Source: an uncultured Methanoregulaceae archaeon (GTDB taxonomy: Archaea > Halobacteriota > Methanomicrobia > Methanomicrobiales > Methanospirillaceae). From it: a stretch of DNA of 64,000 nt. Shown here piece after piece: positions 1-64,000 of this stretch. How positions within the stretch are numbered: the first letter of the stretch is position 1; each line of letters begins with the position of its first letter. The stretch spans positions 992,001 through 1,056,000 of the forward strand of contig OY969564.1 of NCBI GenBank assembly GCA_963701095.1, in the 5' to 3' direction. The notes beneath the pieces are model-generated. The model was not told the origin of the DNA and searched no databases. It saw nothing but the letters and a program-made list of their open reading frames with translations. Made by a program: the position numbers and the translations under genes.

Positions 1-460
1 TGCACCGGCTGGGATGCTATAAACCGGTTCTTCTCAGCTTTTCCGGATGCATGTATATTGAACACGGTCGGTACCACTTACCGGTTTTAATCGCCTCTCT
101 TTTACACTTGCTTACCTGCCTTGAGGCAACGACATGTGACCATGTACATTAGAGAGGTTTTCGCGCGTTGGCATGTTTTTTTATCAAGAACAGACACCAG
201 CCAAAATCGAGAATTATTTTATTAAAAAAATATTCGACAAAGATTTGAGGAAAGGCAAAAAACGCATAATTCTGTATCACCGGATGTCAATATTAAGAGA
301 AAAGTTAAGTCGTGGGTTAAACACTTGAGAGAATTCAAAAGACTGATTAACTTATACACATTTACCGTCAGCAAACATAACAATGTTTAATTACTGTTTC
401 AAGGCCACTCTTAAATTAAGGAACTTGATTCCAGTAATTGTTTTTGTGTGTGTGATAGGT

Positions 461-724
461 ATGGCGTTTTCAGTACATGTAAACGTAAACCGGTGCACTG
501 GCTGCGGAAACTGCGTGATCGCATGCCCGGTAAATGCACTGGAACTGTACACACTTGATCCTGTGACCAGTGAAAAAATCTACCAGGTTCAGGACGGCGT
601 GTCAGTGAGTCTTGATGTCAAGACAGAATTGTGTGCGGGATGCGGCGTATGCGTTGAAGCATGCCCGTATGATGTAATTCAGTTATCCGGCAAAGGCTCA
701 GGAGAATCGTTGGTCAAGGTCTGA
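461..724 (+). CDS. fwdG: Formylmethanofuran dehydrogenase subunit G (2x[4Fe-4S] ferredoxin-like)
   Basis: Two CxxCxxCxxxCP motifs (CTGCGNCVIACP, CAGCGVCVEACP); first gene of the fwdDBAC run. ATG at 461 preferred over the ORF-track start at 383. Confidence 0.85.
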   Translation: MAFSVHVNVNRCTGCGNCVIACPVNALELYTLDPVTSEKIYQVQDGVSVSLDVKTELCAGCGVCVEACPYDVIQLSGKGSGESLVKV

Positions 725-752
725 CCACGACCCCACCACAAGAGAAGATACT

Positions 753-1163
753 ATGGCGGAGAAAAAGATTACCCTCAATATTATCACATGCCGGACGATC
801 CAGCAGGGCGTCGGCATGGAAGCAGGTAAAACATCACAGAAGTATTTTGATGCCTGCACTATCATTCAGATGCACCCCGAAGATTTCAAGAGACTCGGGG
901 CCTGGAAGAACACAAACGTCAAAGTTACGAGCTCAGTCGGAAGCGTTATTTTAAAGGCTGTCGAGACCCGCGAAGATCTTGTCCCGGGGCTTGCCCACAT
1001 TCCGATGGGCCCGTGGGCTAACCGTATTGTCCCGGCGTATACGTTCTCAACAGGAGAACCCTGTTTCAAAGGATTTGCTGCTGACGTAGAGGTTGCTGCA
1101 AATGCACGGATTTTGGGAGCAATCGAAGTCCTGCAGGATGCCTGCGGACTTATCAGGAAGTGA
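753..1163 (+). CDS. fwdD: Formylmethanofuran dehydrogenase subunit D (molybdopterin dinucleotide-binding)
   Basis: TCRTIQQG, MHPED and IPMGPWAN motifs; directly upstream of fwdB. Confidence 0.9.
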   Translation: MAEKKITLNIITCRTIQQGVGMEAGKTSQKYFDACTIIQMHPEDFKRLGAWKNTNVKVTSSVGSVILKAVETREDLVPGLAHIPMGPWANRIVPAYTFSTGEPCFKGFAADVEVAANARILGAIEVLQDACGLIRK

Positions 1164-1169
1164 TGACGG

Positions 1170-2495
1170 ATGCCAAAAGAAGTAACTGATGTTATCTGCC
1201 CGTTCTGCGGGACATTGTGCGACGATATCCGCGTTACCGTTTCCGATGATAATAAGACGATCCTCGGTGTCAAGAACGCATGTGCAATCGGCGCCGAGAA
1301 GTTCAACCACCAGCGGCTCCCGGGCCGGGTCAAACGCCCGCGGATGCGACAGGCTGACGGGACATTTAAAGAGATCACGTACGATGAGGCCATTGACTGG
1401 ACCGCAAAAATGCTCGTAAAGTCAAGAAAGACTCTCATGTACGGCTGGGCATCCACCAGCTGCCAAGCTATGAGCATCGGCCACGAGATCGCAGAAAAGG
1501 TTGGCGGCATCGTCGATAACTGTGCAACAGTCTGCCATGGCTCATCTTTAATTGCCATTGAGGATGTCGGTGTCCCGACGTGTACCCTTGGTGAGGTCAA
1601 GAACCGTGCAGACCGTGTTATTTTCTGGGGATGCAACCCGGCACACGCTCACCCCCGGCACATGTCACGGTATTCAATTTTCCCGCGTGGGTTCTTCACC
1701 GTCAAGGGCCACAAAGGCCGGAAGATCTATTGTGTGGACTGCAGGTACACGGATACCGCGAAATGCGCCGATGAATTCATCCAGGTCCAGCAGGGCTATG
1801 ACTATGAACTGCTCAACGCATTCCGCACAGCAGCCCGTGGAGAAGTACTCCCCGACACCGTTGGCGGAGTTCCAAAAGAGAAGATCTACGAGATCGCAGA
1901 AGATCTCAAACAGGGCAGGTTCATTATCATCTTCTTCGGTATGGGCCTTACCCACACTATGGGCAGAAACCACAATATCGATATTGCGATCAACCTGACC
2001 CGTGACCTCAACGACTACACGAAATGCGCGATCATGGCCATGAGAGGACACTGGAACGTTACCGGTTCCGGTCAGGTTCTCGGATGGCAGTACGGGTTCC
2101 CCTACGCCGTAGACCTCTCACGGAGAGATCAGGCACGCCACCAGACCGGAGAGACGACATCCGTCGACCTCCTCAATAGAAACGAAGTCGAAGCCTGCTT
2201 CTATATCGCAACAGATCCGGGTGCACATTTCCCGGTTGATGCGATGATCAGCAGTTCCAAGAAGCCGACAGTCACAGTCGACCCGCACATCCAGTGCACG
2301 ACCGAGATTTCCGACATACACATCCCAGTCGCCATGGTAGGTGTTGAGACCGGGGGTTGTGCATATCGTATGGACAACGTTCCTATCGAGACCCGTAAAG
2401 TGGTAGATCCGCCGGAAGGCATGCTGACCGACGAAGAACTCCTGACCAAGATCAACCAGAAGGTTGATGAACTCCTTGCCAAAGGAGGAGCGTAA
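1170..2495 (+). CDS. fwdB: Formylmethanofuran dehydrogenase subunit B (Mo/W-pterin catalytic subunit, Cys form)
   Basis: CPFCGTLCDD N-terminal cluster motif, ATVCHG active-site Cys, WGCNPAHAHPRH, MRGHWNV. Confidence 0.95.
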   Translation: MPKEVTDVICPFCGTLCDDIRVTVSDDNKTILGVKNACAIGAEKFNHQRLPGRVKRPRMRQADGTFKEITYDEAIDWTAKMLVKSRKTLMYGWASTSCQAMSIGHEIAEKVGGIVDNCATVCHGSSLIAIEDVGVPTCTLGEVKNRADRVIFWGCNPAHAHPRHMSRYSIFPRGFFTVKGHKGRKIYCVDCRYTDTAKCADEFIQVQQGYDYELLNAFRTAARGEVLPDTVGGVPKEKIYEIAEDLKQGRFIIIFFGMGLTHTMGRNHNIDIAINLTRDLNDYTKCAIMAMRGHWNVTGSGQVLGWQYGFPYAVDLSRRDQARHQTGETTSVDLLNRNEVEACFYIATDPGAHFPVDAMISSSKKPTVTVDPHIQCTTEISDIHIPVAMVGVETGGCAYRMDNVPIETRKVVDPPEGMLTDEELLTKINQKVDELLAKGGA

Positions 2496-4202
2496 ATGTC
2501 AGAATATATCATCAAGAACGGACACGTCTTTGACCCGGTGCAGGGCATCAAAGGAGACAAAAAAGATATCGCCGTCAAGGACGGGAAGATCGTTGATAAG
2601 GTCGGATCTTCAGCAAAAACCATCGATGCCAAGGGAAAGACGGTCATGGCCGGTGCCCTTGATATCCACGCCCATGTAGCAGGCCCTAAGGTAAATGCCG
2701 GCCGCTGGTACCGTCCTGAAGACAAACATTTCGACTCCCACAAGGTCCCGGGAATTACCCGTATTGAAGGCGGCAAGTCCATTCCGACGGTTTTCAAGAC
2801 CGGGTACGCGTACGCACGGATGGGGTTCACCTTTGTCATGGAAGCAGCCATGCCCCCGATGTACGCCCGGCACGTGCACGAAGAAATCCACGATACGCCA
2901 ATTATCGATGAAGCAGCTCTTCCCGTCTTCGGTAACAACTGGTTTATCCTCGAATACCTGAAAAACCAGGAAATCGAGAACACGGCGGCATACATTGCAT
3001 GGATTCTCCGCCAAACCAAGGGATATGGGGTCAAATGCGTCAACCCCGGCGGCACAGAAGCCTGGGCATGGGGACTCAACTGCCTCACCATCCACGACCC
3101 GGTACCGTACTTCGATATCACGCCGGCAGAGATTATCACCGGCCTGATTGCTGCAAACGAGTATCTCGGCCTGCCCCATTCGATGCACCTCCACCAGAAT
3201 GATCTCGGTAACCCCGGGAACTACACGGTCACGCTCGATTCCCTGAAGCTTGCAGAAGGAATCAAGCCTAAGAACAATTTCGGACGCGAACAGGTCCTGC
3301 ACTCTACACATCTCCAGTTCCATTCCTATGGTGGGGACAGCTTCGCTAACATCGATTCAAAGGCAAAAGAGGTCATGGACTACGTCAACAAACAGAAGAA
3401 CCTCACCATTGATACCGGTCAGGTAACCCTTGACGAGACCACAACCATGACTGCTGACGGTCCATTCGAGCACCACCTCCATGCGCTTAACCACCTCAAA
3501 TGGTTCAACGTGGATGTCGAGCTTGAAACTGGCGCAGGTGTCGTGCCCTATATCTACAGCCCGAATGTCTCGGTAAATGCAATCCAGTGGGCAATCGGCT
3601 TGGAACTTGCCCTCTTTGCAAAGGATCCGGAGCGTTGTTTCATCACCACCGACCACCCGAACGCCGGGCCGTTCACCCGGTACCCGCGGGTCTATTCCTG
3701 GCTGATGAGCAAGAAAGTCCGTGATGAGCGCCTGAACACCTTTAAGAATGCCGATAAAATCATCGGTGCGACCTACCTCGCTGAGATCGACCGCGAGATT
3801 TCCCTGTACGAACTTGCCCAGATGACCCGGTCCGGCCCTGCAAGGGCACTCGGCCTTGGCAAAGACTATGGCGGCCTCGCTGTCGGCATGAACGCAGATA
3901 TTGCGATTTACAATATCGACCCGGACAACTTCCCCACCACCGGCGCTGATATTGAGAAAGCGTTTGCGAACGTTGCATACCTCTTCAAGGACGGTAAGAT
4001 CTGTGTTGAAGAAGGTAAAATCGTTGACATGGGCAACAAACACACCTTCTGGGTGGATGCCAAGGTCAATGAGAACAAACAGGTCATGCATGACATCAAG
4101 GAAAAATTCCTCAAGTATTACAGCCTGAGTGAGAACAACTATCCTGTTCCTGAGAGTTATGCACCGCACCAGCACATTCTTACCGTGGATGCGGTTCAGT
4201 GA
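2496..4202 (+). CDS. fwdA: Formylmethanofuran dehydrogenase subunit A (amidohydrolase fold)
   Basis: DIHAHVAG, KCVNPGG, HLQFHSYG, TTDHPNAGPF. Confidence 0.95.
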   Translation: MSEYIIKNGHVFDPVQGIKGDKKDIAVKDGKIVDKVGSSAKTIDAKGKTVMAGALDIHAHVAGPKVNAGRWYRPEDKHFDSHKVPGITRIEGGKSIPTVFKTGYAYARMGFTFVMEAAMPPMYARHVHEEIHDTPIIDEAALPVFGNNWFILEYLKNQEIENTAAYIAWILRQTKGYGVKCVNPGGTEAWAWGLNCLTIHDPVPYFDITPAEIITGLIAANEYLGLPHSMHLHQNDLGNPGNYTVTLDSLKLAEGIKPKNNFGREQVLHSTHLQFHSYGGDSFANIDSKAKEVMDYVNKQKNLTIDTGQVTLDETTTMTADGPFEHHLHALNHLKWFNVDVELETGAGVVPYIYSPNVSVNAIQWAIGLELALFAKDPERCFITTDHPNAGPFTRYPRVYSWLMSKKVRDERLNTFKNADKIIGATYLAEIDREISLYELAQMTRSGPARALGLGKDYGGLAVGMNADIAIYNIDPDNFPTTGADIEKAFANVAYLFKDGKICVEEGKIVDMGNKHTFWVDAKVNENKQVMHDIKEKFLKYYSLSENNYPVPESYAPHQHILTVDAVQ

Positions 4203-4213
4203 GGTGAAAAGGA

Positions 4214-5014
4214 ATGGAAACAATTACACTTACTGTTAAGAAAGTGCCGGAACTCTACCTTGAATGCGAAGGCCTGAACCCCGATACGTTTGCCGGCAAA
4301 TCTGTCGACCAGATTGCAAAGATCCCGATGTACCAAGGTAAGGAAATTTCCACCCTTGGTGAGTACTTCACGGTTGCAGGAACCACCGGGGCAACGGCAG
4401 CCGACACAAAGATCGTCGTGAACGGCGATTGCTCCAAGATGAAGTACATCGGCTCAAAGATGACCGCCGGTGAAATGGTGGTCAACTCAGACTGCGATAT
4501 GTACACAGGAAGCTGGATGAGCGGCGGTAAGCTCCTCGTCAAGGGCAACGTCCACTCATTCTGTGGCCTTGCCCTCAAGGGCGGCGAGTTTACTATCGAA
4601 GGCAATGCTGGCAACTATCTCGCCGCCGCATACCGTGGTGACTGGAGAGGAATGTCCGGCGGAGTACTCCGCGTAAAAGGGAATGCGGGTTCTGATGTTG
4701 CAAGCTTCATGACCGGCGGCACCCTGATCATTGAAGGCAGTGTCGATATCCACCTCGGTACCCACATGGAAGGCGGCAAGATCATTCTCAAGGGCAATGC
4801 AAACCGCCGGGTTGGCGGACAGCTCGTGAAAGGCGAGATCTATGTGTTCGGCACCATCAATGTCATGATGCCCGGCTACAAGAAGACCGGCGAGGTCGAT
4901 CTTGAAGTCGATGGCACCAAGGCAAAGTTTGACGAATATATTGGTGATCTCGGCGAGCGCCACCCCAAGAAGAAAGGCGAAACCGTTTACGGCAAGCTTT
5001 TCATGAAGAAATAA
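4214..5014 (+). CDS. fwdC: Formylmethanofuran dehydrogenase subunit C (beta-helix)
   Basis: Repeated GxxMxGGxxxVxGN units; AYRGDWRGMSGG. Confidence 0.95.
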   Translation: METITLTVKKVPELYLECEGLNPDTFAGKSVDQIAKIPMYQGKEISTLGEYFTVAGTTGATAADTKIVVNGDCSKMKYIGSKMTAGEMVVNSDCDMYTGSWMSGGKLLVKGNVHSFCGLALKGGEFTIEGNAGNYLAAAYRGDWRGMSGGVLRVKGNAGSDVASFMTGGTLIIEGSVDIHLGTHMEGGKIILKGNANRRVGGQLVKGEIYVFGTINVMMPGYKKTGEVDLEVDGTKAKFDEYIGDLGERHPKKKGETVYGKLFMKK

Positions 5015-5015
5015 C

Positions 5016-5024
5016 TTTTTTTTT
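5016..5024 (+). terminator. Oligo-T archaeal-type terminator after the fwd operon
   Basis: T9 run immediately after the fwdC stop; the next gene converges. Confidence 0.55.
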
Positions 5025-5064
5025 AGAGATTCTCGTATCAACTGAATTATTCCGCCAACCTTTG

Positions 5065-5448
5065 TTAATCGCGAGAAGCCTTCGCTATACCTTGTCGGGC
5101 ATCCATTTTTACGCTGATTGACGTGATTATTCCTTCAAGTGTCGCTCTCCCTGCCGGCCCCTGCCGGTAATAATAGAGGAGAAGGTGGAAAAAGTCGGCA
5201 GTTAAATCGGCAAACTCCCTTTTGTACCGGACCTCGACGTTGGTGTCTCCCACAAAACCCTTAATCGAGATAAACCGGTCTTTCTCGAAAGAGAAATACG
5301 GGCGACGCAGGTGTGAGAAAGATCTGACAGTGCCAAAATCTTCAAGAAAACCCAGGAATTCGGTTGTCAGTGGCTCGTCAAGCAGGTACTCTTTCATCAG
5401 CGAACCGTCCACACAGACTTTCGATTGGATCGACTTAAGAATCCGCAT
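5065..5448 (-). CDS. Hypothetical protein overlapping the cysteine desulfurase 3' end
   Basis: ATG at 5448 (MRILKSIQSKVCVDGS) overlaps the desulfurase stop region by 14 nt; natural-looking composition. Confidence 0.65.
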   Translation of the reverse strand: MRILKSIQSKVCVDGSLMKEYLLDEPLTTEFLGFLEDFGTVRSFSHLRRPYFSFEKDRFISIKGFVGDTNVEVRYKREFADLTADFFHLLLYYYRQGPAGRATLEGIITSISVKMDARQGIAKASRD

Positions 5449-6580
5449 TATCTGCAACCTCGCAGATCGCTTCGACAGCCTGCCTGCATTCATCAAAAGT
5501 GGTAAAATAGCCCGGGCTTATGCGGATACAGCCGGTCCCCTTGTCGATTCGCTCATGGATAAGTGGTGCACAGTGAAGGCCGGTCCGGGTAATGATGCCG
5601 TAGGCATTAGCAAGAATATTCCCCACATCATCCGGGGGGATTCCGGTAATATTAAACGGAACAACGGGGAGATCGGGATCCTGTGAATACAAAGTGATAT
5701 TACGGTTACATGCGAGTTCACGGGTGAATATGTTTGTACATTCACGATCATGCAGAGCAATCACGTCAAGCCCGACTTTTTCGATAAAACGAAGGCCGGC
5801 ATACAAGGAGGCAATCCCCGGATAGTTTGGTGTACCTGCCTCGAATCGCTCTGGCATACCTGTTGGATGCAAGAGCCTCTTTGAATCGGTCCCGGTCCCG
5901 CCCTCGCGAATGATAGCAATCCGATCCGGATCCCGAATCCAGAAACCGCCCGTTCCCGGCAACCCGTACAATGCTTTATGCCCGGTGAAGGCAAAGGCAT
6001 CCATTGGGACCTTTGAGAGATCGAGAGGAACCAGCCCTGCAGATTGTGATCCATCAACAATGAAAAAAATATCGTTTGCAGAAAGATAGTCCCCGACGTT
6101 CCTGATATCCTGAACCGTCCCGAGCACATTACTGCCATGGGTCATTACAACCAACCGGGTATCCGGCCGTACGGCATTTTTTATATCTTCAGGGTCGACC
6201 CGGCCGTCCGGACCTGATGGAACGATTGTGAGGGAAAGACAACTTTCGTGTTCAAGTGCAGAGAGCGGGCGAAGTACAGAGTTGTGTTCAAGATCGGTCG
6301 TAATAACGTGGAACGGTGAAGATTCCCGGCGTGCAAAACCATGAATCAGGATGTTGAGAGAGTCAGTAGCATTTGCAGTAAAAACCCAGTGATCAGCATG
6401 TTCTGTCTGGAAGCATGTCGAAAGGAGTTCCCGGGTCACTGAAGGATAATCGATTGCTGAACAGTATGCCGAGCGCCCGGCTTCAGCAAAGGGTTGGCTT
6501 AAGCACCGGGTTACCTCTGCAATAACCTCCCGGGGTTTAGGCCAGCTGGTTGCAGCATTGTTGAGGTAGATAAAAGGCAT
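5435..6580 (-). CDS. Cysteine desulfurase family protein (PLP aminotransferase class V, SufS-like group II)
   Basis: YLNNAATSWPKP, EHNSV, HGSNVLG, VDGSQ, FTGHK (PLP Lys), RTGLHCAP (catalytic Cys). Start at 6580 or 6607. Confidence 0.9.
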   Translation of the reverse strand: MPFIYLNNAATSWPKPREVIAEVTRCLSQPFAEAGRSAYCSAIDYPSVTRELLSTCFQTEHADHWVFTANATDSLNILIHGFARRESSPFHVITTDLEHNSVLRPLSALEHESCLSLTIVPSGPDGRVDPEDIKNAVRPDTRLVVMTHGSNVLGTVQDIRNVGDYLSANDIFFIVDGSQSAGLVPLDLSKVPMDAFAFTGHKALYGLPGTGGFWIRDPDRIAIIREGGTGTDSKRLLHPTGMPERFEAGTPNYPGIASLYAGLRFIEKVGLDVIALHDRECTNIFTRELACNRNITLYSQDPDLPVVPFNITGIPPDDVGNILANAYGIITRTGLHCAPLIHERIDKGTGCIRISPGYFTTFDECRQAVEAICEVADNADS

Positions 6581-6759
6581 ACTGGCCTTTTGATGCGGGA
6601 CTGACATGGACGCACTACAATAAATCTTACCGGCGTGCCTTAATGACTTTGTTACATTTTTCCGGTGAATCCCGGTCTTTCTCCCATTAACGATCAAATA
6701 CAATATGCTAATAAAGCGTGAATCCCTATAGAATAGCATACCATTTCGAGGTTATTTAC

Positions 6760-7026
6760 ATGGACGCGTACAGGTGCATGATGTGCGGTCATATCTATGA
6801 CCCGGCTGTCGGAGAGACAAAGGCATTCAACAACACAATTCTGGTCAACACGGACAGAATGGAAGAGTATGAGGGTAAAGTTATGGCATCCCAGCCGATT
6901 AAACCCGGAACTCCCTTCTCTGCTCTTCCTGCTGACTGGAGATGCCCGACCTGCGGGTACCCCAAGTCATACTACCAGAAGGTAACTCCGGACACCCTGA
7001 CCGCAATGCGGACAATCAGCTACTAA
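6760..7026 (+). CDS. Rubredoxin with internal insertion
   Basis: YRCMMCGHIYDP...PGTPFSALPADWRCPTCG; ATG at 6760 after GAGGT. Confidence 0.85.
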   Translation: MDAYRCMMCGHIYDPAVGETKAFNNTILVNTDRMEEYEGKVMASQPIKPGTPFSALPADWRCPTCGYPKSYYQKVTPDTLTAMRTISY

Positions 7027-7161
7027 AAAGACCCATTATCTCTTTTTCAAGTAAAGAATTTTATTTGGCCATCCTTCCTTCAAAACGAGCCTTCATTCAC
7101 TATTACCAAGGCTGATACGGAGAACTTCGGGCCTGAATAGTAAAAGATTATCGTTTTGATC

Positions 7162-7388
7162 TTATTGGTATCCTGGCACTTCTATGCGGGGGACCTTTCC
7201 TTCTATTGTGTCCCGGTACAATCGCTCAGGAAATGTCGCGTGCCTGATCGCACTGTAGGCCTCATAGAGAACCGGTGCGTAGTATTTTGTACTCCGCCGG
7301 GTAAGACCACGATCAGTTGCTTGTTCTCAATATCATACCCCAGTTCCCGAATTCCATTCGAGACAAATCTATCCCAGACTATACTCAT
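7162..7388 (-). CDS. KTSC-domain protein (frameshifted at T4 7285-7288)
   Basis: SNGIRELGYDIENKQLIVVLPGG; adding one A continues as VQKYYAPVLYEAYSAIRHATFPERLYRDTIEGKVPRIEVPGYQ*, matching the KTSC pattern. Confidence 0.6.
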
Positions 7389-7493
7389 GCACACACACAC
7401 CTTGCACAACCGGATCAGTTGTGGCTGCCGACCGTTTTACCCACGGGAAGATAAATGTTTGCGGGAATTGCAAAAAAGAAAAAAACGTATATT

Positions 7494-8369
7494 CTATCCT
7501 TCAATCATTTTTTCAATGGACTTCTTGAACTCATCAAACTCAAGCTCGTCAAGCTGTTCAGGAAGCATCTCACCGCTCGAGGCCTGCCGGTAGATCCAAT
7601 AGATAATCCGGTCAACTACCCTGATAGCATCATCCTGCGTCTTTACGGTAATAAGGTGACGCCCTAACTTTGGATGTCTGCCCCGGCGTCCACCTACCGT
7701 TATCCGGTACTCCGGGTCTTCGGCGGATATAATATTGAATGGGCAGGGAAGGATACAGAAACCACATTCCATGCAGAGATCCTTGTGCAGGACAACAAGG
7801 CCATCAGTCACTTCAATTGCCTTCTCCCTGCAGTAATGGGTGCATGTCCCGCAGCCGGTACAGAGTCCGGGATCACGTATAGGGCGGCGCGTACCGGTGA
7901 TACCGATTTCGTTGAGGCGTTCACTTTCACAGCCGTTAGGACATGCAGAGATTGCTATTCTCACCTTGACCGGCAGTTCCCTCCCGAAAAAACGTTTGTC
8001 GATTTCCCGTGCAAGACCTACACTGTCGATGATGCCGAACTTGCAATGCCTGGTTCCCAGACACGAGGTTACGTTGACGACTTCCTCGCGTTCAGCGCCC
8101 AGGGGGGTGCCATTTTTTTCCAGATCTTTTACGAGTCCCTCGAGCTTTCGGGGATCGACATGAGGCAGCTCTACGGTCTGCCGGGTCGTAAGATGGAGAT
8201 CGGTTACCCCGTAACGATGGGCAATCTTTCCAAGCCCCTGCATCTGTTCAGGGGTGATCATTCCTGCCGGCATACGGAGGCGGACGATACAGAAGTGAGG
8301 GTCGATTTCTGTAATAATTCCGCCCTTTGTATAGAGCGATTCATCAATCTGAGATTTTTTCTGTTTCAT
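7494..8369 (-). CDS. Siroheme sulfite/nitrite reductase-like protein with 2x[4Fe-4S] insert (Dsr-LP / AsrC-like)
   Basis: VRLRMPAG, LHLTTRQ, SCLGTRHC and SACPNGC siroheme-cluster ligands; CTGCGTC and CMECGFC ferredoxin motifs; GGRRGRHP. Confidence 0.85.
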   Translation of the reverse strand: MKQKKSQIDESLYTKGGIITEIDPHFCIVRLRMPAGMITPEQMQGLGKIAHRYGVTDLHLTTRQTVELPHVDPRKLEGLVKDLEKNGTPLGAEREEVVNVTSCLGTRHCKFGIIDSVGLAREIDKRFFGRELPVKVRIAISACPNGCESERLNEIGITGTRRPIRDPGLCTGCGTCTHYCREKAIEVTDGLVVLHKDLCMECGFCILPCPFNIISAEDPEYRITVGGRRGRHPKLGRHLITVKTQDDAIRVVDRIIYWIYRQASSGEMLPEQLDELEFDEFKKSIEKMIEG

Positions 8370-8469
8370 ATCTGACTAGTGCTTCGCCATAACAATGGAT
8401 AGAGGTTACGAATGTACACCAATGAGTAAAGTACAAATGATTATTACACTCCGTTGCGTAGTACGTACC

Positions 8470-9039
8470 ATGGTGAAGCATTCCGAATATATGGAAGCTT
8501 TTTTTGGCGTCGAGCTTAACCAGAAATTCGAAGATATGATAAATGAACTTAAGGACGCGGAGGACAACCTTAAGGAACTTTCCCTTGAAATTGGAAAACT
8601 GGGAGAGATAAAGGACACGGATACCCTCAGTGAATCTATCAAGGAATGCCGGGCCGTAGCATATGAAAATGCCCAGAGCATAAAAGATGTCCGCACTTTT
8701 CTTGATTTTTACCTTAAATCCGACAAAACATCCACTCATATCATCCTCGAAAGGGATGCCTATATGAAAATCTATCAAATCTTCAAGTGGGACGGCGCAG
8801 ATGTCCGGGATCTCAAACGCTGGATTGGTGACCTTAAAGAAATCTGTGATAAGATCGGCCTGAACATGAGGGACCTTATCAATTTCAAGAAACTTACTTC
8901 ACAACCCGTACCCCCGGAACTGGTTAAATTCCCGGTGTATGCACTTGATCGGCAGGGCTACTGCCTGACCGGTCCCGCGTTTGACATGGTCCTTCATATC
9001 GATGAAGTCCGTGAACAGATGGCCGAGAACTCGAACTAA
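8470..9039 (+). CDS. Hypothetical alpha-helical/coiled-coil protein
   Basis: Long ORF with heptad-like N-half, followed by T9; start uncertain (8395/8422/8470). Confidence 0.7.
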   Translation: MVKHSEYMEAFFGVELNQKFEDMINELKDAEDNLKELSLEIGKLGEIKDTDTLSESIKECRAVAYENAQSIKDVRTFLDFYLKSDKTSTHIILERDAYMKIYQIFKWDGADVRDLKRWIGDLKEICDKIGLNMRDLINFKKLTSQPVPPELVKFPVYALDRQGYCLTGPAFDMVLHIDEVREQMAENSN

Positions 9040-9042
9040 TAA

Positions 9043-9051
9043 TTTTTTTTT
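9043..9051 (+). terminator. Oligo-T terminator
   Basis: T9 run 3 nt after the stop at 9039. Confidence 0.45.
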
Positions 9052-9126
9052 ATCCACTGTATCTGAGGTCAGATAGCAGAGGGGAATAGATAAATAACGC
9101 TATTTTCAAATCATCAGTATTCCTTC

Positions 9127-10350
9127 ATGGCCTCACATTTTTTTCTTTTAAGGGATGCTCTCAGTCCGGAGCGGCTCGGCTGGATGGAAGAGCTATTGAA
9201 ATTCTATTTTCTAAAACTCAATCCGCAGAGCTTCCTTCATGCCTCGAAGGAACGCGACGCAGCGTTTATCTTCTTTTTAACCGGTGACGCCCTGTATAGT
9301 CTCCAGGACCCTTCAATGATCGAACTCTGGGAGAATTTTCTCTCCCTGCCGTCGATAAAAATAGTCTGTGACCAGGAAGAACTTGCTCTCCGGGGGATTG
9401 CAACCGAGCGGCTCAAGATGAAAAATCCCGAACTGGTCATTACCCATAACAGCCTTGCCCTGAACGGTAGACCCTCATTCTGGAAAGATGTCACGCGATA
9501 CGCCCGGCAGCATGACCAACCGATCCCCAGTACTATCGGATATCTTCACATGGCATCCCCGTATATGAACCGCTCATCAGGCATCCTGCCTGACTGTCTT
9601 GGTGCGGCGCTTGAATCACACGCCTCGTGTGATCTCTACTGTTACCTTGATGGTGTTCACATCTGTCATGATGGCCAGAACCCGGTAGATGCTGAAAATA
9701 TAGGCAATGATCTGGAAAACCTCGACACACGGGCTGGAAAACGCGGTCTTCATTTCCAGATATATGTAAGTGCCCGGTGTGCCGAAACCCGGGGATATTG
9801 TATCCGGGATCAGAATGAGGGCCTTGTACCAGTCTGTACCATCAGGCCGGTAAAACTCCGTGAATTAAAAGATATTGCCACGCAGTTCCGTAGTAATCAT
9901 ATCATTATCTCCGAGAATTGTGCATCGTTTTTCACAAAAAAAGAGAATGTAAAACAGTCGCTTGGCTTTGACGAGAGGGGACGGGGACCACCTATAACTA
10001 TCCTCGTTACCCGGCACCCATTAAGTGCAGAGTACGCTTCCGGCGCACTTGATTTTGCCATTGCATGTGCTTCGCGGGATATCCAGACAAGCGTCATTTT
10101 CATCGAAGACGGGGTTTATGCACTTTCCAAGGCGACCACTTCTAACAAGCTGCAGGAAACGATAGATGCTGCATCCGGAAGCAAAAATCTCCAGTTTTTT
10201 GTGTTTTCACCCTCTCTTTCGGCGAGAAATATCAGTAAAAATCCGAAATTAACCGGAGTGATACCTGTTTCTATTGCAGATCTCGGAAACCTTCTTTTCT
10301 TCATGCCAACCGGTGTAGTGGCATCCCATCAGCGAATATTCTTTTTTTAA
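9127..10350 (+). CDS. Three-domain DsrH/DsrE/DsrF (TusB/TusD/TusC)-like sulfur relay fusion protein
   Basis: Three DsrE-fold signatures: FLTGDALY...ELALRGI; SPY...YLDGVH...SARCAETRG; RHP...FIEDGVYAL...SLSARNI. Confidence 0.7.
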   Translation: MASHFFLLRDALSPERLGWMEELLKFYFLKLNPQSFLHASKERDAAFIFFLTGDALYSLQDPSMIELWENFLSLPSIKIVCDQEELALRGIATERLKMKNPELVITHNSLALNGRPSFWKDVTRYARQHDQPIPSTIGYLHMASPYMNRSSGILPDCLGAALESHASCDLYCYLDGVHICHDGQNPVDAENIGNDLENLDTRAGKRGLHFQIYVSARCAETRGYCIRDQNEGLVPVCTIRPVKLRELKDIATQFRSNHIIISENCASFFTKKENVKQSLGFDERGRGPPITILVTRHPLSAEYASGALDFAIACASRDIQTSVIFIEDGVYALSKATTSNKLQETIDAASGSKNLQFFVFSPSLSARNISKNPKLTGVIPVSIADLGNLLFFMPTGVVASHQRIFFF

Positions 10351-10364
10351 CCCGGAAAGAGACA

Positions 10365-11114
10365 CTATTCCTCTTCAGACGCACTCAGCGCGGCTCCAAT
10401 CGCCCCGACTATTTGCGGGTCAGGCGGTACAAAAACAGGTCTGCCCATCTCGTTTTCAAGGAGTATCCGCACGCAGTCGTTCAACGCCACACCGCCAGCA
10501 AAAAATATTTTTTCTGTTGGTGCAACCCGTTTCAGGAGACCTGCGGAACGGCTTACAATAGATTTGTGGATACCAAGTGCCACTTCATTCCGAAGTGCAC
10601 CTTGGGAAATGAGTGATACAACTTCAGATTCGGCAAAGACGGTACACATGCTGTTGATCTTTTCTGCCCTTGTGGCGGAAAGGGCAGCCGCCGAGAATTC
10701 TTCCAACGTGAAACCGAGCACGGTTGCCATGACCTCAAGGAAACGCCCGGTCCCCGCAGCACACCGGTCGTTCATTTCGAATTTGCATAAATCGCCTCTG
10801 CTATCCAGTGAAATTGCTTTTGTATCCTGTCCCCCGATGTCAAGAATTGATCCGCAGCTATCCGAGAAAAAACGGGCTCCGAGAACAAAGGCTGTTATCT
10901 CGGTTATCACCGGACACGAAAGATGACCTTTGATCAGGTGCCTCCCATATCCGGTAGCGGTGATACGATCAAATACCGTATCGGCCATTAGTTCCCGCGC
11001 CGTCCCAAGCGGGTCGTGAGATGTAACAATCTTGCGGGAAAGAATGAGCTCGCCGTTTTCTATAACGGCAAGCTTGATGGTACGTGAACCTATGTCAATT
11101 CCCGCGAATCTCAT
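10365..11114 (-). CDS. ASKHA ATP-dependent activator/reductase (HgdC/BadFG family; DCCP reductase-like)
   Basis: GIDIGS, ATGYGR, DIGGQDTK, MNDRCAAGTG, SMCTVFAESE; ATGA overlap with the upstream gene. Confidence 0.9.
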   Translation of the reverse strand: MRFAGIDIGSRTIKLAVIENGELILSRKIVTSHDPLGTARELMADTVFDRITATGYGRHLIKGHLSCPVITEITAFVLGARFFSDSCGSILDIGGQDTKAISLDSRGDLCKFEMNDRCAAGTGRFLEVMATVLGFTLEEFSAAALSATRAEKINSMCTVFAESEVVSLISQGALRNEVALGIHKSIVSRSAGLLKRVAPTEKIFFAGGVALNDCVRILLENEMGRPVFVPPDPQIVGAIGAALSASEEE

Positions 11115-12391
11115 TTTTTCTTCAGGCGCTCGCCAAATGCTTCAATTCTTGTCTTGAGCTGACCTGCATCTTCCATACCATAATCAGTTTCAAGACGTAA
11201 GGTCGGTATGCCAGACTTTTCCAGCTCTTTTTCTACCGGACCGCTTTCCATGATATACGGCTGGCAGAATTGCAGGCTGTAATGAATGACCCCCTTGGCG
11301 TGGAGACTTTTTGTCATCTCTTTTATGTATTCAAGCCGTGAGGGATTTGGCGTAAACACTGCGCAGTCAATATTGAAATACCGGTCAGTGATAGCATCAA
11401 GAAGTTCGTCAACCGTGTTACCTTTTACTTCGGTCAGCCACCGTGAACCCCGTTCTCCAACACATGACTCCTCACCAACAATCACACCATTGCTGGATTC
11501 AATAAGGAAAGGAAGTTTCCAGTTCGGGACGGCCATGGGGCATCCTGAAACAATAACACGTGTGGTCCCCTTTGGAAACACGCCATTGTGGTTTTTCACG
11601 CGGACTTCCAGCTCGTCACAGAGTTTGTTGACCGCATCCGTAAACCGGACCGGATCATCATGGAAAAAGACCTGGTTTACCAAGAGGGAATCAAGTCCTG
11701 AAATTGGTGCCGGATCTGCAGCTCGAATCGCAGCAAGTCTTTTTACAGCCCTTCGTTTCGCATTTACCAGTTCAACTGCCTTTTTCAATGACGCAGCGGT
11801 TATCTTCTTTCCGCTTACTTTTTCGAGCTTTTCGATAAATTTACGGTATTCTTCCTTGAGGACAGATTTAGCCATTTCAGATTTTGTCTGGGGAAGGTCC
11901 ATGATATAGAGGTCTTTTACCAGCGGGCCCATTATCTCATAAGCCTTTTTCTTACCGTCGCAGGTATTCTCTCCCACAATAACATCGCAGGACTCCAGAT
12001 AGGGGCATACCTTCCCGAGTTTAAAACCAAATGCGGATTTAATAAGCGAACAGGTGTTCCTGGGCAGGAGAGTTTCGGCGCCTTCAAAATTAAATTCTGC
12101 ACCGGCACACAATCCGACCGCAACCCCGTCTACGGCAAGAACCAGCTCTTCCGGGACAAAGACGCAGTATGAACCGATTATTACCCGGCCCTGTTCTTTG
12201 GCATCCATAAGCTCCTTGATACGGAGTCCATGAACTTCGCTCATTACAAAATCGAAATACTTCATTCCCTCAGGGCGGTTCTTTTGTGACAGGAAAATAT
12301 CCGTATAGGCTTTTCCAAGACCCGCGAGAAGTGCGTCATGGGTCTTGATATCAAGTCCCAGCGACTCCCACATTTTTGTGTAATCTGTCAT
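11111..12391 (-). CDS. Double-cubane-cluster protein-like (2-hydroxyacyl-CoA dehydratase HgdD fold)
   Basis: GSYCVFVPEE, GLCAG, PRNTCSLIKS, KVCPY, GENTCDGKKK, EESCVG, IDCAVFTPN, LQFCQPY; single gene paired with an activator; ATG at 12391. Confidence 0.8.
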   Translation of the reverse strand: MTDYTKMWESLGLDIKTHDALLAGLGKAYTDIFLSQKNRPEGMKYFDFVMSEVHGLRIKELMDAKEQGRVIIGSYCVFVPEELVLAVDGVAVGLCAGAEFNFEGAETLLPRNTCSLIKSAFGFKLGKVCPYLESCDVIVGENTCDGKKKAYEIMGPLVKDLYIMDLPQTKSEMAKSVLKEEYRKFIEKLEKVSGKKITAASLKKAVELVNAKRRAVKRLAAIRAADPAPISGLDSLLVNQVFFHDDPVRFTDAVNKLCDELEVRVKNHNGVFPKGTTRVIVSGCPMAVPNWKLPFLIESSNGVIVGEESCVGERGSRWLTEVKGNTVDELLDAITDRYFNIDCAVFTPNPSRLEYIKEMTKSLHAKGVIHYSLQFCQPYIMESGPVEKELEKSGIPTLRLETDYGMEDAGQLKTRIEAFGERLKKK

Positions 12392-12421
12392 GTTTTTGCG
12401 ACCTTCCTCTTTTTGCATTTA

Positions 12422-12946
12422 CTATGAGATTTTTCTGACCTCTGCTTTCAGCCTGATTGGATTCCGGATGGTGAACATGCCCATACAATGTCCCAGGGAA
12501 TACTCTTTCAGGTCCTCTACCTGTGCATCGGTCAGGTCTCCTTTAATGTCCAGAATGACCCGGAACTCGTTGACAAGGGGTGCCTTCCCGAGGTCAAACT
12601 GGGCTGTGTAATCGAGATCTGCCTCGACCCGGGTCTTGACAGAAGTGAGCCGGATGTTTCTCAGGGAAGCTTCAGTGACAAAGGTGCTTGAGTAACAGGC
12701 AGCAAACCAGAAGAGTCCGAATGCCATTGGCCCGGGCCGTACACCGGGGCCGGCGAAGTTCGGGTGGCTTGCTTCCATGGTATAGGTACCATCCTTTACC
12801 TTTACAACCGAACGGAACTGGGGTCCACCTTCTTCAAAGAGCCAGTCTCCTTCGATCTTAGCCGTGAACTTTGCATCTCCCGGCTTTTTCTGGATCTCTT
12901 TTTTATAATCGACAACCTGCTTCGTATCAATGTTATTCAGACCCAT
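12422..12946 (-). CDS. OsmC/Ohr family protein
   Basis: HPNFAGPGVRPGPM...AAC and GHCMGMFTIRNP two-Cys pattern. Confidence 0.75.
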   Translation of the reverse strand: MGLNNIDTKQVVDYKKEIQKKPGDAKFTAKIEGDWLFEEGGPQFRSVVKVKDGTYTMEASHPNFAGPGVRPGPMAFGLFWFAACYSSTFVTEASLRNIRLTSVKTRVEADLDYTAQFDLGKAPLVNEFRVILDIKGDLTDAQVEDLKEYSLGHCMGMFTIRNPIRLKAEVRKIS

Positions 12947-13029
12947 TGGTTAACACCCAAGGAATGTTTGCTAATATAGGTAAAAAAAGTTGTGTTAATA
13001 ACTGTTTAATAAATTTTAAATGTGTTTAA

Positions 13030-13416
13030 CTACTTCATTGCGCTCTTCCAGATACCGATTGCATTTCCCTCTGTATCCCGGATGATTGCAATTTCACCAA
13101 TAGTCTTAATTTCTCTTTTGGGGACTTCGATCTTACCGCCCAGTTTTTCTACGTTTGCGAGAACCTTGTCAATATTATCGACAAGGACGTAATTTATGAT
13201 GTTCTCCGACATCTGGCGCTTATACATACCTCCCCAGCTCATGGTTCCTTTCTCTTCGTTTCCGGTGATCACGTCCTGGTACTCCATCGATTGCTTCATT
13301 GCCGGATCCATCGGCGTTTTTGTCGGCACAATCTTCCATCCGAGTAGTGCATGATAGAATTTTTTTGCGCGATCGACATCCTCTGCAGGAATCTCAAAAT
13401 ATCCGATATTTGACAT
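13030..13416 (-). CDS. VOC (glyoxalase/bleomycin resistance) family protein
   Basis: YFEIPAEDVDRAKKFY...LGGKI...DTEGNAIGIW. Confidence 0.9.
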   Translation of the reverse strand: MSNIGYFEIPAEDVDRAKKFYHALLGWKIVPTKTPMDPAMKQSMEYQDVITGNEEKGTMSWGGMYKRQMSENIINYVLVDNIDKVLANVEKLGGKIEVPKREIKTIGEIAIIRDTEGNAIGIWKSAMK

Positions 13417-13519
13417 GGCATGTGGATAGGATCAGGAGGTTATGTATATTCCCGCATTTCTCAAAACAAGTTTCAAAAGATGAAAGAGGAAAAAGGAAGA
13501 TTGCCTTGGTTATGATACC

Positions 13520-14296
13520 TTACGTTTCTTCATTAAAATCCGGGGAGGGATCCTTATACTGGTTCTTGTGCCGCTTTTGGGCCTCTTTTTCCCGGTCGAG
13601 CGCGTCAGGATCGACGTGCCATTCTGTCCTGCGGAGGAGACCGTGGATGGTGCTGGCTTCCCGGGTAGTAAGGCCTGCCCTGCCGAGAATGCGACGGATC
13701 ATGATCATGGTATTTTCCCGTTTGAACGCTGGATGGTGCACGGAATCCAGGAACCGGTCGATGTGCTGGTAGAGATGGCCGAGTTCGTAGGGAGAGGCAA
13801 GCCGGTACTGTGCGGACGGAAGGTTTGCCAGTTCATAGCAGACAATACCAACCGCATGGGAGAGGTTCATAATGGGGTACTCCGGGGCAGTCGGGATCGT
13901 GCAGATCATATCACTGCGTTTTACTTCCTCGTTATTGAGCCCCCAGTTTTCTCGGCCAAAGAGGATAGATACCCGGCCATCTGCGGTTCCGATACGTTCC
14001 CGCAATTCTCGGGGCGAATAAAATGGCATCCTCATGGGAGTGCAGACCGATTTGCTCACCTGGCCGGTTGTGGCTACCACGATACTGCTCCGGGAAAAAA
14101 CATCCTCCATGGTGCAGATCTTTGCATTTTTTAAAACATCCTGTGCATGGGAGGCTCTTCCTTTCGCTTCCTCACCCATTGTGCAGGGATCTACAAGCAC
14201 TAACCGGGTAAACCCGAAATTCTTCATCACCCGTGCGGCAAACCCCACGTTCCCTTCATAGAGGGGGGCCACGAGCACGATGTCGATTTCAGGCAT
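13520..14296 (-). CDS. trmJ: SPOUT tRNA 2'-O-methyltransferase, TrmJ family
   Basis: NVGFAARVMKNFG, LFGRENWGL, YPIMNLSHAV. Confidence 0.85.
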   Translation of the reverse strand: MPEIDIVLVAPLYEGNVGFAARVMKNFGFTRLVLVDPCTMGEEAKGRASHAQDVLKNAKICTMEDVFSRSSIVVATTGQVSKSVCTPMRMPFYSPRELRERIGTADGRVSILFGRENWGLNNEEVKRSDMICTIPTAPEYPIMNLSHAVGIVCYELANLPSAQYRLASPYELGHLYQHIDRFLDSVHHPAFKRENTMIMIRRILGRAGLTTREASTIHGLLRRTEWHVDPDALDREKEAQKRHKNQYKDPSPDFNEET

Positions 14297-14304
14297 AAAA
14301 AAAG

Positions 14305-14991
14305 TTACTGGACCGCGTCCACCGTGTCTTTAAGGACGGAGGCTCCCTGATCATACACTGCGTTTCCTACGACAATCGTATCCGCATACTTCCCCATTTC
14401 AGATGCCTTCTGTGCAGAATTGATCCCACCGCCATAATAGAGGATCGCTTCGTCGATTGCTTCAGCTGCTGCTTTTACCACAGCGGGATCGCCGTATGTC
14501 CCTGAATATTCGATATAAACGATCGGGAAATGGAAGTACCGGTCGGCGACCGCAGTATATGCGGCGACTTCTTCTGGTTTAAGATCGCAGATGGCCTTTG
14601 TTACCCGGCCTACCGAAGAGTTGGGGTTAAGGACGATATATGCTTCAGGAACTACCTTGTCCCACGGAATGTTCCCGTCCTGCTGCTGGACCCAGTACCG
14701 GTGTTTGCCAACAATCCATTGCACATCAGTCGTGTTCAACACACTTGGCACAAAGACGTACTCAATCCCGTCGAGAAGCACAGCTTCTGGGCCCGCCGGC
14801 TCCATCACGAGGGGAAGATCATACCGGGCTATCTGCTTCTGGAGGGAAAGCAGGTTCTCTTTTGTCACATTCAGCGTTCCCGACAACATGAGCGCATCAG
14901 TTCCGCTGGTAGCAATTGCATCGATGTCCCCGGGTTTGAGTTGTTTGTCAGGATCGAGTTTGGTCACGTGAACCCAGTCTTTCCATTTCAT
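14305..14991 (-). CDS. Geranylgeranylglyceryl phosphate synthase (group I, PcrB-like)
   Basis: HVTKLDPDK, EAYIVLNP, YIEYSG, YGGGI, VVGN; ATG at 14991 (MKWKDW). Confidence 0.85.
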   Translation of the reverse strand: MKWKDWVHVTKLDPDKQLKPGDIDAIATSGTDALMLSGTLNVTKENLLSLQKQIARYDLPLVMEPAGPEAVLLDGIEYVFVPSVLNTTDVQWIVGKHRYWVQQQDGNIPWDKVVPEAYIVLNPNSSVGRVTKAICDLKPEEVAAYTAVADRYFHFPIVYIEYSGTYGDPAVVKAAAEAIDEAILYYGGGINSAQKASEMGKYADTIVVGNAVYDQGASVLKDTVDAVQ

Positions 14992-15095
14992 AGCAGTATC
15001 AGCATCATGTATGTTGTTTATCAAAATAAACTCTGACGCCTTCTTGAAAAGGATTTCAGGATTCATTCCTGTCCTGGTATCTGCGATAGTATTAT

Positions 15096-16017
15096 CTATT
15101 CCAGTCCTATCGGAAGGATATCGTCAATACTATTCACAAAAGTGACATTTATGCCAATATTGTTTTCAATATAATCTTTTGCAGAAATCTGTTCCGGTAC
15201 CTGCTGGATCAGCTGAAAACCGCCATAATTTGTTACCGTCTCGTTGTAATTGGTAAAAACGGCATTTTCTTCAGGGAGGAGGAATAAGGTTTTTCCGCTC
15301 TCTTTTGCAGCAGTCGCTTTTTCGATTACACCGCCGATTGCGCCCACATGTCCGTCTGTATCAATGGTCCCCGTCAGGGTGATATGCGGATTAATCGTCC
15401 GGTTTTCTATGGCAGCAATAGTTGCAAGGGTCATCAATGCACCGGCACTCGGCCCGTCCACAGAAGAAATCTGGTTTTCTGCCTGAATGGAAAAGATAAC
15501 ATCACTGCCGGAAAGATTAATCCCAGTCCTGTTCTCGGCAACTGCCACAGCAGTATTTGCGGCGTCCTGGAACACAACACCCATCAGTGGCGTCGTCTGG
15601 ACCAGCACTCTTCCTTCTCCTGGCTGAATCTCAACGGAGAGATTCATCATCGTGCCATTGGATACAATGTTCTGAGTAACAAATCCCCCATTATTGACAT
15701 TAACTACATTCTGGGAGACTGCCGGTGCCTGTATCGTTGCATATCCCGTTAAAGTAAGCGATGGACCTGAAGAGTTAAGGCCGGAAGTGGGGAATCGTGT
15801 GCGATAAAACGAGAGTTGGGATGAAGAGCCCAAAAAGTCTGGTATTTGCCTGATCCAGCTGACGGTGCAGCTGCATGTTCTCCGTTGTGAGCGAATTCGT
15901 TTTTTCGACGAGATTCGAGATGATTCCCTGCTGCTGTGGCACATAGATTGCGAAAGTGACTATGTTTGCCGCAACTGAGACAACGAGCAAGGCTGCAAGA
16001 ACGTGGATTGTCTTCAT
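15096..16017 (-). CDS. Membrane-anchored Lon-like S16 serine protease without ATPase domain (frameshift near 15832-15836)
   Basis: N-terminal TM + coiled coil in ORF 15775-16017; DGPSAG and GGVIEK Ser-Lys dyad in ORF 15096-15944; removing one base from A5 joins them. Confidence 0.8.
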
Positions 16018-16285
16018 AGCATATCCTGCCGGTCAATTTTTTCATGTTTTGTAAATTTTCGATGGGAATAAAGATTACGTTTGAGGAAATTTTCTGGCAT
16101 ATGCGTGCTGAAATTTTAATCCTCTACTATTATCCTCAAAATCCCGCAATTTTGGAAAAAAGTATCTGAAAAAAAACAAATCGGGTATCATACTAGGTTT
16201 TATCGTGTCCTGTGTGTAGTTCACCATAATTATCCGGAATTCAAGAGTCCGCTCTTGTTACCGGAGACACAACGGAGATACAAAA

Positions 16286-16723
16286 ATGTCGACCGTAGAA
16301 GAAAATAAGCGCCTCATGCAGACGCTGGATGATGCCTGGAACTCCCAGGACTGGGTAACATTCGAGAAACGCCACGCGAAAGATGTTGATGTCTTCTGGC
16401 CGGGCCAGGAAAAACCGACTCACGGCAGGCCATCCCATAAGGATGAGGCCATCGCATTCTTCAAAATATTCCCTGACAACAAAGTCGGGAACCGTCCCTA
16501 TAAGACCCTGTTCGGGGAGGGGGACTGGACGTGTTCGGTCGCCGATTTCACCGGAACGTTCAAGGGCCCGATGAACACTCCCGATGGCAAAGAGATACCG
16601 CCCAACGGGAAGAAGTTTAAGGTAGAGTTCTGCACGGTCGCCCACTGGAAGAACGGGGAGATCATCGAGGAGAAGCTCTTCTATGACAAGATCTCCCTGA
16701 TGCAGCAGATCGGCCTGATGTAA
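16286..16723 (+). CDS. SnoaL-like / ester cyclase (NTF2 fold) protein
   Basis: AWNSQDW, GEGDW, FTGTFKGP, IPPNGK, WKNGEIIEE. Confidence 0.85.
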   Translation: MSTVEENKRLMQTLDDAWNSQDWVTFEKRHAKDVDVFWPGQEKPTHGRPSHKDEAIAFFKIFPDNKVGNRPYKTLFGEGDWTCSVADFTGTFKGPMNTPDGKEIPPNGKKFKVEFCTVAHWKNGEIIEEKLFYDKISLMQQIGLM

Positions 16724-16725
16724 GA

Positions 16726-17163
16726 ATGGGTATAAAGGACGTTGAGCGTATGAGTTTTGTCAGAGTTGCTACGGTAAGCGAAATTCCTGCGGGAACCATG
16801 AAACACGTTGAAGTAGGGGGAAAAGAAATCTGCATCGCAAATGTAAGTGGGAAATTTTATGCGATCAACGACCGGTGTGGTCATGAGAACGCCCGGCTCT
16901 CCCGGGGATCCCTCATAAATACCATCGTAACCTGCCCCATGCATTCTTCACAGTTTGACATAACTACCGGGAAACTGATGTCGGGGCCGGTTCTTGAACT
17001 CGCCGGGATAAAAGAGATGTTTACCGGCTGTCCCGAAAAAGTGAAAAAAGCAGTGGAGCAAATGTATGAGGGGATTTTCGAGGAGCAACGCCTGATCAAA
17101 ACGTACGATCAGTTAGTTTACGACGTGAAAATGGATGGCAGCGACGTGCTTGTCCAGATTTAA
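16726..17163 (+). CDS. Rieske [2Fe-2S] ferredoxin with insertion
   Basis: RCGH and TCPMHSSQFDITTG Rieske ligands. Confidence 0.85.
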   Translation: MGIKDVERMSFVRVATVSEIPAGTMKHVEVGGKEICIANVSGKFYAINDRCGHENARLSRGSLINTIVTCPMHSSQFDITTGKLMSGPVLELAGIKEMFTGCPEKVKKAVEQMYEGIFEEQRLIKTYDQLVYDVKMDGSDVLVQI

Positions 17164-17234
17164 ATAGTTGTGGTCGTTATTACGCATTCACCTAATAAAA
17201 TATATGTCTTAAGAAAATACAAAGTCCAGATTAT

Positions 17235-17654
17235 ATGACAAGAGAACCGTTGATGCCAGATAGCCGTGTGAATGCTTTTTGTGGTGAATGCGGTGGTAAA
17301 ATAGTACCCCATAAACAGGGTTCATCAGAAAAAGGGAGAAGGATATGCCCGTTTTGCGGAGGGTTTATTCACGATTCTTGTGCATCAGTGCATAACGCGA
17401 AACATAAAGATGAATTGGGGAGTTCCTTATACAGTCGTTATCTCAAGAATATCGAGAAGGAGGGGATATCTGAAAAAGATGTATGCTGCGTTGAATGTGG
17501 GGATAAATTACTCAAACATACGGCATCATCCAACACACGTCTTATCGATAATCTGACAAATGAGATCGTGTGCACATGCGAGTATTGTGGCGGATACCTG
17601 CATGATTATTGTAAAGATCTTCATTATGCACATCACGAAAAACCATGTAAATAA
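17235..17654 (+). CDS. Cys/His-rich protein with two tandem zinc-finger repeats
   Basis: Two copies of CxxC-x(18/26)-CxxCGGxxHDxCxxxHxAxH; T-run after the stop. Confidence 0.7.
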   Translation: MTREPLMPDSRVNAFCGECGGKIVPHKQGSSEKGRRICPFCGGFIHDSCASVHNAKHKDELGSSLYSRYLKNIEKEGISEKDVCCVECGDKLLKHTASSNTRLIDNLTNEIVCTCEYCGGYLHDYCKDLHYAHHEKPCK

Positions 17655-17761
17655 AATCCTTTTTTTTCGGTTCTTAGTGTGATGACGTGACTAAAAAGAA
17701 AATAATTTCGTCGTAATTAATACGAACCCGGTATTTAAAGAGTCGGACAACACACCAGAAC

Positions 17762-18415
17762 TTATTTACCCTTCATTTTATCGGTTTGATCATTCTTTTT
17801 TCGGAAAAATCCTACAACAATGGATCCAACAATAAGAATTGTGATCCCAAGAACAGCCAGGCTGATATAATTGAAGTGCTCCTGGACGATTGGCAGACTT
17901 CCCACGAAATATCCGGCGAGTATAAAAGTACAACTCCACAGGACGGCGCCCACGACGTTATAGGTAATGAACCATCGGTAGTTCATCCTGCCGACACCGG
18001 CAAGGAACGGTGCAACGGTCCGGATATAGGGAATGAAGCGTGCGATAATAATAGTAAGACCGCCATACCGGGAAAAAAATGCCTCGGTTTTGTCCAGGTT
18101 ACTTTTTTTCACATGCTTTTCGAGTACGCCCATCCCTTTGGTTTTTGCGATCAGGTAGTTAGCTGAATCCCCGAGCACCGCTGCTGCCCAAATTGTGATG
18201 ATCAGGATACCTACATTCAGGTCACCTGAGCTCGCAAACGCCCCTGCAATAAAGAGAAGCGAATCCCCGGGAAGAAAGGGGAATACTACAAAGCCTGTTT
18301 CGGAAAAGATGAGCACAAACAGGATCAGGTACGTCCAGAATCCATATGTCTGAATAATTCCCGGAAGGTACTTATCGATATGAATAATGAAATAAAAAAG
18401 CGTGGAGAGATCCAT
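17762..18415 (-). CDS. DedA/VTT family membrane protein
   Basis: FSETG, PFLPGDSLLF, LGDSANY, ARFIPYIRT; ATG at 18415. Confidence 0.9.
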   Translation of the reverse strand: MDLSTLFYFIIHIDKYLPGIIQTYGFWTYLILFVLIFSETGFVVFPFLPGDSLLFIAGAFASSGDLNVGILIITIWAAAVLGDSANYLIAKTKGMGVLEKHVKKSNLDKTEAFFSRYGGLTIIIARFIPYIRTVAPFLAGVGRMNYRWFITYNVVGAVLWSCTFILAGYFVGSLPIVQEHFNYISLAVLGITILIVGSIVVGFFRKKNDQTDKMKGK

Positions 18416-18480
18416 GGATGGGAACGATATTCTTCCCTGATAATTATAATTGTATCGCAGTTTTTCCAACCGTCATCTGT

Positions 18481-19143
18481 TTATTCTGTCTGATCACCAA
18501 CCGGCAGCACTTCTTTGTAGAACCGTTTGCCTACCCACCAGATGAGAATCCCAATAAAGATCCATGATAACTCGGCAATATACGTGTTAAAGAATGCAAT
18601 GCCAATTGAGATAAGAAAAACTCCGGAGATAAGGAGCTCTCGCATGATAAAATAGTGTACAGTTACCTGAGGGAGGTCAGGATCAGAGAACCTTCGATCT
18701 TTCGTCGCATAATACCAGAGCGCAACAAAAATAAAACCGGCAAAAGCCTGAGTAAGGGCATAAAATATGACTGCAACCTGAGATTCGGGATATTGGATGA
18801 TCAAAGAAGTCTGGAACGGGATCAACGTAATACAAAAGAGAAACAGGAGGTTCAAACAGAGAAGAATGCGGTCTGCCTTGATAATATGCTGGAAAATCTG
18901 GTGATGGTTCATCCACCAGGTCCCTATGATAATGAAGCTGATGGTATAAATTAAGAACGTCGGCCATTCATTGACGAGATGCATCGTAAGTTCTGTCGAA
19001 ACATTGTTTTTTGCAATAACCGGAACTGCGAGAGAAAGAACCATCAGTGTGATGCAAAAGGAGAATACGCAGTCCGTAAAATTGAGCACGCGTTCAAAGT
19101 TCTTAAAAAACCGGTGGTGTGGATGGGGATCTTTAGATGACAT
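18481..19143 (-). CDS. TMEM175 family potassium channel
   Basis: ERVLNFTDCVFSFCITLMVL (RxxxFSD-like), SFIIIGTWWMNHH, LIPF; about 6 TM. Confidence 0.85.
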   Translation of the reverse strand: MSSKDPHPHHRFFKNFERVLNFTDCVFSFCITLMVLSLAVPVIAKNNVSTELTMHLVNEWPTFLIYTISFIIIGTWWMNHHQIFQHIIKADRILLCLNLLFLFCITLIPFQTSLIIQYPESQVAVIFYALTQAFAGFIFVALWYYATKDRRFSDPDLPQVTVHYFIMRELLISGVFLISIGIAFFNTYIAELSWIFIGILIWWVGKRFYKEVLPVGDQTE

Positions 19144-19316
19144 GATTGTTTTCCTCGTCAATTTTTTATTAATACCAGAATTTTAAAGAGATCAGACCCC
19201 GTAAAAATTCGTCCTCGCAATCCAGGCAGATGATGAGGAGAGAGGGTGAGGAACCCATCATCGTCAATCGCCCATCTGATCGTATCACGAGTCTGGCGTT
19301 TCATGGATCTAATCAT

Positions 19317-19751
19317 TCAGAGGTTTTCCCTTTTCAGCGGCGTTGTTTTTTCAAAATCCCGGTTTACAGTGGCCCAGTATATCGTTCTGAAAAGGCGGTG
19401 GATCAGGTTCTTGTCAGAAGAGGTTTTGTTGATGACAGTGAATGCACCGTTCCGGGTTGCTTCTTCTCTTACGGTGCAGGCATCATGTGCAGTGAAGAGA
19501 ATAAAAGGGAATGTGTAACCGCGGGAACGAAATTCCTGCAGTAACGTAATCCCGTTTATGCCTCCCGGCATTTCGTAGTCAGCGACAATCACATCTGCGG
19601 TAGACGTTGACAGCCATTCAAGTGCAGATTCTCCGGAATGAAGGATTTTGAGCGTAATCGATCCCAACCTTTCACAGAATGCTCCAACTAACATGCACAT
19701 GCCAAGATCGTCATCAACATACAGGATGGATATGGTCGAGTTTTCTCTCAT
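19317..19751 (-). CDS. Stand-alone response regulator receiver protein
   Basis: LYVDDD, ADYEMP (phospho-Asp), FTAH, INK; ATGA overlap with the upstream COG1361 gene. Confidence 0.85.
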   Translation of the reverse strand: MRENSTISILYVDDDLGMCMLVGAFCERLGSITLKILHSGESALEWLSTSTADVIVADYEMPGGINGITLLQEFRSRGYTFPFILFTAHDACTVREEATRNGAFTVINKTSSDKNLIHRLFRTIYWATVNRDFEKTTPLKRENL

Positions 19752-21064
19752 TTTCTCCTCACGTGCACAACTGCGTAGATTATTCCTATAATCGCCCCGA
19801 CCACAACGGTCATAGCGACCGGATTAGACACGATTCCCTGAATGCCGGCAAGGTTTTTTACATCAATTGCCACTTTCAGGGGGTCTGAGACATAGGTATC
19901 ATCGATAGCGTCATTGTACCGGATTTCCGAATCAAGACCGTATTCCTTAATCGTCGCATCGCTTGCGACACTTAACTGGTATGAAGCCACCGCAGTCTGC
20001 CCGGGGGCGAGAGTACCAAGATAAGCAATATTTGAAGAACCGGTGAACGGGGAAACTACACTGATACGAGCCTCAGCGTTGTTTATGGTGGAATCCCCGG
20101 TATTCTGGTATTCCACCTGGATTGTCTGCTTGCTTCCCGGGCTCATCTCGACCGGGGAAGAAAGTATCGCGAAATCCACCTTTTTGCCGACGTCCACGCC
20201 AATGGTCTGGGTTTGTGAACTGACAAAATCGCCTTCATCGTTCTGGTAGACGACGACAACGTCTATCGGGTAGGTTTTATTAATCGCATCATCTGCCACA
20301 GCGACCTTGTACTGGCAGGAAACAGTGCTGCCTGCCGGGAAGTCGCCTATATAGACGCTGGTGTCCACAGGTATGACCGGGCTTGCCTGGTTCTGAACGA
20401 TCTGGACGATCGCTTTGGACCCGTCAAGCGACCCGATATTCTTGATGGTCAGGTTTACGTAACCCTCTGCACCCGCAACCAGCGAGTCTGATGTCGCTGA
20501 GACCACCCGGGGGTTCACCTCGGATTTGATGGACAGCGGAACCATGAGAGTAACATTATACGGCTGGTAATAATACCGGAGAGTGTCGAGGCCATACTGG
20601 TCGACACGGGAATACTGGGTATAACTGATGTTAAGCGGGATCTGATAGGTCCCGCCCTGAGCGTCCTCGTTGACCTTCGCACAGAATGTCACCGTTTCCT
20701 GAGCCTCGCTTGCGATATCACCGATCATCCGGGGATCACTTTTTATTACGATGGGGGCGTCTCCGGCCTCCATTTCGACCGTCACAAACTTTGCTGTCGT
20801 GGGGACATCCGCCCGGTCGACGATGTCGGGTGCTATTTCATAGTTCGTACTTATCCCGGTGTTTTGGATCACGACCGGGATCTGAATTTCGCTGCCGGCC
20901 GTATACTGGTCATTACCGGCTATGTACGCCGTAAGGTTCGGACTGCCTTCCAGGTATTTAGTACCGGCAAGTACCGGCGTTGCAAAACATACCATAAAAA
21001 CGAGGAAGATTAAGACGTACCTTCCCGTTTTTGCTTTACGTACCATTGAGATCATTGTTTTCAC
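19748..21064 (-). CDS. COG1361 S-layer-domain surface protein (paralog 3)
   Basis: Signal peptide, GSPNL, NTG/YIGD/YLG Ig-like repeats, YGLDSEIRY, C-terminal TM + RRK. Confidence 0.85.
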   Translation of the reverse strand: MKTMISMVRKAKTGRYVLIFLVFMVCFATPVLAGTKYLEGSPNLTAYIAGNDQYTAGSEIQIPVVIQNTGISTNYEIAPDIVDRADVPTTAKFVTVEMEAGDAPIVIKSDPRMIGDIASEAQETVTFCAKVNEDAQGGTYQIPLNISYTQYSRVDQYGLDTLRYYYQPYNVTLMVPLSIKSEVNPRVVSATSDSLVAGAEGYVNLTIKNIGSLDGSKAIVQIVQNQASPVIPVDTSVYIGDFPAGSTVSCQYKVAVADDAINKTYPIDVVVVYQNDEGDFVSSQTQTIGVDVGKKVDFAILSSPVEMSPGSKQTIQVEYQNTGDSTINNAEARISVVSPFTGSSNIAYLGTLAPGQTAVASYQLSVASDATIKEYGLDSEIRYNDAIDDTYVSDPLKVAIDVKNLAGIQGIVSNPVAMTVVVGAIIGIIYAVVHVRRK

Positions 21065-21067
21065 TCC

Positions 21068-22362
21068 TCATTTTTTCTTTCTCATCACAAGCGTGTAGTA
21101 TCCAGTACCTATCACAATGAGGACAAGAAGGGTGAGGACTACAGGAATCTGCCGGAGCCCAATGGTCGCTGATGGTTCAGCGACTGTGACCGGTGCCGTG
21201 AAGGTATCAGAGATCTGACTGTTGTCGAGTTCATCGCGATACCTGACTTCGGTATTGAGGGGATAGGTTCCCGGAGTCGCCCCGCTCGCGGCTGAGATGG
21301 CATAATGGGCTGTCACTTTTCCACCGGGAGGAATATTTCCGAGATATGCAAGGGTATCTGAACTTGAGAGCGGGTTATAGGTGGAAAGCCGGGCTTCAGC
21401 ACGGTTTGCGGTAATCGAGCCCATATTCTGGTATTCCACATCAATCACGCTGTCAGATCCCTGCGTAACCACCGCCGGGGGAGAGACAACGGCAAAGGAG
21501 AGCTGGCAGCCACCGGCACACCGACCGTATCGATTGCCGAAGTTACGGTATTACCATCCGAGTTCGTATAGGTTACTTCAACGTCAACCGGATAGGTCTG
21601 CTGCTCTGCAGCGCTTGACACGGATACCTTATACTGGCAGGAGACAACGCCACCCCTGGGGAAATCCCCGATGTAGACACTGTCGTCAGTCGGGATTATG
21701 GCACTGTCACCGTGCTGCAGTATTTTGACTGAAGCCTGGGTTCCGTCCTCGTACCCGATATTTTTGATAGTAAGGTTGATGTACCCTTCCGTCCCGACTG
21801 CAAGCCCCGACGCCTCAGCCGCGATCACATCGGTCCGGACGACCGGTTGTATCGTGACCGTGAGCGGGATTGTCAGGTTCACGGGAGAGTATACAGCCCC
21901 GACCTCGTCACTGGTCGGCTGGTTAAGCAAACTGTTGGAGAGATACGTATACTGGACCGTAAGGGGAAGGGTGTATTCACCGAGCGTCGCATCTGACGTG
22001 ATCTTTGCTGTGAAACTCGCAGTTGCCACCCCGGGGCTTGGCAGATCACCAAGGTTCTGTGCATCTGTCGTGATGTTGATGGGCGTTCCTTCCCCGGAAA
22101 GCCCAACGGTGACGAGCTTTGCGGTAGTCGGGAGATCGGCTTGGGGCAGGGTTCCCTCGTTGGTGTAGAGTACCTGGCTTGTCCCGCTGTTCTGGATGTC
22201 GACGATAATTGTGGCATCCTGTCCCGGGGAGAACTGGTTCGTCCCGGCGATATACGCCGTTATCTGGGGCGAGCCCCCGAGATATTTTTCTGCCCCCAGT
22301 ACCGGCATGGTGCAGCATACTGCCGCGAGGACCAGGAGCGCAATTGTGGTGTAGGATTTCAT
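21068..22362 (-). CDS. COG1361 S-layer-domain surface protein (paralog 2; frameshift near 21503-21507)
   Basis: ORFs 21445-22362 and 21068-21472 join with one extra base (VAA[K/Q]LSFAVVSPPAVVTQGS) into a protein colinear with the other two paralogs. Confidence 0.85.
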
Positions 22363-22389
22363 GGAATGTGCCTCTGTAATGCGTTTTTT

Positions 22390-24714
22390 TCAACTAGTCT
22401 GGACTTCCTGTTTTTGAAGAATCTCGGATTCGATCTTTTGATGGTGATTTCTCGTCTCAAGCCATTCGGTGAACTGGCCCATGAGGGAGAGTACAGCGGG
22501 CATGATGAAGATGGCGCCAAAGAGGGAGAACCCAATGGCGATCAGGGTACTGATGCCGAAGTTACTGATGATGGGGAACGTGGAGAGACAGAGTGCCGAA
22601 AATCCAAAGAAGGTGGCAAGGCCGGAGACGGTGATTGCAGACCCGATCCTGCTCACGCTTTCCTTGATCGCAGCAATATGGTCGTGGAGTTGTTCCTCCT
22701 CCTCTGAGTAACGTTCCATCACAAGGATCGTATATTCGGCAGCAACCCCGATGGTCATGGAGCCGAGCGTTGCCGTCATCGGGGAGTAAGCTATCCCCAG
22801 CATGTACATTACCACTGAGTTCCAGCCAACGATCAGAATGATGGGGATGAGCGGCGAGATCGCGTGGATATGCCGGTACACACAGATCAGGAAGACAAAG
22901 ATCAGGCCAAACCCGAGATAGGTCATCTCATCCTTGGACGAGTCCAGACCAGCAACGAGTGAAGTAAATATATCGAATTCTCCCGTCGGGTTGACCGAAA
23001 TACCCGGCGGCGGCTGGAGGAAGGCGATATCGTCGACAATCTGCTTTTTAAGATCTTCCTGCTGGGGCATCTGGAGGTCAGCCATGCCAAAGTGTATAAC
23101 GCCTCTTGTTGATCCGCTGATGTACTGGTCTTTGATACCTTCCGGCATTCTGGCAAGCGCTGCATCCACCTGGCTCTGGGTCTGGGGCAGCACACCGCCA
23201 TTGTAGGCCACAATATACGTGACAATACTTGTAGCCGATTTGAGATCGGCGTGATGAGTAAGTTCGTAATCCTGGAATGTTTTGATCCATTGTACTGTAT
23301 CGAGATCGGTGACTCTCGCACCCTCGACATAGATGTCAGCGGTGGTAAGTCCCCCTAAGACCCTTGTCACTTTATCAATCTGGATCTTGGCTGGCATATT
23401 TGGCGGGACAAAATTGTTCTCATTAGCCTCGATAGGAATAAGCGGGTCTACCTGGTATCCGATTACGGCGATGAGCGCTACGATCAGGAGAATGGGGACC
23501 GGATTTTTCGCGATCTTCACTGAGGCATTGGTGAGAAACTGGGCATATGACCAGGATTTCTTTTTCTTTTGCGCCGGGAGTGAGTCGCATGCATCCGTAC
23601 CGACTGCATAGCAGACCTGGGGTACAGCCGGTTTAGGCTTATAGTGAATGACGTGGGCGAGCGCAGGTATACCCACAAGGGAGACGCAATAGCAGCTCAT
23701 GATCCCTATCATGGCCACAAGGCCGAAGGACTGGACCATGGGGATCGTTGAGACAAACATCGCTGCAAAGCCCAGGGATGTTGCAAGCATGGCGTACATA
23801 ACGGCCGGCCCGGTCTTTGTGATGGTTGTAAACACGGCATCGTCAAGCGAACCTTTCCGGGCCTCCTCGTCGAGCCGGGAATGGAACTGGATCGCATAAT
23901 CGATCCCAAGACCGATCATGACCGGAAATGCTCCCATTACCGCGAGAGTCAGCGGGATACCGGCCAACCCCATCAGACCCATAGCAGTCGTAAGACCAAG
24001 GGCTACAAACAGGACGGGAATAAACCGGTGGCTGACATACGAGAACAGCAGGCCCATGACGATAATCATCAGGATAAGGGCTCCACCAATCAGCATACCG
24101 GTATTCATACTCATCTCGTTCTGCATCTGCTGTCTGAATGCAGGAGTCCCGGACATCTCGACACTTACACCGGCCGGTGGGTTGGACTGGGCAACAGCCA
24201 GGTTCACCGTGTCCAGAGCCTTGATTTCTGAAGCCGTCGAAAGGCCGTTATCGAGGTTTATCTGCACCAGGGTCAGGACATTTGACGGTATCACAATGGT
24301 CTTGACTGATGGCGGGATCTCGTTTGCGAGCGCATCGATCTCACCTTTGGTCTGGGGAAGGACCCCGTTGTTCTCGCTTTTTAAGACATCAGCAACGCTC
24401 TCTGTACCGGAAATATACTGCTGTTGCCGGATGTCGCCCTCGAGCCTGTCGAGATATTTGAGCACGCTCGGGTTCAGTGGATCACTGGTGTCGACTATCA
24501 GGACAATGGAATCCGTATTCAGTGTCTGGGAATACTGGTAATCGATGGCGCCTTCCGGTGAATTCTTGTCTATATAGGTAAAATCGCCGGTATCCATGGT
24601 GATCATAGTCGCACCAAAAATGGCAATAACTAAAACTGCTGCAATAACGCAGATCACCATTTTTGGATGCCGGTTAACGAACCGTGCGATTGAACTGAAG
24701 ATCTGATCAATCAT
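22390..24714 (-). CDS. RND superfamily transporter, HAE3/MMPL family
   Basis: Internal duplication with about 12 TM and two extracytoplasmic loops; GLGIDYAIQF and GVAAEYTILVMERY motifs. Confidence 0.9.
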   Translation of the reverse strand: MIDQIFSSIARFVNRHPKMVICVIAAVLVIAIFGATMITMDTGDFTYIDKNSPEGAIDYQYSQTLNTDSIVLIVDTSDPLNPSVLKYLDRLEGDIRQQQYISGTESVADVLKSENNGVLPQTKGEIDALANEIPPSVKTIVIPSNVLTLVQINLDNGLSTASEIKALDTVNLAVAQSNPPAGVSVEMSGTPAFRQQMQNEMSMNTGMLIGGALILMIIVMGLLFSYVSHRFIPVLFVALGLTTAMGLMGLAGIPLTLAVMGAFPVMIGLGIDYAIQFHSRLDEEARKGSLDDAVFTTITKTGPAVMYAMLATSLGFAAMFVSTIPMVQSFGLVAMIGIMSCYCVSLVGIPALAHVIHYKPKPAVPQVCYAVGTDACDSLPAQKKKKSWSYAQFLTNASVKIAKNPVPILLIVALIAVIGYQVDPLIPIEANENNFVPPNMPAKIQIDKVTRVLGGLTTADIYVEGARVTDLDTVQWIKTFQDYELTHHADLKSATSIVTYIVAYNGGVLPQTQSQVDAALARMPEGIKDQYISGSTRGVIHFGMADLQMPQQEDLKKQIVDDIAFLQPPPGISVNPTGEFDIFTSLVAGLDSSKDEMTYLGFGLIFVFLICVYRHIHAISPLIPIILIVGWNSVVMYMLGIAYSPMTATLGSMTIGVAAEYTILVMERYSEEEEQLHDHIAAIKESVSRIGSAITVSGLATFFGFSALCLSTFPIISNFGISTLIAIGFSLFGAIFIMPAVLSLMGQFTEWLETRNHHQKIESEILQKQEVQTS

Positions 24715-24764
24715 GATGTTTTCCTCTCGTCAGGAAGTGTTCCTTGGCAGAAATCCTCGAAATA

Positions 24765-26060
24765 TCACCGGGGTTTGAACCGCTTTACATAGACAACGTA
24801 CCCGGCAATGGCGAGAACGACGAGAAGAATGGCGACAAGACCAGGGATACCGAGCAGGTTCATGACGGATTTTGTCGGTACGACCTCAACGTTAGCCTTG
24901 AGCGGATCCGAAGTGAACTGGTTATCGAGTGAATCCCGGTAGATCACTTCAGCATCCAGGCCATACTGTTTTACAGTCGCGGTCGGGTCAATCGAGACAT
25001 CAAAAGAAGCCGTGCGGATATCGCCAGGGGCCATCGTTCCCAAAAACGCCGTGTCGTCGTTGCTTGTGAAGGGGTCGATAGCGCTGATCCGCGCCGCAGC
25101 GTTATAAGCGGTTGTCCCGCCGGTATTCTGGAACTGGTAGGTGATAACAGCATTTGCGCCGGAAGTAACATTTGCCGCAACTGGAGTGACACTGAAATCG
25201 ACCTTTTTGTTGACTGGTACGCCGACAGTCTCGATAGGTGAATCAACATAATCTCCTTCATAATTCTTGTAATAGACGAGTACATCGAGCGGGTAGGTCT
25301 TTTGCTGGGCATCGCTTGATATCTGGGCCCTGAAGGTGCAGTTTACGGTAGATCCTATCGGGTAATCTCCCACATAGAAACTCCCGTCCGTAGGTACTAT
25401 CGGGCTCTGCCCGTTCTGCTGGATCCGGATTACGGCGTTCTGGCCATTGTCAGACCCGACATTCTTGACCGTTAAGAAAACATATCCCTCGATCCCGGCG
25501 TTCAGGTTCTCAGCTTCCACATTAGAAACTGCAACCTGTACCTCAGGCTTGATTGTGATAGGTATGCTGATGGTCTCGTTTACGGTCTTGTACTGGTAGT
25601 TTAGTGTTTCATCGCCTTCCTGGTTTGCCTGGTACAGGTATGTGTAATTAAGGATCACTGGTAGCTGGTAGGTTCCGGCTGCCGCATACTTGTTGACAGT
25701 AATATGGAAGATGGCAGTAGCTGTAGCACTCGCCGGAAGATCGCCCATTATCTGGGGATCGGCTTTGACAACAAGAGGCGCATCTCCTGCATCCAGAGTT
25801 GCCGTCAGCTGCTTTGCCGTGTTCGAAAGATCGACGGGTGTGATATAACCAGACTCGACAATCATGAACTGGTTGAGCCCGGTGTTTCCGATGACAACCT
25901 GGAGGTTTACATCGTCACCCGGAGAAAATTCATTCGTGCTTGCAATATGTGCATCCAACTGGGGGCTCCCTGCCATGACCTTGGTCCCCGCTGATACCGG
26001 GGCGATGGCGAGGGTGATTACCGCCAATGCAGCAAGGCACACATACAAGTATCCTCTCAT
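24765..26060 (-). CDS. COG1361 S-layer-domain surface protein (paralog 1)
   Basis: Signal peptide MRGYLYVCLAALAV, GSPQL, YGLDAEVIY, C-terminal TM + KRFKPR; start uncertain (26060/26108/26159). Confidence 0.85.
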   Translation of the reverse strand: MRGYLYVCLAALAVITLAIAPVSAGTKVMAGSPQLDAHIASTNEFSPGDDVNLQVVIGNTGLNQFMIVESGYITPVDLSNTAKQLTATLDAGDAPLVVKADPQIMGDLPASATATAIFHITVNKYAAAGTYQLPVILNYTYLYQANQEGDETLNYQYKTVNETISIPITIKPEVQVAVSNVEAENLNAGIEGYVFLTVKNVGSDNGQNAVIRIQQNGQSPIVPTDGSFYVGDYPIGSTVNCTFRAQISSDAQQKTYPLDVLVYYKNYEGDYVDSPIETVGVPVNKKVDFSVTPVAANVTSGANAVITYQFQNTGGTTAYNAAARISAIDPFTSNDDTAFLGTMAPGDIRTASFDVSIDPTATVKQYGLDAEVIYRDSLDNQFTSDPLKANVEVVPTKSVMNLLGIPGLVAILLVVLAIAGYVVYVKRFKPR

Positions 26061-26182
26061 CCTCTCTCGTGCCTGGATACTCGTCGCTCCGGGCACGGGT
26101 TTCTGCATTTTTTCTTCTCTTAATTCACTCATAGGGTTCCTCGTTCGTGTTTTCCTCATTGTTTGTAAAACATATACAATAC

Positions 26183-26211
26183 TTAACTTTATTAAACTTA
26201 CGTTCAGTTAA
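26183..26211. promoter_or_regulatory. Candidate TetR operator / divergent promoter, TTAACT-N17-AGTTAA (copy 1)
   Basis: Inverted repeat enclosing TTTATTAAA; same arms and spacing upstream of the second tetR. Confidence 0.5.
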
Positions 26212-26274
26212 AAAACTCTATGTTTAAGCAATAGAACACAAAGAAGATATATTTAAAAAACAGACATTCTAATT

Positions 26275-26877
26275 ATGCCACGCATTAACAGTGAATATAG
26301 GGTGGATGCAAAAAGGAAGATCCTTAATGCAGCCTTAACGGTGGGCGAAGCTAAAGGTCTGGAGACGATCACCCTTGAAGAGATCTCCCAGAAGGTTGGC
26401 GTCACGAAAAGCGCACTCTATGCATACTTTCAGAACCGGGATGCGTTGATGAGGGAACTAGTCATTGAAGTTTTCTCCCGGTACCAATCGGAGATCAGGG
26501 AAACAATTGCCGATGATCCGGATATTTCGACGTTGCTGGAGCGTTTGGGCAAAATGCTTTTCGCCGGCCAAATCCAGTATGCGAGCCTCTTTGCACAGGT
26601 AATAAAGTTAAATATCGCAAGCGATCCGATATTGCGGGAAATACTTTCGGATATCTCTCACCGTTTAGAGTTAATCGGGAAGGAGATTTCCTATATGCAG
26701 GACCAAGGAAAAATCCTCAATAAAGGTGATCCGGATGAAATCTGGGCAACTGTAATAGCGCTTGCAATTGGTCTCAAGGTTTTGTCGAGTTTCCGGGGAT
26801 GGGATCAGGAGAGGGTTCGGCAAATGTGGGAAAATTCTGCTGAACTTATCGTATCTTCTCCAGCAGACGTTACATAA
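26275..26877 (+). CDS. TetR/AcrR family regulator (copy 1)
   Basis: ITLEEISQKVGVTKSALYAYFQNRDAL HTH; divergent from the RND operon. Confidence 0.9.
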   Translation: MPRINSEYRVDAKRKILNAALTVGEAKGLETITLEEISQKVGVTKSALYAYFQNRDALMRELVIEVFSRYQSEIRETIADDPDISTLLERLGKMLFAGQIQYASLFAQVIKLNIASDPILREILSDISHRLELIGKEISYMQDQGKILNKGDPDEIWATVIALAIGLKVLSSFRGWDQERVRQMWENSAELIVSSPADVT

Positions 26878-27153
26878 TGGATTTGTTAACGTGGCATAGG
26901 ATGATTTGATTGTCTATCTTTCAGAAAATGGTCAGAGCAGGTAATTAACTCCTTTAAAATTGTATTTTGATCACACAACATAACAGAAAGACAAAAAATA
27001 GAAGGTAGAGTTTGGATAACATGCCATTCCAGCTCACTCCGGGCACCATATACTGCCTTTTTTCTGCGATGGATTAATTCACATAAAGTGTTTTCTTTGT
27101 GAGGTTCATTCGGGTGAGCAGTGGAATTTACTGTTCGTTAATAATATGCATAT

Positions 27154-27182
27154 TTAACTTTATTAAATTTATATATAGTTAA
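27154..27182. promoter_or_regulatory. Candidate TetR operator TTAACT-N17-AGTTAA (copy 2)
   Basis: Arms identical to 26183-26211; spacer diverged. Confidence 0.5.
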
Positions 27183-27247
27183 TAGACATTATGTTTAGTT
27201 AAAAGAACACAAAGAGGATATATTTACAGGACAGATAACTCACAATT

Positions 27248-27850
27248 ATGCCACGCATTAACAGTGAATACCGGGAGGATGCCAAACGGAAGATTCTAAC
27301 TGCAGCTATAATTGTAGGCGAAACCAAAGGACTGGAGACTGTCACCCTCGAAGAGATCTCCCAAAGGGTTGGCGTCACGAAAAGCGCACTCTATGCATAT
27401 TTTGAGAACCGGGATGCGTTGATGAGGGAACTGGTCGTCGAGGTTTTCTCCCGGTTTCAATCGGATGTGAGGGATGCATTTACCGATGATCCGACTTTAC
27501 CGGTGATGCTGGAGCGCTTGGGAAATGTCCTGTTCGCCGGCCAAATCCACTATGCGAGCCTGTTTGCCCAGATAACGAAGTTAAATATCGCCAGTGATCC
27601 GCTTTTGCAAAAAATACTCCAGGATCTCTCTCAAGGCTCAGATATCATTATGGAACAGATTTCCCATATGCAGAAAGAGGGAAGAATTCCCAAAAAAGGT
27701 GATGCGGATGAAATTGGTATGACAATTATTGCGCTGGCAATTGGCATCAGGGTTATATCGAGTTTCCGGGGATTGGACGAGGAAAGGGTGCTGCAGATGT
27801 GGAAAAATGCGGCTCAACTAATTGTATCTCATCCATCGAAAGGAACATAA
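27248..27850 (+). CDS. TetR/AcrR family regulator (copy 2, tandem paralog)
   Basis: Same length (200 aa) and colinear with copy 1; HTH nearly identical. Confidence 0.9.
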   Translation: MPRINSEYREDAKRKILTAAIIVGETKGLETVTLEEISQRVGVTKSALYAYFENRDALMRELVVEVFSRFQSDVRDAFTDDPTLPVMLERLGNVLFAGQIHYASLFAQITKLNIASDPLLQKILQDLSQGSDIIMEQISHMQKEGRIPKKGDADEIGMTIIALAIGIRVISSFRGLDEERVLQMWKNAAQLIVSHPSKGT

Positions 27851-28136
27851 TTTTTGTTTCTTCGGACACAGTTGACGACGCGATAACCTCTGTTCGTGGG
27901 AAAGAGATTGATCGAAAAGAAGCGGATATGAGAAATCGCCTTGAGGATCACATTCAATATTATGATAAGAAGATCCAGATCCGGGAGAATGTGGGGCTCA
28001 CCGGTCCTTATCAGAAAATTCAAAAAAAGTGTTTTTTATTTGATTCGATATGCTTCTTTTGGGACCGTCATTTCAAATCGCGTGCCCTCAATGTGAAATC
28101 TGAGGCAAATTCGACTAAAACCGGGAGTTTTGCTTC

Positions 28137-29528
28137 CTATTTCTTGGGGGACGGTTTCTGCTGGATTTGCAAAACTTCCCTGTCCCTTAGGGTAAGGAAT
28201 GCAATTAAAATCGCCATAGGGGGGACCAAGACGACAGATGTCTGACTTGGTGTCAGGGGTTTCATGGATACTGTGGGAGAATTAGCGGGTGCTACGGTCA
28301 CTTGGGGTTCAACAGAAACCAGTGCAAACATCGAAAGTCCCCGGGGAGATTCACCGGTATAAACCATATTGAGAGAGTGATCTAATCCGGAAAATTTTGT
28401 GTCGAGCAGCTGAGAGGTCCCATCATCTGCCAACCGGAAGATCTTAACATCTGGGATCCCCCCGTGGTTCAGAACCCATGACGGCTCAATGCTCATAGTG
28501 ACTACCGATTGTCCAATATATTTCTGATCTTCAAGGTCCGTCTTTTTCACTTGGGCAGTATAGGCTACCGCATCCAACCGGTATCCATTTTCATTAACGG
28601 TGTTTTCAATTATAGTTTTAGTAGGGCTGTCCGGTTGTTCTGCGAGAGAAAAACCTATTACAGCATCATCAGGGGGCATGTTGTTCATTTCAGAATGGAA
28701 GGATGCAGAAACCGTCCCTTCTTTGACAAAACTCGCAGTAACGGGAAAACTTTGCATTGAAATGGACGAAATTTTCGCAGAAATTTGTCCATTATTCATC
28801 GTTGGTGCTGAATTTATTGAAAGGGTCATAGCAATCGGACCCTTCTCTAGTACTATAGCATTATTCTGTTGTGAAATTTTTTCGCCTGACAATTGAGTGG
28901 TTTTTACATCGATTGTGATCTGTTCGCTATTACCCACAGTGCTTACAGTTGATCCTTTTACTCCTACCGGGATACTATAGGATCCCTGGTTCATATCGGA
29001 GTTACCATTTCCGGAATTACCTCCGTGGTTACCATTCCCGGAATTACCTCCGGAGTTACCATTTCCGGAATTACCCCCGGAGTTACCATTTCCGGAATTA
29101 CCCCCGGAGTTACCATTTCCGGAATTACCCCCGGAGTTACCATTTCCGGAATTACCTCCGTGGTTACCGTTTCCGGAATTACCTCCGTGGTTACCGTTTC
29201 CGGAATTACCCCCGGAATTGCCACCTCCATGGCCACCACCACCGGAATTACCGCCTCCGGAATTGCCACCGCCGTGACCACCTCCTCCATGGCCACCGCC
29301 GCCACGCGCCAATAAAGGACTGGTGGACGCAGAGGAATCAGGGAAGGAATGCTGAGACGGTAATAACACGTTACCAAAACTGCTATCTGGTGTTCCGGCT
29401 CTTAGCGAACCAACCGGAAAAAACGATGACGTAAGCGATCCGCCATTTGCTGTCATCTGCAGGGCACTTAGCACAACAACGAGCACCAGAATTTTTCTGA
29501 TGACCGTGTGGACATTGGATCCAGACAT
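28137..29528 (-). CDS. Cell-surface protein with Gly/Asn/Ser repeats and PGF-pre-PGF-like domain
   Basis: Signal peptide, (GGNSGNGN[S/H])x8, SWV...VKIFR...SPRGLSMFAL, C-terminal hydrophobic segment. Confidence 0.75.
   Translation of the reverse strand: MSGSNVHTVIRKILVLVVVLSALQMTANGGSLTSSFFPVGSLRAGTPDSSFGNVLLPSQHSFPDSSASTSPLLARGGGGHGGGGHGGGNSGGGNSGGGGHGGGNSGGNSGNGNHGGNSGNGNHGGNSGNGNSGGNSGNGNSGGNSGNGNSGGNSGNGNSGGNSGNGNHGGNSGNGNSDMNQGSYSIPVGVKGSTVSTVGNSEQITIDVKTTQLSGEKISQQNNAIVLEKGPIAMTLSINSAPTMNNGQISAKISSISMQSFPVTASFVKEGTVSASFHSEMNNMPPDDAVIGFSLAEQPDSPTKTIIENTVNENGYRLDAVAYTAQVKKTDLEDQKYIGQSVVTMSIEPSWVLNHGGIPDVKIFRLADDGTSQLLDTKFSGLDHSLNMVYTGESPRGLSMFALVSVEPQVTVAPANSPTVSMKPLTPSQTSVVLVPPMAILIAFLTLRDREVLQIQQKPSPKK
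28998..29213. repeat. 27-bp coding tandem repeat, 8 copies
   Basis: Head-to-tail units of G[GA/TG]GTTACC[A/G]TT[T/C]CCGGAATTACC[T/C]CC with no spacers. Confidence 0.95.
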
Positions 29529-29763
29529 TCGAATCCTTTCCAGATACTGGCTCTTGTATATCAAATTTTTGATATTTTTTAGACGTTTTTCATCCCTATT
29601 TTAGAAAATTACGCTATTGGGGGGTAAGTTCTGTTATAGATTTCTCAATTAATAAGTTTTTCGTATAATTTCGATTATATAGTTAATCAATGCGAAACCG
29701 GCCCTCTGGAGGAATAAAAAATCGCCGTTTATTTTCGGATTGAGCATTAATCTCTTCGTTATT

Positions 29764-31509
29764 TTATTTTTTCCCGACACCGTAGTATTTCCGCAGGAAT
29801 TCACGGATCTTTTCAGATTCAAGGTATCCCTGATCGAGTTTATGAACGAGTTCATTTATCATAGTCGCCAGCCGGATGAGTTTTTCTTTATACTCATTAT
29901 CCATCAGATCGGCGATCCCGATGATACCCTGGAGAGGATTTCGTATCTGGTCATTAAGGATCGCAAACTGCTGCATATTCTTTTCAATCTGCTGGAATGC
30001 TGCTATCTTCAATCGCTCAATATCTTTGCGCACAGTGATGTCGTGTGCGATAGTGAGAACTGCTTTTTCACCAAACTCGTCAAAGATATGAGCAATGACC
30101 TCGACAGGGATCACCTTTCCCCCTTTTGTTCGATAACTTCCTTCAAATTGAACCTTTCCCTGTGAGATGAGCTGCTTTGTAACAAAATCCTGATCCGTTT
30201 CATTTCCCACGGTAAGGAAATCAAACAGCCTCATCGTAGCTAGTTCAGTGCGGGAGTACCCCAGTATGTCAACTGATGCATTATTCACCTCAATCAACTC
30301 ACCATATCCTTCCTGATCACTGAACTTCCAGACAAGAACGGGCTCAGTGATGCTGTTAAAAAAGAGATGATAACTTTTTTCTCTCTGATCAAGGCGGGTT
30401 TTGAGATATTGCTGGGACGTTTCGAGTTCCCCTAGCATGGCGTTGACATCGGTGGCCAGTTGTGCCACTTCATCCGTTCCCGTCAACGATATGCGGGCCG
30501 AGAAGTTCCGATCCGTACCGATTGAGTTCACCCGGTTACTCACATACAACAGCCGGGAAAGGACGGTTTCGTCGAGTACCAGCAGGATTATGACTACAAG
30601 GGAGATCCCTAAAAGGACCAGAAATGCAAAGAAGTAGACAATCGTTGATTTTCCTTCAGCGTAGATGTCCCGCGGTATGGTAAGTCGCAGCACAAGCAAA
30701 GGTGAGCCGTTTATGTCCCTAATGAGTGCATAGGTCCCTATATTTTCGTTATCGAGGACTGCGATATAAACAGGGGCGTTGACGATGATGGCATCATTCT
30801 CCTGGAGCTGGACAAAAGGTGCCGTTCCGTTTTGAAATGATGCTATTGCCACCTTATAGTCCCCCGTAATGTCAGGGTCGTCATAGCGACGTATCTCAAG
30901 TGGCAGCTGGACCAGGTTTTCCAGCCGCAGTATTTCAGCGGCGTCCAGATATCTTGCCATGAGTATATAGCCAATGGGCGTGGTTGATGCGTCAGGACCA
31001 TACACCGGCTGAATTGCAAGAAGGATCGGATCCTGGTGGTCACTGACAATACCGATAATGGCGTTCCCGTGCGATTGCATGGTCAAAAAATTAGCCGGGG
31101 CCAGTGGTAACGTAAACAGAGATGCAGGGACCGGTGTCTCTTGCATTTGCTTTATGTCATACCCTTTGCCAGCGATTAATTCACCGGATGCGTTATAAAA
31201 AAGGATATAGTTGAACTTGAGATTGTCAAGGGTTCGATCATCAAGTGCTGTCAGAAGGCCGGATTTGTTTGTATGCGCGATGGATTCATCAACTGAACCC
31301 CGCGTTGCCCAGTCTTCGGCAACCGCATCGAGTTGATTGATATCTGATGCCAGTATCGAGAGAGCACGGTTCGTGTCTTTTTGGGCACTCTGGACCTCAA
31401 TTGTATGGAATGCGTTCAATACGATAGTTTCCGATGCGATCAAAAAGACAAATAAAAGAGCTAAGAGCATTGCGGAGAGGATAAGGATCGTTTTTACCCG
31501 GATCTTCAC
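29764..31509 (-). CDS. Membrane sensor: CHASE4-HAMP-PAS plus degenerate HisKA-like helix pair, no HATPase domain
   Basis: TM, DWA (CHASE4), MARYLD, TM, DEVAQLATDVNAML (HAMP), PAS (LGYSRTEL...DIT), NDQIRNPL then ends; GTG start. Confidence 0.8.
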   Translation of the reverse strand: MKIRVKTILILSAMLLALLFVFLIASETIVLNAFHTIEVQSAQKDTNRALSILASDINQLDAVAEDWATRGSVDESIAHTNKSGLLTALDDRTLDNLKFNYILFYNASGELIAGKGYDIKQMQETPVPASLFTLPLAPANFLTMQSHGNAIIGIVSDHQDPILLAIQPVYGPDASTTPIGYILMARYLDAAEILRLENLVQLPLEIRRYDDPDITGDYKVAIASFQNGTAPFVQLQENDAIIVNAPVYIAVLDNENIGTYALIRDINGSPLLVLRLTIPRDIYAEGKSTIVYFFAFLVLLGISLVVIILLVLDETVLSRLLYVSNRVNSIGTDRNFSARISLTGTDEVAQLATDVNAMLGELETSQQYLKTRLDQREKSYHLFFNSITEPVLVWKFSDQEGYGELIEVNNASVDILGYSRTELATMRLFDFLTVGNETDQDFVTKQLISQGKVQFEGSYRTKGGKVIPVEVIAHIFDEFGEKAVLTIAHDITVRKDIERLKIAAFQQIEKNMQQFAILNDQIRNPLQGIIGIADLMDNEYKEKLIRLATMINELVHKLDQGYLESEKIREFLRKYYGVGKK

Positions 31510-31771
31510 AAAGTACCCGCCGCCGCACAGGACTGTCTTAGTTCTGGTTATTGATTCCTCGGACTTATTATATTATTGCCTGGTCACTTCCTATTATGCC
31601 CGATGATTTGAGCGGCCCATTTTCCAGCGGTTTTTTAGGGTAAGATATTCTCAAAATTTCAGGTTTGTGTGATTTCCTTAGGAATTAAAACACGAGATGC
31701 TTTCAGATGTTCATGCAAAAATACAAATTTTTATGGCTTTTACTTTGAATTTCTTTAAAAAAATGAATTTC

Positions 31772-32596
31772 TTATTCTTTCCCGGAAACCCCGGTCAGGT
31801 TCTCCGCCATCTTCCATAACCGTTCCTGCACCCCGGAATCATATGAAAGTGCAGAAGACCGGACGGCACGACGATTGTCAAAATACCGGCCTGATAACCC
31901 TGCTACCTCATGAGAACGTGCAAGATAAATTGACGTTCGTGCTCCTTCTTCCGGGGTTATTGCAGTCATCCCGGGAAACGCTGACCGGAGGATCTTGGTA
32001 TTTACAACCCCGGGGTGCAGGCAGTTAGCAGTAACCGTTGTCTGTTTGAGGTTTCGCGCAAGGGTATAGGTGAACGCCACGTCAGAAAATTTTGAGAGAG
32101 AATAGGCTTCCCAGGGATCATACCGCTGTTCCTGTGGCATGTTGTCCCAGTCGATCCTGTCCACATCCTCATGGGCACTTGAAGCGACGGTGACGATGCG
32201 GGCAGCGGGACTTTTCCGGAGCAGGGGAAGCACCAGGTGGGTGAGGAGAAAGGGACCGAGGTAATTCACGGCAAACGTCATCTCGATGCCAGCCTGTGTC
32301 ACCTGACGGATTTTCTGATAGGTCCCTGCGTTATTAACGAGCACATCAAGATGGGAATAGCGAGCGATGAGATCCGAGGCCATTTCACGGATCTGGTCCT
32401 CCCGGCTGTAGTCAGCAATAACGAGATCGGGGCGGCCGTACCCGGCTTTTTCCAGCTCCAGTTGCACATGTTTCCCTTTCTTTTCGTCTCTCCCATGAAG
32501 GATCAGCTCAACTCCCGATGCAGCAAGTCCAAGTGCAGTGGCCTTACCTATCCCATCCGTGGAGCCCGTGACAAGCATGACAGGCGTTGATGCCAT
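31772..32596 (-). CDS. Short-chain dehydrogenase/reductase (retinol-DH-like)
   Basis: TGSTDGIG, NNAG, VNYLG, YSLSK, HPGVV. Confidence 0.92.
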   Translation of the reverse strand: MASTPVMLVTGSTDGIGKATALGLAASGVELILHGRDEKKGKHVQLELEKAGYGRPDLVIADYSREDQIREMASDLIARYSHLDVLVNNAGTYQKIRQVTQAGIEMTFAVNYLGPFLLTHLVLPLLRKSPAARIVTVASSAHEDVDRIDWDNMPQEQRYDPWEAYSLSKFSDVAFTYTLARNLKQTTVTANCLHPGVVNTKILRSAFPGMTAITPEEGARTSIYLARSHEVAGLSGRYFDNRRAVRSSALSYDSGVQERLWKMAENLTGVSGKE

Positions 32597-32742
32597 AAGG
32601 GTGCTTACCGGGCGGGAAAAGAAGAATGTATCGATGCGGCAAAGTTGTCGATCCTCTTTATGTAGCCATCAATTACGGAAATACCATTATCAGGTATGCA
32701 TTTCGAGTGCGAATTTACCGAAATGTGACCTTGTCACGTAAC

Positions 32743-32878
32743 GATGATCAAAAATCACTCGGGCTCAAACTGATACACTTCCTTTCCTGCCACTGAGCTT
32801 CGAACAGATATTGAGCTTCGGCGGGATAAAGGAACTGAGTTTATTTTCCGTCTGAAAAATATCGAGAATATCGCATGA
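32743..32878 (+). pseudogene. Remnant of a histidine kinase HATPase C-terminus
   Basis: DDQKSLGLKLIHFLSCH, then after a one-base shift ELRTDIELRRDKGTEFIFRLKNIENIA*; no start and no upstream domains. Confidence 0.55.
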
Positions 32879-32923
32879 CCTTAAAAAATCTGGAAAAGGT
32901 GTATTACCAAATCATTGAAACGA

Positions 32924-35752
32924 TCAGATACGTATAATCGCATTCTCCTGTTTTTTTCGCATAAGCGCCTGGAACATCCGTATCTTCTCCTCGTCAATGC
33001 CGATCATTTCAGAGAGTTTACGGGCATCGGCGGCGAGCAGACTTTCGGCATTGATTACTCCGGCCGCGAAGAATTTGTCTGCGATTGTACTGGTCATACC
33101 TTTGATCGAAAGTAATTCTTTTCGCCCTTTTTCCACTCGTTTTTTTGGTATGACTACCGGGATGGGCCGGTGCAGGTATTCGCAGACAAGAACCACGTGC
33201 CGGTTGACTGTACCAACACTCATACCGGTCTTTTTACTCAGGTTTTCGGGACTGTTTGAAACAAAATCCTCGGGATTTGAGATCCCTGCTGCGATGTATT
33301 TTTTCAGGCTTATTGCGGGAATACCGATTTCTTTTAAGATCTGGCTGTTATAGGTGACTTTTGCCTCGGTGACAAGATTAACGGCTTCACTCTCACCTAT
33401 GCCGGCCTGCTGGAGGGTAGCGGGACTGGCTTTTGCCAGACCTGCCAGATCGCTAACGCCGTTCTCTTTTAAAGAACTCATGATTTTTGCGTAGCTCCGC
33501 CCTTTTCTGGGGATGAGATGGTTTCTCATAAACTTGCGGCATTCAGATCGCCGGCGCAGGTTTTCAAGAACCTCACCTGCCTCGCGCTTGAGTTTTTCCA
33601 CTGCTGCCGGTTCAAGGCCAAAAACCTTTGCAAGAGATTCGGGATCGCTCCGGGCGATCTCGGCTACTGTATAGATGTGATGTGCCCGGGCTTTTTCGAG
33701 GAGAGTCTCATCCATCGACGGTATTTCGATAAGGGATTCTACATTTGAACTGATATGATGGCAGAGGGGACAACCGATATCCCAGGGGCGGGCGCCTTTG
33801 CGCACGAGCCGCACAAAATGAAGGTGGTGTTTGTCACAGACTTCGTCGGTCCGTACTGCCCAACCCCATTGGGTGACCGGAAGACCGATATTGAACGTGC
33901 ATTCCGGGTACCGGGAACAGCCGATGAACTGGGTGGATCCCCGCATATGTTTGATCGCCAAGGTACCGCCGCAGGCCGGGCATTGGCCGAGATTAAGTTC
34001 CTCGGCAGTACGGTCCCGGATGTCATCGCCTATTACCTTCTCGTTTGCCTCGAGCTGATCAAATGCGGCATGAAGCATGCTCCGCGATTCTTTAATGACG
34101 TCATCACGGGTGCGGGTATTCTCCTTAATCTGCTGCATATGCGATTCGATCGTCTGGGTCATATCAGGTTTAGTGATCGCGTCAGCATTATGCTCGAGCG
34201 CTTCGGTTACGACACGACCAACAAGGGTCGGCCGCAACGGGTTTCCCTCGACGTATTTGCGGGAGACAAGTTTTGCGATTACTTCGTGCCGGGTGCTTTT
34301 TGTACCAAGCCCGAGTTCTTCCATTCTCTGGATAAGTTTACTCTGCGTATACCGGGCCGGGGGCATGGTCTCTTTTTCATCGAGACTGACTTTCCGGATA
34401 GGTAGTTTCTCGCCGGTTACAAACGCCGGGAGGATTGTCTCTTTTGCCTCTGAAAACGGGTAGACGGCATGCCATCCCGGCTCAATAAGGCGGCCGCCGG
34501 TCGTTGTGTAGATTTCTCCCCCGGCATCAAAATTCACTTTCATGGTCTGCCAGAGTGCATCAGGAGCAAGCGTAGCAAGGAAACGGCGGAGTACAAGTTC
34601 GTAAATCCGGAACGCATCGTCACCAATCCCTTCCCGGGTGGCAACCCCGGTAGGATAGATTGGCGGGTGGTCAGTGGTCGATTTTTTGCCCCGGGTCGGC
34701 TCTGGACGCCGGTGAGAAAGGATCCATTCAACCTCTTTTTTGAACGGTGAATTTCTGATCGTGGCAAGCACTTCGTTGAGGTTCAAGGAGGGCGGATAAA
34801 CCGTATTGTCTGTCCTCGGATACGAGATATACCCGTTCATATACAGGTCTTCAGCAATCCGCATCGCGTTTGCCGCAGAAAAACCAAGCCGGGCTGCCGC
34901 AACGATATAAGTCGTCGTGTCAAACGGTGAAGGAGACCGGTCCTGCTTTGTTCCTTCCCTGACTTCAGTCACGACAAGAGGTTCCTTCGTCCGGTCGCGG
35001 GCAAGCTCTGCAGATTTCTGCTCCCTGAACCTGCCATTGGTATGCCTGGCTTCGATCTGTTCTCCGGCTTTTTCAGTGAGGAGACCCAGCTGCCAGTATT
35101 TTTCCGGGACAAATTTTTCAATCTCTTTTTCCCGGTCGACAATCATCGAAAGTGTAGGGCTTTGCACCCGGCCGACAGAAAGAATATTGTTACCGCCACG
35201 TCGTGCTGCAAGGGAGATGAACCGGGTCAGTGATGCTCCCCACATGAGATCGATAGACTGCCGCGCCTCTCCCGCCTCAGCGAGCGCGAAATCGAGGTCG
35301 GTTGTATTTGCAAACGCATGCCGTATTTCCTGCGGTGTTATGGCGGAAAACCGGGCCCGGTCAATCTTCACATTTTTGTTGACGGCACGGACGAGCTCGT
35401 ATGCTTCTTTTCCGATCAATTCACCTTCTGTATCAAAATCGGTCGCTATGGTGACCAGGTCGGCATGACGCGCCAGTTTCTGGAGAAGAGATACAATCCT
35501 CTTCTCAGTCGGTACCTTGATGGTTTTTGCGTCGATAAGGCTTCTCGGAGTATATTTCTCGCTCCGCCAGTTCTCGTACCCAGGTTCGAAATCAACTTCG
35601 ACTACATGGCCGCGAAGGCCGACCGTTGTCGTATCGTCAAAACTATACGTCGATACCCCGGCGTCCTTTTTCTCGACAACTTTGTGGCTTCCGGCAAGGA
35701 TCTGTGCAATCCGGTGAGCCGAGATATTCTTTTCTGCAACGATCAGGTGCAC
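32924..35752 (-). CDS. topA: DNA topoisomerase IA with zinc ribbon and C-terminal HhH repeats
   Basis: IVAEK, ATDFDTEGE, SVGRVQSP, ISYPRTD (catalytic Tyr), LGTKSTR, CPACG...GCSRYPEC. Confidence 0.95.
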   Translation of the reverse strand: MHLIVAEKNISAHRIAQILAGSHKVVEKKDAGVSTYSFDDTTTVGLRGHVVEVDFEPGYENWRSEKYTPRSLIDAKTIKVPTEKRIVSLLQKLARHADLVTIATDFDTEGELIGKEAYELVRAVNKNVKIDRARFSAITPQEIRHAFANTTDLDFALAEAGEARQSIDLMWGASLTRFISLAARRGGNNILSVGRVQSPTLSMIVDREKEIEKFVPEKYWQLGLLTEKAGEQIEARHTNGRFREQKSAELARDRTKEPLVVTEVREGTKQDRSPSPFDTTTYIVAAARLGFSAANAMRIAEDLYMNGYISYPRTDNTVYPPSLNLNEVLATIRNSPFKKEVEWILSHRRPEPTRGKKSTTDHPPIYPTGVATREGIGDDAFRIYELVLRRFLATLAPDALWQTMKVNFDAGGEIYTTTGGRLIEPGWHAVYPFSEAKETILPAFVTGEKLPIRKVSLDEKETMPPARYTQSKLIQRMEELGLGTKSTRHEVIAKLVSRKYVEGNPLRPTLVGRVVTEALEHNADAITKPDMTQTIESHMQQIKENTRTRDDVIKESRSMLHAAFDQLEANEKVIGDDIRDRTAEELNLGQCPACGGTLAIKHMRGSTQFIGCSRYPECTFNIGLPVTQWGWAVRTDEVCDKHHLHFVRLVRKGARPWDIGCPLCHHISSNVESLIEIPSMDETLLEKARAHHIYTVAEIARSDPESLAKVFGLEPAAVEKLKREAGEVLENLRRRSECRKFMRNHLIPRKGRSYAKIMSSLKENGVSDLAGLAKASPATLQQAGIGESEAVNLVTEAKVTYNSQILKEIGIPAISLKKYIAAGISNPEDFVSNSPENLSKKTGMSVGTVNRHVVLVCEYLHRPIPVVIPKKRVEKGRKELLSIKGMTSTIADKFFAAGVINAESLLAADARKLSEMIGIDEEKIRMFQALMRKKQENAIIRI

Positions 35753-35758
35753 GTCAGA

Positions 35759-37206
35759 TCACTGCTCCGCACGTTTCAGAGCTGCAACCATAAGCTGGTT
35801 GAGCTCGCCAGGATCGGCACAGCCCCGTGTTTTTTTCATGGTCTGGCCGACAAGGAAATTCAGGGCCCCGTTCTTCCCTGCCTTGTAGTCCTCGACAGCC
35901 TTTGGGTTTTCTGCAATTACCTGCCGGATGGCAGCAAGCAAGACTCCGTCGTCTCCGGCAGTTTTTGCCAGGTTCAGGCGTTTGACAATTGCATCCGGTG
36001 TCTCAACGATATCTCCTTTGAGGTGCTCGTCAAGCATGACCCGGAGGATCTCAATCCCGCTTTTGTCCGTTATGGTTCCGTTTCTGAGAAGAACGAGCAG
36101 TCCTGCAAACCGCGTGGGATCTACGGTATCGATCCCCATGTCCCGGTAATTGAGTTCACCGGCAAGGGTATCGGCTATCCAGGTAGCTGCAAGCGTGCAC
36201 AGACAGTTCTGGTCACCGGCAACGACGGTTTCAAAGAAGTTTGCCACTTTAAGTTCGCCGGTGAGCGTCCGCGCATGGTTCAGCGAACACGAGTACTGGG
36301 TTACAAAACGTTCGCGTCGTGCGTCGGGGAGTTCAGGGAGCGCAATATCTTTTACCCAGGACTGGACATGAAGCGGCCGGAGATCCGGCTCCGGGAAATA
36401 CCGGTAATCGTTCTCCATTTCTTTCGATCTGGCCGACTGGGTGATACCTCTGGTCTCGATATAGTGCCGGGTCTCGCGTTCGACGGTAAGGCCACGCCTG
36501 ATCAGGTTTTTCTGCCGGGTGACCTCGAACGTAAGCGCTTTTTCCACGCCTTTGTAGGATGATATGTTCTTTATCTCGACACGCTGGCTGCCCCGGAGCG
36601 AGATATTTGCATCAACACGGAGTGAACCTTCTTTTTCTGAATCAAAAACGCCCAGATATTCAAGGGTTGCCCGCAGCTTGTTTAAAAATTTCCGTGCCTC
36701 TTTTGGCGATTGCATATCAGGTTCCGAGACTATTTCGATAAGCGGAATACCTGCACGGTTGTAATCGACCAGGGAGTACCGGCCGCGTTCGGCGTTTCCC
36801 ATATGGACAAGCCGGCCGGGTCTTCCTCGACATGGATCCGGGTGAGCTGGATCTTTCGTTCCTTACCATCATCGCCTTCAATTTCAATATAGCCACCCTC
36901 GGCAAGGGGCTTATCGTACTGCGTTATCTGGTATGCCTTGTCCAGATCGGGGTAGAAGTAGTTTTTCCTGGCAAATTCTGATTCCGGGATAACGGTGCAG
37001 TTGAGTGCTTTTGCCACTTTCATTGCATATTCAATGGCACGCTTGTTTATTGCCGGCATTGTTCCGGGAAGCCCCAGGCAGATCGGGCAGACATGGGTGT
37101 TGGGGCCGTCATCCCGGTAATCGGTGGAACAGCCGCAGAAGAGCTTGCTTTTCGTGTCAAGCTGGCAGTGGACTTCGAGACCGACAATAATCTCTGCATC
37201 GATCAT
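35759..37206 (-). CDS. gatB: Asp/Glu-tRNA amidotransferase subunit B (frameshift at 36818-36820)
   Basis: GLEVHCQL, RKNYFYPDL, HVEEDP | GRLVHMG, DYNRAGIPLIEIV, YRYFPEPDL; two ORFs joined by one base. Confidence 0.92.
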
Positions 37207-38507
37207 GATTTCACCGCCTGTTCGTACGCATAGGCAACGTCCACGACCCGCTCATCCTCAAAGGGCCTGCCCATAACCTGGAGACCAACGGGCATACCCT
37301 TTACCTTCCCGCAGGGTACCGAGATAGCCGGAATACCCGCAAGGTTTACCGGGACGGTCAGGATATCGGAAAGGTACATGGAAAGGGGATCGCTTTTCTC
37401 GCCCAGTTTAAACGCTATGGTGGGCATGGTCGGACCGCAGAGCACATCGACATTCGTGAAAAGCCGGGCAAAATCCTTCCTGACATTCTCCCGGGCGATC
37501 TGTGCCTTCGCGTAATATTTCCCGTAATATCCCGACGAAAGTGCAAAGGTCCCGAGCATTATCCGGCGCCTGACTTCAGGGCCGAACCCCTGTTGTCGGA
37601 TTTCCTGGTACGCCGCGTGCCACGATTTTTTTGTGTCGGCTGCCGGGCCATACCGCACACCATCGAACCGTGCAAGGTTGGAACTGGCTTCACTGGTACA
37701 GATCACATAGTATGCGGCAAGCGCATATTCCATTGAAGGAATGCTGCAGGGTACTGTAACAGCGCCAAGTTCTTCGAGCCGGCCGATCGCCCGTTGCACG
37801 ACAGATGCAACATCCGGGTCAACACCTTCGCCGAAATATTCTTTGGGGATACCAATTCTCAGACCCTGTATCTCAGCTTTCGGGGTATGGCTGTACGACC
37901 GGTCGTACGAGGTAGCGTCTTTTTTGTCATGCCCTGCAATTACCGACATCAGGAGCGAGACATCGGTCACATTTTTTGCCATGGGTCCGATGGTTTCGAG
38001 CGAGTTTGCATAAGCAATCAGACCATACCGGGAAACTCTTCCGTAGGTAGGTTTCAGCCCGACAATCCCGCAAAATGCTGCTGGACATCGGATCGAACCC
38101 CCGGTATCGGTACCAAGAGCCATGCGCACCATGCCCGCTGCCACCGCCGCTGCACTTCCTCCTGATGAACCCCCCGGCACCCTGTTTACGTCAGCAGGAT
38201 TGAGCGTCGGACCAAACGCCGAATTTTCGGTACTTGTTCCCATACCGAATTCATCCATATTGGTCTTACCGGCGATTGCTGCACCGGCGTTTTTTATCAG
38301 GCTGACCGCGTGTGCATCATAGGGCGGGATATATCCTTTAAGAATCTTCGAGGCGCAGGTAGTTTCGATACCTTTTGTCGATATATTGTCTTTGACGGCA
38401 ATGCCGATCCCTGCCAGTTTTCCTTTGCCATGGTCTGCTTTTGCGCACACATGCAAAAATGCATTGTACCGGTCTTCAAACGCGAAGCAAATCGTATTTC
38501 CGGCCAC
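37203..38507 (-). CDS. gatA: Asp/Glu-tRNA amidotransferase subunit A
   Basis: GKTNMDEF, PGGSSGGSAAAV, GTDTGGSIR, RRIMLG. Confidence 0.95.
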   Translation of the reverse strand: MAGNTICFAFEDRYNAFLHVCAKADHGKGKLAGIGIAVKDNISTKGIETTCASKILKGYIPPYDAHAVSLIKNAGAAIAGKTNMDEFGMGTSTENSAFGPTLNPADVNRVPGGSSGGSAAAVAAGMVRMALGTDTGGSIRCPAAFCGIVGLKPTYGRVSRYGLIAYANSLETIGPMAKNVTDVSLLMSVIAGHDKKDATSYDRSYSHTPKAEIQGLRIGIPKEYFGEGVDPDVASVVQRAIGRLEELGAVTVPCSIPSMEYALAAYYVICTSEASSNLARFDGVRYGPAADTKKSWHAAYQEIRQQGFGPEVRRRIMLGTFALSSGYYGKYYAKAQIARENVRKDFARLFTNVDVLCGPTMPTIAFKLGEKSDPLSMYLSDILTVPVNLAGIPAISVPCGKVKGMPVGLQVMGRPFEDERVVDVAYAYEQAVKS

Positions 38508-38776
38508 TACATCACCCGGGGAGCCTTGATATATCCATCCTCTTTTGCACCGGCATTTCGTATCGCTTCTTCCTGGGAGAGTGATGGTTCTATCATGTCT
38601 TCCCGGAAAACATTCGACAGATCGCGTATGACCGTCTTGTCACCCTGCACTCGGTCAAGTACATCAAAATAGTCTACAATCGCATTAAACTGGCCAGTAA
38701 AAGTGGCAAGTTCATGCGTATCGATGCCAATATCAGCAAGTTCCCCGATATGCTCCACGTCTTTTTCAGTGACCAT
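38507..38776 (-). CDS. gatC: Asp/Glu-tRNA amidotransferase subunit C
   Basis: VEHIGELA, NVFRED, YIKAPRVM; abuts gatA. Confidence 0.9.
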   Translation of the reverse strand: MVTEKDVEHIGELADIGIDTHELATFTGQFNAIVDYFDVLDRVQGDKTVIRDLSNVFREDMIEPSLSQEEAIRNAGAKEDGYIKAPRVM

Positions 38777-39770
38777 GTTTCACCTGTCCGATGTGGTCTA
38801 TGTAATCTTGCACGGACGTTTTATAACCATTTTTACGGGCAAGTTTTTTTAGTACTCCCCAGACTCCGCTCCCGTATTGCATGGCTTTTTTCTTGTATCC
38901 GGCCAATTCTGGCGGGATATAATGCTCGGCAACCGCACGCAGCGGGATTTTCCGCTGGCCGTCACACACCTTTTCATGGGCCGGGATCGCACATGCAGCG
39001 CGCATAACCCGGATGTCCAGGTACGGCATGGACAGATAGGTACCATGAAGCGCAGCGACTGCCTGATCGCGTGCTGCCTGCTGCTCCAGACCAGCAACGT
39101 CCCGCGCGAGATCTTCTTCGAGGGTGGGTGTTGTCAGATACCGGGAATAGCCGCCGAAGAGCTCGTCTGCCCCCTGGCCGGCAAGGATACGCTGGTACCC
39201 GTGTTCTCCTGCCCATTGTGCGACAAAATACAGGGTAACGGCAATACTGGTGTTCACCGGGTCTTTTCTGGGGATCGCGGCAATTACAGCCGGGAGTGCG
39301 GATTCGATATCATCAGGTGTTATTACTACTTCGGTGCAGGTAAGACCGAGCATGTCTGCCGCCTGCCGTGCCCTCGCAAGGTCATGCGAACCTGAAAGGC
39401 CGACCGACACGCAATCCCGTCCTGCTAATGCGGCGACAAGACTTGAATCCACACCTCCGGATAATGCGGTTATGCCTTCGTCGCTCCTGAGTTTGATAGC
39501 CGTCACAATTGCTTCTTCAAGCGAAGAGGGCGCCGGGTCCGGTTCGATGGAAAACCGGACCTTTTCGTTGCAGATCAGCACACCCCTGGGACCGGGACCG
39601 GGGATAATACCAAAATGGTCACGTGCAGAGCACCCGTTAAAAGAGAACGCAAACTCGCCACCAAAAGTGCGAATCTGTTCCGGGTCCCCTCTGACAATCT
39701 TCTCAACCTCTGCCATGGAAAGCCGGATACCGCCCTGTTCTACCCAGCCTGTACATTCAAAGGAAGCCAT
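38766..39770 (-). CDS. Asparagine synthase-related protein (synthetase domain, reduced N-domain)
   Basis: ARDHFGI, LSGGVDSS, GQGADELFGGY, PYLD, KKAMQYGSG. Confidence 0.85.
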   Translation of the reverse strand: MASFECTGWVEQGGIRLSMAEVEKIVRGDPEQIRTFGGEFAFSFNGCSARDHFGIIPGPGPRGVLICNEKVRFSIEPDPAPSSLEEAIVTAIKLRSDEGITALSGGVDSSLVAALAGRDCVSVGLSGSHDLARARQAADMLGLTCTEVVITPDDIESALPAVIAAIPRKDPVNTSIAVTLYFVAQWAGEHGYQRILAGQGADELFGGYSRYLTTPTLEEDLARDVAGLEQQAARDQAVAALHGTYLSMPYLDIRVMRAACAIPAHEKVCDGQRKIPLRAVAEHYIPPELAGYKKKAMQYGSGVWGVLKKLARKNGYKTSVQDYIDHIGQVKHGH

Positions 39771-39881
39771 CTACTCGCCGGATACAGTATGGAAACGGCA
39801 ATGCATATAATGCGTGGTAAACGCATCTTACCCGCTGAGGTCACGATTCTTTTTAATGTACTGACGAAAATACTATAGGGC

Positions 39882-39964
39882 GCGAGGGTACGAAAGTGGC
39901 CAACTCGGCTGGACTTAAGATCCAGTTCCGCAGGGATTCATGGGTTCGACTCCCATCCCTCGCA
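39882..39964 (+). tRNA. tRNA-Leu(TAA)
   Basis: Acceptor stem GCGAGGG/CCCTCGC + A, anticodon arm CTGGA-CTTAAGA-TCCAG (TAA at 39916-39918), long variable arm, TTCGA T-loop; CCA not encoded. Confidence 0.93.
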
Positions 39965-40041
39965 TAGGTATTTGATTCTTGTATAAACTTCTTATTTTTA
40001 GAGAAGAGTTTGTTTAAGGTCGTTATTTTCTCAATCGATAA

Positions 40042-40159
40042 CGTATTGTCGTTTTTAAACAAAAAGAGAAGAGGCCGCGAGGCAGGCCGCGCAAAGGTGT
40101 GGAGAGAAAACCTGCAAATGCACCTAAACGCAAAATGCGGAAGACCGAAAAAGGTGTAA
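40042..40159 (+). pseudogene. AT-hook-encoding gene fragment
   Basis: KRPRGRPRK at 40069-40095 and, across A4 at 40132-40135, PKRKCGRPKKV*; in-frame stop at 40039-40041 and no start. Confidence 0.45.
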
Positions 40160-40193
40160 TTATTGAATCTGAAAAATGAGATTGTAAAACGGT

Positions 40194-40613
40194 ATGATTG
40201 AAAAAAATTTTCCTTTTATTAAGAGGAGTCTGCGTTGGACTCTCTGGATACTATGGATAATTTTTGGTTTATTAAATATTCTTGATATCATTACGACTTT
40301 TATTGGAGGGCGGATGGGAGGGTATGAACATTCCCCCATCTTATCTCCTTATCTTGGAAATCCGATTTTCCTTATTGGAATCAAAATTGGCTATTTTATC
40401 CTTCCTTTGGTTTGTATCGAATTTGTGATTTTTGTACTCAACAAGATCCCATTTAACAAAAGCTACACAAATTTTGAAAAATTGATTTACTATGCTTTTT
40501 ACTGTATTGTTTATGCGACGTGTATCGTATTTTTAATTTTGTTCATTCTGTTTTATTTGATCGTTCAGGATAACAATATCCAGTTTATCCTGTTTCATCA
40601 TTCTTTTTTATGA
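40194..40613 (+). CDS. Small membrane protein, DUF5658-like
   Basis: LNILDIITT...GGYEHSP...IKI with 3 TM; AT-rich gene. Confidence 0.6.
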   Translation: MIEKNFPFIKRSLRWTLWILWIIFGLLNILDIITTFIGGRMGGYEHSPILSPYLGNPIFLIGIKIGYFILPLVCIEFVIFVLNKIPFNKSYTNFEKLIYYAFYCIVYATCIVFLILFILFYLIVQDNNIQFILFHHSFL

Positions 40614-40744
40614 TTTGAATTCGGGGGAATTAAAAAATGTCCGGATGCTATTTTTATTAATAGCGGCTCGTTGCCGCTTGAAGGTTTAAAAATTACCGCA
40701 TGTGATGGTGAACGTATCCGGAGAGATTGAAATGAGGTCCAATT

Positions 40745-40987
40745 TTATTTTCCATCCCCGTTAGACTCAGACCCTAGAATAGTCACCACACGTCCCACGC
40801 GGCCGTCCCGGAGTCTGACCTTGATACCATGGGGATGTACCGACGAGTTGGTCAGGATTTCCTTAACGATACCCCGCGTCACTTTTCCGGACCGCTGGTC
40901 TTCTTTGAGAATGATATCGACAATACAGCCCGGGGAAATATCGTTACGGCATTTGCCACTGGATCGAATATTTACGTTTTTATCCAT
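40745..40987 (-). CDS. YwbE (DUF2196) family protein
   Basis: LKEDQRSGKVTRGIVKEILT...HPHGIKVRL..GRVGRV. Confidence 0.88.
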   Translation of the reverse strand: MDKNVNIRSSGKCRNDISPGCIVDIILKEDQRSGKVTRGIVKEILTNSSVHPHGIKVRLRDGRVGRVVTILGSESNGDGK

Positions 40988-41050
40988 AGGTATCAAAAAC
41001 ACTCCTTACGAGACGAGATTCCCGCACATTTTACGCAGTACCGAAAAAAA

Positions 41051-41794
41051 TTATGAGGGAAAAGACATATCCTGAGATCCTATCCCGGATTCAAGCCAGC
41101 CAGGAGTGGTAATCCATCCATGACTTGAACCATGCATCATCGGAACGCTGATCTGGTTCTGGTATGCATTTGAAGCAGGGGCAAAGATCGTCCATGTATT
41201 TGTCCCGGTTATACTCTCGTCGATACTCACGGTTACAGAAGGTGCAGACGAATATTCAGCATACATTTCAGTAAGATACTTATAACATACCGGTCCCCTC
41301 CCGGAAGCTACGCTCTCGCCAGAACATGCAGTAGTATGTATCCCGTTAACAGGGCGGAATACTGCTGCATTCTGGACCGGAGAACGCGTATCAATGTGTT
41401 CAGGTGACGATACGTTCACCGAAAACGTGATAGTAGCAGGTTGAGTGATCCCGTTGATAGCCGGCCCGCCAATACTTTTGGCAGAAACTTTGAGAAGCGT
41501 CGTTTTCCCGGTATCATACAGCGTCAGGTTCATGTTATCAGGAACCCCGGTAACGTCCCGGCTACTGATCTGTGCCACCACCGGAGAGTTCCCCTTCGGG
41601 TCTGCAGGGACCGGCAGGAACAAGGTAACATTTGTCAGGACCCCGTTGGTAGCAATAGTGCAGGTATAGAGGTAATTCCCGGAGAGCGAGCTCCGGTAGA
41701 TTGAACCAATGTAGCCAAAATAGCATGTATACGCTACAAACGCTACAAAGAGGACAATAAAGAGCCCCAGCACGATTTTAATGATCTTATCCAT
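41051..41794 (-). CDS. Hypothetical membrane-anchored extracellular protein
   Basis: N-terminal TM, LTNVTLFLPVP, beta-rich with many N-x-T/S sequons; ATG at 41794. Confidence 0.7.
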   Translation of the reverse strand: MDKIIKIVLGLFIVLFVAFVAYTCYFGYIGSIYRSSLSGNYLYTCTIATNGVLTNVTLFLPVPADPKGNSPVVAQISSRDVTGVPDNMNLTLYDTGKTTLLKVSAKSIGGPAINGITQPATITFSVNVSSPEHIDTRSPVQNAAVFRPVNGIHTTACSGESVASGRGPVCYKYLTEMYAEYSSAPSVTVSIDESITGTNTWTIFAPASNAYQNQISVPMMHGSSHGWITTPGWLESGIGSQDMSFPS

Positions 41795-41975
41795 AATCTC
41801 CACCATCGCACCGGATACCATTCTGGAAAGCCATAGTATGGCTGTTCCCATTGCTCCGGCACACAAGCATACTATTCCGAACCCAGATAAAAAATCATTG
41901 TATCTGGAAGCTGCGATCCCGATCTTTTCAATAAAAAACAGCACGTCTATATGATCCGGTGCCGATCATATCTGC

Positions 41976-43237
41976 ATGGAACGTCGCCCTGATCTTGTGC
42001 TGGCAAATGTCCGGATCCCCGGAGGGCGAAAAGCAGATGTCGCTATCCGTGATGGCCGGGTTATCCATACCGGTGCAGTGACCTCTGGCATTCAGACAAT
42101 AGATTGCTCGGGGCTTTTTGTCCTGCCTGCGGCAGTTGATGCCCATGTCCACATGAGAGGGGGAAAACAGTCGGCAAAAGAAGACTGGAAAACCGGGAGT
42201 GCAAGCGCTCTTGCCGGGGGGGTGACTGTAGTCGTTGACCAGCCAAATACCATTCCCCCTCTGACAAAACCCGGGGCATTTTTATCCCGGGTTCATGAGG
42301 CAAAAGAGCATTCGCTGTGTAGTTATGCGATAAACAGCGGTGTCACGCCTGGTACACCCATCGAAGAAATGTGGGCACAAGGGGCGATGGCTTTCGGTGA
42401 GATTTTCTATGCCCCTTCAAGTTACAGTGATGCTCTCGATAGTGGAGATCTTTCCCGGGCACTCGGGCGCATCCGGGCCCTTGGGGGTCTTGCAACCATC
42501 CACGCAGAAGGGATCGTCCCGGGAAAAGACACGGGTCTTGCTGCTCACGATGCCCTGCGTTCAGGCCTCCATGAGAAAGAGGCAGTGATCGCTGTGCAGG
42601 CAGGAAATACAGATGGCTGCCGCCTTCATTTCTGTCATATGAGCACTGCCGCGGCAATCGAAGCTGCAAAAGGAACCGTGGAGGTAACCCCCCACCATCT
42701 CTTCCTTTCCCGGGAAAAGACATGTGATGAAAATGCACTGTTCAAGGTAAATCCCCCGGTCAGAAGTGAAAAAGAGCGGGAGAGACTCTGGACATTATGG
42801 GACCGGATCGATATTATCGCCTCTGATCACGCCCCTCACACCAAGGCTGAAAAAACACTTCCGTTCCCTGACGCACCTTCCGGGTCCCGGGCGTTGAAAC
42901 CATGGTACCACTCCTGATGGCCGCAGTGCTTGACCGGAAGATCATGCTCTCCGATCTGATCCGGAAAACTGCTGCGGCACCAGCGGCGCTCCTGGGTATC
43001 CCTCCATCGGGTTTTTCTCCGAAGGACCGGGCTGATTTTGCCCTTTATCCCGATGCTGCAGTCATTATCGAACCGGAAATGCTTCACAGCAGATGCGGGT
43101 GGACGCCATTTGAAGGATTCCGCGCGGTATTTCCCTCAACCGTAATCCTGGGTGGGGATGTTGTCTACAAAGAAGGTGATTTTTTCCCTGCAAATCCCAC
43201 GTGGTTTACCGGGAAAGGTTACGTTCCACCGTCATAA
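41976..43237 (+). CDS. pyrC: Dihydroorotase (frameshift at 42882-42884)
   Basis: DAHVHMR, DQPNT, HAE, EVTPHHL, KVNPP, ASDHAPH; one extra G gives APSGVPGVETM and joins the ORF at 42902. Confidence 0.88.
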
Positions 43238-43326
43238 AATTTCCAGGGAAATGTTCTTTGGATTCACAGAGCCACGACACAAACGATAAAGACCTTAACC
43301 AACAGATGAGAAAGGGTGCCGATACA

Positions 43327-43489
43327 GCGCACCCATAGGTCCCCGGGTGATCGATTGGCAAGCGCCTGGAAATGATCCATGGGACAACCCGGGTACGCGA
43401 CAGGCATCGCCCGGCTGAGGGTTTTATACACGGGAGAAGAACGGTAGCAGCCACTGATGATCCATGTGTGTTTAAGCCGGGCGACACTT
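43327..43489 (+). ncRNA. Probable two-hairpin H/ACA pseudouridylation guide RNA
   Basis: Hairpin 1 GCGCACCC/GGGTACGC with ACA at 43400-43402; hairpin 2 TCGCCCGGCT/AGCCGGGCGA with ACA at 43484-43486; internal pockets and K-turn-like GA/TGATGA elements. Confidence 0.65.
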
Positions 43490-43508
43490 CCTCTTCAAAA
43501 GGGTATTT

Positions 43509-43853
43509 ATGTCCACGATTGCTGATGCAATTCTCGAAGACAGTGGCAATACTATTCTGTACATCGAAGTCTCGGCGGGCGCACGAAGCGATCTCTTTCC
43601 TGCAGGTTATAACGAATGGCGAAATACTATCGGATGTCGTGTAATTGCCCCTGCAGTTGACGGTAAAGCCAATAAAGCGGTCATAGGCCTTATCAGCACA
43701 AGAACCGGCATACCGGTCTCTGCGGTCTCTATTGTTTCAGGGTTTACCTCATCCCAGAAAAAAATAAGGATCGCTGGTATCACAAAAACAGAAATTACCC
43801 GCATACTTGTCCAGAACGGGAACAAAAACAATCGGAGCCATTTGTTCAAATAG
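43509..43853 (+). CDS. DUF167 / UPF0235 (YggU) family protein
   Basis: APAVDGKANKAVI, IVSGFTSSQK. Confidence 0.88.
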   Translation: MSTIADAILEDSGNTILYIEVSAGARSDLFPAGYNEWRNTIGCRVIAPAVDGKANKAVIGLISTRTGIPVSAVSIVSGFTSSQKKIRIAGITKTEITRILVQNGNKNNRSHLFK

Positions 43854-43997
43854 AACCCAGAAGAAAATACGGTTGTTTACCGGGGATAAAAAAGCTAATC
43901 CGCGAACCTACACTTTAAGTAATTTCCCGTAATATATATATGTTATACCTATGATCAGGCTTTCAACCTATTGCATGATACATGGGGGTGCGTTTAC

Positions 43998-45236
43998 GTG
44001 TATTCACCGGATACTACCAGGTACCTTATTCACATCAGCCTCAGTGCAGAGGGGGTGGTCGAGAAACCTGATGTAGTTGGTGCCATTTTCGGGCAGACTG
44101 AAGGGTTACTCGGCGAAGATCTGGACCTGCGGGATCTCCAGAGGACCGGACGTGTCGGAAGAATCGACGTCCAGATAGCAAGCAAGAAGGGTGAGACTAC
44201 CGGAGAGATTCTGATCTCGACCTCTCTTGACCGGGCAGAGACTGCTGTCCTGGCTGCATCACTTGAGACCATTGATCGCGTAGGTCCTTGTGTTGCGCAT
44301 GTGTCAGTCAGCATGGTCGAGGATATAAGGGTCAGCAAACGGAAGAAAATTGTCGAACGTGCAAAAGAGATTCTTATTGAGCGTTTTGATGACGGCACCA
44401 TCGACAGTGATGAACTGCTTGACGATGTCCGCCAGACGTTAAGAATCGAAAAAATCGGTACGATTGGCGATGAAAAACTTCCTGCGGGCCCTAATATTCT
44501 CGAATCGGATGCAATAATCATTGTTGAAGGAAGGGCTGATGTGATCAACCTCCTCCGGTACGGCATCAAGAATGCTGTAGCTGTGGAAGGCACTAACATT
44601 CCCAAATCGATAGTTGAGCTTACCGAAAGAAAAACCACGACGGCTTTTTTCGACGGCGACCGGGGTGGCGAACTCATTCTCCGGGAGCTCCTCCAGGTTG
44701 CAGACATCGATTATGTTGCATTTTCTCCCCGGGGAAAAAGCGTAGAGGATATGACCAAAAAAGAGGTCATAAAAACGCTACGCAACAAAGTCCCGATTGA
44801 ATATGTCCGGGACCAGTATTTTGAAGATGCCGCCGAACTTCCCGCAGATATTGTCAAACAGAACCGTTCAGTACCAGGTTCTGATGAGGGAAATCGCAAT
44901 GATGCTGCAGGAAGAGCGGGACAGAAGAGACCCAAAGAAAGTTCACCTAAAGTCCCGGTGACCATCCGCGATCATATGGAAGACGTTAGAGGCAAAAGCG
45001 TCGCCCGGTTCATGAACGGGGATATGGGTGTGATCCGGGAGATCCGATCCGAAGAGATGGAAAAAGCAGTTGAAACCCTGGATGAACCAGCCACGGGAGT
45101 TATTGTCGATCGCACGGTCGACCAGAAACTTCTCGATCGCCTGGTATGGAAAGGGCTTGAATATGTCGCGGCAAAAGATTTCAAGGGGATTATAAAAAGG
45201 CCATTAAACATCAGGTTGATCAAAATAAGCTCGTGA
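43998..45236 (+). CDS. dnaG: Archaeal DnaG (TOPRIM; exosome-associated)
   Basis: [37 protein letters not shown] at 43998. Confidence 0.93.
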
Positions 45237-45300
45237 AGTTCGAAGCCGCGCAAATTTATTTATGGAGGGGATGCACTATGATACACTTTGGAGTGGAACT

Positions 45301-45582
45301 GTGCACAAGGAAGAACTCGTTAACCTTCACAAAATACTTTTCGAGGTCAAGGACTATTTTGAAGAGATCAACCCGGACCTGAAGTTTTCCCAGTACAGTG
45401 CGTTAAAGATTACCCCGTCCCAGATGCACAAGAGCAAACTCGAGCATAAATACGCCATCTTTGTTCTTGGTAACGAAATTGCCAATGCGATGAAAGAAGT
45501 CGATTATACCTCGTCTTCACGAATTTCGGCACGTATGAAGGACCTTGCCGAAAAGACTCTTAAAGAAATGGAATACGCCTGA
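45301..45582 (+). CDS. UPF0058 family protein
   Basis: HKEELVNLH, HKSKLEHKYAIFVLG; GTG start. Confidence 0.85.
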   Translation: MHKEELVNLHKILFEVKDYFEEINPDLKFSQYSALKITPSQMHKSKLEHKYAIFVLGNEIANAMKEVDYTSSSRISARMKDLAEKTLKEMEYA

Positions 45583-45696
45583 TCCTTCCAGACTCTCTTT
45601 TTCACAAAATATTAGTCGCCGTAGAGTCGATATCGCCGACCGTTCTCACCCTGAAGGGGCATAAACACTAAATCCGAGCAGGTGAATCAATCCTGT

Positions 45697-46632
45697 ATGC
45701 GATATTTCCCTGATCCGGACCGGGACCTTAACCTCGGCGACGTAAACCGAGTTGTCGAAGCTGCATTTGCTGATCATGGAAAAGGGCTTGTGCAGATGCC
45801 GCCCAAAGTCTATATCACCCTCCCTGCCGGGGATTTCAGGACAATGCCGGCGTACCTTCCCTCACTGGGGATTGCCGGTGTAAAGATTGTCAACGTTCAC
45901 CCGGATAACCCGAAAGTGGGGCTTCCGACGGTAATGGCGTTGACGATTATTCTTGACCTGGCAACCGGGAGACCCATGGCGATCCTTAACGCTACCCGGC
46001 TCACAGATATGCGGACCGGGGCCTCCGGGGCAATTGCGGCAAAATATCTTGCACCAAAAAAAGAGTGCGTTCTTGGCATTATAGGCACAGGCCGCCAGGC
46101 AGAAGCCCAGGTAAGGGCCACGGCGCAGGAATTGCCCCTTGAACAGGTCAAGGTCTGGAGCCGGAACCCGGCACACGCCGAAGCTTTTGCTGCACGGCTC
46201 TCCCCGCTTTCTGCAATAAGCCAGTCTATTGAAAAAGTCTGTGACTGCGATATTCTCGTAACCACGACACCGTCCCGCGTTCCTATCGTTAAAAGCGAAT
46301 GGATACATGCCGGAACGCACATTAATGCCATAGGTGCCGATGCCCCCGGTAAAGAGGAACTGGATCCGGAGATCCTGCACCGGGCCAGGGTATTTGTTGA
46401 TGATCCGGCACAGGCATTCCATTCCGGCGAAATAAACGTGCCTATCAGCAGGGGACTGTATCAGCCATGGATGATCGCCGGCACCCTTGGGGAAATAGTA
46501 ATAGGCAAACGAAAACGTGAAAGCAAAGATGAGATCACGATCTTTGATTCCACCGGGCTTGCAATTCAGGATCTGGCAATTGCATCGATTGCGATGCGTC
46601 AGGCATCCGGTATGGAACTACCGTTCCTGTGA
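45697..46632 (+). CDS. ala: Alanine dehydrogenase, archaeal type (ornithine cyclodeaminase/mu-crystallin family)
   Basis: MPPK, GDFRTMPAY, KIVNVHP, TDMRTGA, IGAD, FDSTGLAIQD. Confidence 0.8.
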   Translation: MRYFPDPDRDLNLGDVNRVVEAAFADHGKGLVQMPPKVYITLPAGDFRTMPAYLPSLGIAGVKIVNVHPDNPKVGLPTVMALTIILDLATGRPMAILNATRLTDMRTGASGAIAAKYLAPKKECVLGIIGTGRQAEAQVRATAQELPLEQVKVWSRNPAHAEAFAARLSPLSAISQSIEKVCDCDILVTTTPSRVPIVKSEWIHAGTHINAIGADAPGKEELDPEILHRARVFVDDPAQAFHSGEINVPISRGLYQPWMIAGTLGEIVIGKRKRESKDEITIFDSTGLAIQDLAIASIAMRQASGMELPFL

Positions 46633-46731
46633 GATACGGTTCGTTCTGCCACATATACCGTAACAAAGGAAACCTCACGGCTAAAAGACATTTAACCGGA
46701 TTGTCCGGCATACAAATATAATGTAAAAAAA

Positions 46732-48196
46732 TTACTGCTTCTCTTTTGCGTATTTTTTCCAGACCTGTTCACGATAGACCGGGCCGCTGTTATAGGTACA
46801 GAAAGGAATAAGCTTGCCATCCGGTGTCGCGTAATGGATACAACATCTCTGGACACGCTCGATATCGTAATTATATTTGTCCATGAAATGCATCGTCCCG
46901 ATGAAAAGGGCATTCCAGTGGAACTCACGTAAGGCATCGAAGTTCTGGGCTATCAATGTTTTACCGATCAATTTCCAGAAGTCCGCCGCGTTTCCTTTCT
47001 CCGCTTTCTTGAAGGAGGCATGAAGCTCTTTTACCCCTTCCAGCAGGGTGGCGTATTTGTTGATAGTTCCGCCTTTTTTGAGTTTGGTTGCCATGAGTTC
47101 AATTGCCGCAAAGAGGCTCTCTACGTCAACCATTCTCGTTACCGGTACCATCCCCTCTTTTGTTATAAAAACATATGTCGCTGCACCGCAATGTTCGTGA
47201 GCGGTGAACCGCACCTGAGGCCCGCGTGTATGCCTCCACCAAATCGGAAAATGGCAGGACACAAGGCACCGGATAAAAATCGCCTTTTTTAAGAATGCCG
47301 CCAGTCTGTATCTCGATTTCCCCAAGAAGTTCCGGTATCGTTATACGTTCCTTATCGATATCTTCATCATTTGCTGCCCCGGTAAATGCCACCGGCTGGA
47401 AATTAACACCCCGGACAATGGAGATGTGTTCAGCGGCAAATTTCAGGATTTCACCTACTTCACCAGAGTTTCTTCCCTTAATGACCGTAGGGACAAGGAC
47501 TACACCAAGGCCGGCCTTATGCAGGTTTTCCAGTGCCTTGATATGGATCTTTAAGAAAGGGTTGGTTGCTGGTGTAACTCCGTCGAAGTGGAGATAGACC
47601 GTCGAAAGACCGGCGTCTTTGAGCTGCTGGGAAAGGAGCGGGTTATTTGCCAGTTTAACGCCATTCGTTGCGATCTGGACCTGGGGGAATCCAAGTTCCT
47701 TTGCCTTTTTGACGATATCAACAAGATCGTCCCGCATAGTTGGCTCCCCGCCAGAAAACTGGACAGCGGGCGCCGGGACCGGTTCTTCGTGCCGGAGCAC
47801 CTGCATCATGCTGACAATTTCGTCAAAAGTGGGCTCATACACAAACCCGCATGCACGGGCATTGGCAAAACAAAAGTCACAATCCAGGTTGCACCGGTTT
47901 GTGAGATCTATATTGGCAAGCAGTGTTCCCGAGTGGTGGTTACTGCAAAGACCACAGGCTGTAGGACACGTATCGGAGATTACCGGATTCTGGGGATTGG
48001 ATACCCCACGACCTACAGCGTCAAACTTTGCAAACCGGTGATACATCTCCGCATCTGACCAGTACACGTGCCGGAATTTCCCGTGTTCGGGACACGTCCG
48101 TACAAGCCAGATCTTCCCTTCCTCCTCAACAATTTCCGCTTCCAGAACTTTCCCACAGGCAGGGCAAAGGCTGCGTGTTTTTTTGATCATCACCAT
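46732..48196 (-). CDS. tes: Tetraether lipid synthase, radical SAM (frameshift near 47218-47227)
   Basis: SLCPAC...CPEHG, CPTACGLC, TNRCNLDCDFCFANA, FTAHEHCG, RCCIHY...IPFCTYN spread over two ORFs. Confidence 0.85.
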
Positions 48197-48324
48197 ATTT
48201 CCACCCGATGCACCAAATACACGACCACTAATTTGGCTTTTTGAGTAACCTTAATCTTTTTATCTGCTCTTTATTAGAGGTATTGGAGTGCTACACTATT
48301 AGTGCTGAGTCATTCATAATACCA

Positions 48325-48858
48325 TTGCTCTCTACACTGCTCGCCGCATTCTGGATCATGGTTCCTGCATATGTCCCCAATCCTGTCGCTGCTGTCTGTG
48401 GTGGCGGGATGCCGATAGATTTTGGCAAAACATACGCAGATGGACGGAGGATCCTAGGAGACGGAAAAACCTACCGGGGTCTTGTATGCGGGGTGTGTGC
48501 GGGCATCGCGGTTGGCTTTTTGCAGATCTGGCTTTTCGGGACATTTGGCTTGACGTTCCTTCCGCAGCAGACGCTCGCCTCCATTGTAATCCTTGCCTTT
48601 GGCGCACTTCTCGGTGATATGGGAAAAAGTTTCATCAAGCGGCGGATTGGAAAAAACCGGGGGGAATCATGGCCGATAGCAGATCAGTATGACCTGGTTG
48701 CCGGTGCTTTTATCCTCATGCTGGTCTTTGACCCGGCATGGATATTCACCAATGTAACATGGCAAATACTCATAGTTATCCTGATCCTGACACCTATTCT
48801 CCACCGGACGGTTAATATTATCGGGTACCATATAAGGGTTAAGAAAGAGCCCTGGTGA
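48325..48858 (+). CDS. carS: CDP-archaeol synthase
   Basis: PAYVPN, PIDFG, DGRRILGDGKT, GDMGKSFIKRR, DQYD, KKEPW; start uncertain (TTG 48325 or ATG 48358). Confidence 0.88.
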   Translation: MLSTLLAAFWIMVPAYVPNPVAAVCGGGMPIDFGKTYADGRRILGDGKTYRGLVCGVCAGIAVGFLQIWLFGTFGLTFLPQQTLASIVILAFGALLGDMGKSFIKRRIGKNRGESWPIADQYDLVAGAFILMLVFDPAWIFTNVTWQILIVILILTPILHRTVNIIGYHIRVKKEPW

Positions 48859-48864
48859 TTTCCC

Positions 48865-49368
48865 ATGAATGCGATAGCAGATCTCCTGATCACGTGTAAA
48901 GCCATCGAGTTTGGTGATTTCACCTTAGCATCCGGCGCAAAAAGCCGGTACTATGTAGATATAAAAACTGCCGTGACGCATCCTGAGTTCCTCGAAGCGA
49001 TAGCACGAGAAATAGCCAAACGGTACACCTTTGACGTTATAGCAGGAGTTGCCGTTGGCGGGGTTCCTCTGGCAGTCGCGATCTCCCTCGCCGCTAAAAA
49101 ACCCTTTGCAATTATCCGGGCAGAAGAAAAAGACCATGGCAAGAAGTCCCTGATCATCGGTGATGTCAAAGGAAAGGAGATTCTCCTTGTAGAGGATGTT
49201 ACCACATCGGGAAGTTCTGCATTGTATGGCATTTCGGTGCTCAGGAACGCCGGTGCGATGGCAAATCGGGTTGTCACCGTGGTTGACCGTGAGCAGGGTG
49301 CCGAGGAAACGTTAAAAAAACAGGCCGTCGATTTAATCCCGCTTGTCAGGGTCAGCGAAATCCTCTGA
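48865..49368 (+). CDS. pyrE: Orotate phosphoribosyltransferase
   Basis: FTLASG.KS.YYVD, KDHG, LVEDVTTSG. Confidence 0.93.
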   Translation: MNAIADLLITCKAIEFGDFTLASGAKSRYYVDIKTAVTHPEFLEAIAREIAKRYTFDVIAGVAVGGVPLAVAISLAAKKPFAIIRAEEKDHGKKSLIIGDVKGKEILLVEDVTTSGSSALYGISVLRNAGAMANRVVTVVDREQGAEETLKKQAVDLIPLVRVSEIL

Positions 49369-49420
49369 CGAAAAAGGACAAAGCATAAACCATTTTTAAC
49401 AAAAAGAACCCATGTGATGG

Positions 49421-50710
49421 ATGATGAAGATTCTCGTTGTTGGTGGCGGCGGAAGGGAACATGCGATAGCATCTGCACTACACCGCACCGGCGAGTCAGA
49501 AATCTTTTCCGTAATGTCAAAAAAGAATCCCGGGATCGCTCGCCTCGCAAAGGAGATGTGCCTCGTACCGGAGACGGACCTGACCCGGATCGAAGCGTTT
49601 GCCGCAAAGACCGGTGTTACCCATGCAATTATCGGCCCTGAAGCACCGCTTGAAGCTGGTGTAGTGGATCGCCTCTCAGCCTCCGGGATCGAATGTGTAG
49701 GCCCGACAAAAAATGCTGCACGTATTGAAACCGATAAGGCATTCTGCCGGAACCTGATGACGCACTACAACATTGGTGGTAACCCTGACTACCGGGTTTA
49801 CCATGACACGTCTGAGGCGATAGCATTTGTCAAGGATCATGACGGCGATCTGGCCGTCAAACCAATCGGCCTTACCGGGGGAAAAGGTGTCCGGATCATG
49901 GGAGAGCAGGTAGACCGGGCCGGGGCCATCGCGTATATCCGGGAGGTTAATGGCGGAGTTGTCCTTGAAGAAAGATTAAAAGGGGAAGAGTTCACACTCC
50001 AGGCATTTGTCGACGGTTTTCACATTGTTCCCATGCCGCTTGTGCAGGACCATAAACGGGCAGGTGAAGGTGACACCGGGCCAAATACGGGAGGAATGGG
50101 ATCCTATTCGATGCCTGACCATATGCTCCCGTTTGTGAGCCGGAAGGATCACACAACCGCACTTTCCATTATGGCTTCCGTTGTCGCCGCTCTTAAAAAA
50201 GAGGGGCATCCCTTTAAAGGAATACTGTACGGCCAGTTTATGAACACTGCCGAAGGTCCTAAAGTCATAGAATTCAATGCACGATTTGGGGATCCTGAGG
50301 CAATGAACGTGCTTACACTCCTTTGTTCTGATTTTGGTAAGGTGGTTACCGGGATTACAGAAGGTACACTAACGGCAACCGACGTTGTATTTGAAAAGGC
50401 TGCAACCGTCTGCAAGTACCTTGTACCTGAAGGATATCCGCAGGCACCCTTGTCCGGAAGGCCTCTTGTCACCGGGAAAAAACGGAATGCGCTCCTTTAT
50501 TATGCAAACGTGGAGGAGCGGGAGGGGAAACTCTATACCCTCACATCCCGGACGCTTGCATTTGTGGGAAAAGCAGACACTCTTCCCGAGGCAGAACAAA
50601 TCGCTGAAAAAGCCGTGTCTGCAGTCACGGGAGATGTCTTCCATCGCAGCGATATCGGTACGCAGGCGCTCCTGAATAAACGGATCACCCATATGAAGGA
50701 GCTACGATGA
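49421..50710 (+). CDS. purD: Phosphoribosylamine-glycine ligase
   Basis: [37 protein letters not shown]. Confidence 0.95.
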
Positions 50711-51620
50711 AGAAAGATTTTCTTTCTATTCTGGATATTACCAAAACAGAACTTGGTGAGATCCTTTCCGACGCTGAACGTCTGAAACGGCAGAAACGGG
50801 CAGGCGTTCCCCATGAACTGTTGCGGGGCATGTCCTTAGCCATGATATTTGAAAAATCCTCGACAAGGACCCATATCTCGTTTGAAGTGGGGATGCATGA
50901 ACTCGGCGGCCATGCCCTTTTCTTAAATGCAAAAGATCTCCAGATAGGAAGAGGCGAGGAGATCCGCGATACCGCCAGAGTTACTTCCCGTTATGTGTCC
51001 GGCGTAATGATCCGAGCTTACTCCCACGATACTGTCGAGGAACTGGCAGAATTTGCAACCATCCCCGTCATTAACGGCCTTTCTGACCGGGAGCACCCCT
51101 GCCAGCTGCTTGCAGATATCCTGACTATCCGTGAGCATTTCGGCGACGTCAGGGATCTGAGTGTTGCCTGGGTAGGAGACGGTAATAATGTGTGTACGTC
51201 CCTTGTCCTTTCTTCGGTCCTAACGGGTATGGCGGTTACGGTCGCAAGTCCGAAAGGCTACGGAGTGGATCCTGAAGTCCTCAAACGTGCGCAAAAGCTG
51301 GGGGAAATGTCAGGACTGCTGCAACACCTGAAGAAGCGGTAAAGGACGCCCACGTGATTGTTACTGACACGTGGGTGTCGATGGGTGATGAGAAAGAGCG
51401 GGAAAAACGTCTTGCCGCTTTTCACAAATACACGGTTAACGACCAGTTACTCCGGCAGGCTGCCCCGGATGCCCGTGTACTCCACTGCCTGCCCGCTCAC
51501 CGGGGCGAGGAAATTACAGGGGAGGTTCTTGACGGGCCGCAAAGTCTGGTATGGGACGAAGCTGAAAACCGGCTCCATGCCCAGAAAGCGTTGCTGGTAA
51601 AACTCCTTAAAAAACAGTAG
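50707..51620 (+). CDS. argF: Ornithine carbamoyltransferase (frameshift at G5 51300-51304)
   Basis: SSTRT, HPCQ, GDGNN | [16 protein letters not shown]; one extra G joins the ORFs. Confidence 0.92.
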
Positions 51621-51636
51621 CCGGTAAAAAACGGTT

Positions 51637-51897
51637 TTATTCCCCGATGAACTTACGGACTTCATCGATCATATATTTTTCAACCCGTTCCGCAACTTCG
51701 CGTGTGCCCCGGAACGCAAGGAGTTCCCGTTCGTCGCCGTCCATGTTGGCGAATTTAAGTTTCTGTTTACGTTCCACTACTTCAACATCGAACTTTTTTG
51801 CTATATCCAGGATTATGGAACGCGGAACTCCCGGGGGGATCAGGACATCACAAAGCGATTCTTCAGGCATCTGGCTGGTTTCTGGGTTGTCTGACAT
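51637..51897 (-). CDS. Small hypothetical protein
   Basis: IPPGVP...ELLAFRG; 13 nt downstream of marker 14 on the same strand. Confidence 0.7.
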   Translation of the reverse strand: MSDNPETSQMPEESLCDVLIPPGVPRSIILDIAKKFDVEVVERKQKLKFANMDGDERELLAFRGTREVAERVEKYMIDEVRKFIGE

Positions 51898-51910
51898 AGT
51901 TAATCAATTC

Positions 51911-53410
51911 CTACTTACCGATTTTGATGCGCCGGCTCATAATACAGGGCCCTCCCCGTACGCCGCCAATAGGGTTTTTGGGTTTTCCAAGGGAGTTCAT
52001 GCACCGTCCCATAAGGGCAGCCCCGCGGGCAAGACCGTCATCAACGAAAACAAGGTGGTCGTTTGGATCATCGAAAAGATTGCGCTCGGTAATCCCCTCA
52101 AGGATGTACTCGGGTTTTCTTCCGGAAATAGCCGCCCGCCCGGTAAAACCGATGGATGCATTTCGCGGGACTAAACGTTCTTCCACGGCCACATCAATAA
52201 GCCGCAGTGCCATCTTCGCGCATACACGGTCAACTACTTCATTAAGGACAGAGAGGTTGTATTTTTTATGAATTTCAGCACCAATCTCGTATAATTTATC
52301 AAGGTCACCGCTGTTGACCCCGCAATCGCAGCCGATCATCGCAACTTTGGATTCTTTTGCCAGCTTCGCATTCACGGGAACACGCCCGAACCGATCCCGG
52401 TCTGCCGGTACGATGCGGATATCGATATGTTCGTGGCACCTGGTGACAAAATCGTCAATAATGGTACGATTGCCCCCGGAGAAAATCCCTCCGGCGACGC
52501 TGTGCTCCCCAAAAATATCAAGAGCAGTTCCGGTCCGTTCCTGGACAAGACCGGTGCCACGGACAATCGCATCAGGAATTGCGCCGGCAAGACCGCAGAA
52601 GTTCCCGATAGTCTTTGCAAACGGGGTTATATCGTCAGGTTTGACGTCGCTGGTTATCCTCCCGTCCAGAGTCGTGCCAAAATCCACAGAAATGCAGGGG
52701 TTCCGGAAATCGACCGGTGTCCATTTTGCACCTTCCTTGATCCCGGCCATGGCGAGTTCGCCTTCCATCTCGTTTGCGACCATCTCGACTCCGGTCAAAC
52801 CCACCGGTGGAATCACACCGGCGACTGCCCCGATAAACACGACCTTGTCAGCAAAACTGAACGGCTGAAGTTTTTCAGCCTGGTTTGCTTTGGTCATGGG
52901 CGGGGTCATTTTCCGGGGAGGAACCCCGGCAATCAGGCAGCCGTTTGCAAGGGCGATGACAAAGTCCCCGACCTGGTCCGGGGATTCCATTTCTGCAACA
53001 ACCCCGGTACTGCGGACGACAAAGTCGAGATCCTTCTGGATGTCAAGGTGTGCTTCTTTGTGGCACTGGAGTAACGTATCCCGCACCAGCTCGGTGACGG
53101 CCTGGCGTGAGAGTTTTGTTCCGTCAAGCGTTTCACCAAAAACCTCTTCTCCGGGTTTTGGCGGCCGTATATCCCGGCTCATGCTTACGGTTTTGTTGAT
53201 AACATAGGATTTGCCGGTTTCAAGGCTTACCCCGGTAAGAATACATTTGGTTGTGGTATTACCCATCTCTACAGATGCTACGATAAAATAGGGCTTGTTT
53301 TTGTATTCCGGGATCATCATACCCGCACCGTGCGCAATAGAAGGGGGCGGAGGGCTTTCTACGATATGGGGTTTGAGTTTGACCCATCTACTGAAGAAAC
53401 TGGCGCACAT
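51911..53410 (-). CDS. Methanogenesis marker protein 14 (actin-like ATPase fold)
   Basis: SVEMGNTTTKC, VVRSTGV, NEMEGEL, DFGTTL, DDGLARGAA, IGGVRGGPC. Confidence 0.85.
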   Translation of the reverse strand: MCASFFSRWVKLKPHIVESPPPPSIAHGAGMMIPEYKNKPYFIVASVEMGNTTTKCILTGVSLETGKSYVINKTVSMSRDIRPPKPGEEVFGETLDGTKLSRQAVTELVRDTLLQCHKEAHLDIQKDLDFVVRSTGVVAEMESPDQVGDFVIALANGCLIAGVPPRKMTPPMTKANQAEKLQPFSFADKVVFIGAVAGVIPPVGLTGVEMVANEMEGELAMAGIKEGAKWTPVDFRNPCISVDFGTTLDGRITSDVKPDDITPFAKTIGNFCGLAGAIPDAIVRGTGLVQERTGTALDIFGEHSVAGGIFSGGNRTIIDDFVTRCHEHIDIRIVPADRDRFGRVPVNAKLAKESKVAMIGCDCGVNSGDLDKLYEIGAEIHKKYNLSVLNEVVDRVCAKMALRLIDVAVEERLVPRNASIGFTGRAAISGRKPEYILEGITERNLFDDPNDHLVFVDDGLARGAALMGRCMNSLGKPKNPIGGVRGGPCIMSRRIKIGK

Positions 53411-53522
53411 TATCTTACGATTTGGTTGTTAGAGGATATATGTTTCTTTTTTGTGCTCGTCAGTGGCAGTAAAACCGTTACCCGGTACTAGCAGGTAAAA
53501 AGGAAGAAGGGAAGAAAGAATC

Positions 53523-54734
53523 TTATTTTTTTGCCGGAATCTTCTTTGTCTTCTCATTCATTGCATGAACGAGGCGGGCCTGTATGCCAAAATAATGGGA
53601 AACGCCGATTGCATGGCACTGGTCGATGGATGAGCTGTCAAAAGAAACAAGATCGCCAGAGTAAATTGCCTGCGGCGAACTGCGGCCCAGAACCCGGACA
53701 CTTCCCTTGTACAGTTCGAGATCGACCTTCCCGTTGACCCGTTCCTGCGTTGTATCAATAAATGCATTGAGTGCAGCATAAAGAGGTTCATAGACGAGCC
53801 CCTCGTACGCCAGTTCAGACCATTTATCGTCAACCATCCTCTTGAATGCAAGTTCCTGACGCGTGAGAACCAGACTTTCGAGATCCCGGTGGGCTGTAAG
53901 GATGACGGTTGCAGCAGGGTGCTCATAATTTTCGCGTGCCTTAAGACCGAGAATACGATCCTCGATCATGTCATTCCTGCCGACACCATGCTTTCCCGCA
54001 AGGACATTGAGTTTCTGGATCAGGTTGTAGCCGGTGAGTTTTTTCCCGTTGAGGGAATCCGGAACCCCCCGGGAAAATCCAAGGATGATCTTCTCCGGTT
54101 TTGCAGGGGCTTTTTGCGGTGAGACAGTCCAGAGGAAAATCTCTTCAGGGGGGTAATATGCCGGATCCTCAAGATTTCCTCCTTCGATACTCCGGCTCCA
54201 GCAGTTCTCGTCCATGCTCCAGGGCTTTCCTTTCTTGACAGGGACCGGAATACGGTGTTCTTTTGCATACTCAATTTCCCAGTCCCTGGTAAGGTTCTGC
54301 TCACGGATCGGCGCGACAACATCGAGTCCTGCTGCACGGATTATAAAATCAAACCGCAGCTGATCATTTCCTTTCCCGGTGCACCCATGAGCAATCGCTT
54401 TTGCCTTCTCCTTTCTGGCAATTTTCACCACTTCTTCTGCTATCAGGGGACGGGCAAGCGAGGTTCCCATGGGATAACCCTCGTAGGATCCATTTGCCTT
54501 AATTGCAGGGAGGATCTGCTCATCAACAAACCTTTCCCGGACATCGACCGTGTAATGGCAATCGGCAAGTTTCTGGCCTTTTTTTGTGGCTTCCTCGATC
54601 TCTTCATCTCTCTGACCGACATTGACCACGACCGTAACTACACGATCATAATCATAGCGTTCTTTTAAGAGAGGAATACATATGGAGGTGTCAAGCCCTC
54701 CGGAATATGCTAATACGATAGTACCTTTTCCCAT
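53523..54734 (-). CDS. argG: Argininosuccinate synthase
   Basis: [36 protein letters not shown]. Confidence 0.95.
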
Positions 54735-54888
54735 AATGGATACTTCCGGTTCAGACATCAGGTTGGACGTCTCACCATATATTTCCAAAGGATACAGGAA
54801 AGGTTATCCCCGGAACCAGACCCCGTGAGAAATCCTGAGTAAAAAAGAACGGTTCAGGAAAAATTTCCCGAACACGGATATAGCTTCA

Positions 54889-55389
54889 TTACTTTACGAT
54901 GAATGTCCCGCCGGAGTACGGCTGGTATATGGTGACATATTGGTATGTTCCTGCCTTGCTAAAGGTGACGTTAAAGAACTTACCGTAGGGGATCACAACT
55001 TTACCGAAATATTGCGAAGTCAGTGAACCAATTGACTGGATACCATGCTGTTTATAGGGATCGGCGTTATACCAGGCAACCGTCGTGTTTACCGGCAAAT
55101 AAATGGTTCCGGTTGGCGTAACGGTCAAGAATTCACTGAAGGTAATTATCTTTGCTGGGGGCATTGGAGCTGTCACTACCGGTGTGACATTTGCAGTGAC
55201 GTTTGCGGTCACGTTGGGTGTTGCAACCGGGGTCGGCATGGCGGTCGGAACGGGTGTTGGGACAGGTGTTGCAACCATAGTAGGTACTTCTGTAGGCGTT
55301 GGTGTGGCAGCGGGTGCTTGCTGGGAAGTGCACCCTGCGAACAGGATCCCGATAAACAGGACTACAAGAACAACAATAAATTTCTTCAT
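54889..55389 (-). CDS. Lipoprotein with Pro/Thr linker and cupredoxin-like domain lacking Cu ligands
   Basis: LFAGC lipobox, TPTP/NVT linker, VAWYNAD...H...VTFSKAGTYQY...GTFIV. Confidence 0.7.
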   Translation of the reverse strand: MKKFIVVLVVLFIGILFAGCTSQQAPAATPTPTEVPTMVATPVPTPVPTAMPTPVATPNVTANVTANVTPVVTAPMPPAKIITFSEFLTVTPTGTIYLPVNTTVAWYNADPYKQHGIQSIGSLTSQYFGKVVIPYGKFFNVTFSKAGTYQYVTIYQPYSGGTFIVK

Positions 55390-55518
55390 GCATGTTTTTT
55401 TGCTATCTCTGTATATAAGGATATTCTATTATTCTACGGGTTTTAGCCCGCTTCAGGAACACCTGCGTTTTTTTAAGGCCGTGCTATAAAAAAGGAGGAA
55501 TAAACTCGACCGCCGGAA

Positions 55519-58500
55519 TTATTTGAGATAATGGCTGATCGGTTCGAGCGTCATCTTCTCACGCTTGATTGCATCAATGGCGAGTGCCGCTGCCCGCGCA
55601 GCCTGAAGGGTCGTAATATACGGGATTTGGAAATCGACTGCCGCCCTCATAATCTGGTAATGATCTTGGCGGGACTGGCGGGACTGAGGCGTATTAATAA
55701 TCAACCGTATCTCGCCGTGGTGCATCATGTCAAGCACATTGGGTGAACCCTCCTGGACTTTCCGGACAAGATGTGCTTCAACTCCGGCTTCGTAGAGATA
55801 GTCAACGGTACCTTCTGTACCATACAAGGTGAGACCGAGATCCCGCAGGCGCCGGGCTATGGGAATCACTTCATCTTTCTGGCCGATATTAACCGAGATA
55901 AACACGTTTCCTTTGAGCGGCAGCTCGTTATCTGCTGAAATACAGGCCTTATAAAAAGCAAGCCCGAAATCATAATCGATCCCCATCACTTCACCGGTAC
56001 TCTTCATTTCGGGACCAAGGATAGTGTCGACCCCGGCCAATTTATTGAAGGGAAGAAGGACTTCTTTGACGGCGACATGATTGATCTTCCTTTCCTTGAA
56101 TCCCAGATCCCGCAGTTTTTTCCCGATCATTACCTTGGCCGCTATTTTTGCGACGGGGAGACCGGTTGCTTTTGAGACAAACGGAACAGTCCGGCTTGCC
56201 CTGGGGTTTGCCTCAAGTATATAGACTATATTGTCCTTGACAGCCATCTGTATATTGACCAGACCAACAACACCGAGGCCAAGGGCAATCTGTTTTGTGT
56301 ATTCCCGTACGGTTTCAATAATTTCTGTCGAAAGTGACTGGGTAGGAATAACGCAGGCTGAATCCCCGGAATGTATACCGGCCTGCTCGATATGTTCCAT
56401 GATACCACCAATAAGGACCTCTTCTCCGTCACAGACTGCGTCGACATCGAGCTCAATGGCATTTCTCAGATAGGAATCGATCAATACCGGGTGGTGCTGG
56501 CTCACCCGGACGGCTTCTTTCATGTATGTCTCGAGTTCTATCGTATCGTGTACAATCTCCATTGCCCGTCCGCCAAGCACATATGACGGCCGTACCAGAA
56601 CAGGATACCCGATTTTCTCTGCCTTTTCCTTTGCCTCTGCTTCTGAATATGCTGAACTGTTTGCAGGACTGGGGATATGCAGGCTGTCAAGAAGAGCACT
56701 GAATCGCTCGCGATCTTCGGCAATGTCCATAGCTTCCGGTGTCGTCCCGAGAATGCGTGTCGAAAGACCCCGCCGTTTCATCTCTTTTTCGAGAGGGACA
56801 GCAAGATTAACTGCGTTCTGGCCGCCAAACTGCACCATAACGCCGTAGTACTCATCAGTCCTCAGGATGTTTGTGACATCCTCGAGCAGCATCGGTTCAA
56901 AGAAAAGCCGGTCTGAAGTATCAAAATCCGTGGAAACGGTCTCAGGATTGTTATTGACGATATGGACCTCCACACCTTCTTCACGTAATGCTTTTACTGC
57001 GTGAACCGTGCAGTAATCAAACTCGATTCCCTGACCGATACGTATGGGCCCTGAACCGAGGATGAGAATTTTCTGCTTGTTGTCCGGGGCAATTTCCGTT
57101 GTGCCTTCCCAGGTCGAGTAAAAATAGGGTGTACATGCAGGGAATTCTGCAGCACAGGTATCTACCATCTTGTACACCGGAGATCCCACGAGGTCCTCGA
57201 TGCGATCCGGTTCTTTGCCGGTCAATACTGCCAGTTCAAGGTTGGTGAACCCATAAGTTTTCGCAAGGAAGATATCCTCATCCTTTCCCTCGGCAGCAAG
57301 GCGTTTTTCAAGATCGACAATATTTTTTATTTTTTCAAGGAAAAACGGCACGATGGAGGTAAGATGCGCAATTTCTTCGACGGAAAAATTCTGCCTGAAT
57401 GCATCGAAAAGGCAGTGGAAACGTTCATCGGTCGGCCGGGAAAGGATCATCCGGATCTCGCTATGGCTCGTATGAGTCCGGACATCGGTATCGATGGACC
57501 GCTTGGCTTTCATGAAAGCCTCTTCAAGCGTCCTCCCAATTGCCATCACTTCTCCGGTGCTTTTCATGGATGTAGTAAGCGTCCGGTCTGCCCCCTTAAA
57601 TTTATCAAACGGCCAGCGGGGTATCTTGACAACGATATAATCTATAGTCGGCTCGAAGGATGCCGCGGTACATCCAGTAACCGCATTCTTGATTTCGTCA
57701 AGGCGAAGGCCGATTGCTATTTTTGCTGCAACACGTGCGATGGGATACCCTGTAGCTTTTGAAGCAAGTGCAGAAGACCGGGAGACCCGGGGATTGACTT
57801 CGATAACCCTGTATTCACCATCCTTGAATGCAAACTGGATGTTGCATCCTCCCTGAACGTCAAGAGCCCTGATGATGTGAATTGCGGCACTGCGCATCAT
57901 CTGGAATTCGTCGTCACGTAAGGTAAGAATGGGTGCGACAACGACACTCTCTCCGGTGTGGATTCCCATGGGATCGACATTTTCCATGCTGCAGACAATT
58001 ATGCACGTATCGGCAGAGTCCCGCATCACTTCAAATTCAATCTCTTTCCAGCCCATCACACTCTGCTCGATGAGCACCTGGTGAATACGAGAACGCGAAA
58101 GACCCAGTTCGACGATCCGGGTCAATTCCTCCCGGTCCGGCCTATCCCTCCCCCGGCTCCACCTAAAGTATATGCCGGGCGAACAACGGCAGGCAGACCG
58201 ATTTTTGAAATCGCCTCATCTATCTGGCCAAGGGAGTTGATCACCATGCTCCGGGGGATCGGTTCGTTGATCGCGTTCATGAGATCCCGGAATTTCTCCC
58301 GGTCTTCGCCTTTGTAAATCGCTTCGAGAGGTGTTCCAAGAATCTCCACACCTTTTAGCGCTCCCATCTCCGCAAGCTCTGCGGTCAGGTTGAGGCCGGT
58401 CTGGCCGCCCATGCCGGAGAGAATACCATCCGGTCGTTCCTTTTCAATGATCCGTGCGATAATATCCGCCCGTAAGGGTTCGATATAAATCTCATCTGCC

Positions 58501-58679
58501 ATTTCCGGATCTGTCATAATTGTCGCCGGGTTGGAATTGACCAGCACGACCTCAATACCCTCTTCCTTGAGAGACCGGCAAGCCTGCGAGCCCGAGAAAT
58601 CGAATTCTGCCGCCTGGCCAATCTGGATCGGCCCCGATCCTATGAGGAGGACCTTGTGGATATCAGTGCGCAGGGGCAT
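55519..58679 (-). CDS. carB: Carbamoyl-phosphate synthase large subunit (frameshift near 58131-58136)
   Basis: [22 protein letters not shown] | [33 protein letters not shown] domain; one extra C joins the ORFs. Confidence 0.93.
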
Positions 58680-59735
58680 TTATTTCAACCTCCGGAACAG
58701 CGCATCAAAGAAATGAACCTCGGTGTCCCGGGGGCCGCCATGGGCTTCCGGGTGGAACTGTACCGTCGTCAGGCACAGATCCTTGTTTTCAAATCCTTCA
58801 ACAGTACCGTCGTTGACGTTCGAATACGTTACCTTACAGCCTTCGGGCAGGGATTCAGCGTCAACGGCAAAACCATGGTTCTGGGTCGTAATAAAAATCC
58901 GGCCGTCACTAAAACGGACCGGCTGGTTTGCACCACGGTGACCGAATTTGAGTTTATAGGTGTCACCACCAAGGGCAAGAGCGGAGACCTGGTTACCCAT
59001 ACAGATCCCAAAGACAGGGAGTTCGCCAAGAAGATCCTGTATGCACCGTATCGCATCCGGGGCCTGCTTGGGATCTCCCGGGCCATTACTGACAAACAGG
59101 GCATCGGGTTTGCAGGCCCTGACCTGATCCGAGGTGGCATTGTACGGGAAAACATACAAATCCCCGTTCCGCTTTGAGAGACTGTAAAGCATATTTTTCT
59201 TGATACCCAGATCGATGACAGCGATTCTTTTGCCGCTGCCGGGTATATGATACGGTTCCCTGCATGACACTTCAGGGATAGGGATTATATCACAGATGGT
59301 CGGAGTCCTTTTTGCAAGTCCCACAGCATACTCCCCGTCGTCACTACCTACGACAAGGGCTGCACGCATGGTTCCGTAGACTCTGGCTTTGATGGTCAGG
59401 GCACGGGTATCAACGCCGGTCATTCCCAGAAGGCCATGTTTCTCAAAATATTTTCTGACAGATGGTTCGTGTTCAGGTATTTCGCAGATCTCCTTTGCGA
59501 TACAACCTAAAGCACACACACGAGGATTCTGGAAATTTTGTTCATCTACACCGTAATTTCCTATCTGGGGGAACGTGAACATCAGGATCTGTCCGAAATA
59601 ACTCGGATCGGAAAGAGATTCCATGTAACCGGTCATCTGGGTATTAAAAACCAGTTCACCTGCACACTCACCTTTTACCCCAAATCCTTCACCGGTGACA
59701 AAATCACCGTCTTCAAACCCCAGAACTGCCTTCAT
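58680..59735 (-). CDS. carA: Carbamoyl-phosphate synthase small subunit
   Basis: FNTQMTGY, DPSY, SNGPGDP, GICMG, QNHG, QFHPE. Confidence 0.95.
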   Translation of the reverse strand: MKAVLGFEDGDFVTGEGFGVKGECAGELVFNTQMTGYMESLSDPSYFGQILMFTFPQIGNYGVDEQNFQNPRVCALGCIAKEICEIPEHEPSVRKYFEKHGLLGMTGVDTRALTIKARVYGTMRAALVVGSDDGEYAVGLAKRTPTICDIIPIPEVSCREPYHIPGSGKRIAVIDLGIKKNMLYSLSKRNGDLYVFPYNATSDQVRACKPDALFVSNGPGDPKQAPDAIRCIQDLLGELPVFGICMGNQVSALALGGDTYKLKFGHRGANQPVRFSDGRIFITTQNHGFAVDAESLPEGCKVTYSNVNDGTVEGFENKDLCLTTVQFHPEAHGGPRDTEVHFFDALFRRLK

Positions 59736-59916
59736 GATGTCCATACTTTATGTGCCGGATTAGTTATTAACGATAATGCAAAGGAATGACTCCCTTCGTT
59801 GACCACCTCATAGAAGGTGTCCCATCCCCATCATTATATAGTACTGGCCGCAATTTTTTCATTGGAAGTGTTTTATAACGTCTACACACGTCAATGGAAA
59901 AAACCGGGGTACAATC

Positions 59917-60156
59917 ATGCTGTATGCTCTTTCGACCTGCCAGTGGTGCCATAAAACCAAGGTACTGCTGGAAGAACTCGGCGTTGCATTTGATTATGAT
60001 TATGTCGACCTTCTTGAAGGAAAAGAACAGGATGAGGTGATGGATGCCATTGAGCGTTGGAATCCCAGAGGATCATTTCCTACTCTTGTCATTGATAACA
60101 AACATGCCATCATTGGATTCCGGGAACAGGAAATCCGGGAGGCACTGGCCCTATGA
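59917..60156 (+). CDS. Glutaredoxin-like protein (methanoredoxin-type); true start probably upstream
   Basis: STCQWC, SFPT cis-Pro, IIGF; ATGA overlap with the FDR gene. Confidence 0.88.
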
Positions 60157-60659
60157 ATGTCCCCGAGATTACAGAGAATACTGTCGACATTGCTTATGCT
60201 ACCCTTAAAAGTGATATCGAAAAAAGCGGTTATCGCTTGAACCCGGATGTAGAATTCACGAAAAACCTTATCCGGGGCATCTTAAAAAACGAACAACGGT
60301 ACGGCTACGGTTCATGCCCCTGTCGTCTTGCTTCAGGGAGAAAAGAGGAGGATCTCGATATTATATGCCCCTGTGATTACCGGGACCCGGATATCGAAGA
60401 ATATGGTGCCTGTTATTGCGCCCTGTATGTTAACGAGGCTATTTTCGTCGGTAAGCAGAAAGTTGAGCCGGTTCCTGAGCGACGTCCACCCCGTTCAACG
60501 CGGGGAAAAAACACTATACGGGTCACGGGATCTTCCCCGGTTTTTGCCCTACCGATCTGGCATTGCAAAGTCTGCGGATATCTCTGTGCCCGTGAACAGC
60601 CTCCTGGCGTATGCCCGATTTGCAAGGCAACAAAAGAAAGATTTGAACGGTTTGCCTGA
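60153..60659 (+). CDS. Ferredoxin:thioredoxin reductase catalytic domain fused to rubredoxin (ferredoxin:disulfide reductase type)
   Basis: CPCR, ICPC, CYC motifs plus C-terminal WHCKVCGY...CPIC. Confidence 0.9.
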
Positions 60660-60801
60660 AAGTTCATGATTATGCCAGCCGAGTTTTAATTTAATATATT
60701 TTTTTAATATTCATTCATAGAATGAGGAAACGAATTTTTTTTTATTGTGCAGCATAGCATATGCCAATACTAAAAATAAGGTTCCACACTAACCTACCTG
60801 T

Positions 60802-61140
60802 ATGAGTAATCCCGTCCTTGTTGAAATTGTAGGACTCACGTCTTCTGAATGTTCCCCATTTCCCTGTGATGAAAACCGGACCTGCGGTTTATCACAGTGC
60901 TATCCCTCTGGAAGCCTGATCAAGGCATATGAAGCACTAAAAACGGTGATGAAAGAAACATACGGCAACCGCGTCGAAGTGAAACTTACTCTTATCGATG
61001 ATCAAGTTCCCGATTATATCCGTTCAATCCTCGAAACCGAATATCCCCCTATACCGATGGTTCTTGTCAACGGGAAACTTACCCGGATCGGAAGGATCAC
61101 CGTTGATCGAATCGTTAAAGAAATCGAAGCCTGTTTATAG
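60802..61140 (+). CDS. Cys-rich thioredoxin-fold-like hypothetical protein
   Basis: C-x4-C-x5-C-x4-C N-terminus; PIPMVLVNGK cis-Pro strand. Confidence 0.6.
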   Translation: MSNPVLVEIVGLTSSECSPFPCDENRTCGLSQCYPSGSLIKAYEALKTVMKETYGNRVEVKLTLIDDQVPDYIRSILETEYPPIPMVLVNGKLTRIGRITVDRIVKEIEACL

Positions 61141-61194
61141 GGAGAGACTCGGATATCCGCCGGATTTTTGGGTATTATTTTATTAAATTCTTCT

Positions 61195-62535
61195 TTACCT
61201 TTCCCGCCGTTTTCTTTTTCCCCGTAACTGCGCAAGGACACGTTCTTTTTTTGCTATGGCGGCCTTCGACGCCCGCACGACACCTTTTTTCATCTCTTCA
61301 AAATCCGCAGCTTCGTTATCAACTACTTTTTTCACCGGTGTATAGGCAGATTCCCGGAAACGGGGTTGAAAATCGTGTTCCTTTCCTTCAGTCACCAGTA
61401 CCGATTCCGGTTTTCCTGGTTCGACATTGCCGATCATACGGCAGTTTACACCGGTTGCCTTGATCACCCGGATAATCTCAGCGGCCGAAGATTCAGGGGC
61501 TACAATCAGAAGTGCATCGAGAGAAACACCGAGATAATCAATCTCAAGTGCCTCAAGCATTGCCAAGACTTCCGGATTAACAAGAGGAAGCGTGTCTTCT
61601 TCCCGGACAATCATCCGGCATCCTGCAGTCTCTGCCATCTCGAAGATATCGCCACGGAGACCGCCGTTGGTCACATCGGTCATCGCATGAATCTGATCAA
61701 AAACCGGGTTTTTAATCAGGGCCTCGCAGGTTACCAGGAAGTTGAGATTTATTGTTTCGTTAACAACTTCAGGGAACCCCGAGTAAATTGCTGCTGTGGC
61801 AATCGTCCCACCGCCGGCGCCTTCGGTCATAATAAGAACATCTCCGGGCTGCGTTGATTTCCGGGCAGTCAGGTGGTGGGCTACGCCGACAGCACCGACA
61901 CACCCGGTCAATCGGCTGCCAAGAACCATATCCCCACCGATACGAAGCGTTGAACCGGTGACCAACGGCACATCCATCATCTCGCCAACGGTCGTGATCC
62001 CTGCCGTATAATCAAATATTTTTGCTACGTCCCCATCGTCGGCCACATGGATATCGGAAAAGAGCATGACCGGTGTTGCCCCCATCACATAGAGGTCCCG
62101 GAGCGTCGCACGGGTCACATGAAAACCGGCAAGGAACGGATAGTCTGAGAGCCGGGAATGCATGCCGTCTACCGTACAAACGATATATTCGCCACCGGCT
62201 CTTACGGCACCGGCGTCGTCCATCTCGTCAACACCCACAGATACCCCGGTCTTTCCAATAATTCGTGCGATTTCCCGGTGTGCAAAGAAATCTCCTTTAC
62301 CCCGGGAGCCGACACCGAACTGTCCCATACCAACTCCGGCGGGTTCAAAAGAAAAAAAGTCGCCGGACAGTCCTTGTGTATTTTTAACTTCCTTTACTAC
62401 TGCCCGGGCAAAGGCATTCGTATAGGAAAGTGAATCGTGTTTTATATCCGAAATACAACTGACGAGATTAGTAATAACCGTATCTTCATCCTCGCCGGCG
62501 GAAATGTGCCTCCGGACATACTCCTCCACATCCAT
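61195..62535 (-). CDS. AIR synthase-related (PurM/HypE/ThiL fold) protein
   Basis: GVGSRG.GDF, DDAG, DGMHSRLS, MTDVTNGG. Confidence 0.8.
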   Translation of the reverse strand: MDVEEYVRRHISAGEDEDTVITNLVSCISDIKHDSLSYTNAFARAVVKEVKNTQGLSGDFFSFEPAGVGMGQFGVGSRGKGDFFAHREIARIIGKTGVSVGVDEMDDAGAVRAGGEYIVCTVDGMHSRLSDYPFLAGFHVTRATLRDLYVMGATPVMLFSDIHVADDGDVAKIFDYTAGITTVGEMMDVPLVTGSTLRIGGDMVLGSRLTGCVGAVGVAHHLTARKSTQPGDVLIMTEGAGGGTIATAAIYSGFPEVVNETINLNFLVTCEALIKNPVFDQIHAMTDVTNGGLRGDIFEMAETAGCRMIVREEDTLPLVNPEVLAMLEALEIDYLGVSLDALLIVAPESSAAEIIRVIKATGVNCRMIGNVEPGKPESVLVTEGKEHDFQPRFRESAYTPVKKVVDNEAADFEEMKKGVVRASKAAIAKKERVLAQLRGKRKRRER

Positions 62536-62594
62536 GTATTGCGTATTTGCTGCAGAGCCATAAATACCACCGTTATCGGGGATCGTAAAAGACG

Positions 62595-63521
62595 TTACCG
62601 ACGCAGGATACCCAGCACTTCTGAAAAACAGTGGAGGGCGTCATCGAATTTTTTTGCCTTGAAAAGGGAAAGTCCCTTGACCACGCCGGCCCTGACATCG
62701 TGTATATCGATATAGTATGCCTGATCGAAGGCACGGGCAGACTCTTCGAGCCTTCCTAAGGAAAAGCAGGAGTTACTTAAAACAACCCAGGCATCTGCAA
62801 TTGTTGGATCCAAGGAAAGTGCCTTTTCAAGACACGGAATCGCTTCTTCATGAGAGCCCAATTGTGAGAGCGCCAGACCTTTTCGGTAGAGTGCCTGCGA
62901 ATGAACGGGATTAATTCCAAGAGCGCCGTCGAGGGATTCAAGTGCCTCGCGGTATCTTTTCCGGTTTATAAGGGCGATGCCCCGGTTATAAAGTGCAGAA
63001 AAGTAAAAAGGATAGATTTTTAGTGCACGGTCATAACAGGAAATCTCCTCGTCATACCGTTTCAATTTGCCAAGGGCGTACCCCTTGTTGACCCACGCCG
63101 AGAGATACCGGCTCCGTAATTCAAGAGCATGGTTGCAGCACTTTATTTCTGCTTCATATCGTCCAAGCATACCCAGAGCCACACCCTTGTTGTTCCAGGC
63201 AGATGGATTACGGGGATCGAGCGCGAGAGCCTGATCGCAACAGGCAATTTTTTCCTCAAACCTGCAGAGTTTACCGAGCGCAAAAGCCTTGTAATTCCAG
63301 GCATCAATGCAGGCGGGATCAATACTCAGCGCCTGATCGCAACATTCAATCTCTTCCTCGAACCGTCCCAGTTTACCCAGCGCAAAACCCCGACCGGCCC
63401 AGGCGGAAGCAAGAGACGGGTTCAGGGCGAGAGCAAGGGTAAATAAGGCAAGAGCCTCGTCATGGCGACCTTCCTTTCCCAGAGCAATTCCCTCAGTGTA
63501 ATAATCAAGCGCTGAGCTCAT
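62595..63521 (-). CDS. Tetratricopeptide repeat protein
   Basis: About 8 consecutive 34-aa AW.NKG.AL..LGRY.E...C.D.AL...P repeats. Confidence 0.92.
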   Translation of the reverse strand: MSSALDYYTEGIALGKEGRHDEALALFTLALALNPSLASAWAGRGFALGKLGRFEEEIECCDQALSIDPACIDAWNYKAFALGKLCRFEEKIACCDQALALDPRNPSAWNNKGVALGMLGRYEAEIKCCNHALELRSRYLSAWVNKGYALGKLKRYDEEISCYDRALKIYPFYFSALYNRGIALINRKRYREALESLDGALGINPVHSQALYRKGLALSQLGSHEEAIPCLEKALSLDPTIADAWVVLSNSCFSLGRLEESARAFDQAYYIDIHDVRAGVVKGLSLFKAKKFDDALHCFSEVLGILRR

Positions 63522-63716
63522 TTGACGACCAGGGTAAAACGGTGATCAGATGCGTTTCACTTCGGTACAGACTCAAAAACAAACCCCGGACCAGGAGTAA
63601 GGTTTGGGAATACCAGTACAGACGATTATGCTTTTGAATGATTTAATATATTCTCGCTACCTTTGACCTCCCCCATTTAACAAGAATAAACCTATCCTTA
63701 AGCGACATAGTTTGTA

Positions 63717-64000
63717 TCATTGAACACTATACCCCTGGTCCCGGAGATACTGCTCCCGTCGTTCTTCGGAACCGGGAGAGGATTCCGGGATACTTTTTTC
63801 TGCCTCTTCCCAGATTGCACGCAACCGCGAATCATCCGCATGCAGATGAAGAGTTCCGGTAACCGTACCGAGAAATGTTCCCTCGCGATCCATGATCCGC
63901 ATGACAACACAGCGGTAGAATTTGCACTGGGCAGGACTGTCGTTATGGATGGTGCATCGCAAAAGACTACCGTCCGGCCTGAGAAAACGGCAGGCACGGG
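63717..64000 (-). CDS. YkgJ-type cysteine cluster protein, 3' part (runs off window)
   Basis: Open frame to the window edge: RACRFLRPDGSLLRCTIHNDSPAQCKFYRC. Confidence 0.7.
   Translation of the reverse strand, partial: RACRFLRPDGSLLRCTIHNDSPAQCKFYRCVVMRIMDREGTFLGTVTGTLHLHADDSRLRAIWEEAEKSIPESSPGSEERREQYLRDQGYSVQ

Follow-up and report, generated by a model that had tools for sequence, protein, structure and literature searches.

A conserved gene neighbourhood is physically linked to the fwd operon, which encodes formylmethanofuran dehydrogenase (Fwd), in Methanoregula and related Methanomicrobiales, and its arrangement is not one of chance. We read positions 5065-12946 of the window (the whole 64,000-nt stretch analysed, from an uncultured Methanoregulaceae archaeon) as one arm of a mosaic sulfur-trafficking island tied to Fwd and to W/Mo cofactor assembly genes. 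Because the island travels with the genes of the methane-initiating W/Mo enzyme, it probably supplies or manages the sulfur of its cofactor. The fuller reading, over which our belief and doubt are evenly divided, is that the island would serve both the W/Mo-pterin cofactor of Fwd and its load of Fe-S clusters while a siroheme protein of the Dsr-LP type clears sulfite; it is drawn wholly from gene neighbourhood within one archaeal order.

Pfam and NCBIfam confirmed all seven sulfur and redox genes that the initial annotation had named in 5065-12946, and its caution that they sit in several transcription units on both strands was correct, with about six units judged from gene order and strand. 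To these we added three genes that had lacked annotation (orf143, orf214 and a KTSC gene with a frameshift), and the locus reads as follows:

383-5014, plus strand: fwd operon, in the order ferredoxin, D, B, A, C (Pfam and NCBIfam)
383-724, plus strand: 2x[4Fe-4S] ferredoxin of the fwd operon (Pfam)
753-1163, plus strand: FwdD, fwd operon (Pfam)
1170-2495, plus strand: FwdB, fwd operon (Pfam)
2496-4202, plus strand: FwdA, fwd operon (Pfam)
4214-5014, plus strand: FwdC, fwd operon (TIGR03122, 237.9 bits)
5065-5448, minus strand: orf143, 127 aa, family-less, unnamed in the initial annotation
5435-6607, minus strand: csd, cysteine desulfurase-like PLP enzyme (Pfam Aminotran_5, 223.4 bits against a cut-off of 21.5)
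6760-7026, plus strand: rubredoxin, 88 aa (Pfam, 63.5 bits against a cut-off of 23)
7162-7388, minus strand: small KTSC-domain gene, frameshifted, downstream of sir (tblastn), likewise unnamed before
7494-8369, minus strand: sir, siroheme sulfite-reductase-like protein of Dsr-LP type (Pfam NIR_SIR, NIR_SIR_ferr, Fer4)
8470-9039, plus strand: orf214, actual length 189 aa, likewise unnamed before
9127-10350, plus strand: DsrE-like multi-domain protein (the fusion), 407 aa (Pfam DsrE, 57.3 bits against a cut-off of 22.7)
10365-11114, minus strand: ASKHA-type ATP-dependent activator, DCCP-R-like (BcrAD_BadFG/TIGR00241, 229.5 bits against a cut-off of 125.4; PF01869, 169 bits)
11111-12418, minus strand: double-cubane-cluster reductase (DCCP, here termed DCCP1 type; NF040772, 450.5 bits against a cut-off of 350; PF06050, 387.8 bits)
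12422-12946, minus strand: OsmC-family protein (PF02566, 48.4 bits against a cut-off of 27.5)

The fwd operon is single-copy in the source genome (whole-genome tblastn) and is flanked by two DsrE fusions, one on either side. Around the fusion, fwd was found in 17 of 20 fetched loci and in 58 of 80 further loci of fusion relatives in species-level genomes; it is the conserved anchor of the island and not the bystander or mere landmark that the initial annotation took it for. Among the 46 fusion loci with complete 9-kb flanks, 36 contain fwd. The further 80 loci also carry moeA or moeA-PBP (51) or another Mo-oxidoreductase (17), and 74 have at least one Mo/W gene when fwd is counted with these; all 80 + 20 loci come from a single order, with synteny shared by descent, and are non-independent. 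Spacing and orientation of fwd and fusion vary (divergent, convergent, or with moeA in between), and the link has therefore outlived rearrangement.

The initial annotation had allowed that orthologues might prove scattered, which they are not: two families of Methanomicrobiales share the order sir, orf214, fusion, OsmC (DCCP and activator present or absent), and two more keep parts of it. This could in principle be core-genome order among functionally unrelated neighbours, kept only by shared ancestry within Methanomicrobiales: every locus stems from one order, the six transcription units are divided between the two strands, and csd, orf143, rubredoxin, DCCP and YeeE/TusA come and go between genomes. 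We consider this very improbable. The tie to fwd and moeA outlasts changes of order and orientation, duplication of paralogues and the exchange of csd for an analogue of 30% identity; by simple arithmetic, a gene placed at random in the 2.6-Mb source genome has a chance of about 1% of lying within 10 kb of the single 4.6-kb fwd operon; and the housekeeping flanks spoU and pcrB are kept with the island in just 4 of the 80 loci.

Among named records the fusion is restricted to Methanomicrobiales, where 121 genomes were sampled and 25 have it. Families f3 and f5 of this order have neither the fusion (0/12 and 0/22 genomes) nor orf214 (again 0/12 and 0/22) and still operate Fwd, so the island is accessory. 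A shared operator motif was not found across its intergenic regions, and in metatranscriptome contigs fwd is well covered while sir, orf214 and the activator appear only as fragments.

Of the four targets proposed in the initial annotation, pterin synthesis is the best supported, with MoeA, MoeA-PBP, FdhD, MoaE, MobB and Mo/W transporters as neighbours. A second group of fusion paralogues sits in arrays of moeA-PBP, moeA, tusA and fusion, with moeA in 30 of its 39 loci and tusA immediately upstream in 17; at one locus there follow two Oxidored_molyb proteins and a Mo/W-type ABC transporter. In a further family (f4), orf214 adjoins an FwdC-like gene, and moaE, mobB, moeA and modBC-like genes accompany the two. 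The annotated loci showed no genes of the MoaD/MoeB type next to the relay. The product of orf214 is highly conserved (mean column identity 82% in the alignment, with one invariant Cys) and mostly helical, and its model (pLDDT 82.7) has no match in the PDB; its 178 homologues carry no functional name or Pfam family, save a few odd automatic names and one Pfam hit. The place of orf214 next to sir, fwdC or both in four families of Methanomicrobiales suggests a Fwd/Moco-linked protein.

The proposal of a single sulfur relay pathway stood in part. The conserved gene order favours it, and relatives add YeeE halves, TusA and FdhD, but csd, orf143 and rubredoxin occur in the window's layout only in its own genus. 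In 17 of the 80 loci orf214 and the fusion are separated by two Sulf_transp genes (YeeE-YeeE) and TusA; the YeeE channel is split, each of its two genes encoding about 175 aa, and the TusA-family protein is 75 aa long. This resembles YeeE/YeeD (TsuA/TsuB), the thiosulfate uptake pair described in PMC11073785, in that Sulf_transp proteins are followed by a TusA-family protein, but differs in the split channel, and the whole unit is missing from the window. YeeE has no match in the source genome, and TusA lies 220 kb away, at genome positions 772164-772388.

In a sister family without the fusion (f6), the island reads csd-FdhD-YeeE-YeeE-TusA-OsmC-GCAxxG-Dsr-LP beside fwd. Six loci of this family combine csd and/or FdhD, yeeE-yeeE-tusA-osmC, and GCAxxG and/or sir, next to fwdDBAC; the csd is non-orthologous to that of the window (30% identity), and at two loci (L107 and L122) FdhD is present with no csd match. 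FDH-type enzymes are described as being sulfurated by FdhD with IscS, and W-Fwd as bearing a terminal sulfido ligand (PMC13653126 for both). The likeness to that system is a desulfurase beside a sulfido-bearing Mo/W bis-pterin CO2-reducing enzyme, and in f6 csd is followed by FdhD; the window's cluster, by contrast, has no FdhD: orf143 follows csd, and a canonical FdhD lies 1.1 Mb away (genome positions 2119893-2120564), adjoining an IscS-like gene. With this pair encoded elsewhere, sulfido insertion can be explained without the island.

That pair lends weight to another account, in which the island performs general sulfur assimilation and detoxification (thiosulfate uptake, cysteine desulfuration for the whole cell and sulfite reduction), adjoins fwd only on account of a shared reduced-ferredoxin pool or shared regulation, and takes no part in maturing Fwd. 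YeeE/TusA and Dsr-LP would suffice for thiosulfate use and sulfite removal, and Dsr-LP has its own two-cluster ferredoxin insert. We regard this account as unlikely, although it is the strongest of the alternatives, for it leaves unexplained the TusA and fusion genes in the moeA/moeA-PBP arrays of the second paralogue group, the FdhD inside the f6 operon, and orf214 among the moaE, mobB and modBC-like genes of f4.

The fusion itself, called DsrEFH-like in the initial annotation, has two DsrE-type domains by fold; the name is supported in part, its N-terminal third having no such backing. In the model (pLDDT 85.7), residues 134-263 match YchN, TusD and DsrE (VIA Z 15.3, 14.8 and 14.7) and residues 286-407 are DsrE/F-like (VIA Z 9.4, 3mc3). 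No structural match covers residues 1-130, and hhalign of the N-terminal against the middle domain gave a probability of 1% with no DsrE signal; the only features there that recall the fold are a GDA motif and the succession of strands and helices in the model. Cys237 is present in all 81 members aligned, Cys81 in 76, and Cys218, which precedes RGY, is Cys in 52; by its sequence motif we tentatively equate Cys218 with the classical DsrE/TusD position. DsrE-type relays elsewhere serve tRNA thiolation or DsrAB/sHdr. Compared with these TusA/DsrE systems (E. coli TusA-TusBCD, Allochromatium DsrEFH, the TusA-DsrE modules of sulfur oxidisers), the fusion is alike in its middle and C-terminal folds and in having tusA directly upstream in relatives (34 of 80 loci). 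It differs in being one chain of 407-414 aa where TusBCD and DsrEFH have three subunits, in having Cys237 as its invariant Cys and an N-terminal third that is not recognisably DsrE-like, and in its fwd/moeA context in methanogens.

The csd product, a type II, SufS/CsdA-like enzyme, is nearest to TIGR01977 (374.8 bits, slightly below the NCBIfam cut-off of 377) and SclA, and falls below the cut-offs of the named NCBIfam subfamilies (SclA, 299 against 525; SufS, 198 against 475). H210-K211 and C346 (in RTGLHCAP) are invariant in an alignment of 13 sequences; a PLP-binding Lys and a persulfide-forming Cys in a conserved loop are the residues that we take to define the desulfurase family. The orf143 gene and the 3' end of csd share 14 nt. 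Its product has one invariant Cys, in KVCVDGSLMKE, no Pfam match, and matches in the Atlas only to unnamed archaeal clusters. The two genes keep together (csd in 28 of 80 loci, orf143 beside it in 27), which points to orf143 as a candidate partner of the desulfurase or acceptor of its sulfur. By hhalign it is not similar to FdhD (probability 0.1%).

The sir product is a small siroheme sulfite-reductase-like protein of the group III Dsr-LP type, an assignment based on sequence: it has the CX5C...CX3C siroheme-cluster motif, two CxxCxxCxxxC motifs and an inserted 2x[4Fe-4S] ferredoxin domain. Among solved structures it comes closest to the C-terminal half of Fsr (7np8; 273 residues aligned, E 8.1e-37), with which it shares the NIR_SIR domains, the siroheme-cluster Cys motifs and the ferredoxin insert, but it is without the F420H2-oxidase half. 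Subgroup d of Dsr-LP is set by four sulfite-binding Arg/Lys residues (PMC3448663), and a group IIId Dsr-LP is reported to be a sulfite reductase of importance to M. maripaludis in the presence of sulfite and thiosulfate, in a study that gives the electron donor as unknown (bioRxiv 10.1101/2024.03.05.583561). The KTSC gene downstream of sir is split across two reading frames near 7285-7295 in the window and intact in relatives (72-77 aa); the intact homologue of one locus (L058) scores 25.4 bits against the PF13619 cut-off of 25.

The reported importance of Dsr-LP under sulfite stress (bioRxiv 10.1101/2024.03.05.583561) bears also on a different view, that of an oxidative or sulfite stress island protecting or repairing an oxygen-labile Fwd. 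OsmC would then be a hydroperoxide reductase and rubredoxin an electron carrier to O2/ROS; Dsr-LP would remove the sulfite that arises on contact of sulfide with oxygen, damaged cofactor and clusters would regain their sulfur from the desulfurase and relay, and DCCP would re-reduce something oxidised. The OsmC family is peroxiredoxin-like, with both Cys invariant here (C83 and C153, alignment of 17 sequences), rubredoxin (two CxxC pairs, CMMCG and CPTCG) occurs in 34 of the 80 loci, and the sulfido ligand of FDH-type enzymes is reported to be oxygen-sensitive (PMC12140954). Yet the annotated loci showed none of the genes typical of an oxidative stress response (superoxide reductase, rubrerythrin, F420H2 oxidase), and the OsmC of f6 is operonic with TusA/YeeE, which argues for sulfur handling rather than peroxide. 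We judge a stress island improbable.

Under the preferred reading of sulfur supply to Fwd, the PLP desulfurase, with its catalytic Cys and PLP Lys conserved, would mobilise sulfane sulfur from cysteine and pass it to orf143, its small one-Cys neighbour; in relatives, thiosulfate sulfur may also enter through the split YeeE-type channel and TusA. The multi-domain DsrE-like protein, with its invariant Cys237, would carry the persulfide towards the bis-pterin W/Mo cofactor of FwdB, as dithiolene and/or terminal sulfido sulfur, and perhaps also towards the many Fe-S clusters of Fwd. The last step could fall to the canonical FdhD encoded elsewhere in the genome, and the small Dsr-LP would reduce the sulfite that thiosulfate releases or that arises as sulfide is oxidised. 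OsmC, DCCP and the activator, a separate operon, might form a thiol- or sulfur-directed, very-low-potential reductase unit.

In that operon osmC is the first gene, followed by dccp and the activator gene, the latter two overlapping by 4 nt. The OsmC subfamily is narrow: of 301 genomes sampled across the phylum 10 have it, and every match except a single weak one is from Methanomicrobiales. With the OsmC-related (seleno)protein model it scored 34, far under the cut-off of 95. It shares the Pfam family and two invariant Cys with OsmC/Ohr thiol peroxidases, but is operonic with TusA, Dsr-LP or DCCP. DCCP likewise resembles the DCCP/DCCP-R system of Carboxydothermus hydrogenoformans in passing the equivalog model and having an overlapping ASKHA-type activator gene; here, however, an OsmC-family gene always precedes DCCP, and a second DCCP paralogue follows OsmC-GCAxxG. 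The suggestion in the initial annotation that the relay feeds the sulfur-bridged cluster of DCCP found no result in its support. The published double-cubane enzyme is described as having no known physiological role (PMC9351452). By their adjacency, DCCP, the activator and OsmC may have a role in sulfur handling, and the operons that OsmC leads, which contain one or the other DCCP paralogue or else Dsr-LP, place DCCP in a testable sulfur context.

The window covers positions 992001-1056000 of a 2.63-Mb single-contig genome. Gene calls came from an ORF listing combined with Pfam and NCBIfam scans, which agree that every gene named in the initial annotation of the sulfur/redox island beside the fwd (formylmethanofuran dehydrogenase) operon is present. 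Its caveat about several transcription units on both strands also holds, since strand and spacing give about six units. Three more genes, orf143, orf214 and a small KTSC-domain gene, belong to the island:

Genes of the island and the adjoining fwd operon (window positions, strand, description)
383-5014, +, fwd operon: ferredoxin (383-724), then FwdD, FwdB, FwdA and FwdC, ending at 5014 (Pfam/NCBIfam)
5065-5448, -, orf143, overlapping the end of csd by 14 nt
5435-6607, -, csd, class-V aminotransferase / cysteine desulfurase-like (Pfam/NCBIfam)
6760-7026, +, rub, rubredoxin (Pfam/NCBIfam)
7162-7388, -, KTSC-domain small gene downstream of sir, split over two frames in the window
7494-8369, -, sir, small NIR_SIR protein with an inserted two-cluster ferredoxin domain (Pfam/NCBIfam)
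true start 8470, orf214, 189 aa (alignment A2)
9127-10350, +, DsrE fusion, 407-aa protein with a DsrE match at its C-terminus (Pfam/NCBIfam)
10365-11114, -, ASKHA activator (TIGR00241, 229.5 bits, cut-off 125.4)
11111-12418, -, double-cubane reductase, DCCP (NF040772, 450.5 bits, cut-off 350)
12422-12946, -, OsmC, in an operon with the double-cubane reductase and its activator

Two plus-strand ORFs, 7156-7593 and 7674-8375 (the latter antisense to sir), have no family match and were taken as non-coding; Rfam returned no match at E 0.1 over positions 1-14000. Downstream of the island, 13030-17654 encodes a glyoxalase-fold protein, a SpoU methylase, PcrB, a Lon-C-domain protease, a SnoaL-like protein, a Rieske protein and an unassigned 139-aa ORF, among which only spoU and pcrB still adjoin the island in the closest relatives.

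The 407-aa protein had been described as a DsrEFH-like fusion, a name that is borne out for two-thirds of its length. In the structural model (pLDDT 85.7, pTM 0.88), residues 134-263 are DsrE-type by superposition on YchN (Z 15.3), TusD (Z 14.8) and DsrE (Z 14.7), as are residues 286-407 on a DsrE/F-like protein (Z 9.4), and searching PDB sequences by profile gives the same picture (DsrF, E 2.6e-4; DsrE, E 0.017). For the N-terminal 130 residues, no DsrE signal was obtained (hhalign probability 1%). Among 81 family members, Cys237 is present in all 81, Cys81 in 76, Cys314 in 65 and Cys218 in 52. A second fusion of 408 aa, 33% identical and with Ser in place of Cys218, is encoded immediately upstream of the window (locus L003), followed by a 312-aa MBL-fold gene and then directly by the fwd operon; the fusion and MBL-fold genes lie at genome positions 989813-992090. 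The fwd operon is single-copy in the genome, so that the only Fwd of the cell has a DsrE fusion on either side. In another, complete genome of the genus (G017:C1:845291-846533; L010:9665-10534), the orthologue of the fusion matches in two pieces with an in-frame TGA and may be broken.

Linkage to fwd extends well past this genome. The fusion was found in 25 of 121 sampled genomes of the order, including 16/22, 7/20 and 1/22 in the sampled families f1, f2 and f4, and in none of those sampled from f3, f5 and f6; 17 of 20 loci (up to 20 kb) around these matches hold the fwd operon. A species-level genome scan returned 157 relatives, and neighbours were counted in the best 80 of these 157 loci, all from Methanoregula, Methanoregulaceae, Methanolinea or Methanomicrobiales. 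In these 80, fwd is near the fusion in 58 (36 of the 46 with full flanks), moeA or moeA-PBP in 51 and another molybdopterin oxidoreductase in 17, so that 74 have at least one of the three; four of the six loci lacking any Mo/W gene are contigs shorter than 12 kb. Among the same best 80, the other counts are sir 52, orf214 42, rubredoxin 34, TusA directly upstream 34, OsmC 33, DCCP 30, activator 30, csd 28, orf143 27, GCAxxG 21 and YeeE halves 17. By contrast, the window's flanking housekeeping genes spoU and pcrB accompany the island in only 4 of the 80. The fusion may point away from the fwd ferredoxin gene, lie beyond fwdC, or be separated from fwd by moeA genes; the link is thus kept despite changed order and orientation.

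Mo/W-cofactor genes recur around several of the island's parts. The group of the second fusion paralogue forms moeA-PBP / moeA / tusA / fusion arrays (moeA in 30 of 39 loci, TusA in 17 of 39), one of which runs on into two Oxidored_molyb proteins and a Mo/W-type ABC transporter. The moeA-PBP homologue of the window's genome, 21715-23573 (-), is seen as two adjacent tblastn pieces, possibly frameshifted or two genes, and in one DsrE fusion locus (L077:6114-7230) an IS605 OrfB / Cas12f-like (TnpB) transposase pair adjoins moeA. Many relatives carry two half-size Sulf_transp (YeeE/YedE-type) genes and a 75-aa TusA between orf214 and the fusion. This yeeE-yeeE-tusA set is missing from the window (9040-9126, compared with L007:8079-9376) and from its closest relatives; the only TusA of the genome lies at 772164-772388(-), and no YeeE was found in the genome. 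Six f6 loci beside fwdDBAC combine csd and/or FdhD, yeeE-yeeE-tusA-osmC, and GCAxxG and/or sir, with orf214 divergent, and other f6 copies have fwdC followed by orf214. The f6 csd is 30% identical to that of the window, and two f6 loci (L107, L122) have FdhD with no csd match. A cysteine desulfurase has been recruited twice, from different subfamilies.

The orf214 family is strongly conserved (mean column identity 82%; A2, 22 sequences) and commoner than the DsrE fusion, occurring in 31 of 121 sampled genomes of the order (f6 10/22, f4 6/22). Foldseek gave no match to it in the PDB (best E 0.8), and it has neither a named Atlas cluster nor a Pfam/NCBIfam match; its 178 database homologues are without a functional name and, save one match, without a Pfam family. 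Of 20 loci fetched around orf214 in f4 and f6, 19 contain it, and 13 of these 19 have fwdC or a FwdC-like gene no more than 300 nt away. In f4, orf214 stands by a FwdC-like gene among moaE, mobB, moeA, moeA-PBP and modBC-like genes, beside the mcr operon; in two loci (L110:3306-8241 and L115:2571-7492) the pair directly adjoins mcrBDCGA. Taken together, the moeA arrays, the f6 FdhD and the f4 moaE/mobB mean that three independent Mo/W-cofactor markers co-localise with the sulfur parts.

The csd family has an invariant His-Lys and an invariant Cys in RTGLHCAP (A6, 13 sequences), and scores 374.8 against TIGR01977, slightly below the cut-off of 377. Its overlapping neighbour orf143 has an invariant Cys in KVCVDGSLMKE (A5) and no similarity to FdhD; a search up to E 10 gave no Pfam family, and its Atlas clusters are all unnamed. 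A predicted complex of the two scored 0.30, the mark being 0.32, and weighs neither for nor against a partnership. A selenium-related role, prompted by SclA-like best matches and the YedE/YedF literature, was dropped for this genome (completeness estimated at 86%), in which no SelD rose above the cut-off (best 67.7 bits against 125).

The sir product carries CX5C...CX3C and two CxxCxxCxxxC motifs and, across 273 residues, matches the C-terminal half of the F420-dependent sulfite reductase (7np8; E 8.1e-37), an architecture matching the group III Dsr-LPs as set out in passages of Susanti and Mukhopadhyay (PMC3448663). For the M. maripaludis group IIId Dsr-LP, parts of a preprint (bioRxiv 10.1101/2024.03.05.583561) report sulfite reductase activity and a requirement under sulfite and thiosulfate. 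The neighbouring KTSC gene is intact, at 72-77 aa, in about 30 related loci. In the window its frame changes near 7285-7295, beside a short A-run, and in the nearest relative (L024) the match is likewise in two frames, either through a shared frameshift or through assembly error.

W-containing Fwd has a terminal sulfido ligand, and bacterial FdhD draws sulfur from IscS to sulfurate FDH-type bis-MGD enzymes, according to sections of PMC13653126; YeeE/YeeD is described in part of PMC11073785 as a thiosulfate uptake pair. Because of this background and that on Dsr-LPs, the island can be read as a sulfur mobilisation and relay system for Fwd, a proposal that we consider about equally likely to be right or wrong, and in which we infer every transfer step from the observed gene identities and linkage. 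Sulfur would enter from cysteine via csd and orf143, with thiosulfate as a further input through YeeE and TusA in many relatives; the DsrE-like protein would act as carrier and the Dsr-LP as clean-up enzyme, and the destination would be the W/Mo-pterin cofactor of Fwd, perhaps its Fe-S clusters too. Several points weigh against a relay to Fwd: a canonical FdhD lies near an IscS-like gene elsewhere in the window's genome, YeeE and TusA are gone from the window's island, no MoaD/MoeB genes were seen adjoining the relay, and the evidence is all of gene neighbourhood in a single order. A further point against it is that the sampled f3 and f5 genomes have neither the DsrE fusion nor orf214, so that the island is accessory. 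A search of ten intergenic regions for a shared regulatory motif found only TGAATCCCGG repeated, at two sites near the island; with 11 copies in the genome against about 5 expected, it is not informative.

Both cysteines of the OsmC protein are invariant (A7), and its subfamily is narrow, with 10 of 301 sampled genomes of the phylum, all Methanomicrobiales save one weak match. Across 100 loci it heads three kinds of operon: OsmC-DCCP1-activator, the window's type (13 cases, including longer variants); OsmC-GCAxxG-DCCP2, in which the second paralogue is 36-40% identical (10 cases, plus 3 appended to OsmC-DCCP1-activator); and, in f6, TusA-OsmC followed by GCAxxG and/or Dsr-LP (6 cases). OsmC is thus common to all three, while the reductase that follows it differs, the place of DCCP being taken by the siroheme Dsr-LP, two genes on, in f6 and by the second DCCP paralogue in many Methanoregula. 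PMC9351452 gives the physiological role of double-cubane proteins as unknown. From adjacency only, OsmC might be a two-Cys sulfur carrier and not a peroxidase, with DCCP and its ATP-driven activator reductively resolving a trisulfide, thiosulfonate or persulfide adduct on it; we regard this as a long shot. A rule that YeeE/TusA and DCCP1 exclude each other fails in genome G041, where the two are side by side. In 33 loci with enough flank, 14 have YeeE/TusA, 12 DCCP1, 7 neither and none both, and the gene tree shows at least 7-8 switches (independent-pairs sign test, p ~0.125). Among 81 genomes of the genus, YeeE occurs in 11, DCCP1 (at least 76% identity) in 17 and both in 1, with ~2.3 expected by chance, which is not significant; exclusion is a weak trend only.

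Two metatranscriptomes have good contig coverage of the fwd genes and also cover pieces of the rub-sir interval, orf214 (8535-8952), sir (8070-8345, 1 mismatch in 276) and the activator (10738-11009, 3 mismatches in 272). Such libraries may contain DNA, so the coverage hints only weakly at transcription. The csd/orf143 stretch (5138-6538) and the greater part of the DsrE fusion and DCCP were left without a contig, although contigs cannot prove absence. In metatranscriptome X16, a contig over the rub-sir interval (7006-7472) has depth 11.7, above neighbouring genes, with a loose end at 7281; it may reflect a 3′ UTR, a KTSC transcript or DNA carry-over.

The component families of the island are already known. 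In the main texts of the literature searched, we found no link of DsrE or TusA with Fwd, nor of OsmC with double-cubane proteins, and the following appear undescribed there: the fused DsrE-like architecture, seen in Methanomicrobiales only, the orf143 and orf214 families, the OsmC-DCCP pairing and the fixed association of the island with fwd/moeA. Little is known of sulfur insertion into methanogen W/Mo cofactors and Fe-S-rich enzymes, and the island offers a concrete set of candidates to test for Fwd maturation in Methanomicrobiales: a desulfurase and its new small partner, TusA, YeeE, a fused DsrE carrier, Dsr-LP, OsmC, GCAxxG, DCCP and orf214. It also gives genomic context to orphan families (small Dsr-LPs, double-cubane proteins and KTSC proteins), and the conserved OsmC partner and sulfur/Fwd neighbourhood shorten the list of DCCP substrates worth trying. 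Were OsmC indeed a sulfur carrier resolved by DCCP, double-cubane proteins would gain their first physiological job, DCCP being an ATP-powered sulfur-activation step that feeds the W/Mo cofactor of Fwd and is partly interchangeable with thiosulfate import by YeeE/TusA.
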